A DNA stretch of 64,000 nucleotides from Deltaproteobacteria bacterium (lineage in GTDB: Bacteria > Bdellovibrionota > JACOXK01): contig JACPKQ010000007.1 of assembly GCA_016186995.1 (NCBI GenBank), positions 52,226 through 116,225 on the forward strand, written 5' to 3'. Below the pieces are notes generated by a model that saw nothing but the letters and a program-made list of their open reading frames with translations, searched no databases and had not been told where the DNA came from. The position numbers were made by a program, and so were the translations under genes. Positions 1 to 64,000 of the stretch are shown here, in pieces. Numbering within the stretch: the first letter of the stretch is position 1; every line of letters begins with the position of its first letter.

Positions 1-966
1 TTAATCCGTTGTTTCAATTTTTGTTTAGACGGCTGTAAACGTGTGGTTTCAAAGTGCTGAATACCTTGATATTCAATGGCAAGACCAAGATTCCTATTAT
101 ATAGGTCTAGTTCCATTCGATTACCTCTATCATTTACTAGCCAGCTTGGGCGTGTTTTTGGAAAGGATCTACCATACATTTTTTCTATATATCTTCTTAC
201 AATTGATTCAGATAGATGGTATTTGCATTGGGGACACCAGCTTTTTCTTATAACATCCCATGTTGTTGTCCAAGTATGTCCTATGCTACATTGCCACTTC
301 ATTTTTGTAGAAGAATCCCTGTATTTTTTAGATAGGCAGAAACCGCCTCTAGTTGCTGCTAATTCTTTTGCATTACTTATTGTAATGTGTTTTCCGGCAC
401 AAAATGGGCACCAAGAGCCTCGCTTGATGCTAGAAGGTCTTGCTTTCCATTTATGTCCTTTCTTGCATTTCCATAATAACTTTGCATGCACATTTTCATA
501 TTTTGACGATAAACAAAGACCACCACGCTTATGAGCAAGCTGCTTCATTTCTTCAATATTGGATTTTCGTCGGAATACATTTTTTTGAATAGCGCATTTT
601 GGACACCATGTTCCTTGTTTTACGGCGTTTGGTACAGCTTGCCAAATGTGTCCATTTTGACACTTCCATTTTAGTTTAGTTTGGCTATTTACATATCTCT
701 TAGCTAAACATTTTCCACCGCGTTTTTTTGCAAGCTGCTTCATTTCTTCAATAGAGCCACGTTGTTTAGATGCCCGCTTTTCGATTCCACAGCTTGGGCA
801 CCAAGTACCACTTTTTATACTATTATAGAGAGCGTTCCATTTGTGACCTTTTTCACACTGCCATTTCAATTTGGAGTGATTGTTAATATATTTCTTCGAA
901 AGACACTTTCCTCCCTTTTTCTTAGCGAGTTTCTGCACATCTTTAATTGAAAGCTTCTTACCCATG
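1..966 (-). CDS. Tandem zinc-ribbon repeat protein (DUF4379-like) with a C-terminal DUF559/Vsr-like endonuclease-like domain. Partial: the 3' end runs off the window.
   Basis: Minus-strand translation from ATG at 966-964 gives MGKKLSIKDVQKLAKKKGGKCLSKKYIN...KLKWQCEKGHKWNA...GTWCPSC. There are at least four repeats of the module GGxCLSxxY-x5-KLxWxCxxGHxW-x8-GxWCPxC. The C-terminal part, ELDLYNRNLGLAIEYQGIQH, resembles the DUF559/Vsr core. The start overlaps the upstream gene's stop as ATGGGTAA. This gene is absent from the supplied ORF track because it is edge-truncated. Confidence 0.6.
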
Positions 967-2445
967 ACTTTGTTTTATTTTTGGAAAGACAAGGTTATTT
1001 AAAACTTCAAATATCTTTAGCAATGCAAGTGTATCTAACTTGCAGTATTTTTTAAGATCCTGTTCTATTTTTTTAATTTTAGAAGAAGATAATTTTGTTT
1101 TTTGAACATTAAGATACGCAACGCTTGCTAGTGTGCCTTTATTTATATCAAGATCTTCATATGTAAGTTCAGGGCATAAAACGGGTAGAATGCTTTTTAA
1201 ACTAAGAGAGCCATAAAATTTAGGATCGTAATAAAATTTTTGAAAGACTTCTTCTAAGTCGATCATATTAGTTGCGATGTTGTTTATTTCGTCTTCAAAG
1301 GGAAGAAAGATTTTTGATAAGTTGTTAAGTATCATTTTTTCAAAACTGGCATGGTAAGCGATAACTGAGCCATTATCACCTATAGTATCTAACAAGTTTT
1401 GAATAAAAGCGGGCCTGGGATCTTTTTTATTTAAATCTAGAAAGTCTTTGTGGGTGATATTTCCTTCAGAATCTAAGATATGACAACTAAATTGAAATGG
1501 AAGTTGTTCATAGGGGTGTATGCCTTTAAAAAGTGGAATGGCTGGGTTTGCTGTTTCAAAATCAAGAAAATGAATGGGGTATTGAAGCTGGTTAATAAAG
1601 TTTTCAATTCCTTCTTTGTCGATATAAGGCTTATTTTCTTCAATGGTTTTCTTTTGGGCATACTGAAAGACATTGAGTTTATAATTTTCTGGAAGATCTT
1701 TTATTTTTAAAATACCTGATTTATACAGTTTAAACTTTTCTGTATTTTTTAAATGATAAAGTTCAAAGACTGAGTGCTCTGTTACATGTTGCCAACAGTG
1801 ACTTTTAAAAGGACATTCATAGGGCTCATTACAATAAGGACCAATATCAATATTAGGCGCAGTTTCTAGTTTCAATGTTTCAAATTGTCTTTTTAAATTA
1901 GATTCTATTCCAATTTGTTTTATTAGGACCTTGTCAGTTATGTCTTCTTTAATAAAAAAATTTGAGAGCTCTGGATAAGTACACTCTGTATTTACATGCA
2001 TAAGGAAGGTGTTTTCTATATTGATATTGTTGTTTTTAAGAACGTAATATTGAATAGCGACATCATCTATCAAATGATCTTCTACTTTAGTGGTTGATTT
2101 TACTTCTATAAGATTCCATCCCGTTTCGGTTTTTTCTAAAATATCAGCTTTAACAAGGATATCATTATATTCAAAAGTTGCTTCAAATATAGCTTGAGGT
2201 TCTTTTTCTAGGACTTTTTGCGTGAGTTCTATCTGTTTTTCTAATCCTCTTTCTTGTATGGTACATATATCGATACCGTCTTTAAAAAAGGTTTTAGCTA
2301 GATTGCCAACTTCATGGCCTTGTTGAAAAAGAAATTTTTCAGCCTCATCTAAGTTTTTCTTAAGTTTAGGTTGTTTGGTACCAAGGTAGAGTGCTTTTAA
2401 GCACTTTATTCCGGTTAAGTATCTTGATTTTGAAAGTTTAGCCAT
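958..2445 (-). CDS. DUF2779 family nuclease. The N-terminal half is a Cas4/RecB-like PD-(D/E)xK domain with a Cys cluster; the C-terminal half is a DnaQ-like DEDD exonuclease domain.
   Basis: The N-terminus KSRYLTGIKCLKALYL is typical of DUF2779. PD-(D/E)xK-like motif: DILVKADIL...IEVKS. Cys cluster: CNEPYECPFKSHCW. C-terminal motifs FLDFET and YHASFE match exonuclease motifs I and III. 495 aa. Confidence 0.6.
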   Translation of the reverse strand: MAKLSKSRYLTGIKCLKALYLGTKQPKLKKNLDEAEKFLFQQGHEVGNLAKTFFKDGIDICTIQERGLEKQIELTQKVLEKEPQAIFEATFEYNDILVKADILEKTETGWNLIEVKSTTKVEDHLIDDVAIQYYVLKNNNINIENTFLMHVNTECTYPELSNFFIKEDITDKVLIKQIGIESNLKRQFETLKLETAPNIDIGPYCNEPYECPFKSHCWQHVTEHSVFELYHLKNTEKFKLYKSGILKIKDLPENYKLNVFQYAQKKTIEENKPYIDKEGIENFINQLQYPIHFLDFETANPAIPLFKGIHPYEQLPFQFSCHILDSEGNITHKDFLDLNKKDPRPAFIQNLLDTIGDNGSVIAYHASFEKMILNNLSKIFLPFEDEINNIATNMIDLEEVFQKFYYDPKFYGSLSLKSILPVLCPELTYEDLDINKGTLASVAYLNVQKTKLSSSKIKKIEQDLKKYCKLDTLALLKIFEVLNNLVFPKIKQSHG

Positions 2446-2514
2446 AAGCTTTTTATCGGAATTCTTTTTAGAATCCTTAAGTCTATGTAACTATTATATT
2501 TTTTGATTTAATTG

Positions 2515-3021
2515 TTATAAAGCTTTTTCGGCTAGAGCAACAAGGTCAAGCTTTAGAAGGGATTCATATTTCTTAGGCAAAGCACTCATATTTTTTAGGT
2601 GTATGTTTTTGATATTACCTCGAATTACTTTCTGTAAATCAAAGCCCATGACAGACTTTTTAATTTCAAATAGAAGGTCATTTCCATTAAAAATATAAAA
2701 GTTGAGAGGTATTTTCTTTTCAACAAGTGTGTGAGGAAGGTTAAAGTTTTTTAGCTTTTTCTGAACTGCTTTTTCAAAGGAAGATATTACTTTCATAATA
2801 ATTGCAGTTGTTGAAACTGAAATTTCATATTTTCTAAGTTCCAGGGCCACAATAAACTCAAAAAGATTTTTTTGAGAGAACTTTCGCCATTGGCCCCGAC
2901 CTTGCGTTTGTTCAAATTCTGGAACGATGACGTTTTTTTCACAGAGGTGAATTAAAACATGCTGTGGCATGCCCAGTTTAATTTGAATTTCTTTAAGCGT
3001 TAGCTGTTCCATTATCGACAT
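2515..3021 (-). CDS. MerR-family HTH transcriptional regulator-like protein
   Basis: The N-terminus LTLKEIQIKLGMPQHVLIHLCEKNVIVPEFEQTQGRGQWRKFSQKNLFEF fits the MerR HTH plus its RxYS-like region. The C-terminal half has no recognisable domain. Confidence 0.4.
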   Translation of the reverse strand: MSIMEQLTLKEIQIKLGMPQHVLIHLCEKNVIVPEFEQTQGRGQWRKFSQKNLFEFIVALELRKYEISVSTTAIIMKVISSFEKAVQKKLKNFNLPHTLVEKKIPLNFYIFNGNDLLFEIKKSVMGFDLQKVIRGNIKNIHLKNMSALPKKYESLLKLDLVALAEKAL

Positions 3022-3068
3022 TGTCTATTAAAATTGATTCCAGGTCAATCTTAAGCTATGCTCAAATA

Positions 3069-3167
3069 ATGGCTCAAGTTAAAGGTATCCTTTTTGATCT
3101 CGACAACACGCTGATTGATTTTATGAAAATGAAGAGAATAACTTGTTTAGAGACTGCCTTTGCATGA
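3069..3167 (+). pseudogene. Fragment (32 codons) duplicating the N-terminus of the HAD hydrolase gene at 5589-6248
   Basis: Fragment: MAQVKGILFDLDNTLIDFMKMKRITCLETAFA*. Intact gene: MKKIKGILFDLDNTLIDFMKMKKMACSEAAAAM. DNA identity is about 75%, with many synonymous changes. The fragment terminates prematurely at TGA. Confidence 0.6.
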
Positions 3168-3446
3168 CTGCAAAACTACAAAATACAGTGTGGCTATAGC
3201 GACAAGTAGTGTAAAAATGTCAATACTTAGTGACCACTTAAACTTCTTAGAATCTCTTTCAGCTTTTAGCTTCATCTCCTTCATTATTTCGTTATGCATC
3301 TCCCGTGAATTTGACATAACTGTAGGATAGCAATGCTAAGATTAGCGTGCAAGACTCAAATGTAGCTCTAATAAATGTATATCTAATTTTATAGATATAC
3401 TATTGTATTGCTATAGTAATTATGATAAAAATGATATCTTGTTAGC

Positions 3447-4256
3447 ATGAAGGAAACGTTTTATAAAAAGGAAATTAAAGTTCATGGCAATGTATATCCT
3501 TCCATTCGACAAGCAGCGCTATATTTTCATCTGAAACCACAACTTGTATGGGCTAGATTGAAGAGAGGAAAATCTATAGACGAAGCATTTTCAAAAGTTT
3601 ACCTCAAGCGTATCGGTAAAGGAAAGCCCTTTTCTATAGAAGGGAATCATTTTGATTCAATTGCGGAAGCGGCAAGGTTTTATGATATAAATGAAAGCAC
3701 AGTTCGACACCGGCTAAAATCTGGATGGTCAAGAAAGCAAGCGTTTGGAATTGTAGGCCGGCCTCGAAAAGACCGCATAAAGATCAAGGTAAATAATATA
3801 GAATATTCTTCACTCACTGAAGCAGCACGCGCTCATAATTTAGCTCCTTCAATTGTTTGGCAAAGACGTCGACGAGGGTGTTCTATAGAAGAATTGTTCT
3901 CAAAAGATTGCTTGCCGTTGAAAGGCAAAAGTCGAACAATTGTCGTACAAGACAAAACATATCCTTCAGCAAAAATCGCAGCTGTAAAGTTTGGTGTTCA
4001 TTATAGCAAAGTACGTTGGCGTCTTAAGAATGGTTGGTCGCCAGAGCAAGCTTGTGGCATTGAGGAACGACCAGTTAAGCAGCGGAGACCTGTTTCATTC
4101 AGAGGTAAACAACATGAATCAATGTCTACTTTTGCACGGTATTACGAAAAAGATCCAAGATTAATTGGTGCGCGGTTAAGACGCGGATTGAGTATTGAGG
4201 AAGCGCTTGATATTAAAGAAAGGAATTATCGATCTAAGCCAATTACCTGTTTATAG
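3447..4256 (+). CDS. Protein made of five tandem NUMOD-like HTH DNA-binding repeats (nuclease-associated modular DNA-binding domain), with no nuclease domain
   Basis: Five roughly 45-aa repeats with the pattern (V/I)xGxxYxSxxxAAxxxxxxxxxVxxRLxxGWSxExA, for example IEGNHFDSIAEAARFYDINESTVRHRLKSGWSRKQAFG. ATG start. The 3' end overlaps the next ORF in another frame. Confidence 0.55.
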   Translation: MKETFYKKEIKVHGNVYPSIRQAALYFHLKPQLVWARLKRGKSIDEAFSKVYLKRIGKGKPFSIEGNHFDSIAEAARFYDINESTVRHRLKSGWSRKQAFGIVGRPRKDRIKIKVNNIEYSSLTEAARAHNLAPSIVWQRRRRGCSIEELFSKDCLPLKGKSRTIVVQDKTYPSAKIAAVKFGVHYSKVRWRLKNGWSPEQACGIEERPVKQRRPVSFRGKQHESMSTFARYYEKDPRLIGARLRRGLSIEEALDIKERNYRSKPITCL

Positions 4257-4980
4257 TGTGACCAATACAAAAGCCGGTAAGCAATATGTTGGCGAGTCCT
4301 CATGTACACTTGAAAAGCGTAGGCAATGGCACATGAAGCAAGTTTACGGTGAAAAGAGACCTGCTGAAGGTAGTTTGCAGGAGGCGATTAAAAGAGATGA
4401 ACCTGAGTATTTTAAATGGAAAGTGCTTGCACGCTGTAGGTCGATAGATCAAGCTAACAGACTCGAACGAAAATTTATCAGAGAGTTTAATACTTCATAC
4501 CCACATGGTTACAATCTTCGGCGAGGTGGGACAGGCATTTCAAAAAAAGGTAAAAAAATATTGGTGAATGGGAAGCCTTTTGACTCTTACAGAGCTGCAG
4601 CTGATGCCCATGGTGTAAATATTGGAACATTTCAGGATAGGTTGTACGCGGGGTATTCACCCGAACAGGCTGCTGGTTTGATTCCGCTTGATAAAGTGCA
4701 TCCAAAATCACGTAAAATTAAAATAGATAATATAGAATATCCAACAATAAAAGATGCTGCTAAAGCTGCTGGTCAGCCTGCAAATAGAGTGAGAAATAGA
4801 ATTCACTCTGGCTGGTCTGTAGAAAAGGCGCTTAAAACACCATTTTCGAGAAGAGATACTCCTGTGAAAATTGATGGTACCACTTATTCATCAATGGGGG
4901 TTGCTGCAAGGAAATTAGGTATTAATTATGACACATTGAGATACAGGCTGAAAAAGCAAAGGAAGAACATGTATGTTTAA
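4195..4980 (+). CDS. GIY-YIG family homing-endonuclease-like protein with three C-terminal NUMOD-like repeats. Either it starts on TTG or it is the frameshifted continuation of 3447-4256.
   Basis: PVYSVTNTKAGKQYVGES...LEKRRQWH...FNTSYPHGYNLRRGG matches the GIY-x10-YIG motif, the conserved Arg and the catalytic Glu region. It is followed by VNGKPFDSYRAAADAHGVNIGTFQDRLYAGYSPEQAAG-type repeats. There is no in-frame ATG upstream of the GIY motif. Confidence 0.6.
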   Translation: MRKRLILKKGIIDLSQLPVYSVTNTKAGKQYVGESSCTLEKRRQWHMKQVYGEKRPAEGSLQEAIKRDEPEYFKWKVLARCRSIDQANRLERKFIREFNTSYPHGYNLRRGGTGISKKGKKILVNGKPFDSYRAAADAHGVNIGTFQDRLYAGYSPEQAAGLIPLDKVHPKSRKIKIDNIEYPTIKDAAKAAGQPANRVRNRIHSGWSVEKALKTPFSRRDTPVKIDGTTYSSMGVAARKLGINYDTLRYRLKKQRKNMYV

Positions 4981-5067
4981 AATTAAAGATATTCTTTTCT
5001 TACAAAATAGAGTGGTTAGACATTTCGATGCAAAAATTAGAATGTCAGTAAATTGTGGAGATAAATC

Positions 5068-5592
5068 TTGAGTATTAAGATTGTTCCCTTGATAGAGGCA
5101 ATTCCAAATTCTGGATACGATTCCAATAAACGACGGTCTAGTTTATTAGCACATGCTGGCGTTGCTTATCTCGAGGCATATGAAGCTATGAGCAATCTAC
5201 CTGAAAAGGGATTTGCTGTTCATTTCGTTGAGCTACCTTTATTGCACATGACTTTGGAACTTTTGATAAAAGCGTATGTGTCGTGGATTGATGATAGTTT
5301 TGATCCAAAAAAAAGGGCATACAGACATTGTACAAAAAAAATTATTGAAGATTATGCGGATAAAATAAATGAATTCTCTTTGATAAAGAATAATCCTGAG
5401 AAAATTGCTCTCATTGAACAGCTAGAAAAAGCATGGAGATACTTGAGATATGGGGAAAGCACCCTTACGTGTGAAAGAAAAGATTTACATATGGCAAAAG
5501 ATTTAGCAATCGAACTTGCAGAAGCTTATCATAAAGCCACTGGTCTTCGCTTTTTTAGCCATCATTTTTCGCAAAAAGGAGCAAAAAGGTGA
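5068..5592 (+). CDS. Hypothetical all-helical protein; possibly HEPN-like (tentative)
   Basis: 174-aa ORF with a TTG start. The R-x3-H stretch (RKDLH) and the helical composition only loosely suggest HEPN. It sits between the GIY-YIG gene and the HAD gene. Confidence 0.3.
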   Translation: MSIKIVPLIEAIPNSGYDSNKRRSSLLAHAGVAYLEAYEAMSNLPEKGFAVHFVELPLLHMTLELLIKAYVSWIDDSFDPKKRAYRHCTKKIIEDYADKINEFSLIKNNPEKIALIEQLEKAWRYLRYGESTLTCERKDLHMAKDLAIELAEAYHKATGLRFFSHHFSQKGAKR

Positions 5593-6248
5593 AAAAAATA
5601 AAAGGTATACTCTTTGATTTGGATAATACACTCATAGATTTCATGAAAATGAAGAAAATGGCTTGTTCTGAGGCTGCAGCAGCCATGCTTGGTGCAGGGC
5701 TAAAAATAAAAGCAGAGAACTTGGCAGATGATCTTTTTAAATATTATTTAAATTATGGTATTGAGGGTGATTATCCTTTCACTGACTTTTTAAAAGAGCA
5801 TAATGCCTATAAAGATGAAATTCTGGCAGCAGCAATCAATGCTTATAATCGGGTGAAATCAGCTTTTCTAGAACCCTATCCAGGGGTGATTCCAACGTTC
5901 ATTAAGTTAATTAAAAAAGGAATAAAGCTTGGTATTGTGACAGATGCCCCTTCTTTAAAAGCTCACAGAAGAATTGACTCTATGAAGCTTCACGGATTTT
6001 TCGATGTCGTTGTTACTGAAGCAAATAAACCTGATCCGAAAGGTTTTTTGGAGGCTGTGAAGAAATTGAATCTGGAGCCAAAAGAAGTCATGATGCTCGG
6101 TGATTGGCCTGAGAAAGACATAGTTGGGGCTAAAAACGCAGGACTCATCACTTGTTTTGCAAAGTATGGGCAAATGGAAAATGTTAAAGAGAAAGTTGAA
6201 GCTGACTATGTGATTCAACGAATTGAGGAGGTTAATCAAATTTTATGA
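5589..6248 (+). CDS. HAD-superfamily hydrolase (subfamily IA; phosphatase or pyrophosphatase-like)
   Basis: Motif I DxDxT in ILFDLDNTLIDF. Motif III is K within VTEANKPDPKGF. Motif IV is GD in MLGDWPEKDIVGAKNAG. GTG start. Confidence 0.75.
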   Translation: MKKIKGILFDLDNTLIDFMKMKKMACSEAAAAMLGAGLKIKAENLADDLFKYYLNYGIEGDYPFTDFLKEHNAYKDEILAAAINAYNRVKSAFLEPYPGVIPTFIKLIKKGIKLGIVTDAPSLKAHRRIDSMKLHGFFDVVVTEANKPDPKGFLEAVKKLNLEPKEVMMLGDWPEKDIVGAKNAGLITCFAKYGQMENVKEKVEADYVIQRIEEVNQIL

Positions 6249-6766
6249 GTCAAGGATATAATAATACTGAAGAAAGAAAATTTCAATTTGCTAAAGATTA
6301 TTGGCAGGCAAATACACAATCGCAAAGAAATTATTTGGGATGGTTGATATCGATAAATGGAGGATTATGGGCTGCGCTTTATGCGATATCAAAGTCTTCA
6401 GATTATAGCGTAGAGTTTTGGGGTGGTTTAACAATGCTTGCCCTTATTTTAGTCAATCTTATTATATCGCTTCATTATACCAGACAGCACTATTTAAATG
6501 AGCTACTTTTTGACAAGATTTTATCCAAGTATAAATCAATAGAGGAAAACGAAGACAAATGGAAAGGTTGGGGATGGATTTTGACTCGATTAGTCTTATC
6601 ATTGATGGGAGCCATATCGATCATTTATGGAGTTAATTTTTTTTGTAAAGATTCATTGAATGTCTGTGTTTATGTTCTTGGAGTATTTATTGTAGTAATC
6701 GTTTGGTATTTTGCTCTGACACTACTTGGAAAAGCTAATAAGCCAATGGATCCTGATAAGAAATAA
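6245..6766 (+). CDS. Hypothetical integral membrane protein (about 4 TM segments)
   Basis: Hydrophobic segments such as GWLISINGGLWAALYAI, LTMLALILVNLIISL and VLGVFIVVIVWYFALTLL. No conserved motifs. Confidence 0.4.
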   Translation: MSQGYNNTEERKFQFAKDYWQANTQSQRNYLGWLISINGGLWAALYAISKSSDYSVEFWGGLTMLALILVNLIISLHYTRQHYLNELLFDKILSKYKSIEENEDKWKGWGWILTRLVLSLMGAISIIYGVNFFCKDSLNVCVYVLGVFIVVIVWYFALTLLGKANKPMDPDKK

Positions 6767-6822
6767 ATTTTTTAATTATCTTTTATACACAGGAAAATAT
6801 TTAAAAAAGTAGGAAGCCGAGA

Positions 6823-7530
6823 ATGAGTGATGTAACTTTTAAATACAAAGGTAAGACATATACAGAAGCAAAGAATGCTGAATCAAGCAAAGATTCTGAG
6901 CGATATAAGTGCTTTGATTCCATTATTCAACTGACAGATGACGAAGGCAGTACCCTTTCCGGTCTGTTTCATGACAAAGATTTGGAGGTCATTCAGCTTG
7001 GCCTTGTAGCTGGAGAATTTAAGCCTAAACTTTTATCGACTTTAAAAGTTACTCAAATGGTGACTTTCTTGCTTTATAGGTTCAATGTTTTTGACCTTCA
7101 GATGGGAATTGGGATTCTATATGCTAAAGCTTACAAAAAAGGAAATGCATCTTTTTATATGCCGAATGAATTGTTAAAAATGCTCAATGAACCTAAACTT
7201 TCTATTTTTAAAAAAAGAAAAGATAAATGTGGAACGCATGTTTCTGTGCCTGATAGAATTAATATGCTTAAGGAAAATAAAATCTGCCAAGATGATTCCC
7301 TTCTTAAATCTGTAAGGGCATTTGGTCATTTGAGAAATGTCTTAGTACATCCATTGTTTAAACAGCGAGAACCAATAACGGCTCTAAAAGAATTAGGATA
7401 TGATATCATTTTGATGAATATTTATGAAAAAGACATGCGCTCGATTGAGCAAGTAGGAAAACTTATTTTAGAAAGTTGGTATTGTATAAATCAGATAAAG
7501 CATTATGTTTGTGACTTGGTTAAAAATTAG
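6823..7530 (+). CDS. Hypothetical protein
   Basis: 235-aa ORF with RBS GGAAGCCGAGA upstream. No recognisable motif. Confidence 0.35.
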   Translation: MSDVTFKYKGKTYTEAKNAESSKDSERYKCFDSIIQLTDDEGSTLSGLFHDKDLEVIQLGLVAGEFKPKLLSTLKVTQMVTFLLYRFNVFDLQMGIGILYAKAYKKGNASFYMPNELLKMLNEPKLSIFKKRKDKCGTHVSVPDRINMLKENKICQDDSLLKSVRAFGHLRNVLVHPLFKQREPITALKELGYDIILMNIYEKDMRSIEQVGKLILESWYCINQIKHYVCDLVKN

Positions 7531-7726
7531 GGTAAGAAGTTTTTGAAAAAATTGCCTTTTTGACGGTTTTTTCATCAACCCCAAGAGCCTTTCCGATTTG
7601 ATAATAATTCATCCCTAATTTAAAAAGTTGTTTGGCTTTTGGGCTGATTTTTTGATAAAGAAAGAGTTCTTCTGTAAATATTGGGAAATCAAGGTCAATT
7701 TCAGAGATGGTGCGAATTGGTGGCAA
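7520..7726 (-). CDS. Small HTH-domain protein, possibly a transposase or resolvase HTH remnant
   Basis: NYYQIGKALGVDEKTVKKAI is a classic HTH. Only 68 aa. Confidence 0.3.
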   Translation of the reverse strand: MPPIRTISEIDLDFPIFTEELFLYQKISPKAKQLFKLGMNYYQIGKALGVDEKTVKKAIFSKTSYPNF

Positions 7727-7760
7727 ACGTGTCCACCAACTTCTATATTTTTTGTTATTA

Positions 7761-8228
7761 TTATTTATTTTCTTTTAAAACTTTTTTAAGATCCTTTAAA
7801 GTATCTCCAATATTCATATGGTCGGAAGGTAAAATTCCTTTTGCCTGATAATAAGCTTTTGAAAAAGTGTCTCCCATTGATCTAATAAGAGTTTCCACAA
7901 ATGGCTCACTATGGGGCATGTGTTGAACAAGTATTTTGTTAATGTCAATTTGAATTCCCTGTCCCTCACTAAAAACTTTTACAAGGGAGTCTTTGTTGTT
8001 TCCGTATTTGCACGTTAACCCATGCTTAAACTCTTCTTGAATAAATTTATAATCTTCTTTTTTTGACATTTCATTAAAAAGCCTAGCTCGTTCCAACTGC
8101 TTCCATATTTCAAAACGTAACTCATCACTGAATTTTTTAAGTTCACTTGCTTTTTGAAAAGGGAGCCCAGCTAATTTATCTCTTGTAGCTGAATTGTTTG
8201 CGTGGTTTTTTTTATTATTTTCTTGCAT
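7761..8228 (-). CDS. Hypothetical protein
   Basis: 155-aa ORF, charged, with no signal peptide. Confidence 0.35.
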   Translation of the reverse strand: MQENNKKNHANNSATRDKLAGLPFQKASELKKFSDELRFEIWKQLERARLFNEMSKKEDYKFIQEEFKHGLTCKYGNNKDSLVKVFSEGQGIQIDINKILVQHMPHSEPFVETLIRSMGDTFSKAYYQAKGILPSDHMNIGDTLKDLKKVLKENK

Positions 8229-8295
8229 ATAATGTATTAAAGATACTGGAAAATATTAAAAGTTTCAATATATTACGTCATGTCTTTACGAAAAC

Positions 8296-8385
8296 CTACA
8301 TAAAACTACATAAATATTTATTTAATATTTGAAAAATACATAAAAATATTATAAATATATAAAAATAACTAATATCTACATAAAA
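8296..8385. promoter_or_regulatory. Four direct copies of (C)TACATAAA in the divergent promoter region upstream of the response regulator gene
   Basis: ctacataaaa and ctacataaat are tandem at 8296-8314. tacataaaaa is at 8337-8346 and ctacataaaa at 8376-8385. Confidence 0.35.
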
Positions 8386-8423
8386 TAGAAAAAAATCTCA
8401 TTTGATTTTAAAAAAGGAGCACA

Positions 8424-8834
8424 ATGGAAGAGAAAATATCAGTTTTAGTTATTGATGATGACGACCTCTTTCGTCGAATGATGTTTAACTTTCTAAGTAA
8501 AAAGAAATTTGATGTTAATGAGTGTAAAAGCGGAAAAGAAGCAGTTAAGTGTGTGAAAGAAAGACATTTCGACATTATATTTTGTGATATGGCCATGCCT
8601 GAAATGAATGGAATCAAGACGGTAAAAGCACTTAAAAAAATTGATCCAGAAGCTAAAATAATCATAATGACAGGTTATGCAGATGAAGATGATTGGCGTG
8701 AAATCCAAAAATCAGGAGCCTGTGCGGGACTTCTTAAATCAGTTAAAATGGACAATATTTGTTTAATCATTGAAAAATCAATAGAATTGACCATTCCAGA
8801 ATTTGAAAAATGGATTCAAGAGACTCACAATTGA
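8424..8834 (+). CDS. Single-domain response regulator (CheY-like receiver)
   Basis: VLVIDDDDLFRRMMFNFL...DIIFCDMAMPEMNGI...KIIIMTGYAD carries the phospho-acceptor Asp, the T and K regions. RBS AAGGAG. No output domain. Confidence 0.85.
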   Translation: MEEKISVLVIDDDDLFRRMMFNFLSKKKFDVNECKSGKEAVKCVKERHFDIIFCDMAMPEMNGIKTVKALKKIDPEAKIIIMTGYADEDDWREIQKSGACAGLLKSVKMDNICLIIEKSIELTIPEFEKWIQETHN

Positions 8835-8935
8835 AGGAATAGAATATCTTTTCATTTGATCTCGGATTGATGATTGAGGGGTTTTCTATTGCACAATTCA
8901 AAAAATAAACTGTTTCTTCCGATAATGAAGAAGCG

Positions 8936-10429
8936 ATGAAGTATTTTAATAAATTAAGCCTTTTAACCAAAATCTCGCTGGTTGTGAGCTTTGCTATTAT
9001 TGTCATAGAAGTGATGATTGCCATTCCGTCCGTGATCAAGAGAAAAAAGGATGTATTTTTGCGTCATCATCATTTTAATTTTAGTCTTCTTCATACCATT
9101 CACAAACCCCTGATTCATTATCTAGATTCAAATCGAATAGTGGATAGTAAAATGCTCATGGATATGTTTCGTGTGCATGTCGAGGTTGGATTTAAAGAAT
9201 ATGCTATTACAGATCAATCGGGAAATCTTCTGGTCTCCTTATATAAAAAGACTTCATTTCATACCCAGAAAATTGATTATGATCTGACAGAGAACGAAAA
9301 TTTTTACTGGAAACACCTTAAGAAAAAAAATATGCTCATTTATAAATATAATATTACAAAAGAAAATAAACTCTTATATTCGATTTATCTTTCTTATTCA
9401 GATGCTTATTTTTGGAAACAGGTATGGGTTTATACTGGAAGCGTTTTGCTTTTGATCACTCTCATTATTATTTTTACATCTGCTGGAATAGTATTGCTTC
9501 TGAATCCGATTATTATTAGCCCTATTAAAAGAATAGTCCTTGCTAATAAGAAAAAGGAATTTATTGAGAGGCATTTTTTCCCTGGTGATGAATTGGGGAG
9601 TATTATGGAATCTCGCCATGAGATGTTGGAACAGTTAAGAGAATATCAATCAAATCTGGAAGACAAAATTCAGGAAAATACAGAAACGCTCAATCAAGCT
9701 TATAGAAAATTACAGGTTTTAGATAAAGCTAAAGATGATTTTTTAGATCTTATATCACATGAAATGAGAACCCCTCTAACGCTTATTGAAAATACGTTTA
9801 CGTTGTTTAAAGAGCAGATTGTGAAAGGAAAACAACAAAGTCTTCACCTTTTAGATGTCGGTATTAAAAACAGCAAACGCCTCGAAAAATTGGCAGATTT
9901 ATCGATAGATATTGCTGCTCTGAATGAAGAAAAGTTTATGCCAAAGCAGGAAAGTATGAATCTCAATGAAATTATTTTAAGTGCGATTCTATCAATGCGC
10001 CCGCACGCTCATCAAAAAGGAATTGTTATTAAAGCAGATTCTTTAGAAGACGGGGTTTTAATCATGAGTGACAAAGAGAGATTGGTTAAAGTTATTAAGA
10101 CTGTTTTAGAAAACGCTATCCAGTTCAGCCCCCAGAATAAAAAAGTAATAATTGAAGAAGAGTTCAGAGAAAATAATGTTATTATTAAAATTCAGGATTT
10201 TGGAGCAGGTATTAAGGAAGACCTCAAACATCTTGTTTTTGAGCCCTTTGCTTCAATAGAAGATATTTTATCTCATACGAAAGGTTTAGGTTTAAGTCTT
10301 TTTTGGTGCAAAAAAGTGATGGGAGTTCTGGGAGGATCGATCTCTTTTGAAAGCAAAGAAGGACAGGGTGCTACCTTTTTTATTCAACTTCCCCTTCTTC
10401 AAGAATTAAAGCGGAACAAGGCTGCTTAG
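8936..10429 (+). CDS. Membrane sensor histidine kinase (2 TM segments, HAMP-like region, HisKA, HATPase_c)
   Basis: The H box is LISHEMRTPLT. The N, G1 and G2 boxes are in NAIQFS...IQDFGAGI...GLGLSLF. The N-terminal TM is LVVSFAIIVIEVMIAIPSV and the second TM is VLLLITLIIIFTSAGIVLLL. Confidence 0.85.
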   Translation: MKYFNKLSLLTKISLVVSFAIIVIEVMIAIPSVIKRKKDVFLRHHHFNFSLLHTIHKPLIHYLDSNRIVDSKMLMDMFRVHVEVGFKEYAITDQSGNLLVSLYKKTSFHTQKIDYDLTENENFYWKHLKKKNMLIYKYNITKENKLLYSIYLSYSDAYFWKQVWVYTGSVLLLITLIIIFTSAGIVLLLNPIIISPIKRIVLANKKKEFIERHFFPGDELGSIMESRHEMLEQLREYQSNLEDKIQENTETLNQAYRKLQVLDKAKDDFLDLISHEMRTPLTLIENTFTLFKEQIVKGKQQSLHLLDVGIKNSKRLEKLADLSIDIAALNEEKFMPKQESMNLNEIILSAILSMRPHAHQKGIVIKADSLEDGVLIMSDKERLVKVIKTVLENAIQFSPQNKKVIIEEEFRENNVIIKIQDFGAGIKEDLKHLVFEPFASIEDILSHTKGLGLSLFWCKKVMGVLGGSISFESKEGQGATFFIQLPLLQELKRNKAA

Positions 10430-10447
10430 AGTTGCAGTTGGATAGTG

Positions 10448-12064
10448 TCAATGGATCAGCGCGCAGACTTTCCATGTAGAATCATAGCGCTTGAGATGAA
10501 TAAGAACTTTGTTTTTTGGAAATGACAGTATGGCTCTGTCGGGTGAAATAAGACGAAAGCGCCCGAATTGAAGTAGCGCATCAGCCGTCATATTCGAGGG
10601 GACAACTTTTCGAAAAAAATGAGAGAGTTCATTCGCAATAACATTTCTTCTGGAGAGGCTTTCTTGATGAACACTGTCCAGATAGCGCTGCCTTTTTTTT
10701 CTCTTAACTTCTTCTCGTGAAGTTTCACCCAGTCGATTTAACATCTGAAGCCTTTGTTTCCATTGAAGCAGATTTTGTGTGAGTGTCATGTGCTCTTGTT
10801 GTGTCAGGTTGTTTTTTAACAAATTTTCGATCTGAGAAATCTTGCTCTGACACAACCTTAAATCATTTTCCAACTGATCAAAGTGTTGGTCCACCTGCGC
10901 TTCCATCTCTTGAATTTTTTCTTGTACCGTTTTTGTTTCTGAAAATGCCAGTGGAAACCCATCCAGCTGAATAAAGAGTTCATCTATGGCAACAAATTGA
11001 TCTATAGTGTTAGCATGTAAATGTTCCTTTTGGAGAATGGATAAAAATTTTGTAGAATCGTTTTTTGCCTCTGCACGCAAAGCTTCTTTTTCTTCCAAAG
11101 AAAGTGTATCAAGCGCTTTTTTCCCCTCATCCACTCTCAGACGGCTTACTTCGGTAATTTTGCGAATTATTTTTTCATTTTCATCCCTGATTTGAACGAC
11201 CCCATTGCATTCTTGAACAACTGTGAGTGGGAATAATGAAGGCATCAATGAAAAAACAAAAGTCTTTTCGTTTGCCGCTGTCCCTTCAAATTCAAAGACT
11301 TCCACAGATAGTTTTTTCTTCTCCGCAAGATGATGAACGAAGATGGAATCTAATTTAATCGTTTTAATAGAGAGAAAACTTTTAATGTTTATTTTGGGAT
11401 AGATCTTCCAATCAATAGAAACTTTTTGGGGTTCCTTTTGCCCGGATTTTATCACTTCAAGATCAACAGAAGATTCATGGACTTTTGTCACCTTGATGAC
11501 TTCTCTATAGGGTCGATCTTCGGAGATCTCATATATTACATAATCTCCTTCTTGAACGCCCCCCCATAAATATTCTTTTGAATATTCGAAAGGATAAGAG
11601 ACAGAATCTTTCACATCTTCTTGATGTGTCACAACCTCAATATGTTCTATGGAGCGAAAAATTTCTGCCATGCGAAGATCCGCTTTTAAAAAGCTCTCTT
11701 CAGCCACAACATAGCCACTTAAAATGGCTCCACCGTCTGTAACCACCGCGGCTGCCAATAGGGGTTGGGTGACATCTTTTTCCACAATTTTAAGAGAAGA
11801 AAGATCTTGAAATTCAATTTGAATAAAATCAGCCTCTGATATTTTTTCAAAATCCACATCTCTTGAATAATAGAGACGAATGGGCGAAACAGATTTTTGT
11901 TCAACATCGAAACGAATTATTTTTTGTTCTTCTTGAGGATCTTTCGGTTTTTGAAAAGAGATCTCTACATCATACTGGCCTTCATTAAGAGTTGCTGAAT
12001 ATAAATTTACGGGGACCACAGATAGTGCGCACAATAGTGTCATGAAAAGGACATTCATCGCCAT
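10448..12064 (-). CDS. Secreted coiled-coil protein of unknown function
   Basis: Signal peptide MAMNVLFMTLLCALSVVPVNLYSA. A long Glu/Gln/Leu-rich heptad region lies in the C-terminal half. Confidence 0.4.
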   Translation of the reverse strand: MAMNVLFMTLLCALSVVPVNLYSATLNEGQYDVEISFQKPKDPQEEQKIIRFDVEQKSVSPIRLYYSRDVDFEKISEADFIQIEFQDLSSLKIVEKDVTQPLLAAAVVTDGGAILSGYVVAEESFLKADLRMAEIFRSIEHIEVVTHQEDVKDSVSYPFEYSKEYLWGGVQEGDYVIYEISEDRPYREVIKVTKVHESSVDLEVIKSGQKEPQKVSIDWKIYPKINIKSFLSIKTIKLDSIFVHHLAEKKKLSVEVFEFEGTAANEKTFVFSLMPSLFPLTVVQECNGVVQIRDENEKIIRKITEVSRLRVDEGKKALDTLSLEEKEALRAEAKNDSTKFLSILQKEHLHANTIDQFVAIDELFIQLDGFPLAFSETKTVQEKIQEMEAQVDQHFDQLENDLRLCQSKISQIENLLKNNLTQQEHMTLTQNLLQWKQRLQMLNRLGETSREEVKRKKRQRYLDSVHQESLSRRNVIANELSHFFRKVVPSNMTADALLQFGRFRLISPDRAILSFPKNKVLIHLKRYDSTWKVCALIH

Positions 12065-12204
12065 CTTTATAATCTGTCAAAAAAATTTAGCAATATGAAA
12101 AAATTTCATTGTTTTTTAATCCGTTAGTAAAACTTATTCATTTGAAAAAAACACTATATACTTGATGTCATTGAAAAATTATTTTTTTGACTGTTTTGCT
12201 TAAA

Positions 12205-12220
12205 TGGCACAATCATTGCT
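12205..12220 (+). promoter_or_regulatory. Sigma-54 (RpoN) -24/-12 promoter, TGGCAC-N5-TTGC
   Basis: tGGCACaatcaTTGCt matches the TGGCACG-N4-TTGCW consensus exactly. It lies 55 bp upstream of the GTG start at 12275. Confidence 0.6.
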
Positions 12221-12274
12221 AGTCTGCCTTCGTGGAAACGCCTATTGTAATTTCTGAAAAAATGAGGGGGTAAC

Positions 12275-13582
12275 GTGAAAAAAGTTTTCTTTCAAATCTC
12301 AATGATGCTTTATGTTTCATTAACATTTGTGGGCTGCAACTGGTTTGACAACGATGATTCTAATGATGCTCCTTTTTTATCCACCTTGGGAGGTATTGCA
12401 AGCAGAATACATGATATGCCCCATCCATTTTCTCAGATTAAAACCACAAATGTGAATAACAATGAAATTTTTATAAAAGGCACTGTCAGTCCAGATGGGA
12501 GTACTTTTGAAGATAGGGCTTATAAGTATAAAGATCAAGGTAACGAATATGTTGAGATCAATTTTGCAAGCTCCAGAGAGGATCTTGGAAATGGCAGACA
12601 ACAATTCAGTCAAACGTTGGTATCCGGTCCGGGAGGACCTGTTGTGCCCACGGACTCTGTGCTGATTATTGGCGGAATTACATCGAAGGGTATTTCCAAT
12701 ACAGCTGAATTTTATAATCCCTCTGAAAATGTGATTAAATCTTTAGGGAATTTAAAAGTTGCTCGTTACGGCCACACCGTCACTGAGATCAAAAATTCAG
12801 GGACACCCTTAGATGGACAGTTTTTGGTCGTGGGGGGAATGGGAGTGGGTCAAGGCCTTGTAAGAAATGAGTTGGTTTCAACGATTGAATTGTTTGATCC
12901 TATGACAGGAACCTTTAGCGTTTTAAATGCCCAACTCAAAGTTGGTCGTGAGCAACACACGGCTACGCGTTTGGCAGATGGTCGTGTTCTCATTACAGGC
13001 GGACGAACCTCTAGTGGCGTGAGCAATTCGGGGGAAATTTTTGATCCGGCGACAGCGACATTTACTGAGATTCCCAATGCAATGGCGGATGAACGTGTTT
13101 TTCATACAGCACTCTATTTAGATAATAAAACTCCTACTGATTCAGCAGATGATGCTGTTTTGCTCGCGGGCGGTCAGGATTCCATGGGTTTGGTTAATGA
13201 CTCTGCTGATTTTTTTAATCCTGCAACAGGACTTTTTCAACCGGTCAATAGCATGATTCCGCAGCCCATTTATCAGCATGCTGCCACAGCACTTCCTGCA
13301 ACTTCACCGCATGATGCTGTTTTGACGGGGGGGATGACAAAAATGCCAACCTTTGACGAAAGTTCATCAGGAGTGACTTTACATATCACAAATCAGGTTG
13401 TTGTCTTTGATTACACACATACATCGGCTGGCCCTGACGGATTCTTCACGCAAACCAGAGATATGCTCAAAAAAAGAGCCATGCACAGCACCGATTCTAT
13501 GGGAACCAATAAACTTGTGATTTTGGGGGGTGTCGATGAAACTGCCCTTGCTCACACGACAGGTGAAGAGTACGGATTTTAA
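12275..13582 (+). CDS. Kelch / galactose-oxidase-like beta-propeller lipoprotein
   Basis: The lipobox LTFVGC follows a signal peptide. Six blades are recognisable by LIIGGITSKG, FLVVGGMGVGQG, VLITGGRTSSG, VLLAGGQDSMG, VLTGGMTKMP and LVILGGVDE. Confidence 0.6.
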   Translation: MKKVFFQISMMLYVSLTFVGCNWFDNDDSNDAPFLSTLGGIASRIHDMPHPFSQIKTTNVNNNEIFIKGTVSPDGSTFEDRAYKYKDQGNEYVEINFASSREDLGNGRQQFSQTLVSGPGGPVVPTDSVLIIGGITSKGISNTAEFYNPSENVIKSLGNLKVARYGHTVTEIKNSGTPLDGQFLVVGGMGVGQGLVRNELVSTIELFDPMTGTFSVLNAQLKVGREQHTATRLADGRVLITGGRTSSGVSNSGEIFDPATATFTEIPNAMADERVFHTALYLDNKTPTDSADDAVLLAGGQDSMGLVNDSADFFNPATGLFQPVNSMIPQPIYQHAATALPATSPHDAVLTGGMTKMPTFDESSSGVTLHITNQVVVFDYTHTSAGPDGFFTQTRDMLKKRAMHSTDSMGTNKLVILGGVDETALAHTTGEEYGF

Positions 13583-13682
13583 ATCTTAAGCGAATCTGCT
13601 TTTTATAAATATGACATAGATCATATTATTTCACCTACATGAGCGTACGATTTATAAATCGTTTTCTTTTATTGAGGAGATA

Positions 13683-15353
13683 TTGTTGTTGAAAAAGACG
13701 CGGAGTTTATTAATCACTTTTTCCGGTTATCCTTACACTCCTTCAAGTTTCTTACCTGATAACGGTTTAGCCAATTTAGCCGCATGTTTGAAAGAGGCGG
13801 GACACCAAACCTTAATACTGGACTTTAATACGCCACACACCATGGAAGGTCTTGTCAGTGATGAATGGAAAGAAATAAATCAGCACATTGTAGATGACAT
13901 CTCACAATGGTCCTCCAAAAATACGTCATTTTCAGGAATTCATAAAAAACTAAACAAAATTGATCAGTTATTAACACAAGGTTTTAAGCACATTGCTCAT
14001 CAGATCTGTCAGACTATCGAAAAGGAAAAAATTGATTGGGTTGGGTTGAAAGTATGGAATGGTGATGGCTATACGGCTTCATGCGTCATTGCTAAAATGA
14101 TCAAAAAGAATTTTAAAAATATGCCTATTCTTGCCGGAGGCCCTCAGATCGACTGGTTTGGCCCATTTTTCTTAGAAGTCTCTCCCCATTTTGACTTTGC
14201 TGCATTTGGAGAAGGTGAGCCCACCGTTGTTGCCTTTGCAGAAATGGTATTAGGTCAAAGAAAATTATCTGAGGTTCCAAATCTTTATTATCGTAAAGGT
14301 AAAAAAATTCAGCAAACGCAGGTTGTTCGTGTAAAAAACTTAGATACTATTCCAACGGCTTGTTATGATGAAGATGTTTATCCAGCTCTTTACACTAATC
14401 AAAAAATCAATATTGGTATTTTAGAAGAAAGCCGAGGATGTCCTATTCAGTGTTATTTTTGTGAACACCCAATCAAATCAGGAGCTGTTTTACGCAAGAA
14501 GTCTATTGCAAGAGTTATTGAGGATGTAAAAAATTTTCAAAAAACTCCTGGGTTCCAAGCATATAAATTGGCAGGTTCCTTCACCCCTTCAAAACACATT
14601 CAACAAATAGCAAAAGCTTTATTAGATTTGCCATTTCCAATACAGTATGTGGCTTTTGGCCATCTCAAAGATAGTGGCAACGATTTCGATCTCTTAAAAC
14701 GCTCAGGATGTGTTGCTCTTTTCTTCGGGTTGGAAACGGGAAGTGACCTGATTTTAGATAGTAAAATGAAAAAAGGCTATGAAAGACAACAAGCACTGAA
14801 AGCCCTTAAGGACTGTAAGAATGCAGGTATATTTTCGATCACAAGCATCATTTATCCTTCTGCCGGAGAAACTGAGGAATCCAGACAAGCCACTCTGGAT
14901 TTTATAGAAGAAATTCAGCCAGATTCCATTCCATGTCACTTTCCCATTATTTTACCTCGTACCCGGTGGTGTTTAGAGCCCGAACGATTTGGGTTTTCTT
15001 TTAATGCCCCCTATCATCATATGAAGGATTATCTTTCATTTTTTATTAATTATAAGCCTCGGCTTTTATATCCTCCGGAATTTTGGCCACCTCTGCCGTA
15101 CAAAATTGATGATAAACCTTTTTCGGTGTTTGCGAAGGAAACTTCAAAAATGACACAAACATTGGAAGACAGGGGGCATCTGACATTAATGTCAGATGAG
15201 GTTATGCTTATAGGAAAGCACTCTCAAAAACCATTCAATCACTTTAGAGATGAGTGTCGAAAAGCTCTTTTCTATGGTGATTCACAGAAATTAAAAACGC
15301 TTGTGTCAGATGTTAATTCGAGCCTTAAGCAAATGAAATGTACGATCCCGTAA
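13683..15353 (+). CDS. B12-binding-domain radical SAM enzyme (class B radical SAM)
   Basis: The N-terminal Rossmann-like B12-binding region is LAACLKEAGHQTLILDF. The radical SAM motif CPIQCYFC is Cx3Cx2C. TTG start with GAGGAG RBS. Confidence 0.75.
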   Translation: MLLKKTRSLLITFSGYPYTPSSFLPDNGLANLAACLKEAGHQTLILDFNTPHTMEGLVSDEWKEINQHIVDDISQWSSKNTSFSGIHKKLNKIDQLLTQGFKHIAHQICQTIEKEKIDWVGLKVWNGDGYTASCVIAKMIKKNFKNMPILAGGPQIDWFGPFFLEVSPHFDFAAFGEGEPTVVAFAEMVLGQRKLSEVPNLYYRKGKKIQQTQVVRVKNLDTIPTACYDEDVYPALYTNQKINIGILEESRGCPIQCYFCEHPIKSGAVLRKKSIARVIEDVKNFQKTPGFQAYKLAGSFTPSKHIQQIAKALLDLPFPIQYVAFGHLKDSGNDFDLLKRSGCVALFFGLETGSDLILDSKMKKGYERQQALKALKDCKNAGIFSITSIIYPSAGETEESRQATLDFIEEIQPDSIPCHFPIILPRTRWCLEPERFGFSFNAPYHHMKDYLSFFINYKPRLLYPPEFWPPLPYKIDDKPFSVFAKETSKMTQTLEDRGHLTLMSDEVMLIGKHSQKPFNHFRDECRKALFYGDSQKLKTLVSDVNSSLKQMKCTIP

Positions 15354-15617
15354 TGTCTCAAGGGTTTGAAAGTGAGCTAAATCATCTTCAGCCTCTAATG
15401 AGATAGGTATATTAAACTTGCTATCTACTTTTTCTTCCACCGCGGTGATAATATCGACAAGATCTAAAGAATCGATTGTTTTCTTGGGGCCAAATAATTC
15501 AGTATCAAGGGATTTTTGGAGTTTACTTCCTTCAAAACTGTTTTCATTGAACTCATCCACCACATCATAAATGAGCTGTGTCAAACTTTCTTTAGTGAAA
15601 TTCGAAAATTTAGCCAT
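15306..15617 (-). CDS. Discrete acyl carrier protein
   Basis: MAKFSNFTKESLTQLIYDVVDEF...GPKKTIDSLDLVDIITAVEEKV contains the DSL phosphopantetheine-attachment Ser. RBS AAGGAAAG precedes the ATG at 15617. It is divergent from the KAS III gene. The 3' end overlaps the radical SAM gene by 48 nt. Confidence 0.65.
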   Translation of the reverse strand: MAKFSNFTKESLTQLIYDVVDEFNENSFEGSKLQKSLDTELFGPKKTIDSLDLVDIITAVEEKVDSKFNIPISLEAEDDLAHFQTLETLRDRTFHLLKARINI

Positions 15618-15710
15618 ATCTTCTTTCCTTTTTTTTAAATATTTTAACACGCACTTAATATTGACGCAATTTTATTTATATGAAAAAGTCTCCAAGAGAA
15701 GGTTATTGTT

Positions 15711-16721
15711 GTGAATATAAAAATTAAAGCAATAGAATATTATTTGCCTGAAAAAACACTCAGTAATTGCGAGCTCGACAAAGAAAACCCTAGCTGGAGA
15801 ATGAAAACAGTTGAAGCTCGAACCGGTATTTTAAAGCGCCACATAGCAACGGAAGATGAAACAGCTTTAGACCTTGCTTTTAAAGCCTGTCAAAAGCTAT
15901 TTGAAAAACATGATGGTCTTCGACATCAGATTGACGGCATTCTCTTTTGCACACAAAGCCCTGATTACGTCATGCCTCAAAATGCATGTATCTTACACAA
16001 ACTTTTAGAATTACCTGAAAATACATTTGCTGTGGATATTAACATGGCATGTTCAGGGTATATCTACACTTTAAGTATTGCACGCGGATTAATTCACACG
16101 GGAATAGCCCACAATGTTCTGCTCATAAATGCTGACACTTATTCCAAATATATTCATGATAAGGATCGAGCCACACGCGTCATTTTTGGAGATGGGGGTG
16201 CTGTTTCTTGGATCACTTCTGCCGAATCTCACGAAGGTATTATCGATATGCAATGTGCTACGTCTGGAGCAAATTATGATAAATTTATGATCAAAGCAGG
16301 CGCTTGTCGTATACCCAAATCAGAAGAGACATCTGTGCCAACAACGGATAGCTCAGGAAATGTTCACACAATGGAAACCATTGAAATGGATGGAGCTGGA
16401 ATATTAAAATTTGTTTCTGAAAAAGTGCCAAAACAAGTAGTATCAATTTTAGAGCGCAATAACTACACAATAGAAGATGTAGATTTATTTATCTTTCACC
16501 AAGCTAGTAAAATGGTCTTAGATTCTTTATCCCGATTATTGAGAATTAAAAAAGAAAAAGTTTTTTCCAATCTTCAAAACATAGGTAATACTGTTTCCGC
16601 ATCTATTCCCATTGCACTCAAAGATGCCATGGAGGAAGGAAAAATTTCAAAAGGGGATACTGTGTTAATTTCGGGCTTTGGAGTCGGCCTTTCATGGGGT
16701 ACTGCACTTATAAAAATATAA
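15711..16721 (+). CDS. 3-oxoacyl-ACP synthase III (FabH-like KAS III) family condensing enzyme
   Basis: The Cys-His-Asn triad context is present: NMACSGY (Cys), FHQASKM (the HQAN motif) and NIGNTVSASIPIAL (the GNTSAAS motif). GTG start. Confidence 0.8.
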   Translation: MNIKIKAIEYYLPEKTLSNCELDKENPSWRMKTVEARTGILKRHIATEDETALDLAFKACQKLFEKHDGLRHQIDGILFCTQSPDYVMPQNACILHKLLELPENTFAVDINMACSGYIYTLSIARGLIHTGIAHNVLLINADTYSKYIHDKDRATRVIFGDGGAVSWITSAESHEGIIDMQCATSGANYDKFMIKAGACRIPKSEETSVPTTDSSGNVHTMETIEMDGAGILKFVSEKVPKQVVSILERNNYTIEDVDLFIFHQASKMVLDSLSRLLRIKKEKVFSNLQNIGNTVSASIPIALKDAMEEGKISKGDTVLISGFGVGLSWGTALIKI

Positions 16722-16736
16722 AAGGAGAATAAGTCT

Positions 16737-17537
16737 ATGTTGACAAGAATTGCTGAAGACAAACAAGTGATGGATCATGTGGAATCGGTCAATGCTTACG
16801 ATGAAGGGGGCAAAAAGGGAAACCTTCTTCCCACGTATTATCTAGCCGCTGATATTATTTGTCAGTTGGCACCACAAGAGGGACACGCTGTGGATATTGC
16901 CTGCGGTAATGGGTTGCTTACTTTGACATTAGCACAATCTTTGCCCAACTTTAAATTTCTGGGATTAGAACTTTCTTCCACCATGCTTGAAAGAGCACAA
17001 GAAAATTCTAAATTATTTAACAAGCACGTTGAATTCACTCAAGCAAGCATGACTGACTTAAGTTCAATTCCTTCACATTCATCGGACTTAACACTGATCA
17101 CTTATGCTCTGCACCACACTGATTCAGAGAAAGATGCGCGAAGCATATTGTCTGAAATAAATCGCATTACAAAGAAAGACGGAGCTATTTTTATTATGGA
17201 TCTGATTCGTCCTCGAAGTCATATGATATATAAATTTATTTCAAAGGCACTTGGAACAAAAAATCCATATTTACAAAAAGACTTTGAAGCTTCTCTTAGA
17301 GCATCTTATAACACCTCAGAATTTCGAAGGCTCCTAGAATCCGCAGGTTTGACGAACCTGACATATCATCGTGATCTTATTTTACACATGGCTTTTAGAC
17401 CGCATCGCCAGGCTCAAAAAAACTCACCTGTTTTTTTCAATCAAGGTGAAAACTTACTTAAAACAAAAATGATTTACAACACATCAAGGCTTATTTTTAA
17501 CTTGAAGAAAAGGCTCCATCCACGATGGGAAGTGTAA
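16737..17537 (+). CDS. Class I SAM-dependent methyltransferase
   Basis: Motif I is AVDIACGNGLLT. Motif post-I is LGLELS. Motif II is IFIMDLI. Confidence 0.75.
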   Translation: MLTRIAEDKQVMDHVESVNAYDEGGKKGNLLPTYYLAADIICQLAPQEGHAVDIACGNGLLTLTLAQSLPNFKFLGLELSSTMLERAQENSKLFNKHVEFTQASMTDLSSIPSHSSDLTLITYALHHTDSEKDARSILSEINRITKKDGAIFIMDLIRPRSHMIYKFISKALGTKNPYLQKDFEASLRASYNTSEFRRLLESAGLTNLTYHRDLILHMAFRPHRQAQKNSPVFFNQGENLLKTKMIYNTSRLIFNLKKRLHPRWEV

Positions 17538-19198
17538 CGCACCCGGTATTGATTAAAAATGTGCTTCGGTTTGTTTCAGAGCAAAAAACGAACGTTTATT
17601 GTGAACTTGATCACAGGAAATTTCAGGGAACTCTTGCAATCCAAAAGGAAAACCTTGAAATGAGTATTCCTGGTATGAAACCAGACTCTTCTTGTATAAA
17701 AACCGGCGATACAATGACCGTTTCCTTTCAGGCGGGCGGTCAGGTTTATTCTTTTGTAACAACAATAGTAAGTATGACGTCACATGAACAATTTTTAACT
17801 TCTTATCCATCTAAAATCTCTAAAATGGGGCGTAGAAAATGCCCCAGATATGCTATTCCAAAGGATATTCATTTTTTTATCTCTTTCAGCGATCCGCAAG
17901 ATACATCCACAAAGATGACGGGAAGAGTAATTGATTTTAATACAACCGGCTTAAGGTTCAAGTTAGATCAGCACAAACTTAAACTTTCACAATATAAGTC
18001 TCCTATAATGTATACGCTTCATTTGTCTCCAAAGAAAATAATTCAAGTTAAGGGAGAGGTGAAGCACGAGATTGTTCATAATGATTCCTATTATTATGGG
18101 CTTTCTTTTTTAAATCTAAAATTAAGTGAGCAACAAGAGCTTTTTCAATACATCCTTGATACATTTTATCCTTCCCTGACTCATCGATGGGAAGTTGAGT
18201 TTGATAAATTCTGGGGACTTCTGGAAGATTCTGGATATCTTGGTGAAAAAGACAGTGTTTTTTTTCAAGGAATGCAGTGCCAAGCTCAAAAAGTATGGGG
18301 GACACTTGCCAAAGATCCATTTAAAATTTCTCAGGATCTGGTCTATGTCAGAAATGGCAAACCACTAGGCACCATTTCTGCAACGCGACTCTATGAAAAA
18401 AGCTGGCTTTTCCACCAATTGGCCGTTCATCCTAAAAATATTGCAGAAGGAACGGTTCATGCTGACCTCTATCTGGGTGCTTTTGGGGATTTTATCCTTA
18501 ACAACCCACACATAGATTTTTTAATGGGATTCTACAATATTCATAATACATGGCATCGAAAATTTTTTGACTATTTCGGTCAAACAGCTTCAGATGCTTC
18601 TAAATTCTATGTTGAGCATTTTCACCTGTTTGAGCCCCTCATACCTGAGAGTCCCTATGTTGACCCCTCTTATCCATGGGAGCTTGCAACAGCCGTTGGT
18701 GAAGAAAAGAAATGGATTCTCAAGCACATTCAAAAATGTGTCCCTATGATTATACAAGAAGCGTGTAATTTAGATGCTACCTCATTTGAAATTCCTAAAA
18801 CCCGGAAAACTTATATTGAAAAGGGTCTTGCACGAGATCGGAAACTTCTGATCTTAAAAAAAGATAGAGAAATCGTTGCTTTTGCACTTTTAGAAAACGC
18901 AACGACAGGCATTAATATATTCAATCTACTTGATCAGGCTTTTTTGTTTTATCTGGAAGAAACGCCACAGATTCAAACACTCCTTGTGAAGGGAGTTATG
19001 AATCACTACCGATCGCTTGGAAAAAAATCTTTTCTCTTACTTGCTCAAAAAGAAAACCTGGAACCCTATAGGACACTGAGGTTACAAGAGATATGTATTC
19101 TCAAGAGAGCTGTTTTTCATAGAGATCTTTTTTATGATTATCGCGACTATCTTTTTCTCATGTTCTCAAAAAGCTTGCACCTTTCTGCTCTTGTTTAA
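17525..19198 (+). CDS. PilZ-domain protein (YcgR-N-like plus PilZ) with an uncharacterised C-terminal domain of about 330 aa
   Basis: The PilZ c-di-GMP-binding motifs are RRKCPR (the RxxxR motif) and DFNTTGLRF (the D/NxSxxG motif). The C-terminal domain has no recognisable motif; it might be an acyltransferase. Confidence 0.5.
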   Translation: MGSVTHPVLIKNVLRFVSEQKTNVYCELDHRKFQGTLAIQKENLEMSIPGMKPDSSCIKTGDTMTVSFQAGGQVYSFVTTIVSMTSHEQFLTSYPSKISKMGRRKCPRYAIPKDIHFFISFSDPQDTSTKMTGRVIDFNTTGLRFKLDQHKLKLSQYKSPIMYTLHLSPKKIIQVKGEVKHEIVHNDSYYYGLSFLNLKLSEQQELFQYILDTFYPSLTHRWEVEFDKFWGLLEDSGYLGEKDSVFFQGMQCQAQKVWGTLAKDPFKISQDLVYVRNGKPLGTISATRLYEKSWLFHQLAVHPKNIAEGTVHADLYLGAFGDFILNNPHIDFLMGFYNIHNTWHRKFFDYFGQTASDASKFYVEHFHLFEPLIPESPYVDPSYPWELATAVGEEKKWILKHIQKCVPMIIQEACNLDATSFEIPKTRKTYIEKGLARDRKLLILKKDREIVAFALLENATTGINIFNLLDQAFLFYLEETPQIQTLLVKGVMNHYRSLGKKSFLLLAQKENLEPYRTLRLQEICILKRAVFHRDLFYDYRDYLFLMFSKSLHLSALV

Positions 19199-20594
19199 GT
19201 GGGAGTGAAATAATGAACGATGTGCCCTCAGATGGCTTGCTGTTTGCGCGTATTGTTCCTGAATGACTTTCTATAATCTTTTTACAAATTGCAAGCCCAA
19301 GACCCGTTCCCGTTCCTCTAGGTTTTGTCGTGAAAAAAGGTTCAAATATTTTTTTCTGAATATCAGGCGCAATTCCCTCTCCATTATCTCTAACCTCAAT
19401 TTCAATATGATGATTCAGTAATCGTGATGATAATTGAATGTGTGGTGTTTCACTATGAGATACTGCATCTTTAGCATTGTTTAATAAGTTTAATAAAACT
19501 TGCTCAAGTTGATTCGGCTCAGCCATAATAGAATGAATATCGGACTGAAGATTTTTGGTAATTCTAATGGATGCTTTTTTTGCCTTTGGTTCAAATAGCA
19601 AAACTGCGTTTTCAATGATTTCTTCGATTTCAGTTTCAACAAAAACAGGTTTTGAATAGGAAAAATTTCTCAAGTGTTCTGTAATCTTACTGATACTGTT
19701 GCACCCCTTATCAATGCCTTCCAAAAATTCTCTCAATTCACCCTTATATAAATTTCTATTTTCCAAGATTTCATGGAGCATTTCAGAATAGCCTTCAATA
19801 ACACCGAGTGGACTTTTGACCTCATGGATAATACCCGAGGTTAACTCCCCAATAGCTCCCATTTTCTCCGATTGAATGAGTTGTATCTGAGTCTCTTCTA
19901 ATTCTTTGATTTTGTTTTTTAAGTCATCGTTAAGTTGACTCACCTCATCATACTTTTCTTCAAGCATGCGATGGTTCTTTCTCAGTTCCTCAATAGCATG
20001 AAGATGCGTTTTGGGACGAATCACAAATTGATACCACAATCTTTGATACCAGGGAATACGAAGGTTCCAGGAAATTATGAAATGACAACTCGGCCCTTTT
20101 TTTACAGGAACTACCGTGGCTGACTTAACCCCCATATGTGCAGATGTTTTCTCAATAACACCTCTGGCAATATCAAAGAACGCCTGAGAGGGCTCATAGT
20201 CTGGTTTAAATGTATACCCAAGAGTCACCTTGTTCGGTGAGTTATTAACAACCTCACACTGAACACATCTAAACATAGAATTTACGTAATAAGGAAACTG
20301 TTTATAGATTGCTCTAGGAGAAGCAAGAAGGTGTATCATAATGCTTATAAAGCCAAAGGCTTTAGTATTTACAATTTCTCTGCCAATTTCTACAAAAACG
20401 TCTGGTTCAGGAAAGTGCTTTCGAATTTTTTCATATATTTTTAAGAGAGTTTCATAATCAATCCAATTATTTTGATCAAGAAAATAATCAATAGAATAGG
20501 GCATGTCTTTTAAAAATTCATTCAAATCGATGTCTTTTTCTTTTAAAAAAACAAATAGAATATTGAGCGCACGACAACTCACTTCTTTTTTCAT
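19158..20594 (-). CDS. Cytoplasmic sensor histidine kinase
   Basis: The H box is IHEVKSPLGVI. The HATPase boxes are in NAKDAV...VRDNGEGI...GTGLGLAI. There is no TM segment. The 3' end converges on and overlaps the PilZ gene by 41 nt. Confidence 0.8.
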   Translation of the reverse strand: MKKEVSCRALNILFVFLKEKDIDLNEFLKDMPYSIDYFLDQNNWIDYETLLKIYEKIRKHFPEPDVFVEIGREIVNTKAFGFISIMIHLLASPRAIYKQFPYYVNSMFRCVQCEVVNNSPNKVTLGYTFKPDYEPSQAFFDIARGVIEKTSAHMGVKSATVVPVKKGPSCHFIISWNLRIPWYQRLWYQFVIRPKTHLHAIEELRKNHRMLEEKYDEVSQLNDDLKNKIKELEETQIQLIQSEKMGAIGELTSGIIHEVKSPLGVIEGYSEMLHEILENRNLYKGELREFLEGIDKGCNSISKITEHLRNFSYSKPVFVETEIEEIIENAVLLFEPKAKKASIRITKNLQSDIHSIMAEPNQLEQVLLNLLNNAKDAVSHSETPHIQLSSRLLNHHIEIEVRDNGEGIAPDIQKKIFEPFFTTKPRGTGTGLGLAICKKIIESHSGTIRANSKPSEGTSFIISLPLKQEQKGASFLRT

Positions 20595-20727
20595 GCTTTA
20601 ATCTCCTCTTCAACGCTTTTCGTGAAAAAAATGAGAAAACTTAAAAAAAAGTTTAAGTTCTTACTTGCAATGAATTTTGCAGCAATGCTATACTTTTCTA
20701 AACTATTTCAAAAAAGGAGATACACAT

Positions 20728-21462
20728 ATGCAGACCCAAGTGCACAAGCAGTTGAATCCGACGCTTAGAGCGCCTTTTAAGAGTTATCAACCTACCTCTG
20801 GAGAGGAGTTTTGGGATGTTGTTGTTCGAGAAACAGCTGAAGCAAAGCGTAAATTATATGCAGATCCTTGTTTTAAGTCTCTTTGTGATGGAACTATGCC
20901 ACTCAATCAGTATAAAGAATGGCTTAAGGAGACTTATCATTTTACAAGAAATACCCCTCGATTTTTATCTGCAGCAGGCTCCCAAGTAGAAGATGACAAG
21001 CAATTCGTGAGAACACGCTTTTTTCAACACGCGGTTGAAGAAAATGGTCATCACTTAATGGCCCTCAAAGATCTCAGGAATCTGGGGGTTGATGAGGAAA
21101 GTGTGAAGAAAACCTATCCCTGTGCCGGCACAACGGCCATTGTTTCTATGCATTATTACTTAGCACATTACACAAATCCTATTGGTATTTTTGGGGCTGT
21201 TTTTTGCTTTGAAGGCTTGGCCTTTGACCTTTGTGACCAGTGGGCAAAGAATTTAAAGGCTCACCATGGCCTTTCTAATAATTGCCTGACATTTATCATT
21301 TCACATGGCCATTTTGATATAGAACATATTAAAGAGGCCAAAGAGGTCATTAATCATGAGGTTATAACGGAAACAGACAGGAGAGATATTATTTATACAG
21401 CTAATAAAATGTATGATTATTATCGCCTTACCTTTGAGGAAATTGGCCAACTCAAAGATTAA
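20728..21462 (+). CDS. Heme-oxygenase-like diiron oxidase (CADD / PqqC-like 'iron-containing redox enzyme' family)
   Basis: The HO-like helical fold carries conserved His/Glu ligand positions in FFQHAVEENGHH...CFEGLA...ISHGHFDIEH. RBS AAGGAGA precedes ATG 20728. An upstream in-frame extension to 20677 lacks an RBS. Confidence 0.55.
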   Translation: MQTQVHKQLNPTLRAPFKSYQPTSGEEFWDVVVRETAEAKRKLYADPCFKSLCDGTMPLNQYKEWLKETYHFTRNTPRFLSAAGSQVEDDKQFVRTRFFQHAVEENGHHLMALKDLRNLGVDEESVKKTYPCAGTTAIVSMHYYLAHYTNPIGIFGAVFCFEGLAFDLCDQWAKNLKAHHGLSNNCLTFIISHGHFDIEHIKEAKEVINHEVITETDRRDIIYTANKMYDYYRLTFEEIGQLKD

Positions 21463-21481
21463 GCACATTTTTACTTTAGTT

Positions 21482-21509
21482 CCTGCATACTCTGACCGGA
21501 GTATGCAGG
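21482..21509 (+). promoter_or_regulatory. Perfect 11-bp inverted repeat (CCTGCATACTC-N6-GAGTATGCAGG) enclosing the RBS and ATG of the downstream hybrid kinase gene
   Basis: The arms are 21482-21492 and 21499-21509. The GGAG RBS and the ATG at 21503 lie in the right arm. No U-tract follows on either strand. Confidence 0.45.
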
Positions 21510-23080
21510 ACAAAAAAGTCATTCTCATTATCGATGATAATAAAGATAATATCAGGATTGTTAGACATAGACTTAAGGCTATAGATCACGTCAACATACA
21601 CTCTGTCGAAAGTGGCGTAAACATCCTTTCTATTGTCAAAACATTAAATCCAGATCTCATTATTTTAGACCTTCTGCTTCCAAACATAAGCGGCTTTCAA
21701 ATAGCCAAAATCTTAAAATCGAACTCTTCTACGAAAAAAATACCGATTATTATGATATCAGCAATTTTTGATGAAGCTGATGTTCATGCTAGTTTAAAAT
21801 TGGGTGTTGAGAGATTTTATCCAAAATCAGAAATTTTTAAAAACTTTTCGAAACTAAATCATGTAGCATTTCTAGCCTCCATTAAAAATATATTAAGCCA
21901 TTCTGAGATAGCCTCCGAGGAAAAAATGGTTGGAAAAATTTTCTCTATTGGTAAGAGTTTGCAATCTCAAAATTTAAATCAACGGCTCCGTCAGAAGAAA
22001 TTTTACATACACTCCGAAAATGTTTCATCACATATATTCAAAAATATTAAAGAATTTATTCCTCAAGTTATCATATTTAATGCAAACAAGATTGCAGATT
22101 TTAAATCCTGGATGGCAGAATATAAAAAATCCAAAATTTTAGTACCAGTGATTGTCATTATTGAATCATTCTCAGAAGACGGAAGTACCGATAGTTTAGA
22201 GGTAGAAGCTTGTTTTCACTCTCCTCTTGATTATGATTATTTTGAAAATTATCTCAAGATATTATGTGATGAGGACGTGCTTAAGATATCGCAAAAAATA
22301 TTGCGTCACAACATGATTTCGAAAATACATGAGCTTGAAACTGTATATCAAAATTTAAAAAAATTAGATCAAAGGAAATCAGATTTTATTACCATTGCCA
22401 GCCATGAGCTTCAAACACCACTTACTATTATAAAGTCTGCACTGTCTTTCCTTCAAGAAATGAAACATACTTCTCCACCATTTCAGAAATTATTTGAAGC
22501 CATGGAAAGAAACGTAACCAAAATGGTGAATATTGTAAGAACATATTTGATGATTAATAATATAGAATCTTTTAACATGAAACTATCCAAAAAGGAGTTT
22601 TCTATTTCTGAGCTTACTCACGATGTTATTACAGCTTATGATCCCATCATTGCAGAAAATAATATGGCTATTTTACTTGATATTCCAGATCTCCTTCCCC
22701 TAGCTGAAGTCGATGGAGAAAGATTTAAAGATATCTTAGGGCATCTTTTAGAAAACGCGATTAAATTTTCATCGAAAGGTAAGGAAATAAAGATTTCAGC
22801 TAAGTATGAGAAAGATGATTTACATATCATCGTTGAAGATTTTGGAAAAGGCATATCCAAAGAAGATATAAACACAATTTTTGAAAAGTATGCCCAACTT
22901 GAAGATCCATTATTTCGGCAAGCACAGGGCAGTGGACTTGGGTTATATATTGTAAAAAGATTGGTAGAGCTTCATGGAGGACATATTTTCGTCAAAAGCA
23001 CCCCTCACAAAGGAAGCCGCTTTCATATCATTTTTCCTCAAGCCAAAGTTAAGCAAAAAGAAATTTCACAAGCAGCATAA
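21503..23080 (+). CDS. Hybrid sensor kinase: N-terminal receiver, a second degenerate receiver-like domain, then HisKA and HATPase_c
   Basis: The receiver is VILIIDDNKDN...IILDLLLPNISG...IIMISA. The H box is IASHELQTPLT. The ATP-binding region is in NAIKFS...VEDFGKGI...GSGLGLYIV. Confidence 0.8.
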   Translation: MQDKKVILIIDDNKDNIRIVRHRLKAIDHVNIHSVESGVNILSIVKTLNPDLIILDLLLPNISGFQIAKILKSNSSTKKIPIIMISAIFDEADVHASLKLGVERFYPKSEIFKNFSKLNHVAFLASIKNILSHSEIASEEKMVGKIFSIGKSLQSQNLNQRLRQKKFYIHSENVSSHIFKNIKEFIPQVIIFNANKIADFKSWMAEYKKSKILVPVIVIIESFSEDGSTDSLEVEACFHSPLDYDYFENYLKILCDEDVLKISQKILRHNMISKIHELETVYQNLKKLDQRKSDFITIASHELQTPLTIIKSALSFLQEMKHTSPPFQKLFEAMERNVTKMVNIVRTYLMINNIESFNMKLSKKEFSISELTHDVITAYDPIIAENNMAILLDIPDLLPLAEVDGERFKDILGHLLENAIKFSSKGKEIKISAKYEKDDLHIIVEDFGKGISKEDINTIFEKYAQLEDPLFRQAQGSGLGLYIVKRLVELHGGHIFVKSTPHKGSRFHIIFPQAKVKQKEISQAA

Positions 23081-23090
23081 CCGGATTTTC

Positions 23091-24197
23091 TTAAAAAAAC
23101 ATTGATAATTGTGTTCGAGATCTATAATCATTCTGATGAGATGCTCCATTGTTCCACAATCGACTCACCTCAAATTTCCATACAAGATGAGGAGCAGCCT
23201 GAAAATAATAACTAATACCCAAGGTGGCTTCTTCAGGGTCATAGGTTGCAGTTCCCAAAGCAGCATCTTTGTTAACTTTGGCATATCGGGCTGCCACTTC
23301 GAGATACCTTGGGATGAAAAAATAACCGCACTGTATCATATAGCCAAAATCAGTTTTACGTTTATTTTTGTTATGAACACCATTTGCCAATCCTAAAAAA
23401 GAAAATCCCAAATATCGAAACCCTACGTCTGAGGTCAAGTGATAGAGTGTATTCCCATTTACGCTATTATTTCGACTATTCAACCCTGCCACTCCGATAT
23501 TCAACTGAGGTTTTTGTGAGTGCATAAAATCAGGAACAATTGCATAATGCTTTCCCAGAAGAGAAAAATCAAGGCGCCCGCCCACAAGAAACGACGTATT
23601 GGCATTGGATTGGTGCCGACCTTCACCATTCATGACATGTGCATTATAAAAAATGAGGTCATTAAAAATCCACCCCTGGAGATTAATACCAAGCTCTCTC
23701 TCAAAACCTAGATTTGTGCTGATAATGGACCTGTCAACAAGCTGTAGAAACCATGTACGCTGCATATCTTCATGATCAAAGAAGAGAAAAAATTGTCCAA
23801 TTTTAAGATTAAAATATTTTTCAGGCTTCCAGTTGATCCAAGCATCTCTGAGATCAAAAGTTGCTCTGTCAATTCCTGCAACGAGCCCACCAGAAGTCGC
23901 TGCCATGGTGTATGAGATATAATAATCTAACTTCGGATAAAGAACATTACCTTCGTAATAGGTTTCACTATTAAGGGTAAATGTATTAACATTTGCAGCA
24001 CCTCCTTCGGTGTGACGATATTCGTACCTGGGTTGAAGAAGCCATTTAAGTTGGAAAGAAAACAACCCATCTGCTCTTTTAATGTAAAAATGCTCGTCAT
24101 AACCAAATTCAAGTGCTTTACCAGCTTCTTGAGGCGACTTCGCCTGTGCACTATGCCACATTAATATAATTATTAAAAAAAAGACGACCTTCTTCAT
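23091..24197 (-). CDS. Outer-membrane beta-barrel porin, phosphate-selective porin O/P (OprO/OprP)-like
   Basis: Signal peptide MKKVVFFLIIILMWHSAQA. Amphipathic beta strands alternate throughout. The C-terminal residue is Phe (...QLSMFF). Confidence 0.55.
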   Translation of the reverse strand: MKKVVFFLIIILMWHSAQAKSPQEAGKALEFGYDEHFYIKRADGLFSFQLKWLLQPRYEYRHTEGGAANVNTFTLNSETYYEGNVLYPKLDYYISYTMAATSGGLVAGIDRATFDLRDAWINWKPEKYFNLKIGQFFLFFDHEDMQRTWFLQLVDRSIISTNLGFERELGINLQGWIFNDLIFYNAHVMNGEGRHQSNANTSFLVGGRLDFSLLGKHYAIVPDFMHSQKPQLNIGVAGLNSRNNSVNGNTLYHLTSDVGFRYLGFSFLGLANGVHNKNKRKTDFGYMIQCGYFFIPRYLEVAARYAKVNKDAALGTATYDPEEATLGISYYFQAAPHLVWKFEVSRLWNNGASHQNDYRSRTQLSMFF

Positions 24198-24259
24198 CCT
24201 TTAGAAGATTAAATTGCAGTTGAAATGACGTCAATGTTTTTAACCAAAAAGAAAAAAAA

Positions 24260-27200
24260 TTAAGCTGCTTTTTTAAGCTGTTCTTCTTTAATGATACGTT
24301 TTCGGGGAATTCTAAAGGTGAATGTAGAACCTTTTCCATAAACACTTTTGACACAGATATTTCCTCCATGCAATGCAACAATCCTCTTGCAAAGAAAAAG
24401 TCCTAATCCAGACCCTTTTTCAGACTTTTCTACAGGCATTTCTGGAGTTTGGAACCTGTCAAAAATATGAGATATTTTTTCTTGCGAAATCCCTTGTCCT
24501 GTATCTGTAACAGAAACCTCAACAAACTCTTCTCCATTTTCTTTGATAGCTCTAGCTTTGAGAGTGATGGTACCACCCAATGAAGTAAATTTTAAAGCAT
24601 TGATTAAGAGATTTTCAATAACTTCTCGAATACGATCTGGATCACACGTCATGTTTTCAACAAGATCCTCTATTTTAAGATTTATGTGAATACCTCGACT
24701 CTGGGCAATTATTTTAGTATCTTCAAAAACATTCCTGATAAGCTCTTTCAGAAAAACATTTTTATATTGGAGAGAAAATTTTTCAGAATCCAGCTGAGAG
24801 ATGTTAAGAAATTGCTCTGTTAGTCTCGTCATTCTTTGTGTTTGTCGTGATATAATATCTAAAAACTTCCCATGATGTCTTGCCGGCATGGTGGAGAAAG
24901 ATTCAATACAATGTTGAATAATCATGAGTGGATTTTTAAGGTTATGGGAACAAAGTCCAAAGAATACATCTTTAAGGTTAGTAAGTGTTTTGAGTTTTTC
25001 GTAAGCCTGTTTAAGCTCTTCCATTTTCTCTTGAATAACTTCATGTGTCTTTGTAAGTTCTTGAGTTCTTAAATTTACCTTTTCTTCCAAAGATCGACGG
25101 AGTTGATCTAATTCATTGAAAGCCAGAGAGTTTTGAATAGCAATAGCTACTTGTGTCGCAAATACATTAAGTATTTCTAAATCATCTTTTGTAAAAAGGT
25201 TTGTAATAATTCTATTATCAATATAAATGATTCCCAATGTTTCTTTTTCAACTTTTAAAGGCACGCACAGAACAGATCTTAGCCCGTATTTGGTAACAGA
25301 TTTACTTGTCTTAAATTGAGGATCTGTTTGTGCATCGATGACAACAATGCCTTTGGCTTCCTTATAGACCTTTTGGAGTATTTTTTGACTTAAAGAGAAT
25401 TCATCCCCTGAGACTTGTGAAGTATCCACATGTCTTGAAATACGAATTTGAAGTTTTCCATCATTATCTTTTAACATGATAAAACCCCTCTCCCCTCCAA
25501 AGAGTTCAATAAGCGATTCCATCACGCTTGAAAGTAAAGTGGGCAGGTGACGAATGGAACTTAAATAATTACTGACTTTGATAATGGTTTCTAATCGACG
25601 ATTCCGCTTAACTTTTTCCAGCTGCATATCTTTTCTCTGAATGAGTTGTTGATACTTTGAGCAGAGAAGATTGAGATGATACTGATCATCACACTCCTCA
25701 AAAATATCTTTGGCAAGGTAAAGATAATGTATGGCGTTAGATTCAGCTTGTGCAAGAAGAAGTTCAGCATAGGAAAAATAGGTTTGTCCTAATAGATTCT
25801 TTGCCCCCAGCTTGTGTAGTGATTCAATGCTTTTTTTATAAACTCGCTTTGCTTGTGCATGTTTTCCAAAGGCTGTACAGATATCCCCATAAACGCGTAA
25901 AGCCCAACCACCATGGTTTGGATACCGCTGAACTTTTAAAATCTGTTTTCCCATTTTCCAGACTTTCTTTTTAAGTTCTTTATCTTTTTTTTCTTTCCAT
26001 TTTTCAAGATAGGCTTCCGCTAAAGTAAGTGGGGCACCTTGAACATAGCCGATGCGTATTTTGAATTTTTTGATCAGTCCTGTTGCCTTTTCTCCATATT
26101 CAATAGCCTTCTCAAAATTATGAAACAGCAAATACACCGCTGCCGCTGTGTCATAAAGTATTATTTGCCCAATGACATCCTTAATCTCATCAATCATTTT
26201 CAGAGTTTGATGGATACACTTAAATGCCTTTTCTTTATTTCCTCTTAAAGCTTCAAGAAGACCTATCCATGGTAAGATTTTTGTCCTAAAGGAAATATCC
26301 TGGACTTCGGTAGCTATATTGAACGCTATTTTGAAATTTTCTAAAGCTTTTCGTAAATCTCCTTTGATCCACCAACACAACGCTTTAAAACCGATTGCAT
26401 TAGAAAGCTCCCACGCATCACCAATTTTCTCACACCCCTCAATGGCTTTCTCTGTACACTCAATGGCTTTATCCGGATATCCATTATGATAATAGAAAAT
26501 ACCCATACAAGAATGAGTTTGGGCAACACCAAAGACATCGGCATTTTTTATATGAATAGCCAGGGCTTTTCTAGCATAATGAAGAGCTCTTTTCTTAAAA
26601 GGGGTTACTGCCAAATACACACTGTAAATTGATGAAGCTTGAGCTACTTCTTTTTCTTGTCCAACATCATCGGCAACATTTAAATAGCGCTGACAAGAAA
26701 GAAAGCCCTTTATGGGAGTGACAAACCAGTAAGTTAAACTAAGGGCCCGATGGATCCTATTTTGTTCTTGAAAGATTTTTGCCTGTTTTGAATGCTTTTT
26801 TCTTCCAAAGAAATAACGAGGGAATCGTCTATGAAAAAAGCGCATCATGAAAGTTTTTAAAAATGCCAAGACAAGCCCCGGGGTAGAAGAAGGCATTCTT
26901 GCGCCAAGAAATTGCAGGGCTTTTTCAGCATTTTCTATAGATTTTTCATAAGCCCCTTTTCGGAAAAAAAGATCTCCGCGTTTTCGATACAATCGGCACT
27001 TATCTAAAACTGACACTTTTTTTAGAAGAAGATCAGAGTAAATCTTTTCTGCGTCGCTATAATTTCCAATAAGAAGATTGATATCTGCTTTTTCTTCTAA
27101 AACTTCATCTTTAAGAACAAACTCATCTGACCGCATGAATGTTAATGCTCGATTGAAAAAAACAAGGGCTTCTTGTGTTGCATAAGAATGCGTAGCAACT

Positions 27201-29407
27201 TTGCCAGCACGGACCGAGTAATGAACAATTTTTTCAGGAATTTTAGCATGAAAAAAATGGTGAGCTAGTTTGTAAATGGCAAGGGGTCGATCTTTGTCTG
27301 CACTTTTTTCGATGGCAGTGCCCACAAGCTTGTGAATATGTTTCTTTTGTTCGTCTGGAACTTCTTGATAAATAGCTTCCTGAATACGGTCGTGAAGAAA
27401 ATTATAAGTTCCCATATGAAATAGCGATTCTTCTATGAGTTGTGCTTTTTTGGCTTCTTCTAAAGAGTGGTGCACCTCCAGCGGATTGGGATAAACATGC
27501 ATGAGGAGGTCTTGTGTCCACTCCTCTCCGATTGCAGAAGCAATTCTGAGAATTTTCTTAGTGACAGGAGTCACTCGTTTTAATCGTTCGATAAAGAAAC
27601 TAAGAATCTCTTCCGGAAACGGAGTCTTAAGAAGTTGTATCTTATTGAGCTGCCATTTATTTTCCTTGAGATAGAGAATTTCTTTCTCAAATAGCGTCCT
27701 GAATATCTGGGTAATATACAAAGGATTTCCTTCACTTCGAGAGTAGATATGTTTTCCAAGCTCCTCTACCCAAGAGGTTTGGGTCATTAAAATCTCATGA
27801 CAAAGCTCAACAATATCATTTTCTTTCAAAGGAGAGAGCTTTATTTCCATTGTTTTTTCAAACTTTTTAAACTCTTGTGAAAATGATTCTAACCATTCTG
27901 GCGCTTCTGAGGGACGGTAAGTGATCATAAGTTGAATCGGGGTGTGATCAACAGAAGATACTGTTTTCCGAAGCATCTGAAGTGTTTCATGGTCTACGCC
28001 GTGAAGATCATCGAGAAACAGAATGAGAGGATGGACAGAAGCTATAGCTTTCCACAAGGAATTAACACAGTTAAAAAGACGTTCTCTCGCTCTTTCTGGA
28101 GAAAGAGGGGAAATGGGAACAGTTGTTTCATTACATATCAGTTTGAGTTCAGGAACAAATTCCAAAACAACTTCCAACAAATCTTCGAGCTCATCTTCTA
28201 TTGCTTTTTTAATCTGATCTCGGGTTTTTTTAGAAAAGTTTGCATAAAGTTGAACATACTCTCGTATTGCTTGCTGTATCGGTGCATAAGGAAAACGTGT
28301 TAATAAAACATGTCCTTTCCCAGAAATAATAATACATTGGGAAAGCGTAGCATAAGAACGAAGTTCATTTAAAATTCGTGTTTTACCAATGCCAGCCTCT
28401 CCAAGGAGAAACGTGACACTTCCTTTGTTTTGCTTGAGTTGATTCACTTGTGAACGTAGCGTATTTATAACATTCTTCCTACCCATAAGGGGTAGCTCAT
28501 GCATTAATTTTCCTGTTCGATCCACTTTTCCAAGAGGAAAGTTTTCCATACTTCTTCCTTCCTTCAACTTCTGAAAAACAATCTTTAAATCATGAATGAG
28601 ACCTTCTCCAGTTTGATAGCGTTCTGAAGGGTCTTTAGAAAGGAGTTTAAAAACTATTTTTTCGAGTATTTCAGGAACTTGCTTATTTTTTTGTTGAGTC
28701 AGTGAGGGTGGTTGTTTGGTTAAATGATCATGGATAAGCACACCTGCATCTTGAGACTGAAAAGGAGGGGCACCGCTGAGAAATTCATACAAAATAACTC
28801 CAAGCGAATAAAGATCTGAACGAACATCACTGATGTGCCGGAAAAGTCCTGTCTGCTCTGGAGGGATATAGGCAAGAGAACCAACGAGTGCCTCTTTTTC
28901 AAAATAATCATCAATGGTGAGAAGTCTGGCCAAGCCAAAGTCTAAAATTTTTATATTTCCCTTTGAATCAAAAATAATGTTTTCAGGTTTAAGATCGCGA
29001 TGAATAATAAGATTCTGATGGAGATAATTAATAATTTCTATGAGATCAATGGTCCATTTGATGGATTCTTCTATACTTATCTTATGTCTACTTAAGATTT
29101 CCCGGAGTGTGAGCCCCTCAATATATTCTGTAACAAAATAAAGGCAATCTTGAACCTCTCCAAGATCTAATATTTTGACGACACCGGGATGAGAGAGTTT
29201 AAGAAGAATGTGCATTTCTTCTTTCAACCGAAAGACATTTTTCTCCCCCTGATGCTTAAGATCAAGATATTTTAAAATGACCTTGTTTTCAGTTTTAAGA
29301 TCTGTGGCCAAGTATACAAAACTCCCCCCCGACTCTTGAAGAAGCTTTTCTAAAGAATATCGATTATCAATAATATGATTTTTCTTTAAAGCCTGCACCT
29401 TCGCCAT
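24260..29407 (-). CDS. Giant multidomain signalling protein (1715 aa): Ser/Thr protein kinase, AAA+/NACHT-like ATPase, TPR repeats, GAF, HisKA and HATPase_c (HstK-like dual kinase)
   Basis: The Ser/Thr kinase subdomains are VILKYL, HRDLKPENIIF, DFGLAR and PPE. The P-loop is FLLGEAGIGKTR and Walker B is LILFLDDLH. A TPR-like helical array occupies roughly residues 700-1150. GAF is FGGERGFIMLKD. The H box is CSHNLKNPL. The ATP lid is TDTGQGIS...GSGLGLFLC. Confidence 0.85.
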   Translation of the reverse strand: MAKVQALKKNHIIDNRYSLEKLLQESGGSFVYLATDLKTENKVILKYLDLKHQGEKNVFRLKEEMHILLKLSHPGVVKILDLGEVQDCLYFVTEYIEGLTLREILSRHKISIEESIKWTIDLIEIINYLHQNLIIHRDLKPENIIFDSKGNIKILDFGLARLLTIDDYFEKEALVGSLAYIPPEQTGLFRHISDVRSDLYSLGVILYEFLSGAPPFQSQDAGVLIHDHLTKQPPSLTQQKNKQVPEILEKIVFKLLSKDPSERYQTGEGLIHDLKIVFQKLKEGRSMENFPLGKVDRTGKLMHELPLMGRKNVINTLRSQVNQLKQNKGSVTFLLGEAGIGKTRILNELRSYATLSQCIIISGKGHVLLTRFPYAPIQQAIREYVQLYANFSKKTRDQIKKAIEDELEDLLEVVLEFVPELKLICNETTVPISPLSPERARERLFNCVNSLWKAIASVHPLILFLDDLHGVDHETLQMLRKTVSSVDHTPIQLMITYRPSEAPEWLESFSQEFKKFEKTMEIKLSPLKENDIVELCHEILMTQTSWVEELGKHIYSRSEGNPLYITQIFRTLFEKEILYLKENKWQLNKIQLLKTPFPEEILSFFIERLKRVTPVTKKILRIASAIGEEWTQDLLMHVYPNPLEVHHSLEEAKKAQLIEESLFHMGTYNFLHDRIQEAIYQEVPDEQKKHIHKLVGTAIEKSADKDRPLAIYKLAHHFFHAKIPEKIVHYSVRAGKVATHSYATQEALVFFNRALTFMRSDEFVLKDEVLEEKADINLLIGNYSDAEKIYSDLLLKKVSVLDKCRLYRKRGDLFFRKGAYEKSIENAEKALQFLGARMPSSTPGLVLAFLKTFMMRFFHRRFPRYFFGRKKHSKQAKIFQEQNRIHRALSLTYWFVTPIKGFLSCQRYLNVADDVGQEKEVAQASSIYSVYLAVTPFKKRALHYARKALAIHIKNADVFGVAQTHSCMGIFYYHNGYPDKAIECTEKAIEGCEKIGDAWELSNAIGFKALCWWIKGDLRKALENFKIAFNIATEVQDISFRTKILPWIGLLEALRGNKEKAFKCIHQTLKMIDEIKDVIGQIILYDTAAAVYLLFHNFEKAIEYGEKATGLIKKFKIRIGYVQGAPLTLAEAYLEKWKEKKDKELKKKVWKMGKQILKVQRYPNHGGWALRVYGDICTAFGKHAQAKRVYKKSIESLHKLGAKNLLGQTYFSYAELLLAQAESNAIHYLYLAKDIFEECDDQYHLNLLCSKYQQLIQRKDMQLEKVKRNRRLETIIKVSNYLSSIRHLPTLLSSVMESLIELFGGERGFIMLKDNDGKLQIRISRHVDTSQVSGDEFSLSQKILQKVYKEAKGIVVIDAQTDPQFKTSKSVTKYGLRSVLCVPLKVEKETLGIIYIDNRIITNLFTKDDLEILNVFATQVAIAIQNSLAFNELDQLRRSLEEKVNLRTQELTKTHEVIQEKMEELKQAYEKLKTLTNLKDVFFGLCSHNLKNPLMIIQHCIESFSTMPARHHGKFLDIISRQTQRMTRLTEQFLNISQLDSEKFSLQYKNVFLKELIRNVFEDTKIIAQSRGIHINLKIEDLVENMTCDPDRIREVIENLLINALKFTSLGGTITLKARAIKENGEEFVEVSVTDTGQGISQEKISHIFDRFQTPEMPVEKSEKGSGLGLFLCKRIVALHGGNICVKSVYGKGSTFTFRIPRKRIIKEEQLKKAA

Positions 29408-29548
29408 TTAATTCTTTCCTTAGCTAAATGAATAAATGATAAGAAATATGAGGATATTCCACTCTTGCTACTATTTTATCATATAAAAACCAGTCGTGCT
29501 AAAATAACTTAAGAGTTTGATTTTATTACTATAAATTTATCATAGGAA

Positions 29549-30235
29549 CTACTCTTTTTGGAATGAGACAAAAATATTGTCATTCAAGAGGATGTTAAAC
29601 GAATCTAAACGGTTGATAAATACTTGTGTTTCTTTATCTTTCGAAATCGATTTTAGATAAGTAATTATTTTTTTTACGCAGCATAGTAGCACATAGCGAT
29701 ACATAGAAGGTTTGATTTTTATGGAATGAACTTTATTAAGGGAGAGCCCATATTTTTTTGCAAAAGAAATGAGAAATGAGAGGTTGATAGGAGACATATG
29801 CACATGCTCACCCTCAGAAGGCATTTTTACGAAGTGTGGAAATCCTCTGTATGTACCCATTGTAAAAAAACGCATTCTACTTTTGATATTGAGAGGATTA
29901 GGTGTAGAAACTAACAAAACTCCCTTTTTTCTTAATATCCTATGAAATTCTCGCAATACATGATGCTCATTTTCTATATGCTCAAGGCCCTCTAGACATG
30001 CGATATAGTCAAACGAATTATCATCATAGGGAAGAGATTTATTTAAATCTACACTTTTGAAATTTCGAGAAAAACACGGAGTTGCTGGATCCATATCAGC
30101 AGCATAATAGTGCCAAGCATCATCCTTTAATTCATTATAAAGCCAGCCATTACCACATGGAATATCCAGTATTTTCCCAGGTTGAGCATTGCTTAGCAAA
30201 AAGGAAATGATGCTTTGTTTCAGATTGGCTTGCAT
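29549..30235 (-). CDS. Class I SAM-dependent methyltransferase
   Basis: Motif I is KILDIPCGNGWL. Motif II is YIACLEGLEH. Motif III is GVLLVST. Confidence 0.7.
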   Translation of the reverse strand: MQANLKQSIISFLLSNAQPGKILDIPCGNGWLYNELKDDAWHYYAADMDPATPCFSRNFKSVDLNKSLPYDDNSFDYIACLEGLEHIENEHHVLREFHRILRKKGVLLVSTPNPLNIKSRMRFFTMGTYRGFPHFVKMPSEGEHVHMSPINLSFLISFAKKYGLSLNKVHSIKIKPSMYRYVLLCCVKKIITYLKSISKDKETQVFINRLDSFNILLNDNIFVSFQKE

Positions 30236-30335
30236 GTCAAGGTATACTGGTAATTTATTGGAATTACACCGTCAAGATGCCATCACTCAATATTTTTTTG
30301 TACCTTCCGATATGACTATAAAAGGAGATAACTCT

Positions 30336-31541
30336 ATGCGACGAATCCACACAGTAAAGATCATAATGATAGTTTTCGCTGTTCTCACGAGTATAAATCT
30401 GCCAGAACTTACAGCTCAAGATAACAGAAAAGTTGATGAACTTATCAAACAATTAAATAGCCCGGATCCAAAGGTAAGAGAAACAGCAGCATGGGACCTT
30501 GCCTTTACGCAACCTCTTCCAGAAAAATCCGCGTATCCTCTTATTCAAATTTTTAAGAACGACAATAATCCAAAAGTAAGAATTGCTGCGGCTTCTGCCC
30601 TTGCATATTTAAAGAGTACTGCTCAAGAAACAATTCCTCTTTTTATGAAAACTCTCAAAGAAGAGACTCACGACGAAGTGAGGGCAAGTGCAGCTCAGGC
30701 TCTTGGCTATTTAGGTCCGGTTGCTAAAGACGCCATTCCTTTGTTGATCATAACTCTAAACGATAAAAATAAACAAGTAAGAAAGAATGCAGCTTATGCT
30801 CTTGGGAATATGGGCGCATTAGCTCAAGAAGCAATTCCTCAGCTCATCGAGGTCCTTAGGGATGATGATGCCTTTGTGAGATTCAATGCTGCAGAAGCGC
30901 TCGCGCGTATGAGTAGGGATGTTAAAACGATCATTCCTCTTCTTGTTAAGAAACTTGAGCAGGGTGATCGACGTTATACATTGGGTATTATAAAAGTTAT
31001 TGATAATTCGGATAAGCAGCTTGGTAAGCCAGCCGTCCCTGAGCTGCTTAAATTGTTAAAGGATAGTGATCAAAATGTCAGAAGAGAAGCTGCCGGAGCA
31101 ATCGTCAGAACAGGCACGACCCCTCAAGAAGCCCTTCCTCCACTGATTGAAGCACTTCAACATCAGGATGGGGGTGAGAGATCTGGGGCGCTGTCTTCTC
31201 TAGCCTTCTTTGAAGGTAAGAAGAACTCAGAAGCAATCACTCCTCATCTCATAAGCGCTCTAAAAGATAAAGACTGGCGTGTCATTCTAACCGCTGGAAT
31301 CACACTGTCTTGGCGTGGTAAGAAAGATCCTAAAGTTGTGATGCCTTATCTTATCGAGGCGTTAGCGAAAAGCGAGTCTGCTTATGTCAGAAAAGGCGTG
31401 GCAGAGGCGCTTGGAACAATGGGGGCACAAGCTAAAGATGCCGTACCTGCCCTTAAAAAAGCGGAAAAAGATCAAGATAAGAATGTCAGAGAGTCTGCAA
31501 CGAGAGCTATTTCTTCTATTAATTCAAAACTGGGTAAATAA
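30336..31541 (+). CDS. Secreted HEAT-repeat (PBS-lyase-type) protein
   Basis: Signal peptide MRRIHTVKIIMIVFAVLTSINLPELTAQ. There are at least nine repeats of the DxxVRxxAAxALGxLG type: VRETAAWDLA, VRIAAASALAYL, VRASAAQALGYLG, VRKNAAYALGNMG and VRFNAAEALARM. RBS AAAGGAGA precedes ATG 30336. Confidence 0.7.
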   Translation: MRRIHTVKIIMIVFAVLTSINLPELTAQDNRKVDELIKQLNSPDPKVRETAAWDLAFTQPLPEKSAYPLIQIFKNDNNPKVRIAAASALAYLKSTAQETIPLFMKTLKEETHDEVRASAAQALGYLGPVAKDAIPLLIITLNDKNKQVRKNAAYALGNMGALAQEAIPQLIEVLRDDDAFVRFNAAEALARMSRDVKTIIPLLVKKLEQGDRRYTLGIIKVIDNSDKQLGKPAVPELLKLLKDSDQNVRREAAGAIVRTGTTPQEALPPLIEALQHQDGGERSGALSSLAFFEGKKNSEAITPHLISALKDKDWRVILTAGITLSWRGKKDPKVVMPYLIEALAKSESAYVRKGVAEALGTMGAQAKDAVPALKKAEKDQDKNVRESATRAISSINSKLGK

Positions 31542-31566
31542 CATGTGAAGTTTTTATGAACTTTTT

Positions 31567-33852
31567 TTATTTATCTTTAGCTTCAACAACTGTTATGGCT
31601 GTCATATTCACAATGTCTGTGACAGAACAATTGTGTTGTAATACGTGAACAGGCTTTTTCATTCCAAGTAAAATGGGTCCTACAACCTCAGCCTGTCCAA
31701 TAGATTTCATCAGTTTATAACTGATATTCCCAGACTGGAGATCTGGAAATATTAAAACGTTGGCGCCATTTCTGAGTTCTGAAAATGAAAACGACATGTT
31801 GATAAGTTCTGGTAAAACAGCAACATCTGCTTGAATTTCTCCATCAACAACAATATTGGGTTTTTTGCTTCTCACAATGTCTACTGCTTTTTTAACCTTA
31901 TCAACTAAAGGGTGTTTTGCAGAACCAAAGTTTGAAAAAGAAAGCATGGCAATTCGAGGCTCAACATCAAAAGAATGAACACGATTTGCAGTGCTGATGG
32001 CAATCTCAGCTAATTGTTCGGAGGTGGGTTCAATATTTACTGTTGTATCAGCAAAAAAGAAAACGCCTTTTTCTGTTAACACCACAAAAAGACCAGCGAC
32101 AACATGGACTTCTTTTTTCATGCCTACAATTTCAAGAGCCGGTCGAATTGTTTCTGGGTAGCTTGTTGTGACCCCACTTACAAGGCCGTCTGCAGAGCCC
32201 TCTCTGACCATCATGCAACCCACATGTATGGGAGAAGTAAGCATGGTATGTTCCGCCTTTTCAAGGGTCATGCCTTTTCTTTTTCGAAGTTGATAGTACT
32301 TTTCTATATAAGATTGAAGTTTTGGGTGATTGGGTGGAAAAATAATTTCAGCTTTTCGTAAATCATAATGATTTTCTTTTTCAATTTTTTGGATGATTTC
32401 TTTTTTTCCTAATAATACAGGTGTTGCAATGCCTTCTTCTATAATAATTTGGGCTGCTCGAATTACTTTTTTGTTATGTCCTTCAGGAAGCACAATACGC
32501 TTAAGATCGTTTTGTTTTTTGATAGGAAGATGGCCGACTCCACCCCGTGCTTTATTAATGACATCTCTCATAAAACCACGTGAACGTCCTAAAAGTTTAT
32601 CGAGTGATTGTCTGTAAGCCTCTAAATCTTTGATGGGTTTTCGGGCAACACCTGTTTCCATAGCTGCTTTGGCAACTGCAGGAGCTACCCAGAGAAGTGC
32701 TCTGTAATCAAAGGGTTTTGGAATGATATAGTCAGATCCAAACTTGATTGAAATATTTCCATAAACTTTACGTACAGATTCTGGCACAGCTTCACGTGCT
32801 AAACTTGATAAAGCCTTGGCTGCTGCAATTTTCATTTTTTCATTAACCGTCTGGGCTCCTACATCGAGAGCTCCTCGAAAAATAAAAGGGAATCCAAGAA
32901 CATTATTCACTTGATTGGGGTAATCTGACCTGCCTGTGGCAATAATGGCATCTTTTCTAACAGATTGAACTTCCTGAGGTGTAATTTCAGGATCAGGGTT
33001 GGCTAAGGCAAAAATAATTGGATTTTGTGCCATATTTTTAACCCAAGCTTTTTTTAAAGCCCCTTTGGCAGAGAGCCCTACAAATACATCCGCTTTTTTA
33101 AGTGCTTCTTCTAGTGTTCTTAATTTTGTTTTTTGTGCAAACTGTTCTTTATAGGAGTTCATCCGTTCTGTTCTTCCTTGATAAATAACCCCTGCTGTAT
33201 CTATCATTGTAATATTTTTTTTCATAACTCCTAAAGAAACAAAAAAGTTTGCACAGGAAATAGCTGAAGCGCCTGCTCCGTTAAAAACAATTTTAATTTT
33301 TTTTATATTCTTTTTTGTTAAGTGAGTTGCATTTAAAAGAGCAGCCCCCGTGATAATGGCAGTTCCATGTTGATCATCATGAAAAACAGGAATTTTCATT
33401 GTTTTTCGAAGTTCTTCTTCGATGTAAAAGCAATCCGGGCTTCGGATATCTTCAAGATTGATTCCACCAAAGGTAGGCTCCAATGCTTGAACCGCGCGAA
33501 CAACTTCTTTTGGATCAAGGGCGTTGAGTTCAATATCAAAAACATCAATGTCTGCAAATTTTTTAAATAAAACACCCTTGCCTTCCATAACAGGTTTGGC
33601 AGCCAAGGGGCCTATGTTACCTAACCCCAAAACCGCTGTTCCGTTTGTTACCACAGCGACTAAATTTCCTTTGGCAGTGTAAGTGTAGGCTTTGGAAGGA
33701 ACACGTTGAATTTCTAAGCATGGTTCTGCTACACCAGGGCTGTAGGCAAGAGATAAATCACGTTGTGTTTCACACGGCTTTGTGGACACAACCTGAATTT
33801 TTCCTTTTCGTCCTCGTGAGTGGTATTCAAGAGCCTCTTTTTTTCGTCTCAT
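31567..33852 (-). CDS. maeB: NADP-dependent malic enzyme (malic enzyme domains plus C-terminal phosphotransacetylase-like domain)
   Basis: [29 protein letters not shown] and FNGAGASAI are malic enzyme signatures. The 330-aa PTA-like C-terminal domain is typical of MaeB. Confidence 0.9.
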
Positions 33853-33925
33853 ATAATTTATCTCCGTGAGTATCTCAGAAATTCCTCAAAATGAAAATGA
33901 GTTGATTTTTAAAATATGATGTAGA

Positions 33926-35296
33926 TCATGTCTGAGGTCCCCCTTCTTCTTTTTCAAAAAAATCTTTAAGAATAATCATGGCATTCCAGCCTCGGGCAAG
34001 CCCTATAAGAGGGCGTGCTTTAACAACGCTAAAGAAAAGTCGAAGGCTTGAAACTTGATGTTGTACGGCCCTTACTTCTTTAAAGTGGTGAAAGAGAAAA
34101 ATATAAGAAGCAAAACGTAAGATTCCAGAAATAAGAAAAAGTGTCAGTAAATGAAAGCCTTTGATGGTAGGAAGGTGGGGAATAATAAATCCACCCGATG
34201 TACTTCCTATAAAAATGGCGATCCCGTTAATAAGTGTAAAGTAACTGAGGCATCTCATTCTTTTTGGAGGAGTGACAGCATCATAAATAAAATTAATAGC
34301 ACACAAATTAAAACCACCCCACAGAATACCTCCTATAAGCTCAACACAGAAAAGATAATAAAAATGAGGTGAAACAAGAACAGCAATGGGAACAAGAGGG
34401 ATAAGAACGCTTGAAAGTTTTAACATTTTTGCATTGCCTACAAGATCTGCATGCTTGCCCCAAATAGGAAAGGCAACAAGCCCTCCAATAACTGCGGCAA
34501 CTTGAATAATCATGTAAGAGCCGTAACTAAATTTTAAATCTTGTAATAAATAAACAGCATAATAAGGGGCGGAAATATAGGTAGCAAGCGTTAAACTTCC
34601 AACAAAAAATGTGAATTTTGCAAAATTGCTTTTTCGAAAACTTTTGATAAACATTTTGAAGGTAAATTGATGTTCTGGATTATAAGTAGTTGGTAAGTCT
34701 TTCATCTTTGTAAAATAATAAGCTGAAAAAAAACGGCAGAGGCATCCTAAAGCAAATAAAATAAAAAAAGCTTTTCCTGTAAACCCGTTTTCAAAGAAGT
34801 GAAGGGTCATTCCGCCAAACGCAACTCCACCTAAACCAGCAAGTCCCACAATTTGAGATCGCCAACCAAAATAAATACCTCTTTTTTCTGGCGGTAAGTA
34901 TTCGCTGACAAGGCTTCCCCAAAAAGCGCCTAAAATGTTTGCAAGAATTCTAAATAAAATGGTCAGAACCATAAGAAAGTAAATAGAGAGAGGAGAAGAA
35001 ATAAAAATAAGAGAGGCAATAAAGATGAGAAGGCTTCCCTGAAGAATAGAAAAGTTTATGAGTAACTTTTGGCGACTTTGTATTTTTTTTGCGATGTTCA
35101 CAGAAAAAATTTGAGAAAGTGAACCTAATAGATGTGAAAAGGCCACAAGAAAACCAATCTGTAAATTTTTAGCCCCTAAAAAAAGCGCAAAAGGAATGAG
35201 GTAATAATCAAAAATACCAAGCATGACGTTGGCAAAAGCGCCTTCTACCCAGCAAGCCTTAAGACTTTCTTTAATTGTGATATTTTTTTTGTGCAT
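33926..35296 (-). CDS. MFS-family transporter
   Basis: About 12 predicted TM helices. A G-x3-D/R-x-G-R-R-like loop (PPEKRGIYFGWRSQ) lies after TM2-equivalent positions. Confidence 0.6.
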   Translation of the reverse strand: MHKKNITIKESLKACWVEGAFANVMLGIFDYYLIPFALFLGAKNLQIGFLVAFSHLLGSLSQIFSVNIAKKIQSRQKLLINFSILQGSLLIFIASLIFISSPLSIYFLMVLTILFRILANILGAFWGSLVSEYLPPEKRGIYFGWRSQIVGLAGLGGVAFGGMTLHFFENGFTGKAFFILFALGCLCRFFSAYYFTKMKDLPTTYNPEHQFTFKMFIKSFRKSNFAKFTFFVGSLTLATYISAPYYAVYLLQDLKFSYGSYMIIQVAAVIGGLVAFPIWGKHADLVGNAKMLKLSSVLIPLVPIAVLVSPHFYYLFCVELIGGILWGGFNLCAINFIYDAVTPPKRMRCLSYFTLINGIAIFIGSTSGGFIIPHLPTIKGFHLLTLFLISGILRFASYIFLFHHFKEVRAVQHQVSSLRLFFSVVKARPLIGLARGWNAMIILKDFFEKEEGGPQT

Positions 35297-35544
35297 AAAA
35301 GTTTAATCCCAATTCTGGCAGGTCCTCCTTTAAATATCGATCTCGGATTTGAGAAGGTCAAGACGCTTTTTGTAAGGAGTCCGTTCCCTTTTGCATAAAA
35401 AGTAGACGTCTTTGTCTAGCTTTTAGATAGGCTTATCTTATTGTTTTCAAAGGAGAAATTCGTGTGACGGAATTGTGACTAAAATTGAAGAATTTTCATG
35501 CGGGAAGATGAAGCTAACCTATTGAAATGATTATTTTTTGACTT

Positions 35545-35559
35545 TGGCATCTGATTTGC
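35545..35559 (+). promoter_or_regulatory. Sigma-54 -24/-12 promoter candidate, TGGCAT-N5-TTGC
   Basis: tTGGCATctgatTTGCa. It lies 68-86 bp upstream of the lipoprotein gene start at 35627/35645. Confidence 0.5.
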
Positions 35560-35626
35560 AGTTTTAATGAACTAAGACTGGATCCTTCGACGAGCTCAGG
35601 ATGACAGAGAGGGTCGCGGGAATGAC

Positions 35627-36508
35627 ATGTCAAAGAAGGCTATGAGAATGGGGTATCGGGTTTACATTCTATTTTTTTGTTCCTTTTTATTATTGTGGGG
35701 GTGTGGTGGTAATACAGATGGGCGAAGCCCATCGAGTGCACATCAACTTTTACCAACAGGAACCGCTCAAGCCCACAATTCAAATTGTTTTGTAGAGAAC
35801 TACAGAGGGTTTGATTTAAGATGTTTAAGTCCGCACAATGCTTCCCAAAGTCTTAAAGACGACATGGTCAAAGAATGGCTTGATTTTTTAAGGTTTGACA
35901 CCCATCAATACGATTTTCTTGGGGCTGAAAAAGATCCGTTTACCTTTGTACTTAATAGAGCTGATATTTTTACCTATCTTGCAGATGATGATGTTTATCG
36001 AGATATAAAAACCTCCTATTATGACCCGCAAGATTTTTATAGCCACATAGGAAATGCAAGTGGTGTGAATATTTATGGATTACAAGAAAAAGTAGTAGGC
36101 ATTTTTCCACTCGCTTTTTTAGATATTCAATATTGGCAAAGCCCACGTTTTTTAAGTCAGGAATCCATTCAAATATTACAAAATAGTTTTTTATTACCCC
36201 TTAAGCAAAGTAATGTACATCGTGCTATGGGAGCAGCTCTTTTACTTCATGAAGCAGATCATTCAACGTATGGGCCACATCAAACCCAGGTAGGATTGAG
36301 TGATCCTTATGGACTTCAAATGCAGTATCTTATAGAAGTTGCTTTAAGTGGACATCACCCACTTTTAAATCAGTGCTTTGATCGAAAGCAGATCATTCAA
36401 GAAGCCCTTGTTCTAGGAGATTCAAATATGAATCAACAAGAGTTTGATAATTATCACGCTTCACTTCTTCTACGTCTTGCTACTTTTTACTCTCAAGCCT
36501 GTCCTTAA
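35627..36508 (+). CDS. Lipoprotein of unknown function
   Basis: Signal peptide with lipobox LLLWGCGG. An alternative start lies at ATG 35645. Confidence 0.5.
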   Translation: MSKKAMRMGYRVYILFFCSFLLLWGCGGNTDGRSPSSAHQLLPTGTAQAHNSNCFVENYRGFDLRCLSPHNASQSLKDDMVKEWLDFLRFDTHQYDFLGAEKDPFTFVLNRADIFTYLADDDVYRDIKTSYYDPQDFYSHIGNASGVNIYGLQEKVVGIFPLAFLDIQYWQSPRFLSQESIQILQNSFLLPLKQSNVHRAMGAALLLHEADHSTYGPHQTQVGLSDPYGLQMQYLIEVALSGHHPLLNQCFDRKQIIQEALVLGDSNMNQQEFDNYHASLLLRLATFYSQACP

Positions 36509-36558
36509 AATATTTTTTCTTGCATCCTACTCCTTTTTCCTATTAGTCTGGTGAGGCT

Positions 36559-38172
36559 ATGGGAAAATGCTCTCAGTACGATGCCATTATTATTGGTGCG
36601 GGCCACAACGGGCTTATCACAGCCGCTTATTTAGGAAAAGCAGGGAAGAAAGTTCTGCTTTTGGAAAAGCGCCCTGTGATAGGGGGATCTTGTGTTACTG
36701 AAGAAGTTATTCCAGGCTTTAAAATTTCAACCACTTCTTATGTATGTTCACTTTTAAGACCTGAGGTTATTCATGATTTAGAGCTTAAAAAATTTGGATT
36801 TAAACTTTTGCTTCGTGATCCTTCATCTCTTTCTCTTTTCCCAGATGGAAAGTATTTTTATTTTTGGCGAGATCCCAAAAAAACTCATCAAGAGATTGCA
36901 AAACTTTCAGAAAAAGATGCCCGAAACTGGGCTCATTATCATGAAGATTTAGAACAAATCGCAAGTATTGTAGAACCCATGATGATAAAACCAGCGCTTG
37001 ATCCTCAAACAAAAAAAATCAAAGAACTTTTTGAAATGGCAAAACTAGGTTTGCGTGTAAGAAAAGAAGATAAAGCCCTTTCGAATCTGTTGCGCATGTT
37101 TTCTATGAGTGTGGCTGATTTTTTGGATTCTTACTTTGAAAGTACAGAGCTTAAAGCAACCCTTGCCACAGATGGGGTGATTGGGGCTTTTGCAGGGCCT
37201 TATATGCCGGGTACAGCTTATGTTCTTTTTCATCATGTGATGGGTGAAGCCGAAGGTGTAAAGGGTGCGTGGGGTTATGTTGAAGGGGGCATGGGCGGTA
37301 TTACCCAAGCTCTTTATAAATCAGCCACACGTTTTAAAGTAGAGGCTTTAACGAATGCATCTGTTCACAAGATATTAGTTAAAAATGGAGAGGCTTATGG
37401 TGTTGCACTCCAAGATGGACGTGAATTTTACGCCAAAGCTATTATTTCAAATGCAGATCCTAAAAAAACATTTTTAGATTTTGTTTCTTCTCATGATTTA
37501 CCTAGTGATTTTATTCGCGGTGTAAAAAATATTAAATTTCGAAGTGCTTCTTTTAAAATTAATTTAGCTTTGGATTCACTTCCTTCGTGGAAGGCTATCC
37601 CAGGAAGTGAATTAGGCCCGCAACACAGGGGAACCATTCATCTTTCTCCAAGCATGGAATACATTGAAAGAGCTTTCGATGATGCAAAATATGGAAGGCC
37701 TTCAAGACAACCTGTTTTAGAGTGTACGATTCCAACAAGTGTGGATCCTACGATTGCTCCATTAGGAAAACATATTATGGGAATGTTTGTGCAGTATTTC
37801 CCCTATGATTTAAAAGAAGGAAATGTGGTTCAAGAAAAAGAAAAGTTTGTAAAAACGTGTCTTAATCTTTTAGAAGAATATGCACCAGGAATTCAAAATA
37901 AAATAAGTGGGGTGCATGCCTTAAGCCCACAAGATTTAGAAAAAGAATACGGCCTTACAGGAGGAAATCTTTTTCATGGAGAGATGACTTTAGACCAACT
38001 TCTTTTTATGAGACCACAACCTGGGTGGTCAAGGTATCGAACTCCTTTACCGCATCTTTATTTATGTGGATCAGGGGCTCATCCTGGTGGCGGTGTTTTA
38101 GGGGCACCAGGGTATTTGGCTGCCAAAACCATTCTTTCGCTCGAGTCATCACGAACCCAAAGGACGTGGTGA
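36559..38172 (+). CDS. FAD/NAD(P)-binding oxidoreductase of the phytoene-desaturase (CrtI/COG1233) family
   Basis: The N-terminal dinucleotide-binding motif is YDAIIIGAGHNGLITAAYLGKAGKKVLLLEKR-x-IGG. It is followed by a C-terminal amine-oxidase-like fold. Confidence 0.7.
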   Translation: MGKCSQYDAIIIGAGHNGLITAAYLGKAGKKVLLLEKRPVIGGSCVTEEVIPGFKISTTSYVCSLLRPEVIHDLELKKFGFKLLLRDPSSLSLFPDGKYFYFWRDPKKTHQEIAKLSEKDARNWAHYHEDLEQIASIVEPMMIKPALDPQTKKIKELFEMAKLGLRVRKEDKALSNLLRMFSMSVADFLDSYFESTELKATLATDGVIGAFAGPYMPGTAYVLFHHVMGEAEGVKGAWGYVEGGMGGITQALYKSATRFKVEALTNASVHKILVKNGEAYGVALQDGREFYAKAIISNADPKKTFLDFVSSHDLPSDFIRGVKNIKFRSASFKINLALDSLPSWKAIPGSELGPQHRGTIHLSPSMEYIERAFDDAKYGRPSRQPVLECTIPTSVDPTIAPLGKHIMGMFVQYFPYDLKEGNVVQEKEKFVKTCLNLLEEYAPGIQNKISGVHALSPQDLEKEYGLTGGNLFHGEMTLDQLLFMRPQPGWSRYRTPLPHLYLCGSGAHPGGGVLGAPGYLAAKTILSLESSRTQRTW

Positions 38173-38314
38173 TCTCGAGGGGCGTGTTTACTTGGAGCAT
38201 TTATTTTTTAAATATCACATATTTTAGTGTTTACAGTATTGACGCTGCGACGTGCCATTGATAGAAACGAAATGTTGTTGTGTAAAAAGTTCCGTATTAT
38301 GTAAGGAGGTATGT

Positions 38315-39076
38315 ATGGTGTGGAAAGGTATCGTTAAGTGTAGTTTTCTACTTTCTTTCCTTGTTATTCCCACTTCATTTGCCATTCCAAAAGATCACAG
38401 AGATCTTGATCGTCTAGATCATTCTCGTGTTCGTGTTTTGGCTGATCAAGTGAGTAGGAAGGCACGTGAAGTGCGTTCTGAGGCAGAAAGATATTACCAG
38501 GGTGGAGAAGTTGAACGAAGAGCCATTGAAGATTTAAGAGAACTTGACAGAGAAGCCACCCTTTTTCAACAAGAGGTGGATCATGCTCGAGATCTTGAAC
38601 GAGAGTTTGATCGTTTAGAACGTGCTTATGATAAAGCATACGTCACCGTTTCTCGCGCACGTTTTTATCGCTATCTTGAGAGAAATTTTCTTGAAATAGG
38701 TCGTTTACTGAAAGAACTTGAGAGAGAGTTAGATGATGGTCTTTTTGGAGACCCATTATTAAAACTTTCAAAAAGTGTAGAGCTTAAAACTGAAAGTCTT
38801 TATAGACTGGCACAAAAATCTATACTTGGCTGGAATTACCAAGATGGCAAAGCCCTTGAAGATTTAAGAATGCTTGCTGAAGATGCAAGACGTCACTTTG
38901 AAGCTGCAAGGCGTGATCGTCGTTATAGTTCACAATACGAGTTTAGAAAACTTTTAGCTTCTTATAGAGAGGCAAAGATTTCTTTACGGTTATCTCCGTC
39001 ATTGAATTATTTGCATGGGCATCTTGATGAAATTGAAGCTGATTTAAGAGAATTGAGAAATCTTTATGGAGAATAG
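38315..39076 (+). CDS. Secreted Arg/Glu-rich coiled-coil protein (paralogue of 39103-39903)
   Basis: RBS AAGGAGG precedes ATG 38315. Signal peptide MVWKGIVKCSFLLSFLVIPTSFA. The mature protein contains SRARFYRYLERNFLE, which is shared with the next gene (SRATFFRFIMDDLNR). Confidence 0.55.
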   Translation: MVWKGIVKCSFLLSFLVIPTSFAIPKDHRDLDRLDHSRVRVLADQVSRKAREVRSEAERYYQGGEVERRAIEDLRELDREATLFQQEVDHARDLEREFDRLERAYDKAYVTVSRARFYRYLERNFLEIGRLLKELERELDDGLFGDPLLKLSKSVELKTESLYRLAQKSILGWNYQDGKALEDLRMLAEDARRHFEAARRDRRYSSQYEFRKLLASYREAKISLRLSPSLNYLHGHLDEIEADLRELRNLYGE

Positions 39077-39102
39077 GTTTTTAAAGTATTAAAGGAGGTC
39101 TT

Positions 39103-39903
39103 ATGTCACTCAGAAAGTCGATATTTGTTTTAGTGACTGTATGTGCTGGATTGTTTTATCAGCCTGTGAATGCAGCGGAAAGTGTGGGCCTGTTAGGTAG
39201 CACTCTTCGTGAGCATGCACGAGAAATCCACAGAGCTTCAGAAAGAATGGTAGCTCAAGCCGAAGCCTACAAAGGCTATTACGATTCTGATAACTTTCAT
39301 GTAGTTTATCAGTTAAGAGACTTAGAAAGCTCAGCCAGACGCTTCCGTAGCCGGGTAGATTCGTGGTTGCAAGATCCTTCTCTTGCCTACAACGAATTTT
39401 ATGATGTTGCAGGCGATCTTGAAGATGTAAAAATGGTAGCTTCACGAGCTACTTTTTTTCGTTTCATTATGGATGATTTGAATCGAGCAAGTGAAAGCGT
39501 AAGAGAGCTTCGTTTGTATTATTATGGTTATGGTTACCGTCATTGGGATGATCATTATAGAGATGATCGTGAAAGACGTCGCCATGAAGAACGTGAACGT
39601 CGTGAGCGTGAAAGAAGAGACCATTGGGATCGAGATGGACATCGCTACGATCGAGATCGTCATGAACGTGAAAGAAGAGATCGCGAACGTTGGGACAGAG
39701 ACCGTCGTGATCGTGAAGAGCGCGACAGAAATGAACGTGAACGTCGTGAAAGAGAAAGACGTGAACGTGAAGATCGTGAAAGGCGCGATCGTGATAACCG
39801 AGATCGAGACCGTTGGGATAGAGACAGAGATCGTGATCGCGGAGATCGAGACCGTCGCGATCGTGAAGACCGTGAAAGACGCGATAGAAATCGCCATAGA
39901 TAA
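39103..39903 (+). CDS. Secreted protein with an N-terminal domain paralogous to 38315-39076 and a roughly 120-aa C-terminal Arg-Asp/Arg-Glu dipeptide-repeat tail
   Basis: Signal peptide MSLRKSIFVLVTVCAGLFYQPVNA. The tail reads RDDRERRRHEERERRERERRDHWDRDGHRYDRDRHERERRDRERWDRDRRDRE...RDRNRHR. The underlying DNA at 39538-39900 is an imperfect cgtga(a/t)cg(t/a)-type tandem repeat. Confidence 0.6.
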   Translation: MSLRKSIFVLVTVCAGLFYQPVNAAESVGLLGSTLREHAREIHRASERMVAQAEAYKGYYDSDNFHVVYQLRDLESSARRFRSRVDSWLQDPSLAYNEFYDVAGDLEDVKMVASRATFFRFIMDDLNRASESVRELRLYYYGYGYRHWDDHYRDDRERRRHEERERRERERRDHWDRDGHRYDRDRHERERRDRERWDRDRRDREERDRNERERRERERREREDRERRDRDNRDRDRWDRDRDRDRGDRDRRDREDRERRDRNRHR

Positions 39904-39926
39904 GATCAAGATACGTAATTGGAAAG

Positions 39927-40015
39927 CTGTCATCGCGAGGGAATGAAATGACCGTGGCGATCTCATCGCAGTAGCGATGGGCATGGCGCAGCACCCTTAC
40001 CTCGCAATGACGAGG
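39927..40015. repeat. Copy of a dispersed palindromic repeat family with imperfect inverted termini CTGTCATCGCGAGG ... CCTCGCAATGACGAGG
   Basis: The termini are at 39927-39940 and 40000-40015. Internal small palindromes include gcgatctcatcgc. Confidence 0.55.
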
Positions 40016-40071
40016 CCTTTTGCAATGATACGCTTTCGTGTGGGACGTTTCTCTGCTATAATCAAAAATAT

Positions 40072-40539
40072 ATGAGGGGTTTTCTAAAACCTTTCGCTTT
40101 TATTGCTTTTTTCCTTCCTTTTTTTTCTTTTTCTCTGTGGACAGGTGAATGGCAGGGTGAAGCAGAAATGCATTCTTATACCTTGCCTGCTTCAAAGGGA
40201 ATACTTTATGTTTCTTATACACAAACAGGGGTACAATTAGTTCTTAATAAAGCTCAGTACAAAACAAAATATACACAACAAGAATGGGGGCCCGAAACTT
40301 ACGAAATTCGAAACGGTGACCTTTTTGATGAGAGTAAAAAAATTGGAGAAGTGAGCGAAAATCACATTTCTATTTTTAGAGAAGCCCTGACTCCGCAAGG
40401 AAAGTATTATTTTGAAACCCATGTCACAAAAACAGGTGAACATTCTGTTTCTTATGATGAAAATTGGTTTACTCAGAAAAAGCCTGTTTACTCTTTAAAG
40501 GGCGTTCTCGAAGTAGTTCCAAGTCAAAAATTGCCTTGA
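40072..40539 (+). CDS. Secreted hypothetical protein
   Basis: Signal peptide MRGFLKPFAFIAFFLPFFSFSLW. TATAAT lies at 40056-40061. Confidence 0.4.
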   Translation: MRGFLKPFAFIAFFLPFFSFSLWTGEWQGEAEMHSYTLPASKGILYVSYTQTGVQLVLNKAQYKTKYTQQEWGPETYEIRNGDLFDESKKIGEVSENHISIFREALTPQGKYYFETHVTKTGEHSVSYDENWFTQKKPVYSLKGVLEVVPSQKLP

Positions 40540-40601
40540 TTTCAGAAAACATTAAAGTTAAAAATGAAAAATGCTTTTCTTTAAGGAAAAAGGGTTAAAA
40601 T

Positions 40602-41765
40602 ATGCCGCGGGGTAAAATTGAACTTGGAAGTGTTGAAACACTTTCTATTTTAGATTGTAAGGGCACTGTTGACGAGGGGCTTATGCCTCTACTTGATAAT
40701 AAAACTCTTCTTAAGGCTTATCGTCTCATGCTTTTGGGAAGGCGCTTAGATGAACAAGCGATGCGCTATCAAAGACAAGGACGAATTGGAACTTTTGCAC
40801 CTAATATTGGACAAGAGGCTGCTCAAGTGGGTGCAGGGCTTGCCATGAAAAAAGAAGATTGGTTTGCCCCTTCATTTCGTGAATTGGGTGTGTGGCTTGC
40901 TCGCGGAATGACCATTAAAAATTATTTTTTAGGATGGATGGGAATTGAAGACGGAAACAGTGGGCTTAAAGGAACTGCCAACGTTCCTGTTGCTGTTCCT
41001 GTTGCAACTCAATGTACTTACGCTGCGGGTATTGCCTGGGGAATTAAACTTGATAAGAAAAAAGCAGCGTGCGTTGTTTTTTTTGGTGATGGGGCAACCT
41101 CAGAGGGAAGTTTTCATGAAGGAATTAATTTTTGCGGGGCTATGAATTTACCTGCCGTGTACTTTTGCCAAAATAATCAATGGGCCATTTCAACACCTCG
41201 TAAAAAACAAACAAAATCAGAAACCATTGCTCAAAAAGCAATAGCTTATGGCATTCATGGTATTCAAGTGGATGGGAATGATTTTTTTTCTGTTTATGTT
41301 GCTTCGATTGAGGCTTTGAAAAGGGCTTATGAAGGTAAGGGGCCTACACTCGTAGAAGCCATCACCTATCGTCGTTCTGTTCATACGACAGCTGACGATC
41401 CGCGTGTGTATCGAAGTGAAAAAGAAGAAAAGGAATGGGATGAAAAAGATCCTATTCATAGAATGAGAAGTTATTTAGAAAAGAAAAAGATTTTAACGAA
41501 AGAAGATAACGAAAAATTAGAGGCCGTTATTGCAGCTGAAATTAAAGCTGGTTATGTCGAAGCTGAAGCCTATCGAAATAGTAATATAGATCCTCTTTCT
41601 TATTTTGATTATATTTATAAAGAAATACCCCCTTATCTAAAATGGCAAAAAGAAATAGCCCGTCATCATCTTAAAGGACGTAATGTTATTAAAGGAGCGA
41701 CCGAACCTGTGAAAGGCACAGGCGGGGCTGCTGCTGTTGGGCAACTTGAGGAGGCAGAAGATTAA
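40602..41765 (+). CDS. pdhA: 2-oxo-acid (pyruvate/acetoin) dehydrogenase E1 component alpha subunit, TPP-dependent
   Basis: The TPP-binding motif is GDGATSEG...N (FFGDGATSEGSFHEGINFCGAMNLPAVYFCQNNQWAIST). This is the heterotetrameric E1 alpha fold. Confidence 0.8.
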   Translation: MPRGKIELGSVETLSILDCKGTVDEGLMPLLDNKTLLKAYRLMLLGRRLDEQAMRYQRQGRIGTFAPNIGQEAAQVGAGLAMKKEDWFAPSFRELGVWLARGMTIKNYFLGWMGIEDGNSGLKGTANVPVAVPVATQCTYAAGIAWGIKLDKKKAACVVFFGDGATSEGSFHEGINFCGAMNLPAVYFCQNNQWAISTPRKKQTKSETIAQKAIAYGIHGIQVDGNDFFSVYVASIEALKRAYEGKGPTLVEAITYRRSVHTTADDPRVYRSEKEEKEWDEKDPIHRMRSYLEKKKILTKEDNEKLEAVIAAEIKAGYVEAEAYRNSNIDPLSYFDYIYKEIPPYLKWQKEIARHHLKGRNVIKGATEPVKGTGGAAAVGQLEEAED

Positions 41766-42754
41766 TGGCTGAAACAAAACGCTTAACCATGGTTGAGGCT
41801 TTAAACTTAGCTCTTTTTGAAGAGATGGAAAGAGACAAAAACGTTCTTGTTTTAGGTGAAGATGTTGGGGTAGATGGCGGAGTTTTTCGTGTGACCAAAG
41901 GGCTTGTAGAAAAGTATGGAGAAGAGCGCGTTGTTGATACGCCCTTAGCCGAAGAAGGTATTATGGGTGCAGCGGTTGGGTTGGCTCTTTATGGAAAAAG
42001 ACCTGTGTGTGAAATTCAATTTAGTGGTTTTATTTTTGAAGGCTATGAACAGTTAGAATCTCATGCCAGGCGTCTTCGTTTGAGAACTCACGGGGCGCTT
42101 GAGTGTCCTATGGTTTTAAGAGCGCCTTGTGCAGGTGGTATTCGTGCTTTGGAACATCATAATGAATCAGCAGAAATGATTTATGGACACATGCCAGGTT
42201 TAGTTGTTGTTATGCCTTCTGGACCCAGAAATGCTCGTGGACTTTTAAAAGCAGCCATTCGTTCAAATGACCCTGTGGTTTTTTTAGAACCTAAATCAGT
42301 GTACCGATCTATTCGTGAAGATGTACCTCTTCATGATGATGTGTATCCACTTGGAAAAGCCGCTGTCCTGAGAGAAGGCTCTCAGTTTACTGTTGTAACC
42401 TACGGAGCCCAAGTCAAGCTTGTTAAAGAAGTTATGAAAAAAGGAATTGAAGAGCAAGGTTGGGATCCTGAAATTATTGATCTTCAAACAATAATGCCTT
42501 TTGATTATGAAACAGTGGTACAAAGCGTTCAGAAAACAGGGCGTTGCCTTATTGTGCATGAAGCACCCAGGTCAGGTGGTTTAGGTGCTGAAATTGTGGC
42601 TCGTCTTATTGAGTTTTCTTTCCTTTACTTGGAGGCCCCTATTGAAAGAGTCACAGGGTGGGATACCCCATTTCCATTTTATGCAAGAGAAGATACTTAT
42701 CTTCCGGATGCCCAAAGAATTACTTCAGCCGTTCATAATATTTTAAGTTATTAG
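41765..42754 (+). CDS. pdhB: 2-oxo-acid dehydrogenase E1 component beta subunit
   Basis: VLGEDVGVDGGVFRVTKGL...VVDTPLAEEGIMGAAVGLA is the transketolase-like pyrimidine-binding region. TAATG start/stop coupling with pdhA. Confidence 0.8.
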   Translation: MAETKRLTMVEALNLALFEEMERDKNVLVLGEDVGVDGGVFRVTKGLVEKYGEERVVDTPLAEEGIMGAAVGLALYGKRPVCEIQFSGFIFEGYEQLESHARRLRLRTHGALECPMVLRAPCAGGIRALEHHNESAEMIYGHMPGLVVVMPSGPRNARGLLKAAIRSNDPVVFLEPKSVYRSIREDVPLHDDVYPLGKAAVLREGSQFTVVTYGAQVKLVKEVMKKGIEEQGWDPEIIDLQTIMPFDYETVVQSVQKTGRCLIVHEAPRSGGLGAEIVARLIEFSFLYLEAPIERVTGWDTPFPFYAREDTYLPDAQRITSAVHNILSY

Positions 42755-42760
42755 GAATTT

Positions 42761-42870
42761 TGTCATTGCGAGGCGAGGCCGAAGCAATCTCCTAGAATTG
42801 CTTTAGCAATTCTAGGACAACACTTGCGTGTTGGGATCGCCACGTCGCTTATAGCTCCTCGCGATGACAG
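42761..42870. repeat. Copy of the palindromic repeat family (termini TGTCATTGCGAGG ... CCTCGCGATGACA) with a nested perfect palindrome TCCTAGAATTGC-ttta-GCAATTCTAGGA
   Basis: The arms are at 42761-42773 and 42858-42870 with 1 mismatch. The nested palindrome is at 42790-42817. It lies between the convergent pdhB and bcp genes. Confidence 0.55.
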
Positions 42871-42883
42871 ACTTGTATGCTAT

Positions 42884-43378
42884 TTAGGCTTTTCTTAGAA
42901 AATCCACAACTTCTTCAGCATGGCCTTCGGATTTTACTTTTTCATAAATTTTTTCAATTTTCCCATCTTTTCCAACAATAAAAGTAGTTCGAGCAACCCC
43001 CCAATACTTTTTGCCATACATATTTTTTTCTATCCACACGCCGTAATCTTGGCAGGTCTTTTTTTCTTCATCGGATAAAAGAATAAAAGGTAAATTAAAT
43101 TTTTCTATAAACTTATGATGTGATTCAATGCCATCAGGGCTGATACCTAAAATAACCGCATTTTGATTTTCTATTTTTTTATGGCTGTCTCTAAAACCAC
43201 AGGATTCTACTGTACAACCTGGTGTGTCATCTTTTGGATAAAAATAAAGAACAACTCTTTTTTTACCTTTAAAATCAGAAAGCTTCACTTTTTCTCCAGA
43301 ACTAGCAGTTAAGTGAATAGCAGGGGCACGATCTCCTTCTTTTAAGTGTGACATCATTATGTTCTCTTTAGAATTCAT
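42884..43378 (-). CDS. bcp: Peroxiredoxin Bcp (thiol peroxidase, AhpC/TSA family)
   Basis: YFYPKDDTPGCTVESCGFRD contains the peroxidatic Cys in TPGC and a resolving Cys 5 residues later, as in Bcp. Confidence 0.8.
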   Translation of the reverse strand: MNSKENIMMSHLKEGDRAPAIHLTASSGEKVKLSDFKGKKRVVLYFYPKDDTPGCTVESCGFRDSHKKIENQNAVILGISPDGIESHHKFIEKFNLPFILLSDEEKKTCQDYGVWIEKNMYGKKYWGVARTTFIVGKDGKIEKIYEKVKSEGHAEEVVDFLRKA

Positions 43379-43445
43379 ATTTTAAAGCGATATCATGGTA
43401 AAGATCTGCTTGCAATCTTAAGGAAGTGGGTATTAATATCAAGCA

Positions 43446-43781
43446 ATGAAAAAAATCCTTCTTTTTTTATTTTTATTTTCTTTAGCTTTGTTTGAAGCAC
43501 TTACAGCGGCACCACAAGGTGAACAAATTTTCAATACAAAGTGTGCTTTGTGTCACACCATGGGTGGTGGGAAAAAGATTGGCCCTGATCTTAAAGGGGT
43601 CACTAAAAAGAGGACAAAAGAGTGGATGAGGAAAATGATTAAAGATCCCATGAATTTTGTAAAAACAGATCCAGAAGCTAAAAAAATTTTTGAAGAATAC
43701 AAAAAAATGCCCATGGTTGTAGCCCCTCCTCTTACAGATGCAGAAATAGATGCTGTTATCAAGTATTTAGAAAAGAAGTAA
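43446..43781 (+). CDS. Class I c-type cytochrome (c553/c6-like), secreted
   Basis: Signal peptide MKKILLFLFLFSLALFEALTA. Heme-binding CALCH (CxxCH). A distal Met is present in KKMPM. Confidence 0.75.
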   Translation: MKKILLFLFLFSLALFEALTAAPQGEQIFNTKCALCHTMGGGKKIGPDLKGVTKKRTKEWMRKMIKDPMNFVKTDPEAKKIFEEYKKMPMVVAPPLTDAEIDAVIKYLEKK

Positions 43782-43813
43782 ATACCTAGTTTTGTTGTTG
43801 TGGGTAGTTTTTT

Positions 43814-45505
43814 ATGAAGCTCAAAATTGTTGTTGGTATTTTTATTATTCTTACTTTTTCCTGTATTTTTAGTTATTTAAGTTTAGATCAAGAGTATTTA
43901 AAACAAACAGCTCCGGATAAGTGGGTGCATTGGGTTTCTGTATTACCCCCGCTCATTGCCATTGTTTTAGCTTATTTAACAGGCGAGATTATTTCTGCAC
44001 TTTTTGTGGCTGTTCTTTTAGGTGGTTTTATTGCTTCACCCAAAAACCCATTTTTGGCTCTCAAATTAAGTTTTTTTGATTTTATGTGGAAAAGTGTTCA
44101 AGATGAATTCCATATTCTTGTTGTTGTTTTCATTATAACGCTTGTGGGAATGGTTGCTGTGATGAGTCGAATGGGTGGAACTCAAGCCATTATTAATGTG
44201 TTTTCAAAAAAGGTAGGAACTGGACGTGGAGCAGAAATCATTACAGCCCTTTTGGGTATTTTTATTTTTTTTGACGATTATGCCAATACTATTTTAGTGG
44301 GAAGTTCAGCAAGACCTCTCACAGATAAATACAGAGTATCTCGAGAAAAACTTGCCTATCTTGTAGATTCAACCGCAGCTCCTGTAGCAGGGTTGGCTGT
44401 TCTTTCAACCTGGATTGGTTATGAAGTAGGGTTGTTTCAAACTGTTTTGTCCGAAATGCATTTAAATATTTCCGGTTACGAAGCTTTTTTTAGGGCTTTA
44501 CCTTTTCGTTTTTATTGTATTTTTACAATTTTTTTTGTTTTTTTAAATGTTATTTTAGGGAGGGATTTTGGAAGCATGCTTAAAGCGCAGAAAAGGGCCT
44601 ATCATGAGAATAAACTCTATGCAGATGATGCAGAGTTTAAAACATCCATTGCTGTTGAAAAAACAACAATGCATCATGGTGTTAAACCCAAATTGAGAAA
44701 TGCGACCTTACCTTTGATAGTTGTTATTTTAGTTATTTGGGTGGGGCTTTATTTAAGTGGTATGCGTAACATGTCATCCTCCGGTTTAACCGGAGGATCT
44801 CTCAGCATTATCCATCTTTTTTCTTTTGATATAATGCGACAATGTTTTTCAAATGCAGATAATCTTTTTGTTTTAGCAATGAGTGGAGTCATAGGCTCTC
44901 TTGTTGCACTTTTTTTAGCTGTATCTCAGAAGATTTTATCTTTTAAAGAAAGTCTTGCTACGTGGAGTTCTAGTTTTAAAGCTATTATCTCTCCACTTTG
45001 TATTCTTATTTTAGCCTGGTCTATTCAAAGGGTGTGTGATCATCTTGGAACAAGTCTTTTTTTAACGGCGACACTTAAAAATTTTGTGTCACCTGGGTTT
45101 TTACCACTTCTTATTTTTATTCTGGCCGGCGTTATTGCTTTTGCTACAGGAACCTCTTGGGGAACTATGGCCATTCTTATTCCTACAGCCATTCCTCTGA
45201 CTTATCACATGGGTGGATTAGAACTTACTTTCATTTCAATGGCAGCTGTGTTAGATGGTGCCATTTTTGGAGATCACTGCTCTCCTGTTTCGGATACAAC
45301 GCTGATGTCTTCTATAGCTTCAGCCTGCGATCACATGCACCATGTTAAAACTCAACTTCCCTATGCACTTGTATGTATGGTTCTGTCTTCAACTCTAGGA
45401 TATTATCTAAGCATTTCGGGTATTCATGTTGTGATCTCTTATGTTTTAGGTGGACTCGCCAGTTTTTTTATTCTTATGTTTATAGGCAAGAGGGTGAGAA
45501 CGTGA
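43814..45505 (+). CDS. Na+/H+ antiporter NhaC-family membrane transporter
   Basis: About 12 TM segments. The NhaC-type conserved stretch is GSSARPLTDKYRVSREKLAYLVDSTAAPVAGLA. Confidence 0.55.
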   Translation: MKLKIVVGIFIILTFSCIFSYLSLDQEYLKQTAPDKWVHWVSVLPPLIAIVLAYLTGEIISALFVAVLLGGFIASPKNPFLALKLSFFDFMWKSVQDEFHILVVVFIITLVGMVAVMSRMGGTQAIINVFSKKVGTGRGAEIITALLGIFIFFDDYANTILVGSSARPLTDKYRVSREKLAYLVDSTAAPVAGLAVLSTWIGYEVGLFQTVLSEMHLNISGYEAFFRALPFRFYCIFTIFFVFLNVILGRDFGSMLKAQKRAYHENKLYADDAEFKTSIAVEKTTMHHGVKPKLRNATLPLIVVILVIWVGLYLSGMRNMSSSGLTGGSLSIIHLFSFDIMRQCFSNADNLFVLAMSGVIGSLVALFLAVSQKILSFKESLATWSSSFKAIISPLCILILAWSIQRVCDHLGTSLFLTATLKNFVSPGFLPLLIFILAGVIAFATGTSWGTMAILIPTAIPLTYHMGGLELTFISMAAVLDGAIFGDHCSPVSDTTLMSSIASACDHMHHVKTQLPYALVCMVLSSTLGYYLSISGIHVVISYVLGGLASFFILMFIGKRVRT

Positions 45506-45654
45506 AAGAAGATTTTATTGTGCTAGGTATGATTTTGGTCTTATGAATGATGTATTTGATTAAAAATTCATCGTTTTCTCATATTAATTGAGAGCTGAGA
45601 TCCTTAAATTTTGATATAATAAAAACAAGTATTTTAAAAAAAGGAGAGGTGTGT

Positions 45655-46029
45655 ATGTTAAGAAAATTTTTGGGTTGCGGAGTTTTGTTAGCGTTAGTGT
45701 TGGGTGTTTCTTTAGTAGAAGCACGAAAAGGAAAAGGTTCTCATGATCGCACGCAAATGAAAAAGCATCAGAAGATGAGAGAACACAAAAAAGAATCCTC
45801 TGAAAGAAAGGGCAAACGAACGCAGGAAGAAAAAAGGGCTGCGCTTGAAAAGCAGCATGATCGAAAACTTAAAAAAGCAGAAGCTCAAAAAGAAAAAAGA
45901 TTGACTCATTGTAAAGGAGATCAGAAGTGTATGGATCGTGCTAATCAGATTTATGAGAAGCAAAAAAGCCAAGTTGAAAAGCAATATGAGAAAAGAAGTA
46001 AGGGTTTAGCAAGCACCGAAAGTAGATAA
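45655..46029 (+). CDS. Secreted Lys/Glu-rich low-complexity protein
   Basis: RBS AAGGAGAGG precedes ATG 45655. Signal peptide MLRKFLGCGVLLALVLGVSLVEA. The mature part is roughly 40% K/E/R/Q. Confidence 0.5.
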   Translation: MLRKFLGCGVLLALVLGVSLVEARKGKGSHDRTQMKKHQKMREHKKESSERKGKRTQEEKRAALEKQHDRKLKKAEAQKEKRLTHCKGDQKCMDRANQIYEKQKSQVEKQYEKRSKGLASTESR

Positions 46030-46050
46030 TTTAAAATATCTAAAAATTTT

Positions 46051-46078
46051 AAAAGGGGCCTTTTGAGGTCCCTTTTTC
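46051..46078 (+). terminator. Rho-independent terminator
   Basis: GGGGCC-ttttga-GGTCCC forms a stem with one G-U pair, followed by TTTTT. It lies 25 nt after the stop at 46029. Confidence 0.6.
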
Positions 46079-46137
46079 ATTCAGGGGGGGGACTCAACTT
46101 TTATACACATTAATCCGATCAGAAAGGTAGGAAGGAA

Positions 46138-47469
46138 ATGAAAAAAACTCTTTTCACCCTTTTGCTTTCCTTAACTCCTCTTTTCAGTTTTGCTGGAATT
46201 CAAACAGCTCCAAAAGCTCCATGGTTTAATACCATTCCTAACCTTTTCACGAAAGAAGCACTCATCGAAAAAAGAACTTTAGAGATGGTAACACCAACAG
46301 GACTTCTTCTCTACAAAGCCTACTTCCCATGGACGGATAAAGAAAAATATTTGATAAGTCATGATATAGCCGACCTCCCTGCCTGGCAGGGATATCTTAT
46401 GGCTAGCTATGCTTTTAAAGAAGCTGTGACAGGAAAAGACTTTGATCCCGAAATTTCAAAACTAGCAGACGGGCTTTTAAAGTTTTACGAGGTCACAGGA
46501 ATTCCAGGTCTTTTAGGACGATCTGTCATGCCAGATTACACAGGACCTATGCTTCCATGGATGGTCACAAAGGAGCAGCGTCCAACAGCATATTGGATAC
46601 AAGGACCTAAAGGCCAATGGTGGCGAAACGGTGTTGCTAAAGACCATGTAAACTTAGCTGTTTTTGGGTGCTCCATTCCTCTTGCTTTAGAGCGAAGAGG
46701 CCAGATTCATTTAACAGATGAAACACGCCAAAAACTTATTTCTTTCATGCTTCCTCTTGTTCAGAGAATTGTGTACCACGGATTTCAAATTATAGATTGG
46801 AATGGACAAAGAACCGAGTATGGTAGTTTACGCTCGGCAGCAAACGGATTTAACCAGCTTTTAATGCTTCATATGTTGGCTACTGCTGCCCCTTATGACA
46901 GAGGTATGTACAAAGTCTATCGAAGTAAAATTAAAGGGTGGCATAGAACAATTGGTTGGTCACTTGAAGCTCTTGGACAAGGTGTTCATAAAATAATCGA
47001 AAATCGCAGAGGCACATACGACAAACCAAGCTTCTCGGACATGCAAGCTTTAGGTCTTGCCTATCTTTCGCTTTATTTCCAGGAACACAGAAGAAAGTAT
47101 ATGAAATCAATTAGAAGAGGAATGGAAGGTGTGTGGAAATTTATGCGCTATGAAAGAAACCCTATGTTTGCTATTCCTTATGTCGCCACGATTCGCGCAC
47201 AAGAGGTTCACCGTATCTTTCCTATTATAGAAGATTTAAGAGATTTCCCAGTGGATAAATATGAGGCTAATACAAGTCGAAGAGATACAAAGTATATCCA
47301 ACCTCTTGCAAACCGTCCTTATAATACAAACTATTGGAAGAGCAGTCCGTTTAGAGCGATTGCTCACACTCCACCTCCGAAAACAGGAAATGAGCAAGTT
47401 TTTGCAGGTATGGATTACCTCTTAGCTTATTGGACGGGGAGATACTTTAATTTAGTACCACACGAATAA
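46138..47469 (+). CDS. Secreted hypothetical protein
   Basis: Signal peptide MKKTLFTLLLSLTPLFSFA. 443 aa with no recognisable motif. RBS GGAAGGAAATG. Confidence 0.45.
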   Translation: MKKTLFTLLLSLTPLFSFAGIQTAPKAPWFNTIPNLFTKEALIEKRTLEMVTPTGLLLYKAYFPWTDKEKYLISHDIADLPAWQGYLMASYAFKEAVTGKDFDPEISKLADGLLKFYEVTGIPGLLGRSVMPDYTGPMLPWMVTKEQRPTAYWIQGPKGQWWRNGVAKDHVNLAVFGCSIPLALERRGQIHLTDETRQKLISFMLPLVQRIVYHGFQIIDWNGQRTEYGSLRSAANGFNQLLMLHMLATAAPYDRGMYKVYRSKIKGWHRTIGWSLEALGQGVHKIIENRRGTYDKPSFSDMQALGLAYLSLYFQEHRRKYMKSIRRGMEGVWKFMRYERNPMFAIPYVATIRAQEVHRIFPIIEDLRDFPVDKYEANTSRRDTKYIQPLANRPYNTNYWKSSPFRAIAHTPPPKTGNEQVFAGMDYLLAYWTGRYFNLVPHE

Positions 47470-47514
47470 TTTATAAACTATGTGAGTTGTGTCGTATTTG
47501 CTTGGGTTTTTTTA

Positions 47515-48834
47515 TTACTCAAACAACTTGAAAATACTTCTCACTAATGGAATATCTTCGATGATTTTTTTGAAAAATCCAGTTGGATTATCTCCAAAAG
47601 GACCTTTTTTCCATTCTTCTAGTTTCCTATCCAATTGTTCTGCTCTTTGTTGAAGAGAAGACTGCCAACCATCATTATCCATACCATCTTTAACAATATT
47701 GAGACCCTCTGTAGCTAGCTTGAAACCTTTAATATCCCATTTAAGAACTTCTTTCAGCACATAGCCAGGAGCTCCAGCCATAGCAGGACTTGCCTGTATT
47801 GGAATAATATCAATGAGATCTAAAACCTTGTCTTCTTCAAAATTGTTTGGATCAAACACTTGAGCTATTGTTAAAAGCTTATCTGTTTTTGAAATAAGCC
47901 CACCAAATACTTTTGTCACTTCTGGCGCGCCCAGGTTTTCTCCAATATCTAAAATAGCCCCAGCTTTACTTAATTGTTCTTTCATGGCAGCTATATTTTC
48001 TTCTTTTGGAAAAACAGGCTCTTTTGAAAAACCCGTATCCATTTTTAAAAGTTGATCGAGAAGTTCTTCGGCCACATTAAGAAATGGATCTTTTAATTTT
48101 TTAAGTTCCTCTTTTTTCTCGTTTTCTTTTTTTGCTGAGGCAATCATGAGTCGTGTTGCACGAATGAGTACTTCTCTTTTTTCTGAAGATTCACGAGCTT
48201 CTTTTAAGATTTTTTCCTTTTTTTCTGCAGCTATGACATCGTATCTTTTTTTAAGATGTTCGCGTGCCCTATCTTGGCACAACCCCATGGCACCTATGTT
48301 TTTAAACCATTGTTCATTACCTGTATGATAAAATCTTTCTAGTTCCATAACTGGTCCGTTGAGAGGACGCAGAAAACTACCGTTATAATAACCTTTTAAA
48401 TGATTACCCATAGGCATCATGGTGAGATAATAATCTTTATAAGAAAAGGCATAAACAACTTCATGAAAAACGGCGACAACTTTATCATCTGTAAAATTGA
48501 GAGGTCCATGAAGGCTAACATAATCTGTAAATTCAAAATCTGGACTCTTTCGAAGTTCCTCAACGCTTTCATAGCCTGGTTTTACGATAATAGCACTATT
48601 AGAACGAAGACCATGAGTGGCTATGTATTTTTTATCATCACGCGTGAAAAAATAAGGAACGCCAGCTTCTTTTTCAATAAAAATGCTTGCATTATAAATC
48701 CATTCACCGTCATAATAACAAAACTTCCAATGACCCTCTAAAGAATCAGCGTAAGATACAGAACTGATAGACAAAAAACACACAAATAGAACGTACTTGA
48801 ATAAAGACTTGAACAACACAACGACCTCCTTCAT
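47515..48834 (-). CDS. Secreted hypothetical protein
   Basis: Signal peptide MKEVVVLFKSLFKYVLFVCFLSISSVSYA. A charged coiled-coil segment (EKKEKILKEARESSEKRE) lies in the middle. Confidence 0.45.
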   Translation of the reverse strand: MKEVVVLFKSLFKYVLFVCFLSISSVSYADSLEGHWKFCYYDGEWIYNASIFIEKEAGVPYFFTRDDKKYIATHGLRSNSAIIVKPGYESVEELRKSPDFEFTDYVSLHGPLNFTDDKVVAVFHEVVYAFSYKDYYLTMMPMGNHLKGYYNGSFLRPLNGPVMELERFYHTGNEQWFKNIGAMGLCQDRAREHLKKRYDVIAAEKKEKILKEARESSEKREVLIRATRLMIASAKKENEKKEELKKLKDPFLNVAEELLDQLLKMDTGFSKEPVFPKEENIAAMKEQLSKAGAILDIGENLGAPEVTKVFGGLISKTDKLLTIAQVFDPNNFEEDKVLDLIDIIPIQASPAMAGAPGYVLKEVLKWDIKGFKLATEGLNIVKDGMDNDGWQSSLQQRAEQLDRKLEEWKKGPFGDNPTGFFKKIIEDIPLVRSIFKLFE

Positions 48835-48981
48835 TGATAAACAATGAAAAACAACACCTTAATTCAAGAAATTTTTATATTAATCTAATAGTAATGGCAA
48901 GAGGTTTCGAAAGCAGACTTTAACACAAACATAATAAATATAACTGGGCTCAGTGCCATCCTGATGTTCGCAAGAATGCTG

Positions 48982-48996
48982 TGGCACATGAATTGC
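48982..48996 (+). promoter_or_regulatory. Sigma-54 -24/-12 promoter, TGGCAC-N5-TTGC
   Basis: gTGGCACatgaaTTGCt. It lies 100 bp upstream of ATG 49096. Confidence 0.55.
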
Positions 48997-49095
48997 TATA
49001 TTAGCGAGATGTGATACAAGTCGTGCTTGTGTCACTATAAAATAGTGCCGTTTTAGGGCATTTTGTAAACAAAATGTTAATTTTCAGAATATATT

Positions 49096-50610
49096 ATGAA
49101 CATTAAAAATTTAATATTATTTTTTGTTTTTGGACTATTTCTTGTTTCATGTAATAGTAATGATAGTAACGATCAGGTTAATAACCTTTCAGCTGAAGAA
49201 GCATTTACCACATTAGCTGGTTCAAAAATCCCAGCAAATGAGATTCAGGCATTATTAAAAGTTCAGACATTTCAGGACATGTTTCAGCTTATTGACAATG
49301 ACCCGAGTGTTGAACTTGTAGCTCTTCCGACAAGATTGGGAACAAGAACAGCTATTAACATACCAGATAATTATTTCTCAGAAGATCCAGTTCTTACTGA
49401 AAAACTGGGAGAAAATAAAGGAATATATGTTGCAATTGGAAAAAAAGTTTATACTCAAAAGGTCGCAAAAATACTTGTAGTACGGGATGTATCTCTTATG
49501 ACACTACGCCATGAATGGTTTCATCATTTAGTAGCTAAACATTCCGGGGACATCCTATCTTATTATTCATACATACATAAAAAACAAATGAGTAATGGTG
49601 ATATTGCGGGAGAATTTAACGAACAAATTATAGAAAAACTTGATGCTTTATCTCGAAACGAAGAATTAAATGGTGGGCTTACGGAGGAAGAATTTACGGA
49701 ATTTTATTTTCTGAATATACAGCGCAGTATTCTTTTTTGTTTGTTCAATTTATTTTCACATATTAGTGAAATTGAAGACTATTTTTTCTTTCTTCAATAT
49801 CGACACAATTATGAAGTGACCAAATTTGAATTAGTTGAAATTAAATTTGCTTTGAATGATTACTTTAAGAAGATAGATGAAAGTATAGAAAGAATAAAAG
49901 AATTTGTTCAGGAGATGCAACAAGAATTAAAAACACACCTTGGAAAAGAAACTCTTCCTCAATATATTCAAGCTTATTTAGATGCTTGGAATAAACAAAA
50001 CGAAGTTTATGAAGAGCAAAGAATTATTGTTCAAAATGAAATAAAAAAATTAGAAAATGAGAATACTCTAGTATTTGTGAAAATTTACTCACATGAAATA
50101 TCTCTCTTTGCTGATCTCAATCTGGATGGTGCAGTCAATCTTACTGATCGTTCAATTCTTGAAAATCTCGTGACTGATCCAGATATGACAGTTGATGAAT
50201 ACATAAACAATACAGCAGACTTAGATGGAGATCATGTTATTACTCAAAATGACTTAGTATGGATGGATCATCTATTAGAAGTTATGCCACTTGATGAGTT
50301 TTCATCTTTTCAACAGCTATTGGCTGCCCTCGCAAAAGAAAGAGGTTATGAAATTGATTTTACAAGTCTTCATACAAATACCAACATCAATAGAGGTTTT
50401 TCTACAATCAAGAGATGTGCATACATTGCTCTCTATCTTGTATTAAAGGATGAACGTTCCAAAAATAAGGATATACAGTTCATTCGCTTTACAGAGGATG
50501 AGTATCAATACAGTCAAAGTGAAAAACAAATATTTATTAAGCCTGCATGGATATCTGAGATAGAAGATTTGTCAGATTTTTTCTTTGCCTTGCCAGAGAA
50601 ATCAGACTAA
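49096..50610 (+). CDS. Lipoprotein with an HExxH zinc-metallopeptidase-like motif and a dockerin-like Ca-binding repeat pair
   Basis: Lipobox FLVSCNSN. The HExxH motif is RHEWFHH. The dockerin-like repeats are DLNLDGAVNLTDRSIL and ADLDGDHVITQNDL. Confidence 0.5.
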   Translation: MNIKNLILFFVFGLFLVSCNSNDSNDQVNNLSAEEAFTTLAGSKIPANEIQALLKVQTFQDMFQLIDNDPSVELVALPTRLGTRTAINIPDNYFSEDPVLTEKLGENKGIYVAIGKKVYTQKVAKILVVRDVSLMTLRHEWFHHLVAKHSGDILSYYSYIHKKQMSNGDIAGEFNEQIIEKLDALSRNEELNGGLTEEEFTEFYFLNIQRSILFCLFNLFSHISEIEDYFFFLQYRHNYEVTKFELVEIKFALNDYFKKIDESIERIKEFVQEMQQELKTHLGKETLPQYIQAYLDAWNKQNEVYEEQRIIVQNEIKKLENENTLVFVKIYSHEISLFADLNLDGAVNLTDRSILENLVTDPDMTVDEYINNTADLDGDHVITQNDLVWMDHLLEVMPLDEFSSFQQLLAALAKERGYEIDFTSLHTNTNINRGFSTIKRCAYIALYLVLKDERSKNKDIQFIRFTEDEYQYSQSEKQIFIKPAWISEIEDLSDFFFALPEKSD

Positions 50611-50622
50611 CCGTCAAGAGAA

Positions 50623-50697
50623 GGGTGAGTGATGGGACTTGAACCCACGGCCGCTGGAGCCACAATCCAGAGCTCTACCAACTGAGCTACACTCACC
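50623..50697 (-). tRNA. tRNA-His (anticodon GTG) with the encoded G-1 residue
   Basis: The minus-strand sequence is GGTGAGTG TAGCTCAGTTGGTAGAGC TCTGGATTGTGGCTCCAG CGGCC GTGGGTTCAAGTCCCAT CACTCACC. This gives an 8-bp acceptor stem including G-1:C73. Anticodon loop tTGTGGc. T-loop TTCAAGT. CCA is not encoded. Confidence 0.9.
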
Positions 50698-50831
50698 ACA
50701 CGAAAAATGTTAAAACAACAAAACAATTCCCCAGTTTGAGGGGATCCCGGATATTCGGCTAAAGCCTCTTCCGGGACTCGTCTTTTTGGGACTGGCGTTT
50801 CCCAAAAATACTTCGGCTACACTCACCACAC

Positions 50832-50859
50832 AAAAAATAAGATCCCTGCTTTCGCAGGG
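50832..50859 (-). terminator. Rho-independent terminator for the minus-strand kefB/CaCA transcription unit
   Basis: On the minus strand, CCCTGC-GAAA-GCAGGG is followed by ATCTTATTTTTTG. Confidence 0.55.
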
Positions 50860-50916
50860 ATGACAGACAGTATAGAAGTAAAATGACTTCCTTATAAAGT
50901 CAATGAGATTGCCGCG

Positions 50917-50947
50917 CCTCATTTCATTCGGCTCGCAATGACGAGGA
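50917..50947. repeat. Half-copy of the palindromic repeat family (CCTCATTTCATTCGGCTCGCAATGACGAGG)
   Basis: About 80% identical to the reverse complement of the left half of the 39927-40015 element. A further degenerate arm, GGGATGACAGACAGTAT, lies at 50857-50875. Confidence 0.45.
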
Positions 50948-50954
50948 GGTTTTG

Positions 50955-51905
50955 TTAATATCGATAGAGAAAATAAAGAAATGTGGCATACCCAAGCAAG
51001 AAAAAGATACCTGTTTTTTTACCTATGTGAACGTGTTTAAAGGCAAGGGGTGCAAAAATAAATGTGACGAGAAGCATAACAGGTATAGAAAGATAAAGAA
51101 TATCATTGCTGATTGTTACATTTGAAAACCCAACGATACCCCCAATGACAAGAATATTAAGAATATTGCTTCCGATAATAGTTCCTAAAGAAATTTGAGG
51201 TTTTCCTTTTAAAACAGCCATGAGACTCACAGACAGTTCTGGAAGGGAAGTGCCCACGGCTATAATAGAGGTTCCGATGATAGAGTCTGAGATTCCAAAA
51301 TAAGTTGCAATATGAACCCCTGTTTTGGTCACGACTTCCCCACCAATAACAAGAAAGACAAGTCCAAGAACAATGAGTAAAAGATCTCTGGCATAATTTC
51401 CTTCTTTTTGAATATCTTCTATATCAAGCTGCTTTTTAAATTGTTTGTCTTCACGAAAAGCTAGTTTTAAATAATAAAAAAGAAATAGTGCTAAAGCTAC
51501 AAGGAGAATAACACTTTCATAAGGTTGTAAAACTTTATCAAAGCAAAAAAGAGCAAAAAGAAGAGAAGCAGCATAAACAGCAACAAGTTCTTTGATAATG
51601 TTTTCAGATTTAATGTTGATATCAAGAAATAAAAGACAGATTCCAAATATCAAAGCAATGTTTGCAATATTGCTTCCTACTATGTTTCCAACGGCAATAC
51701 CAGAGGCCCCATGCCACGCAGCGAGAACACTCACACACACTTCTGGTAGTGAAGTTCCTAGGGCAATAATGGTAGCTGCAATAACAATAGGTTTTATACC
51801 CAAAAGAAGGGCAAGGTTGGAGGCCCCATCTACAAGAACCTTAGCCCCGTAGGAGAGAAAAAGAATTCCGCCAAACAAAAGTAAAAAAGAAATTCCAATA
51901 CTCAT
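50955..51905 (-). CDS. Ca2+/Na+ antiporter of the CaCA family (YrbG-like)
   Basis: Two alpha-repeat signatures: LGTSLPEVCVS and VGTSLPELSVS. I place the start at ATG 51905 (MSIGISFLLL). The supplied ORF extends to 52004 through a 33-bp palindrome. Confidence 0.7.
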   Translation of the reverse strand: MSIGISFLLLFGGILFLSYGAKVLVDGASNLALLLGIKPIVIAATIIALGTSLPEVCVSVLAAWHGASGIAVGNIVGSNIANIALIFGICLLFLDINIKSENIIKELVAVYAASLLFALFCFDKVLQPYESVILLVALALFLFYYLKLAFREDKQFKKQLDIEDIQKEGNYARDLLLIVLGLVFLVIGGEVVTKTGVHIATYFGISDSIIGTSIIAVGTSLPELSVSLMAVLKGKPQISLGTIIGSNILNILVIGGIVGFSNVTISNDILYLSIPVMLLVTFIFAPLAFKHVHIGKKTGIFFLLGYATFLYFLYRY

Positions 51906-51975
51906 TTCTTTTTTATACCAAAGAAATAGGATTCTTGATAGGAAAGATATGGTGAAAAATGATGTAGTTGTTGAT

Positions 51976-52008
51976 TTTTGTGGCACTTTTATCAAAAGTG
52001 CCACAAAA
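51976..52008. promoter_or_regulatory. Perfect palindrome with 15-bp arms, TTTTGTGGCACTTTT-atc-AAAAGTGCCACAAAA
   Basis: It lies 10 nt downstream of the kefB-like stop and about 70 nt upstream of the CaCA start. No U-tract follows on the minus strand. Confidence 0.5.
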
Positions 52009-52017
52009 CCGCAGGGC

Positions 52018-53742
52018 TTATGGGTGCAGTTCGTTGTTCGTCATGTGACCCATCTTATCAATAACAGTTTCAATATCGTTAATGATTTCTTCTTTTGTTT
52101 TTCCAAGCGTTTTGAGAGTGTTTCTTAAAAGATCGATAATGATTTCAAGTTCTGTGTAGGTGACATAGGTTTTTTCACCCCCGAGTTGTTTAAAAAGTAG
52201 AGCTTCATTTTTATAATTTGCCCGAACAATAAGAGGAATATTTTCATTGATATCTCGAACTGTTTTAATAATGTGATGGGTTGCAATGGGGTCTGGAAGT
52301 GTAATCACAATAACTTGTGCATTATGAATACCTGCTTTCTCGAGTAAAAAGGGGGTTGAGGCATCTCCTAAAATAGTTTCAAAACCATCTTTCTTTGCCC
52401 GTTCCACATTATAAATATAGGTATCTATAACAACAGTGTGGGTTTTGTGTTTTTTTAAAATTTTTCCAATAGCACTGCCTACTGTTCCGTAACCTGCAAT
52501 AACAATATGGTTTTTTGGATCTGCTTGAACTTGAATGTCTTTATCGATGTAAAACTTTTTCAAGAATGCAAGAAAAGAAAGATTGGCCATCCACTTTCCA
52601 GCGGGGTGAGAAATTCTAAAAAGAAGAGGGGAGAGTAACATAGAAATAAGTGCTGATGAAACTGTAAGTTGAAATGTTCTTTCACCAATGAGATTGGCTT
52701 TGAGTCCTTCACTTGCAAGAACAAAGGAAAACTCTCCTATTTGAGAAAGTAAAAGGCCTGCTGTGATAGAAAGTGAGAGTGGATATCTAGCAAAAATAAA
52801 AACAAGCGTACAGATAAGAGCTTTTCCAATCACAATAAAAGAAAGTATCATTGATATTTCAAAAATATTTTCTTGAACAAAAACTGGGTTTAAAAAAAGG
52901 CCAATAGAGATAAAAAAAATAGATTCAAAAAAACCCCTAAAAGAAAGTATGTGGGCTGACATTTGATAAGAATATTCAGAAGAGGCAAGCATGACACCTG
53001 CAATAAAAGCCCCAAGAGCAAGAGATAAACCAAACTGATGACTTATAAAAGCAACTCCAAAACAGGTGAGTACGATCATCAGAACAAAAACTTCTCTATT
53101 TCGAGTTTTTACAATTTCTTTAAAAAGTTGATCCATCACAAAACGATTGAGCAAGTAAATGATGGCAAGAAAAACTCCTGTTTTAAAAACCGCGTTGAGT
53201 AAAAGTATAGGGTTAAAATCTTCTCCTCCAAAAATAGGAAGAAGTATCAGCATGGGAATAACAGCAATATCTTGGAAGATAAGAATAGCCATACTCATTC
53301 TTCCGGAAACGGTTGCCATCATCCCTTTTTCTGAAAGAAGTTTAATAACAATAGAAGTACTACTGAGTGAGAGAATACCCCCTAGAAAAATGGCTTTATA
53401 AACGCTTAGATTGAGAAGGTTTGAAAAAAGACAGGTGAGTAAAATAGTGAGAATAATCTGAGCTGTGCCTCCAAAAAGGGCAAGTTTAAAATATCTTTTA
53501 AAGTCATTGAGGGGAAACTCCAGCCCTATTGAGAAGAGGAGAAGAATAACCCCAATTTCTGCAATGGTATTGATGTCTTGAGAGTTTTGAATAATAGAAA
53601 GCCCATGAGGGCCCAGAAGAGTACCTGATAAAAGAAACCCAATAAGAGGTGGAACTTTAATAAATTTTAAAAGATAAACAACAATGAGAGCAACTAAAAT
53701 AATAACAACAAGATGCGAAAGAAGGGTTGCGTCACCGTGCAT
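52018..53742 (-). CDS. Monovalent cation:proton antiporter-2 (CPA2) family K+ efflux/antiport protein with a C-terminal TrkA-N (RCK) domain (KefB/KefC-like)
   Basis: About 12 TM helices. The Rossmann motif HIVIAGYGTVGSAIGKIL lies in the C-terminal RCK domain. Confidence 0.75.
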   Translation of the reverse strand: MHGDATLLSHLVVIILVALIVVYLLKFIKVPPLIGFLLSGTLLGPHGLSIIQNSQDINTIAEIGVILLLFSIGLEFPLNDFKRYFKLALFGGTAQIILTILLTCLFSNLLNLSVYKAIFLGGILSLSSTSIVIKLLSEKGMMATVSGRMSMAILIFQDIAVIPMLILLPIFGGEDFNPILLLNAVFKTGVFLAIIYLLNRFVMDQLFKEIVKTRNREVFVLMIVLTCFGVAFISHQFGLSLALGAFIAGVMLASSEYSYQMSAHILSFRGFFESIFFISIGLFLNPVFVQENIFEISMILSFIVIGKALICTLVFIFARYPLSLSITAGLLLSQIGEFSFVLASEGLKANLIGERTFQLTVSSALISMLLSPLLFRISHPAGKWMANLSFLAFLKKFYIDKDIQVQADPKNHIVIAGYGTVGSAIGKILKKHKTHTVVIDTYIYNVERAKKDGFETILGDASTPFLLEKAGIHNAQVIVITLPDPIATHHIIKTVRDINENIPLIVRANYKNEALLFKQLGGEKTYVTYTELEIIIDLLRNTLKTLGKTKEEIINDIETVIDKMGHMTNNELHP

Positions 53743-53762
53743 AACCTAAAGTATACAGTGTA

Positions 53763-55859
53763 CTAAAAAAGAATGCTACCTACTTGATAAACAAGAAGTG
53801 CTGCAACGTAAGCAAGGGCAGTCATATAGGCAACCATAAAAAGTGGCCAACGCCACGAGTTTGTTTCACGTCTCACAATGGCAATAGTTGACATACACTG
53901 GCAGGCAAAAACATAAAAAACAAGAAGACTCATGGCAACAAGTGGGGTTAAGTTAGTATCTCTTTGAAGGGATTCTCTTAAAGAGAGAGATTCTTCATCG
54001 GCCCCTTCAACTTGATAGATCGTTGCCATCGTGCTTACAAAAACTTCTCGTGCGGCAAAAGAAGCAACAAGACCAATACCAATTTTCCAATCAAACCCAA
54101 GGGGTTTAATAACAGGTTCAATAAACTTTCCAATTCTTCCTGCATAGCTTTGTTCAAGCATGTTTGAAGAAACAACTTGAGGTGAAGCACCTTCAAGAAC
54201 AAGCTTATTTTCAAGTTCTGGATTTTTAGGAAAAGAGCTTAAAAGCCAAAGCACAATGGACATGCTTAAGATAATTGTTCCAGCACGTCTTACAAACATT
54301 TTAGATCTGTTCCACATGTTTCTTAAAACAACTTTAAGTTGAGGCATTTTGTAAGTGGGAAGTTCTAAAATAACAGGAGGAGCTTCCCCTCGAAAAATAG
54401 TTTTCCTAAAAACCCAGGCTGCACCAATAACCCCTATAATTCCTAAAAGATAAAGACCAAAAAGAGTGACACCTGGAAGAGTGAGTCCAAAAGCAAGGGG
54501 TATAGCGGGTACAAAGGCTCCAATCAAAAGAGCATAAACAGGAAGTCTTGCTGAACATGTTGTAAGTGGTGCTACAAGCATTGTTGTAAAACGATCTCTT
54601 TTGTTTTCAATCGTTCTGCAAGCCATAACTCCCGGAATGGCACAAGCAAAAGAGCTAAGAAGCGGAATAAAAGATTTTCCAGAAAGCCCCACACGAGCCA
54701 TCAGACGGTCCATTAAAAATGCAGCTCGTGCCATATAACCAGTATCTTCTAAAAGACAAATGAAGAAAAAAAGAAGAAGAATTTGAGGTAAAAAGATGAT
54801 CACAGATCCCACGCCTCCAATCACACCTTCGACAAAAAGATCACGAAGAAAACTAGAGGGCACAATATTTTCAACCTGAACGGAAAGCCATCCAAAAGTC
54901 GTATCAATCACATCCATAGGATAAGTAGCCCATGTAAAAATAGATTGGAAAAGAATGGCAATCAGTCCAAAAAAGATAAAGGGGCCGGCGACCTTATGAA
55001 GAAGAACTTTGTCGATTTTTTCAGTCCATGTAATTTGGCTTTCAGAGGGGTGATGAAGTACTGTTGAAAGAATTTTTTCAATCCATTGGTATCGAGCACT
55101 AATTTCTTCTTCTGAAAAGTGAATACCTTGCCAGGCAAGTTGATTGAGACATTGTGTAAGGTATTTTTGTAAATCTTCTGGAAGTTTTAAAACTTGAGAG
55201 AGTGGAGAATTTTTAGTGCGTAAAAGTCCACGAGCATAAAAATCTGAAACTTCTTCAGCCACTAGGTTTTTTAAAACAAGTTTTTGACTGACTCGAGAGC
55301 ACAACTCTTCAAGTGGGGGTGAAAGCTTCCATTTTCTTTGTATATCAATAGATGTAAATTTTTCTTCTTCTAGAAAATCTTTAAGTGCTTGAATACCTAA
55401 TTCAGAACGTGCCACCATGGGCACAACAGGAACACCTAATTTATTTGAAAGTTCTTCAATATTAATTTTTTTGTTATGTCGTTGTGCGATATCCATCATG
55501 TTAAGGGCAATAATAATGGGAGTACCCGTTTCTTTGAGTTGTAAAGTTAAATAAAGGTGTCTTTCAAGATTATCGGCGTCAACAACGACCACAATAGCAT
55601 GGGGTTTTTCTGTATCTTTTCTTAAACCTAGAAGAACTTCTTGTGCAATTTGTTCATCGGGCGATGTAGCATCCAAGCTATAAGTACCCGGAAGATCAAG
55701 AACAATAATGTTTTTCCCTTTTTTAGATTTAAAAGCACCTTCTTTTTTTTCAACTGTAACCCCACCATAATTAGCAATTTTTTGCTGGCTTCCTGTAAGA
55801 GCATTAAAAACGGTTGTTTTTCCAGAGTTTGGATTACCGGCAAGAGCAATGCGTATCAT
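53763..55859 (-). CDS. feoB: Ferrous iron transport protein B
   Basis: The N-terminal G domain contains IALAGNPNSGKTTVFNALTG (G1), DLPGTYS (G3) and NMMD (G4). It is followed by a polytopic membrane domain. 698 aa. Confidence 0.9.
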   Translation of the reverse strand: MIRIALAGNPNSGKTTVFNALTGSQQKIANYGGVTVEKKEGAFKSKKGKNIIVLDLPGTYSLDATSPDEQIAQEVLLGLRKDTEKPHAIVVVVDADNLERHLYLTLQLKETGTPIIIALNMMDIAQRHNKKINIEELSNKLGVPVVPMVARSELGIQALKDFLEEEKFTSIDIQRKWKLSPPLEELCSRVSQKLVLKNLVAEEVSDFYARGLLRTKNSPLSQVLKLPEDLQKYLTQCLNQLAWQGIHFSEEEISARYQWIEKILSTVLHHPSESQITWTEKIDKVLLHKVAGPFIFFGLIAILFQSIFTWATYPMDVIDTTFGWLSVQVENIVPSSFLRDLFVEGVIGGVGSVIIFLPQILLLFFFICLLEDTGYMARAAFLMDRLMARVGLSGKSFIPLLSSFACAIPGVMACRTIENKRDRFTTMLVAPLTTCSARLPVYALLIGAFVPAIPLAFGLTLPGVTLFGLYLLGIIGVIGAAWVFRKTIFRGEAPPVILELPTYKMPQLKVVLRNMWNRSKMFVRRAGTIILSMSIVLWLLSSFPKNPELENKLVLEGASPQVVSSNMLEQSYAGRIGKFIEPVIKPLGFDWKIGIGLVASFAAREVFVSTMATIYQVEGADEESLSLRESLQRDTNLTPLVAMSLLVFYVFACQCMSTIAIVRRETNSWRWPLFMVAYMTALAYVAALLVYQVGSILF

Positions 55860-56536
55860 ACATAAACCTCTTCAGAGAGGCTTACTTCAATTTGTGAAGC
55901 TTCTTGTTTTCGAATCGAGACAAGAGAACCTCTTACCTGAATTTCAAACGGATCTCCTAAAGGAGCTATTTTTAAAAGTTTAATTTTTGTTCCTGAAAGA
56001 ACTCCCATTTCCATGAGACGTGTTTTAGTAGAGCCATCTGAACGAATAGATTCAATGCGAGCCACTTGTCCTGGTTTAAGTTGATCCGCGGTGAGAGGAA
56101 TCGACATAGAGTGATTGAGCTTTTGTAATGTGTTGAAAAATAAATCGACCTCACCGGGGTTTAAAATTTCTCTAATTTTTTTTGTGAGATTTTTGTGAAA
56201 CTGTGTGTGCCAGTAGTTGAGTTTGTTTCCACGTTCAGTGAGTTCAAGAGAAACAATTCTACGATCTGATTCATCGCGCGTTCTTTTAAGATATTTTTTT
56301 TCCTCAATGCGGTTTACAAGTGAGGTCAGAGAGGATTGTGTAATTTGAAGATCCTGTGCAATAACATTCATAGGTTGAGGCGCTTCGTATTTTCCTAATT
56401 CGTAAACAACGTGAATTTCGGTATAGGTAAGATCTTTGGCCAACAATTCATTTTCAAATGCTTTTTCTTCAATTTCATGTACACGATTGATAAAATTAAA
56501 AAGCCACTGATTGTACTTATCCGGTTGATACATCAA
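55856..56536 (-). CDS. MarR-type winged-helix regulator fused to a C-terminal FeoA (SH3-like) domain
   Basis: The wHTH is MNVIAQDLQITQSSLTSLVNRIEEKKYLKRTRDESDRRIVSLELTERG. The FeoA domain is LKPGQVARIESI...RLMEMGVLSGTKIKLLKIAPLGDPFEIQVRGSLVSIRKQEASQIEV. The stop overlaps the feoB start (ATGA). Confidence 0.65.
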   Translation of the reverse strand: MMYQPDKYNQWLFNFINRVHEIEEKAFENELLAKDLTYTEIHVVYELGKYEAPQPMNVIAQDLQITQSSLTSLVNRIEEKKYLKRTRDESDRRIVSLELTERGNKLNYWHTQFHKNLTKKIREILNPGEVDLFFNTLQKLNHSMSIPLTADQLKPGQVARIESIRSDGSTKTRLMEMGVLSGTKIKLLKIAPLGDPFEIQVRGSLVSIRKQEASQIEVSLSEEVYV

Positions 56537-56669
56537 TCCCCCACCATTATAATGTTTGAATGCCTAATAGTTAGGCTAACTAACTATTTTTAGTGTAGAA
56601 AGTCAATCCCCTTTTAAGTTATTGAAATTCCAAGGGGGATAGACAATAATAATAGTTATAAGAGAGGTA

Positions 56670-57485
56670 TTGCTTGTGATTTTGTCATTACACGACATTT
56701 TTTTCCAATTTACTGTCCTTTTTGGGGTGGGTATTTTTCTCCTTTTAATACCTTTGCCAGTCAAATTTATAGGGGAAAAGTTTTTCGAATCACAAACATG
56801 GTTTGCTGTAGGTTGTCTTTCTTTAGGTTTATTAGGACGCTTTTATCAGTTTATCTCGCAGCACAGGGAGCTTCCTTTTTATCTTTTTCTTTATGTTTTG
56901 GTGGTGGGGCTTTCTTTTCTTTATGTTCGTTTTTTAAGAGAAACCCAATTTCAAAGTGCTAAAGTGGTTCTTTTTCTTCAAGCTGTGCTTATTATTGTAG
57001 GACTCTATTTTCATGCAGGAGATCTTTCAAGAAATCGTTTTTATTTTGAAAACATAGGTATTTTTACACAATTTTTAATGTCTTCTTTTTTATTGGGTTC
57101 TGTTTTTACCTCGATGATGCTCTGTCATTGGTTTTTTATGAATCATAAACTTCCTATTAAGTATTTAAAAAGAATGAGTCAGATTTTTACGTTTTCTCTG
57201 ATTGCTAAAATATTTTTTACAGGCGTTGTTCTCTGGGTTTGGAAAATTTACTTTTCAGATGATTTTTCACGTCTTGTTGCCTTTGAGGGTGGGTTTATAT
57301 ACCTCATGATGCGATTTATATTAGGGCTTTTATTTCCATTGATTCTGGCTTTTGGAACAGAGGTTACTATTAAACTTCCCACAAATCATGCAGCTATTGG
57401 TATTCTTTATGTAGCTGTTATTTTCATTTTTATGGGTGAGGTGTTAGGGCAATACCTTTCATTAATACAGAGGATCCCACTTTAA
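56670..57485 (+). CDS. Hypothetical integral membrane protein (about 8 TM segments)
   Basis: Highly hydrophobic 271-aa ORF, possibly starting at TTG. No motif. Confidence 0.4.
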   Translation: MLVILSLHDIFFQFTVLFGVGIFLLLIPLPVKFIGEKFFESQTWFAVGCLSLGLLGRFYQFISQHRELPFYLFLYVLVVGLSFLYVRFLRETQFQSAKVVLFLQAVLIIVGLYFHAGDLSRNRFYFENIGIFTQFLMSSFLLGSVFTSMMLCHWFFMNHKLPIKYLKRMSQIFTFSLIAKIFFTGVVLWVWKIYFSDDFSRLVAFEGGFIYLMMRFILGLLFPLILAFGTEVTIKLPTNHAAIGILYVAVIFIFMGEVLGQYLSLIQRIPL

Positions 57486-57492
57486 GTTTAAT

Positions 57493-58035
57493 ATGAGACT
57501 TTTTTTATCTATAGATATTGACCGTTCTGTTTTGTTAAAAGTTGAAGAGATTCAAAAAGAGATCAAGCAAAAAGTAGGTTTTAATTGGGTGCCACCAGAA
57601 AATTTTCATATTACGCTTAAGTTTCTAGATGCCTTTAAAAAAGATCAGGTAGAAGGGCTTAAAATTCTTTTAGGAAGTATTAAACTACCTTCTTTTAAAT
57701 TAAGTTTAGAAAAACTTGAACTTTTTCCAACAGTTTCCGAACCCAAAGTTTTTATTTATTCTTTAGGTGGGGATAGTGAAAGGCTTGAAGAATTGCATGA
57801 GCTTATTGAAAAAAGTTGTCGCACACTGGGCTTTGCAAGAGAAAAAAGAAAGTTTCATCCACATTTAACATTAGCTCGAGTTAAAAAATTAAGTGAGGTT
57901 AAAAAAGTGTTTTCTTATTTAAATAAAAAATGTGGATTAGAGTTTAACGTTAATAGTTTTTGTCTTATGCACAGTACTCTCACCCCTGAAGGTGCCCAAT
58001 ACTCACTGATTAAGGAGTTTAAACTTCATGAATAA
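57493..58035 (+). CDS. thpR: RNA 2',3'-cyclic phosphodiesterase / 2'-5' RNA ligase (2H phosphoesterase family)
   Basis: Two H-x-T-x motifs, HITLKFL and HLTLARV. The length of 180 aa is typical of LigT/ThpR. Confidence 0.8.
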   Translation: MRLFLSIDIDRSVLLKVEEIQKEIKQKVGFNWVPPENFHITLKFLDAFKKDQVEGLKILLGSIKLPSFKLSLEKLELFPTVSEPKVFIYSLGGDSERLEELHELIEKSCRTLGFAREKRKFHPHLTLARVKKLSEVKKVFSYLNKKCGLEFNVNSFCLMHSTLTPEGAQYSLIKEFKLHE

Positions 58036-58687
58036 ATATAAATCTTTTCTATTGGGTAAAAGTGCTCAAGATCGAAATATAGAGGGTTTTGAATTTGGTA
58101 CAAGTGGGCGTTCACTTCATATTTATGGCGGTATTCATGGAGATGAACCAGAAAGTGTCGATGTTCTCTTACGATTCATAGAAGTTTTGAAAGAAGAGGG
58201 AAGTGTGTATGATGGTAAACATGTTTATATTATTCCTAATTTAAATCCTGATGGATGGTTTTTAAAAACACGTGTGAATGCCAATAAGGTAGATTTAAAT
58301 AGAAATTTTCCAAGTAGTAATTGGAGCCCTCAATTTGAACTTTTAAAAAACAATCCTGGCAAAAAACCTCTTTCAGAACCTGAAATAAAATTGTTAGTAC
58401 AGTTTGTTGAAAAACATCCTCCACAAGTTGTTCTTTCTGTGCATTCTTGGTTACCTCAAGTAAATTATGATGGCCCTGCGCTTTCGATAGCACGCACACT
58501 TGCTAAGGCCACAGGCTATAAAGTGACCGATCACATAGGATATGCAACGCCAGGCTCTTTAGGGGCTTGGTTGGGGGATGATCAAAAAATTCCTGTTGTT
58601 ACGCTTGAGGTGCCTGAAAAAACAAATTTTGACAGAGTGTGGATGGAGAACAAAAAAGCCCTTTTAACCTTTATCAAAAAGGCATAG
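58028..58687 (+). CDS. M14-family zinc carboxypeptidase-like protein (MpaA / succinylglutamate desuccinylase-aspartoacylase-type)
   Basis: The zinc ligands are in GGIHGDEPES (HxxE) and a downstream His in SVHSW. NPDG and DLNRNFP are typical of the M14/AstE-AspA family. Confidence 0.55.
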   Translation: MNKYKSFLLGKSAQDRNIEGFEFGTSGRSLHIYGGIHGDEPESVDVLLRFIEVLKEEGSVYDGKHVYIIPNLNPDGWFLKTRVNANKVDLNRNFPSSNWSPQFELLKNNPGKKPLSEPEIKLLVQFVEKHPPQVVLSVHSWLPQVNYDGPALSIARTLAKATGYKVTDHIGYATPGSLGAWLGDDQKIPVVTLEVPEKTNFDRVWMENKKALLTFIKKA

Positions 58688-58706
58688 CTCTTATTTTGAG
58701 TAATAA

Positions 58707-60692
58707 TTGGGCATTTTTTTGACTTTTAGGGTTTTCTCCGAGATACTTCAGAAAGAAATGAGAGATCTCTCTCGAAAAGACGACGTTCTTGTCATATCTG
58801 ATGATTCTCAATTTTTGAAATCATTTCTTGAAAAGTTTCAAGATCCTTTATTTTCTTTTTCCTATTTTTCAAGTAAAGAAGAGGCTCAAGATTTTTTGAA
58901 GGTCCGAAAACCGCTTATTATTTTAGGTGGAGAAAACTTTGTTTCCTTTCTTGAAGAAGCAAAAAAAGTTTCGCCTTATTCTGTAAGAGTTTTTTTGTCT
59001 GAAGAAAATAATTTAGAAACAATTCAAGAGGCCATTAATCAAGCTGATGTTTATCGTGTCATTTCTTCTGATTCTGATCTGATTCATTTAAGAAAAACAC
59101 TTCGAGAGGTAAGAGAATACGGCATGATTTATAGTGAAAACCAAAAACTTCTTCAAAAAGCAGAAGAGCAATCTTTAGAATTAGATCAGATGATTCTTTC
59201 TTTAGAAAAAAATATTGAAGAAAGAACAAAAATACTAGCAGAATCTCGTCTTGAAATTTCTCAAACTGAAGCTGAGTTAGAGCATCTTAATAAATTTCTT
59301 AAGAACATTAGTATGGCTATGACTATAGAGGATATTAAAGTATGGCTTGAAAAAGAGCTTAAAAACATTCTTCCTATTGATGAACTTTCTTTAGTGGTGA
59401 ACGAGCCGCAACCACGGGGTTTTAAGAATGCCGATAAATTTACGGTGGCTTTTCCTCTTATTTACGGAACAAAACTTTTAGGACATTTTTATTTACGTGG
59501 AAAAGATGAAGAACTTTTAAAACAAGCAGAACTTCTTCTAGGGTTTTTACAACAAGTAACTCATACTATTGCTATTACGGTTGATCGTATTCAATCTTTT
59601 GAAGCGATTGCTCAAGATAAAAAGGCATGGGAGGCTTCTTTTGATGCGATTGTCGATCCGGTTGCTATTTTAAATCATCATTATGAAGTGATTCGTGCGA
59701 ATTCAGCTTATGCTCGTGCAAGTGGAACCTCTCTTCAAAAACTTTTTGGAAGAAAATGTTATGAAGTTTTTGAAAATAGAAAAACATTTTGTGAGGGGTG
59801 TTATGTAAAAGAAGCATTTTCAGCTAACCAAGGTGTCATGTCTGATATTTCAAGTTTAAAACAAAATAAAAAGTATAAGGCAACAAGTTACCCAGTTTTG
59901 GACAAAAACGGAAAAGTAAAATTTATTGTTCAGTATTATAAGGATGTGACTCGAGAACACAGTTATAGGGATCAGCTTGTAAGAGCTGAAAAAACAGCAG
60001 AATTGGGCATTTTAGCAGGAAGTATTGCCCATGAAATTAATAATCCGTTAGGGGGTATTTTGGCTTTTGTGCAAATTCTTAAGTCTGAACTACAAGAAAA
60101 AGAACCACTTTTTGAAGATATTCTTGATATTGAAGAAGCGGCACTTCGTTGTAAACGTATTATTGAAAATCTGCTTAAATTTGCAAGACAGTCTAGAGAT
60201 GAGAAAAGAAAAAAATATTACCTTCAAAATATTTTAAAACTTTCTATTGCGTTGATTGAGTTTCAAGCCAAACATTTTAATATTTCAATCACAAAAAAAA
60301 TATCTTCAAAACCTATTTATATTTTAGGGCACTTCAATCAACTCTGGCAGGCAATTGTAAATATATTAGAAAATGCCATTGAAGCTGTAGTTGAAAAAAA
60401 AGAGGGGGCAAAAAAAATAAAAATTACTGTGCAAACCTTTTCGAAGAAAACGGAGAAAGGTATAGAAAAATGTGTACGTATTGCTCTTATCAATAATGGT
60501 AAACCCATTTCAAAGTCTGAGTTATCAAAAATTTTTGATCCTCTTTACACCACAAAAGACCCACAAAAAAATCCAGGGCTTGGGCTTTCCATGAGTCAGA
60601 GTATTGTACAAGATCATGGTGGGCAATTAAGAGTGTATCAAACCCCCAAAAAAGAGACAGTATTTGCCATAACGCTGCCTGTTTTTGAGTAA
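58707..60692 (+). CDS. Sensor histidine kinase (NtrB/AtoS-like) with an N-terminal pseudo-receiver, coiled coil, PAS/GAF-like region, HisKA and HATPase_c
   Basis: The H box is AGSIAHEINNPLGGI. The N/G boxes are in NAIEAV...NNGKPI...GLGLSMS. A probable ATG start lies at 58762. Confidence 0.8.
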   Translation: MGIFLTFRVFSEILQKEMRDLSRKDDVLVISDDSQFLKSFLEKFQDPLFSFSYFSSKEEAQDFLKVRKPLIILGGENFVSFLEEAKKVSPYSVRVFLSEENNLETIQEAINQADVYRVISSDSDLIHLRKTLREVREYGMIYSENQKLLQKAEEQSLELDQMILSLEKNIEERTKILAESRLEISQTEAELEHLNKFLKNISMAMTIEDIKVWLEKELKNILPIDELSLVVNEPQPRGFKNADKFTVAFPLIYGTKLLGHFYLRGKDEELLKQAELLLGFLQQVTHTIAITVDRIQSFEAIAQDKKAWEASFDAIVDPVAILNHHYEVIRANSAYARASGTSLQKLFGRKCYEVFENRKTFCEGCYVKEAFSANQGVMSDISSLKQNKKYKATSYPVLDKNGKVKFIVQYYKDVTREHSYRDQLVRAEKTAELGILAGSIAHEINNPLGGILAFVQILKSELQEKEPLFEDILDIEEAALRCKRIIENLLKFARQSRDEKRKKYYLQNILKLSIALIEFQAKHFNISITKKISSKPIYILGHFNQLWQAIVNILENAIEAVVEKKEGAKKIKITVQTFSKKTEKGIEKCVRIALINNGKPISKSELSKIFDPLYTTKDPQKNPGLGLSMSQSIVQDHGGQLRVYQTPKKETVFAITLPVFE

Positions 60693-60839
60693 AATTGACA
60701 GAAAAGTAATCAAAATGATACTGTGAATTTAGGGTTATGGTTGTGTTGCTGTTCTCAATTTTTCAATCGTACGTGTAGAAGTAGGGTTGCTTGTTGATTA
60801 CTTTTCATCCCTTATGGAGAGGAGACGGGCAAGACTATT

Positions 60840-62222
60840 ATGTCTTTAAAAAAAATTCTCATTATCGATGACGAATCTTCCTGCCGAATAGCTCTTGGAA
60901 AATTTCTCACAAAAGAAAATTACGATGTTAAATCTGTTCGAAAAGGTGAAGAAGCTTTAGAACTTTTTAAAAACCAACATTTTGATCTTGTCATTACTGA
61001 TTTAAAAATGCCAGATGTAGATGGCATGGAAATTGTTTCTTTCATTTCAAAAAATTTTCCAGAAACACATTCTATTGTGATGACGGGTTTTGGAAGTATT
61101 GAATCTTCTATTGAAGCTTTAAAAAGAGGAGCCTTTCACTACATTACAAAACCGTTTCGTCTTGAAGAAATAAAAAATCTTGTTCAAAAAGCAATAGGTG
61201 AAAAAGAACTTCAAAAAGCAAATCAACTTTACAGAAAAGAGCTTCAAGCAACTTATCAGTTTGAAAACATTATAGGCGAAAGTCGTAAAATGAAAGACGT
61301 TTTTGAACTTATTGAAAAGGTGGCGGTTACTGATTGTACGGTGCTTATAACGGGCGAAAGTGGTACTGGGAAAGAACTTGTGGTACGGGCTATCCATTAT
61401 AATAGTTTAAGGTCTAAAAAACCCTTGGTTACAGTTAATTGTGGAGCTATTCCTGAAAGCCTTCTTGAATCAGAGCTTTTTGGGCATATGAAAGGTTCGT
61501 TCACAGGGGCCATTTCTAATAGAGAGGGGCGTTTTGAAACGGCAGACAAGGGGACCCTTTTTTTAGATGAAATTGGAAGCATGCCTTTCGCTTTACAAGT
61601 AAAACTTCTTCGTGTTCTTCAAACAAAGTCTTTTGATCCTGTCGGAGGAAAAACAAGACAAGTTGATGTTCGAATTATAGCTGCTACGAATCGTGATTTA
61701 GAGCAAGCAGTGAACAAAAATGAGTTTCGTGAAGATCTTTTCTATCGCTTGAATGTTATTCCTATTCACATTGCTCCTTTAAGAGAGCGAAAAGAAGATA
61801 TACCCCTGTTGATTGACCACTTTGTTAAAAACTTTAATAAAAGAAATCCTAACAAGAAGGTATCAGGTATTTCAGGAGAAGCCCTTCGTATTATGCTCGA
61901 TTATGATTGGCCGGGTAATGTAAGACAGCTTGAAAATATTATTGAAAGAATTTTAATACTCAAGGAAAAAGGGGGTATTCTTCCAAAAGACTTGCCACTT
62001 AAAATGTATCAAGATCAAAATGGTAAAAAACACTTTGATGTTTCTATTCCAGAAGATGGTCTTGATTTTAATAATATGATTGATGAATTTGAAGAGAATA
62101 TTTTAAGACAGGCGCTTCATCAAACAAAGTGGAATCAAAACAAAGCTGCAAAACTTTTAAAATTAAAACGCACCACTCTTATCGAAAAACTCAAAAGAAA
62201 AAAAATCTCAAAACCTCTTTAA
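60840..62222 (+). CDS. Sigma-54-dependent response regulator (NtrC/AtoC family enhancer-binding protein): receiver, AAA+ sigma-54 activator domain and Fis-type HTH
   Basis: The receiver is ILIIDDE...LVITDLKMPDVDG. Walker A is GESGTGKE. The GAFTGA-like loop is GSFTGA. ESELFGH is present. The C-terminal HTH is NQNKAAKLLKLKRTTLIEKLKR. Confidence 0.9.
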   Translation: MSLKKILIIDDESSCRIALGKFLTKENYDVKSVRKGEEALELFKNQHFDLVITDLKMPDVDGMEIVSFISKNFPETHSIVMTGFGSIESSIEALKRGAFHYITKPFRLEEIKNLVQKAIGEKELQKANQLYRKELQATYQFENIIGESRKMKDVFELIEKVAVTDCTVLITGESGTGKELVVRAIHYNSLRSKKPLVTVNCGAIPESLLESELFGHMKGSFTGAISNREGRFETADKGTLFLDEIGSMPFALQVKLLRVLQTKSFDPVGGKTRQVDVRIIAATNRDLEQAVNKNEFREDLFYRLNVIPIHIAPLRERKEDIPLLIDHFVKNFNKRNPNKKVSGISGEALRIMLDYDWPGNVRQLENIIERILILKEKGGILPKDLPLKMYQDQNGKKHFDVSIPEDGLDFNNMIDEFEENILRQALHQTKWNQNKAAKLLKLKRTTLIEKLKRKKISKPL

Positions 62223-62806
62223 AAAATACAAAAGTCAGTAAATTATTTTATGCTGTTTGTTGTTTTAGAAATATCAAACTTCCAAGCCATGAGGAGGCAT
62301 AACCATATCTCCTAATGAGCCCGCTGTAAGATTGAGAATGTTGAAGTCCACCCTCTCCCTAGCCCTCTCCCATCAAGGGAGAGGGAATAGCTGATAACTA
62401 CCAGGAAGTGACATCGGAATTCACTGCTATAAACCAGGGGACCTCCTCGGCCACTTCTGTGGCCTCGAGGTGAAATGCACGCAGTGCATTTCATCCTGGT
62501 GTTCGCGAGATGGTGATTCATCTGCTTGAGAAATGTTTGACAGTCTTGTAACGTGGGCCGGATGAAAAAAGCCAAAATTCGAGATTTCTCATTCAAAGAT
62601 TTTATCTTGGATCAACTTTCTGACTTGCCCGAGACGATTGCTTCTCCAATGTTTAGCAGCTACGGTCTTTACTCCAACGATATATTCTTCGGGATCATAA
62701 ACGATGGCATCCTTAAGATTAAAGCAACCTGTTAGATTTGTGACGCTGTCTAATATTTGAATACTTTTGAGTATGGAAAAGGGGTACGTTTAAGCTTGAA
62801 AAGGGG

Positions 62807-62821
62807 TGGCACGTGAGTTGC
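62807..62821 (+). promoter_or_regulatory. Sigma-54 -24/-12 promoter, TGGCAC-N5-TTGC
   Basis: gTGGCACgtgagTTGCa. It lies 35 bp upstream of ATG 62856 and immediately downstream of the sigma-54 activator gene. Confidence 0.6.
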
Positions 62822-62855
62822 AAAGAAAACCCCTATCTTGAAAAAAGGGGGGACC

Positions 62856-63929
62856 ATGACATACCGAAAGCGTTTGTTAGCGATTCTTTTAGGAATTTTT
62901 TCCTTAGCGATTTTAGGCTGTGGGGCCAGAACCTCAGAAGCTCCTAAGCCTTTTTACTCTGAATTTCTCTGGACGGCGCAAAACATAGACTCGAAAGAGC
63001 CCATGCAATTTGCCAGCATGAGTGAGAATCAAATAGTAGAAACTTTAAGAACAAAATATGGAATAAAAGTGATTATTTTAAGTAGTGCTGAAACCCCCAA
63101 CCCTCACTTAACGATTGGAAATTTAAGAGAAGACAGAGATCTGGTCTCCTATTTTGAACAGGACGCAGAAGATCAAATTTGTGTAAAAACAGGAACTTGT
63201 AAAGAAGAAAGTGAAGTTGCAGCAGGACAGTTCTTATATCCTTATGAACATAGGCATTCCTCTGTAGACAATTTAGAAGCAGGCACTCATCGTCCAGGCT
63301 TAAATAAACCTATTATTGTTTTAACAAAAAGTTCGACTCGCCGGCATATGATTCATGAGTTTATGCATTATTATTTAGGGACTTTAACCAACGATGATGT
63401 TCCTCAAACAATAGATGGAGTGCTTCATTGTAATCGCTGCTCTCGAATTGTAGAAACATTGCAACTCAATCGCCTTCTTTCTGAGAAACAAAAATTTCAT
63501 GATGAGAATATCAACACATTTTCTTCTCAGGCCCATTATAATTTAGATATGGAGTTAGAAAAAATAAGAACACAAATAATCATCAATAATTTCACAACTC
63601 TTTTGAAAAAAGGAGAAGAGATTGATATTCATCGTTTTTGCTTTGATCATAGAAAAAAGTTGGGTTTTAACACAGAAGAAGCCGCGCAAGATTTGGGAGC
63701 CATTGTTGGATATGTAAAGGAAATTTCTAAGAAAATGAAAGATATGAATATGGAAACCGTAGCCAAAAATATCCAAAAAAATATTAATTTATATTCTCCA
63801 GATGTCCAATCCACACTTTCTAAATTAGAAGATCTTTTTGAAAAGATTAACTCTAAAATAACGGAGTCCAAAGGATGGATCAGCTCTATTGGGATACCCG
63901 GTTCAATATGGGAGGAAGATCTTAACTAA
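62856..63929 (+). CDS. Lipoprotein with an HExxH metallopeptidase-like motif
   Basis: Lipobox LAILGCGA. The HExxH motif is MIHEFMHYY. The TTG at 62838 is an alternative upstream start. Confidence 0.5.
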   Translation: MTYRKRLLAILLGIFSLAILGCGARTSEAPKPFYSEFLWTAQNIDSKEPMQFASMSENQIVETLRTKYGIKVIILSSAETPNPHLTIGNLREDRDLVSYFEQDAEDQICVKTGTCKEESEVAAGQFLYPYEHRHSSVDNLEAGTHRPGLNKPIIVLTKSSTRRHMIHEFMHYYLGTLTNDDVPQTIDGVLHCNRCSRIVETLQLNRLLSEKQKFHDENINTFSSQAHYNLDMELEKIRTQIIINNFTTLLKKGEEIDIHRFCFDHRKKLGFNTEEAAQDLGAIVGYVKEISKKMKDMNMETVAKNIQKNINLYSPDVQSTLSKLEDLFEKINSKITESKGWISSIGIPGSIWEEDLN

Positions 63930-64000
63930 GTTTTTTAGAGATACAGTCAAACCGCTGATAGAGTGTGTAGCTACCAGACTTAAAGCCTGAGATTCTTCGC

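Follow-up and report, generated by a model that had tools for sequence, protein, structure and literature searches.

In the 64-kb window, i.e., the whole stretch of DNA analysed here, sigma-54 promoters probably drive four lipoprotein genes; for one of them, encoding lipoprotein D, this type of control is conserved within a protein family, and proximity is the only tie between the gene and a neighboring pair of kinase and activator (Table 1). To score candidate promoters, every GG-N10-GC site in the window was compared with the consensus TGGCACGNNNNTTGCW (maximum 12). Only four sites scored 10 or higher (12, 11, 11 and 10), and all four are intergenic, though intergenic sequence makes up 8.8% of the window. 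Each lies upstream of a gene on the + strand, in the same orientation and with a gap of 16–99 nt, and the GG and GC doublets are exactly 10 nt apart in all four, as in sigma-54 promoters; the 13 sites scoring 9 all fall within coding sequence (13/13). The exact motif TGGCAC-N5-TTGC occurs three times in the window (12205, 48982 and 62807), whereas 0.07 matches were expected and none of 100 shuffled sequences reached three. For the relaxed pattern TGGCAYN5TTGCW there were four matches vs 0.17 expected. The four perfect promoters listed in the initial annotation therefore exist as three perfect sites and one near-perfect site, because the one at 35545 reads TGGCAT, a single mismatch to TGGCAC-N5-TTGC; that -24/-12 sites precede three further lipoprotein genes (12205, 35545 and 48982) was borne out by their score, position and orientation. 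Judged by statistics, position and orientation, the four sites are very probably genuine sigma-54 promoters. Transcription from promoter D would start near 62832, and no sigma-70-like match was found between this promoter and its gene. The gene for sigma-54 itself, rpoN, is absent from the 64-kb window; because the activator described below is intact, we infer that rpoN is present elsewhere in the genome.

Table 1. Positions of the genes, promoters and spacer elements in the window
Feature	Position	Strand	Characteristics
Soluble sensor histidine kinase	58707..60692	+	Pfam PAS_4, HisKA, HATPase_c
NtrC-family (group I) enhancer-binding response regulator	60840..62222	+	Response_reg, Sigma54_activat (2.6e-73), AAA_lid_14, HTH_8
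Sigma-54 promoter A (very probable)	12205..12220	+	TGGCACAATCATTGCT, 11/12
Lipoprotein A (predicted)	12275..13582	+	435 aa; ...SLTFVGC; Kelch-repeat beta-propeller; Pfam Kelch_1, Kelch_4, Kelch_6
Sigma-54 promoter B (very probable)	35545..35560	+	TGGCATCTGATTTGCA, 10/12
Lipoprotein B (predicted)	35627..36508	+	293 aa; ...FLLLWGC; carries HEADHSTYGPH
Sigma-54 promoter C (very probable)	48982..48997	+	TGGCACATGAATTGCT, 11/12
Lipoprotein C (predicted)	49096..50610	+	504 aa; ...GLFLVSC; HEWFH, SEIED, weak dockerin-like segment
Sigma-54 -24/-12 promoter D (very probable)	62807..62822	+	TGGCACGTGAGTTGCA, 12/12 consensus positions
Lipoprotein D (predicted)	62856..63929	+	357 aa; ...SLAILGC; HExxH family member
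GC-rich, hairpin-rich repeat-like insert	62300..62560	.	fold z-score -3.4
Truncated tfoX remnant	62553..62735	+	60 codons; TfoX_N positions 1-39 of 91

All four downstream genes encode a signal peptide that ends in a lipobox-like cysteine, and lipidation is predicted for their products by pattern match ([LVI..][ASTVI..][GAS]C closing the signal peptide within about the first 35 residues). Among the 51 ORFs of the window, this feature was found in 4/4 genes with a sigma-54 site vs 1/47 of the others, and the sole other match to the relaxed pattern is a transmembrane helix of a Na+/H+ antiporter. As far as such patterns can tell, no ORF other than these four encodes a credible lipoprotein. The sequences of lipoproteins A (TFVGC), C (FLVSC) and D (AILGC) fit the PROSITE-like lipobox pattern, whereas B (LLWGC), with W at position -2, fits the relaxed version only. 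Start codons deserve attention in two cases: for lipoprotein B, a start at 35642 or 35648 is likelier, and lipoprotein D likely starts at ATG 62856 and not at TTG 62838, which gives 357 aa in agreement with the NCBI record. The four products had been described as envelope proteins of unknown function, a description that Pfam domains and motifs sharpen to one Kelch beta-propeller and three HExxH proteins. In lipoprotein C, the match to Dockerin_1 remained below the Pfam cutoff. Lipoprotein B and a flavin amine-oxidase-like gene (36559-38172) may be co-transcribed because the gap between them is only 50 nt.

Lipoprotein D is a member of a small, undescribed family of exported proteins. An exhaustive representative search recovered about 30 remote homologues, which word-index searches had missed: with D, C or the family profile as query, these returned essentially only the query itself, and lipoprotein C recovered C alone. 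Across 25 sequences, the residues H167, E168, H171 and E255 (GEExD) are near-invariant (at least 90% conserved), and E255 may act as the third zinc ligand. An AlphaFold model of D computed on the family alignment reached a pLDDT of 89 and a pTM of 0.85, whereas the single-sequence model was unusable (pLDDT 40). As in gluzincin-type zincin (HExxH) metallopeptidases, the HExxH motif is placed on a predicted helix, the conserved Glu (E255) follows on a later helix, and the proteins are exported. The D family differs from these enzymes in that searches of Pfam, PDB sequences and PDB folds with lipoprotein D found no relative, the confident model had no protease-like match in the PDB, and neither fold nor profile similarity connects the family to known peptidase families. 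Comparing the family alignment A1 with lipoprotein C by hhalign yielded a probability of 82% (E 1.1e-5) with both motifs aligned. This indicates that C is a distant paralogue of D, a link that comes from the profile comparison only, as pairwise BLASTP among lipoproteins B, C and D detected no similarity. Lipoprotein B had no detectable kinship with the D family in BLASTP or profile comparison. Because of the conserved HExxH and the downstream Glu, the family of D and C probably consists of zinc-dependent hydrolases, an assignment based on these motifs only.

Searching the loci of D homologues in other genomes, we found a canonical -24/-12 element directly upstream of the homologue in 5/9 cases. 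These are P0003 (site TGGCATCTAAATTGCA), P0005, P0010 and the P0009-like and P0013-like loci L092 and L093. For P0004 and P0007, a canonical site precedes an operon of two genes, a small lipoprotein gene followed by the respective homologue; P0004 also has a further site directly before it, but there the spacer falls 2 nt short. Locus L091 has TGGCAT-N5-TTCT in place of the canonical site, and L086 has no canonical site. Direct and operon-head sites together were thus present at 7/9 homologue loci vs 1/26 unrelated genes of the same loci, counts that come from a biased sample because the loci were found through the D family itself. A metagenome scan with a 7-sequence alignment yielded two loci, and the background amounted to 49 sites scoring at least 10 in 1.09 Mb of other loci. 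Homologues with the conserved element share 22–38% identity and sit in differing genomic contexts, and the loci carrying the promoter, which are most of the homologous ones, belong to other uncultured bacteria with 35–41% G+C. The five direct and two operon-head sites therefore indicate that the sigma-54 dependence of the D family is conserved across genomes; because most homologous loci carry the promoter, sigma-54 control appears to be an inherited property of the family, not an accident of the locus in the window.

The sensor kinase and sigma-54 activator named in the initial annotation were both confirmed by their Pfam domains. No transmembrane segment was found in the kinase (maximum Kyte-Doolittle 19-residue average 1.2), its N-terminus is a receiver-like region without Pfam match, and its PAS domain carries a cysteine cluster (C351, C362 and C365) ahead of the HisKA histidine H442. 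The best NCBIfam match was AtoS with 176.9 bits, far below the cutoff of 646, NtrB scored 79.6 vs 240, and these alignments cover the PAS-HisKA-HATPase part only; the kinase therefore appears AtoS/NtrB-like in a generic sense, below equivalog status. The activator has the features of the NtrC-family group I, namely the receiver aspartate (D54), an AAA+ domain with Walker A (172-179), a GAFTGA-type loop (GSFTGA, 219-224) and Walker B (around 240-246), and a Fis-type HTH (HTH_8) at residues 415-453. Its scores, too, remained under the NCBIfam equivalog cutoffs (AtoC 490 vs 714, NtrC 453 vs 559, ZraR 385 vs 760). With D54, the GSFTGA loop and the HTH in place, the pair is predicted to be competent. 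In a scan of genome contigs, relatives of the activator shared at most 55% identity, came mostly from Nitrospira and had differing contexts. At the locus of the pair's best relatives (L003), the kinase carries the same Cys-rich PAS, and the genes that follow are two more activators, not a lipoprotein.

Although the pair had been placed immediately upstream of the promoter, 585 nt separate the activator stop (62222) from promoter D (62807). This spacer holds the GC-rich insert and a TfoX_N fragment (E 9.9e-6, under the gathering score) for which no continuation was found in other frames. Inside the insert lies the palindrome TGAAATGCAC-GCA-GTGCATTTCA (62471-62493), and a 32-nt stretch of the insert is found again shortly before the 48982 promoter; an Rfam search of the intergenic region between activator and promoter D gave no match. 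The presence of both a truncated gene and a repeat element in the spacer suggests a rearrangement at this locus.

Activators are often encoded beside their targets, which makes the pair the obvious candidate for promoter D, a link that their proximity suggests. Accordingly, it is possible, if somewhat unlikely, that the pair drives promoter D alone as its neighbor in cis, whereas A, B and C answer to activators encoded elsewhere. In favor of this, the activator gene shares its strand with D, the spacer between the two contains no complete gene, and a perfect 10+10 palindrome lies there, but this palindrome is part of the repeat-like GC-rich insert and lies 314–336 nt from the promoter, and the tfoX remnant suggests that D arrived together with its promoter by rearrangement. 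Furthermore, at eight other loci of the family, no competent activator is encoded within 3-4 kb; the one activator-like neighbor, at L087, shares 33% identity and is devoid of the GAFTGA loop, and no such lipoprotein gene follows the pair's best relatives.

A single surface-remodelling regulon, with all four lipoprotein promoters turned on by the adjacent activator once the kinase next to it has phosphorylated it, is considerably less probable still. It would fit with the activator being intact and the sole enhancer-binding protein in the 64-kb window, and with all four targets being lipoproteins, three of them with an HExxH motif. However, promoters A, B and C are 14–50 kb away from the activator gene, the adjacency of pair and lipoprotein is not conserved, and the surroundings of D homologues are unrelated and contain no competent activator. 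An average deltaproteobacterial genome encodes about 33 such activators (PMC3162934), and many further candidates are therefore expected. The shared upstream activating sequence that the initial annotation had suggested looking for did not emerge either: neither exact k-mer sharing nor short inverted repeats revealed one in the four upstream regions, one-mismatch word enumeration in 11 promoters vs shuffles gave only marginal words that were AT-rich or of low significance, with the best shared word, AAAAGGGC, barely above the shuffled controls, and no NifA-type TGT-N10-ACA or NtrC-type sites were seen by eye in the upstream regions. The 32-nt stretch shared by C and D was discounted as a site for the activator: its distance to the -24 box is 7 nt at C but 300 nt at D, and it belongs to the repeat-like insert. 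No evidence points to control of all four genes by the pair; of the proposed sigma-54-controlled programme, the sigma-54 promoters are supported, whereas a single programme under the adjacent pair is not supported.

It is highly improbable that the motifs arose by chance or as parts of sigma-70 promoters and that the housekeeping sigma factor transcribes these genes: TTGACT hexamers occur just upstream of sites A and B and one weak sigma-70-like match (9/12) overlaps site A, but this and the other sigma-70-like matches in the window are at chance frequency, and the number, intergenic position and co-orientation of the four sites as well as the conservation of the element upstream of divergent homologues speak against it.

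The reading we favor, and consider probable, is that of sigma-54 promoters on four lipoprotein genes, with the promoter of D conserved in its family. Sigma-54 RNA polymerase occupies the GG (-24) and GC (-12) elements in a silent closed complex, which an AAA+ enhancer-binding protein, bound upstream, remodels by hydrolysing ATP. At the four lipoprotein promoters, the holoenzyme would sit silent until such an activator acts; with a closed complex that needs an activator, the four exported proteins would be off by default and turned on by a signal. The mechanism as such is ordinary and textbook, and the interest lies in the uncharacterised target family. While the bias of sigma-54 regulons toward the cell exterior has been published, the statistically strong case of a region in which every lipoprotein gene has a sigma-54 promoter directly in front of it is new, as is an undescribed exported HExxH family with a confident model and a sigma-54 promoter conserved across genomes. 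This promoter provides a regulatory handle on the family and would mark it as signal-induced.

Also new is the evidence for unusually dense sigma-54 sites in an uncultured lineage, about one per 6–16 kb of the sequence examined, with a bias toward exported proteins. The related loci contain just two lipobox genes, both with a site, so that, in window and related loci combined, 6/6 lipobox genes have a -24/-12 element. We consider it speculative, and rather unlikely, that sigma-54 is the dedicated factor for most lipoprotein genes and for an arsenal of exported HExxH hydrolases in this Bdellovibrio-like lineage. If true, a surface and secreted toolkit would remain silent until AAA+ activators fire, possibly as a predation or attachment programme; a genome-wide pattern of this kind would amount to global on-demand control of the surface proteome.

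Compared with known systems, the pair shares with NtrB/NtrC, AtoS/AtoC and ZraS/ZraR the domain architecture of both proteins, including D54, the AAA+ sigma-54 domain and the Fis-type HTH. It differs from them by scoring below every equivalog cutoff, by its soluble kinase, which has a receiver-like region added at the N-terminus and a PAS domain rich in cysteine, and by the lack of nitrogen, acetoacetate or zinc genes nearby. In Borrelia burgdorferi, the gene under the sigma-54 promoter is rpoS, whose product in turn transcribes the lipoprotein genes, whereas in the window each lipoprotein gene has a -24/-12 element directly in front of it. Common to the window and the Rrp2-RpoN-RpoS pathway is that an activator of the AtoC/NtrC group and sigma-54 are the elements governing surface lipoproteins in the latter (PMC3162934). 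The CtcB/CtcC system of Chlamydia trachomatis likewise combines a two-component kinase with an AtoC-like activator, and its sigma-54 regulon includes many membrane and hypothetical exported proteins (Soules et al. 2020, PMC7482065). Nevertheless, the CtcC-type likeness proposed earlier fails because the window activator carries HTH_8, whereas CtcC has no DNA-binding domain (PMC7482065); moreover, Chlamydia has a single activator, its target genes show no homology to those found here, and the window stems from a Bdellovibrio-like MAG. The closest parallel in theme is the survey that described sigma-54 as "controller of the bacterial exterior" (Francke et al. 2011, PMC3162934), which likewise found -24/-12 promoters before envelope-related genes, lipoproteins included, and Deltaproteobacteria-like organisms with many activators. 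Its associations mostly concern the biosynthesis and transport of envelope precursors, whereas the promoters in the window sit directly on structural lipoprotein and putative exported-hydrolase genes, and on every lipoprotein gene examined.

The pattern TGGCAC-N5-TTGC occurs exactly three times in the window (12205, 48982 and 62807; G+C content about 36%) against 0.07 matches expected, and none of 100 shuffles reached three. The site at 35545 reads TGGCAT, so that of the four perfect promoters described in the initial annotation three are indeed perfect and the fourth is near-perfect; TGGCAYN5TTGCW has four matches in the window versus 0.17 expected. When each GG-N10-GC site on both strands was compared with TGGCACGNNNNTTGCW (maximum score 12), these four sites scored 12, 11, 11 and 10, and no other site in the window reached 10. 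Intergenic sequence, 8.8% of the window, contains all four, and each has a + strand gene in the same orientation 16-99 nt downstream (genes A to D, in order of position), whereas all 13 sites scoring 9 on either strand lie within coding sequence. This bimodal distribution is the one expected of real promoters, unlike chance. The sigma-54 reading of the sites is well supported, for gene D also by comparison across genomes.

That the sites precede lipoprotein genes was borne out by sequence prediction: all four downstream genes encode a signal peptide ending in a lipobox-like Cys. Among the 47 other window ORFs of at least 100 aa, a relaxed lipobox pattern matched only once, in a membrane-spanning helix of a Na+/H+ antiporter, and several other window proteins have ordinary signal peptides, none with a sigma-54 site before its gene; sigma-54 sites and lipoprotein genes therefore match one to one in the window. 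Protein A is a Kelch-repeat beta-propeller (Pfam); searches of Pfam and NCBIfam with B, C and D gave no match. These three contain an HExxH motif (HEADH, HEWFH and HEFMH, respectively), which is found in just one more of the 51 window ORFs. Gene D likely starts at its ATG, which is preceded by AAGGGGGG and from which the product matches the 357-aa NCBI protein HYW47_01995; the alternative TTG at 62838 lies merely 16 nt from the promoter.

For a comparative test, we fetched the DNA around homologues of D in other assemblies and inspected the upstream regions at nine loci. A sigma-54 element was present at seven of them, counting two cases in which it stands at the head of an operon (P0007 and P0004; directly in front of P0004 itself there is a site whose spacer falls 2 nt short). 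Of the 28 further genes called at these loci, just three had a site, namely the two operon-head lipoprotein genes and one unrelated gene (1 of 26 unrelated genes), and the background amounted to 49 sites scoring at least 10 per 1.09 Mb of unrelated loci. The genomic context of the homologues differs at every locus, which means that the promoter moves together with the family gene. These loci give the strongest support for a real promoter D and for sigma-54 dependence as a trait of the family. At the two operon-head loci, a sigma-54 promoter is followed by a small lipoprotein gene and then the HExxH family gene, an arrangement suggesting a role as partner or inhibitor for the small lipoprotein.

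Features of the window and sigma-54 elements upstream of homologues of protein D (P-numbers) at loci from other genomes (L-numbers)
Feature	Location	Strand	Characteristics
Kinase ORF	58707-60692	+	661 aa; PAS_4, HisKA, HATPase_c
Activator ORF	60840-62222	+	460 aa; Response_reg, Sigma54_activat (E 2.6e-73), AAA_lid_14, HTH_8
Gene A	start 12275	+	lipobox SLTFVGC
Gene B	start 35627	+	lipobox FLLLWGC, atypical W at -2
Gene C	start 49096	+	lipobox GLFLVSC
Gene D	start 62856	+	lipobox SLAILGC
P0003	L083, GCA_040960175.1		TGGCATCTAAATTGCA, 44 nt before ATG
P0005	L088		TGGCATACTTTTTGCT, 30 nt upstream
P0009-like	L092		TGGCACAACGATTGCA upstream
P0013-like	L093		TGGCACTGTATTTGCC upstream
P0010	L094		TGGCATGAGGTTTGCA upstream
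P0007	L089, 3538-5038		TGGCATGTGATTTGCA, before 124-aa lipoprotein gene abutting family gene
P0004	L087, 216-2069		TGGCACTGTATTTGCA, before 153-aa lipoprotein gene, then family gene
P0006	L091		degenerate TGGCAT-N5-TTCT only
P0028	L086		21% identity to D; no sigma-54 element upstream

Word-index searches with D and with C each recovered only the query itself. When 1.84 billion representatives were searched exhaustively with HMMER, about 30 relatives of D with 22-38% identity came up, most of them bearing an ordinary signal peptide instead of the lipobox of D. In an alignment of 25 sequences of this exported family, eight positions are at least 90% conserved (R65, R146, P147, H167, E168, H171, G188 and E255); E255 belongs to a GEExD motif. 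Profile comparison matched this alignment to protein C (probability 82%, E 1.1e-5, 148 columns, with both HEWFH and SEIED aligned), making C and D distant paralogues; protein B came out as unrelated to the family.

When two related loci were extended to 21 and 12 kb, more intergenic sites came to light. In L096, a site at position 17777 precedes an operon coding for exported proteins without known function; in L097, a sigma-54-like site, TGGCATATAGATTGCA, stands at position 7456 before a kinase/activator-like operon encoding a hybrid kinase, a PAS kinase, an NtrC-like protein without GAFTGA loop and a 297-aa exported protein. Locus L092 contains a further site before a coiled-coil protein gene. 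Sigma-54 sites are thus dense in the lineage, at roughly one per 6-16 kb of sequence seen, and are biased towards exported proteins, not lipoproteins exclusively. All six credible lipobox genes seen have a site, four in the window and two in related loci, the latter two being not independent since they were reached via the D family. At L094 (3928-4125), the strong sigma-54-like site TGGCACAGTAATTGCT lies upstream of a stretch without ORF, with a hairpin and T-run about 190 nt further on and an opposite-strand neighbour that, judged by eye, is tRNA-like; it could be the promoter of a sigma-54-dependent small RNA.

The domain content of the two ORFs upstream of promoter D confirms a histidine kinase and a sigma-54 enhancer-binding protein. 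The latter, with acidic pocket and D54, Walker A (172-179), Walker B, the sigma-54-contacting loop in a GSFTGA variant (219-224) and a Fis-type HTH (Pfam HTH_8), is a complete NtrC-group activator, scoring under the AtoC, NtrC and ZraR equivalog cutoffs. The kinase, initially called NtrB/AtoS-like, is AtoS-like no more than generically. A search for transmembrane segments in it found none, and about 130 residues of its N-terminal region (58707-59500) are receiver-like without Pfam recognition. Its PAS domain contains a cluster of three Cys (C351, C362, C365), a possible sign that redox state or a metal is sensed; the cluster is shared by the kinase of L003, the most closely related locus. Between the two genes lies a sigma-70-like match, TTGACA-16-GATACT (10/12). 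Neither rpoN nor further activator genes were found within the window.

The only evidence for a link between this pair and the promoters is proximity. The activator had been placed immediately upstream of promoter D; its stop codon and the promoter are in fact 585 nt apart, and the gap, holding a 260-nt insert and a 60-codon tfoX remnant, looks like a rearranged junction. The insert (62300-62560) is GC-rich and hairpin-rich within a 36% G+C genome (fold z-score -3.4), with the palindromes CCCTCTCCCT/AGGGAGAGGG and TGAAATGCAC-GCA-GTGCATTTCA; it has no Rfam match and looks like a REP/MITE-type element. The ORF at 62553-62735 covers only the first 39 of 91 TfoX_N positions, and no continuation was found in other frames. 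Further short GC-rich repeat-like pieces occur in the window, one in the 5' leader of gene B (35575-35625) and two as a 39-nt inverted pair around the E1 dehydrogenase genes (39927-39965 and 42832-42870). The window also contains an exported protein (39103-39903) whose long repeat region (39550-39890) is rich in Arg, Asp and Glu, two adjoining ORFs with NUMOD1/I-TevI-type DNA-binding motifs (3447-4980) and a minus-strand ORF of 1715 aa (24260-29407).

Identity of the activator to its nearest relatives does not exceed 55%; these belong to MAGs assigned to 'Deltaproteobacteria', Bdellovibrio and Pseudobdellovibrionaceae, with Nitrospira next. In L003 (8001-12222), the best of them, the kinase is followed by three tandem sigma-54 activator genes, the one of the pair and two more, with neither lipoprotein nor sigma-54 site downstream. 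Of the family loci, only L087/L097 has both a kinase gene and an activator-like gene no more than 4 kb away; there the NtrC-like protein (3980-5284, - strand; 33% identity) has a 12-residue deletion that takes out the GAFTGA loop and is probably not a sigma-54 activator. The upstream activating sequence that the four promoters might share was sought, and no motif common to all four was found; across 11 promoters the best upstream word was barely above shuffles. The sequence CAGTGC..CATCCTGRTGTTCGCRAGA, about 32 nt long, has exactly two copies in the window, upstream of the paralogous genes C and D (48951-48975 and 62485-62510). Its distance to the -24 box is 7 nt in one case and about 300 nt in the other; it belongs to the repeat-like insert and is lacking in those fetched loci in which it was sought. 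With no common motif, adjacency not kept and a rearranged-looking junction, a single regulon under the pair is unsupported. Since Deltaproteobacteria average about 33 activators (PMC3162934), the rest of the genome should encode other candidates.

The mechanism itself is standard sigma-54/activator control. What is new beside it is the undescribed exported HExxH family of D with its conserved sigma-54 promoter, together with the notable one-to-one association of sigma-54 sites with lipoprotein genes. Our search for literature joining sigma-54, Bdellovibrio and lipoprotein returned nothing relevant. In Borrelia, sigma-54 governs lipoproteins indirectly, through RpoS, whereas in the window each lipoprotein gene has a sigma-54 promoter of its own. 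An RpoN-like factor, bd0843, is encoded by Bdellovibrio bacteriovorus (PMC3464611), which makes rpoN plausible, not proved, in its relative, the window organism. The proposed likeness to Chlamydia CtcC is thematic only, since CtcC has no DNA-binding domain (PMC7482065) and the window activator carries HTH_8. The pattern in the window agrees with the envelope bias of sigma-54 regulons described by Francke et al. 2011 (PMC3162934).
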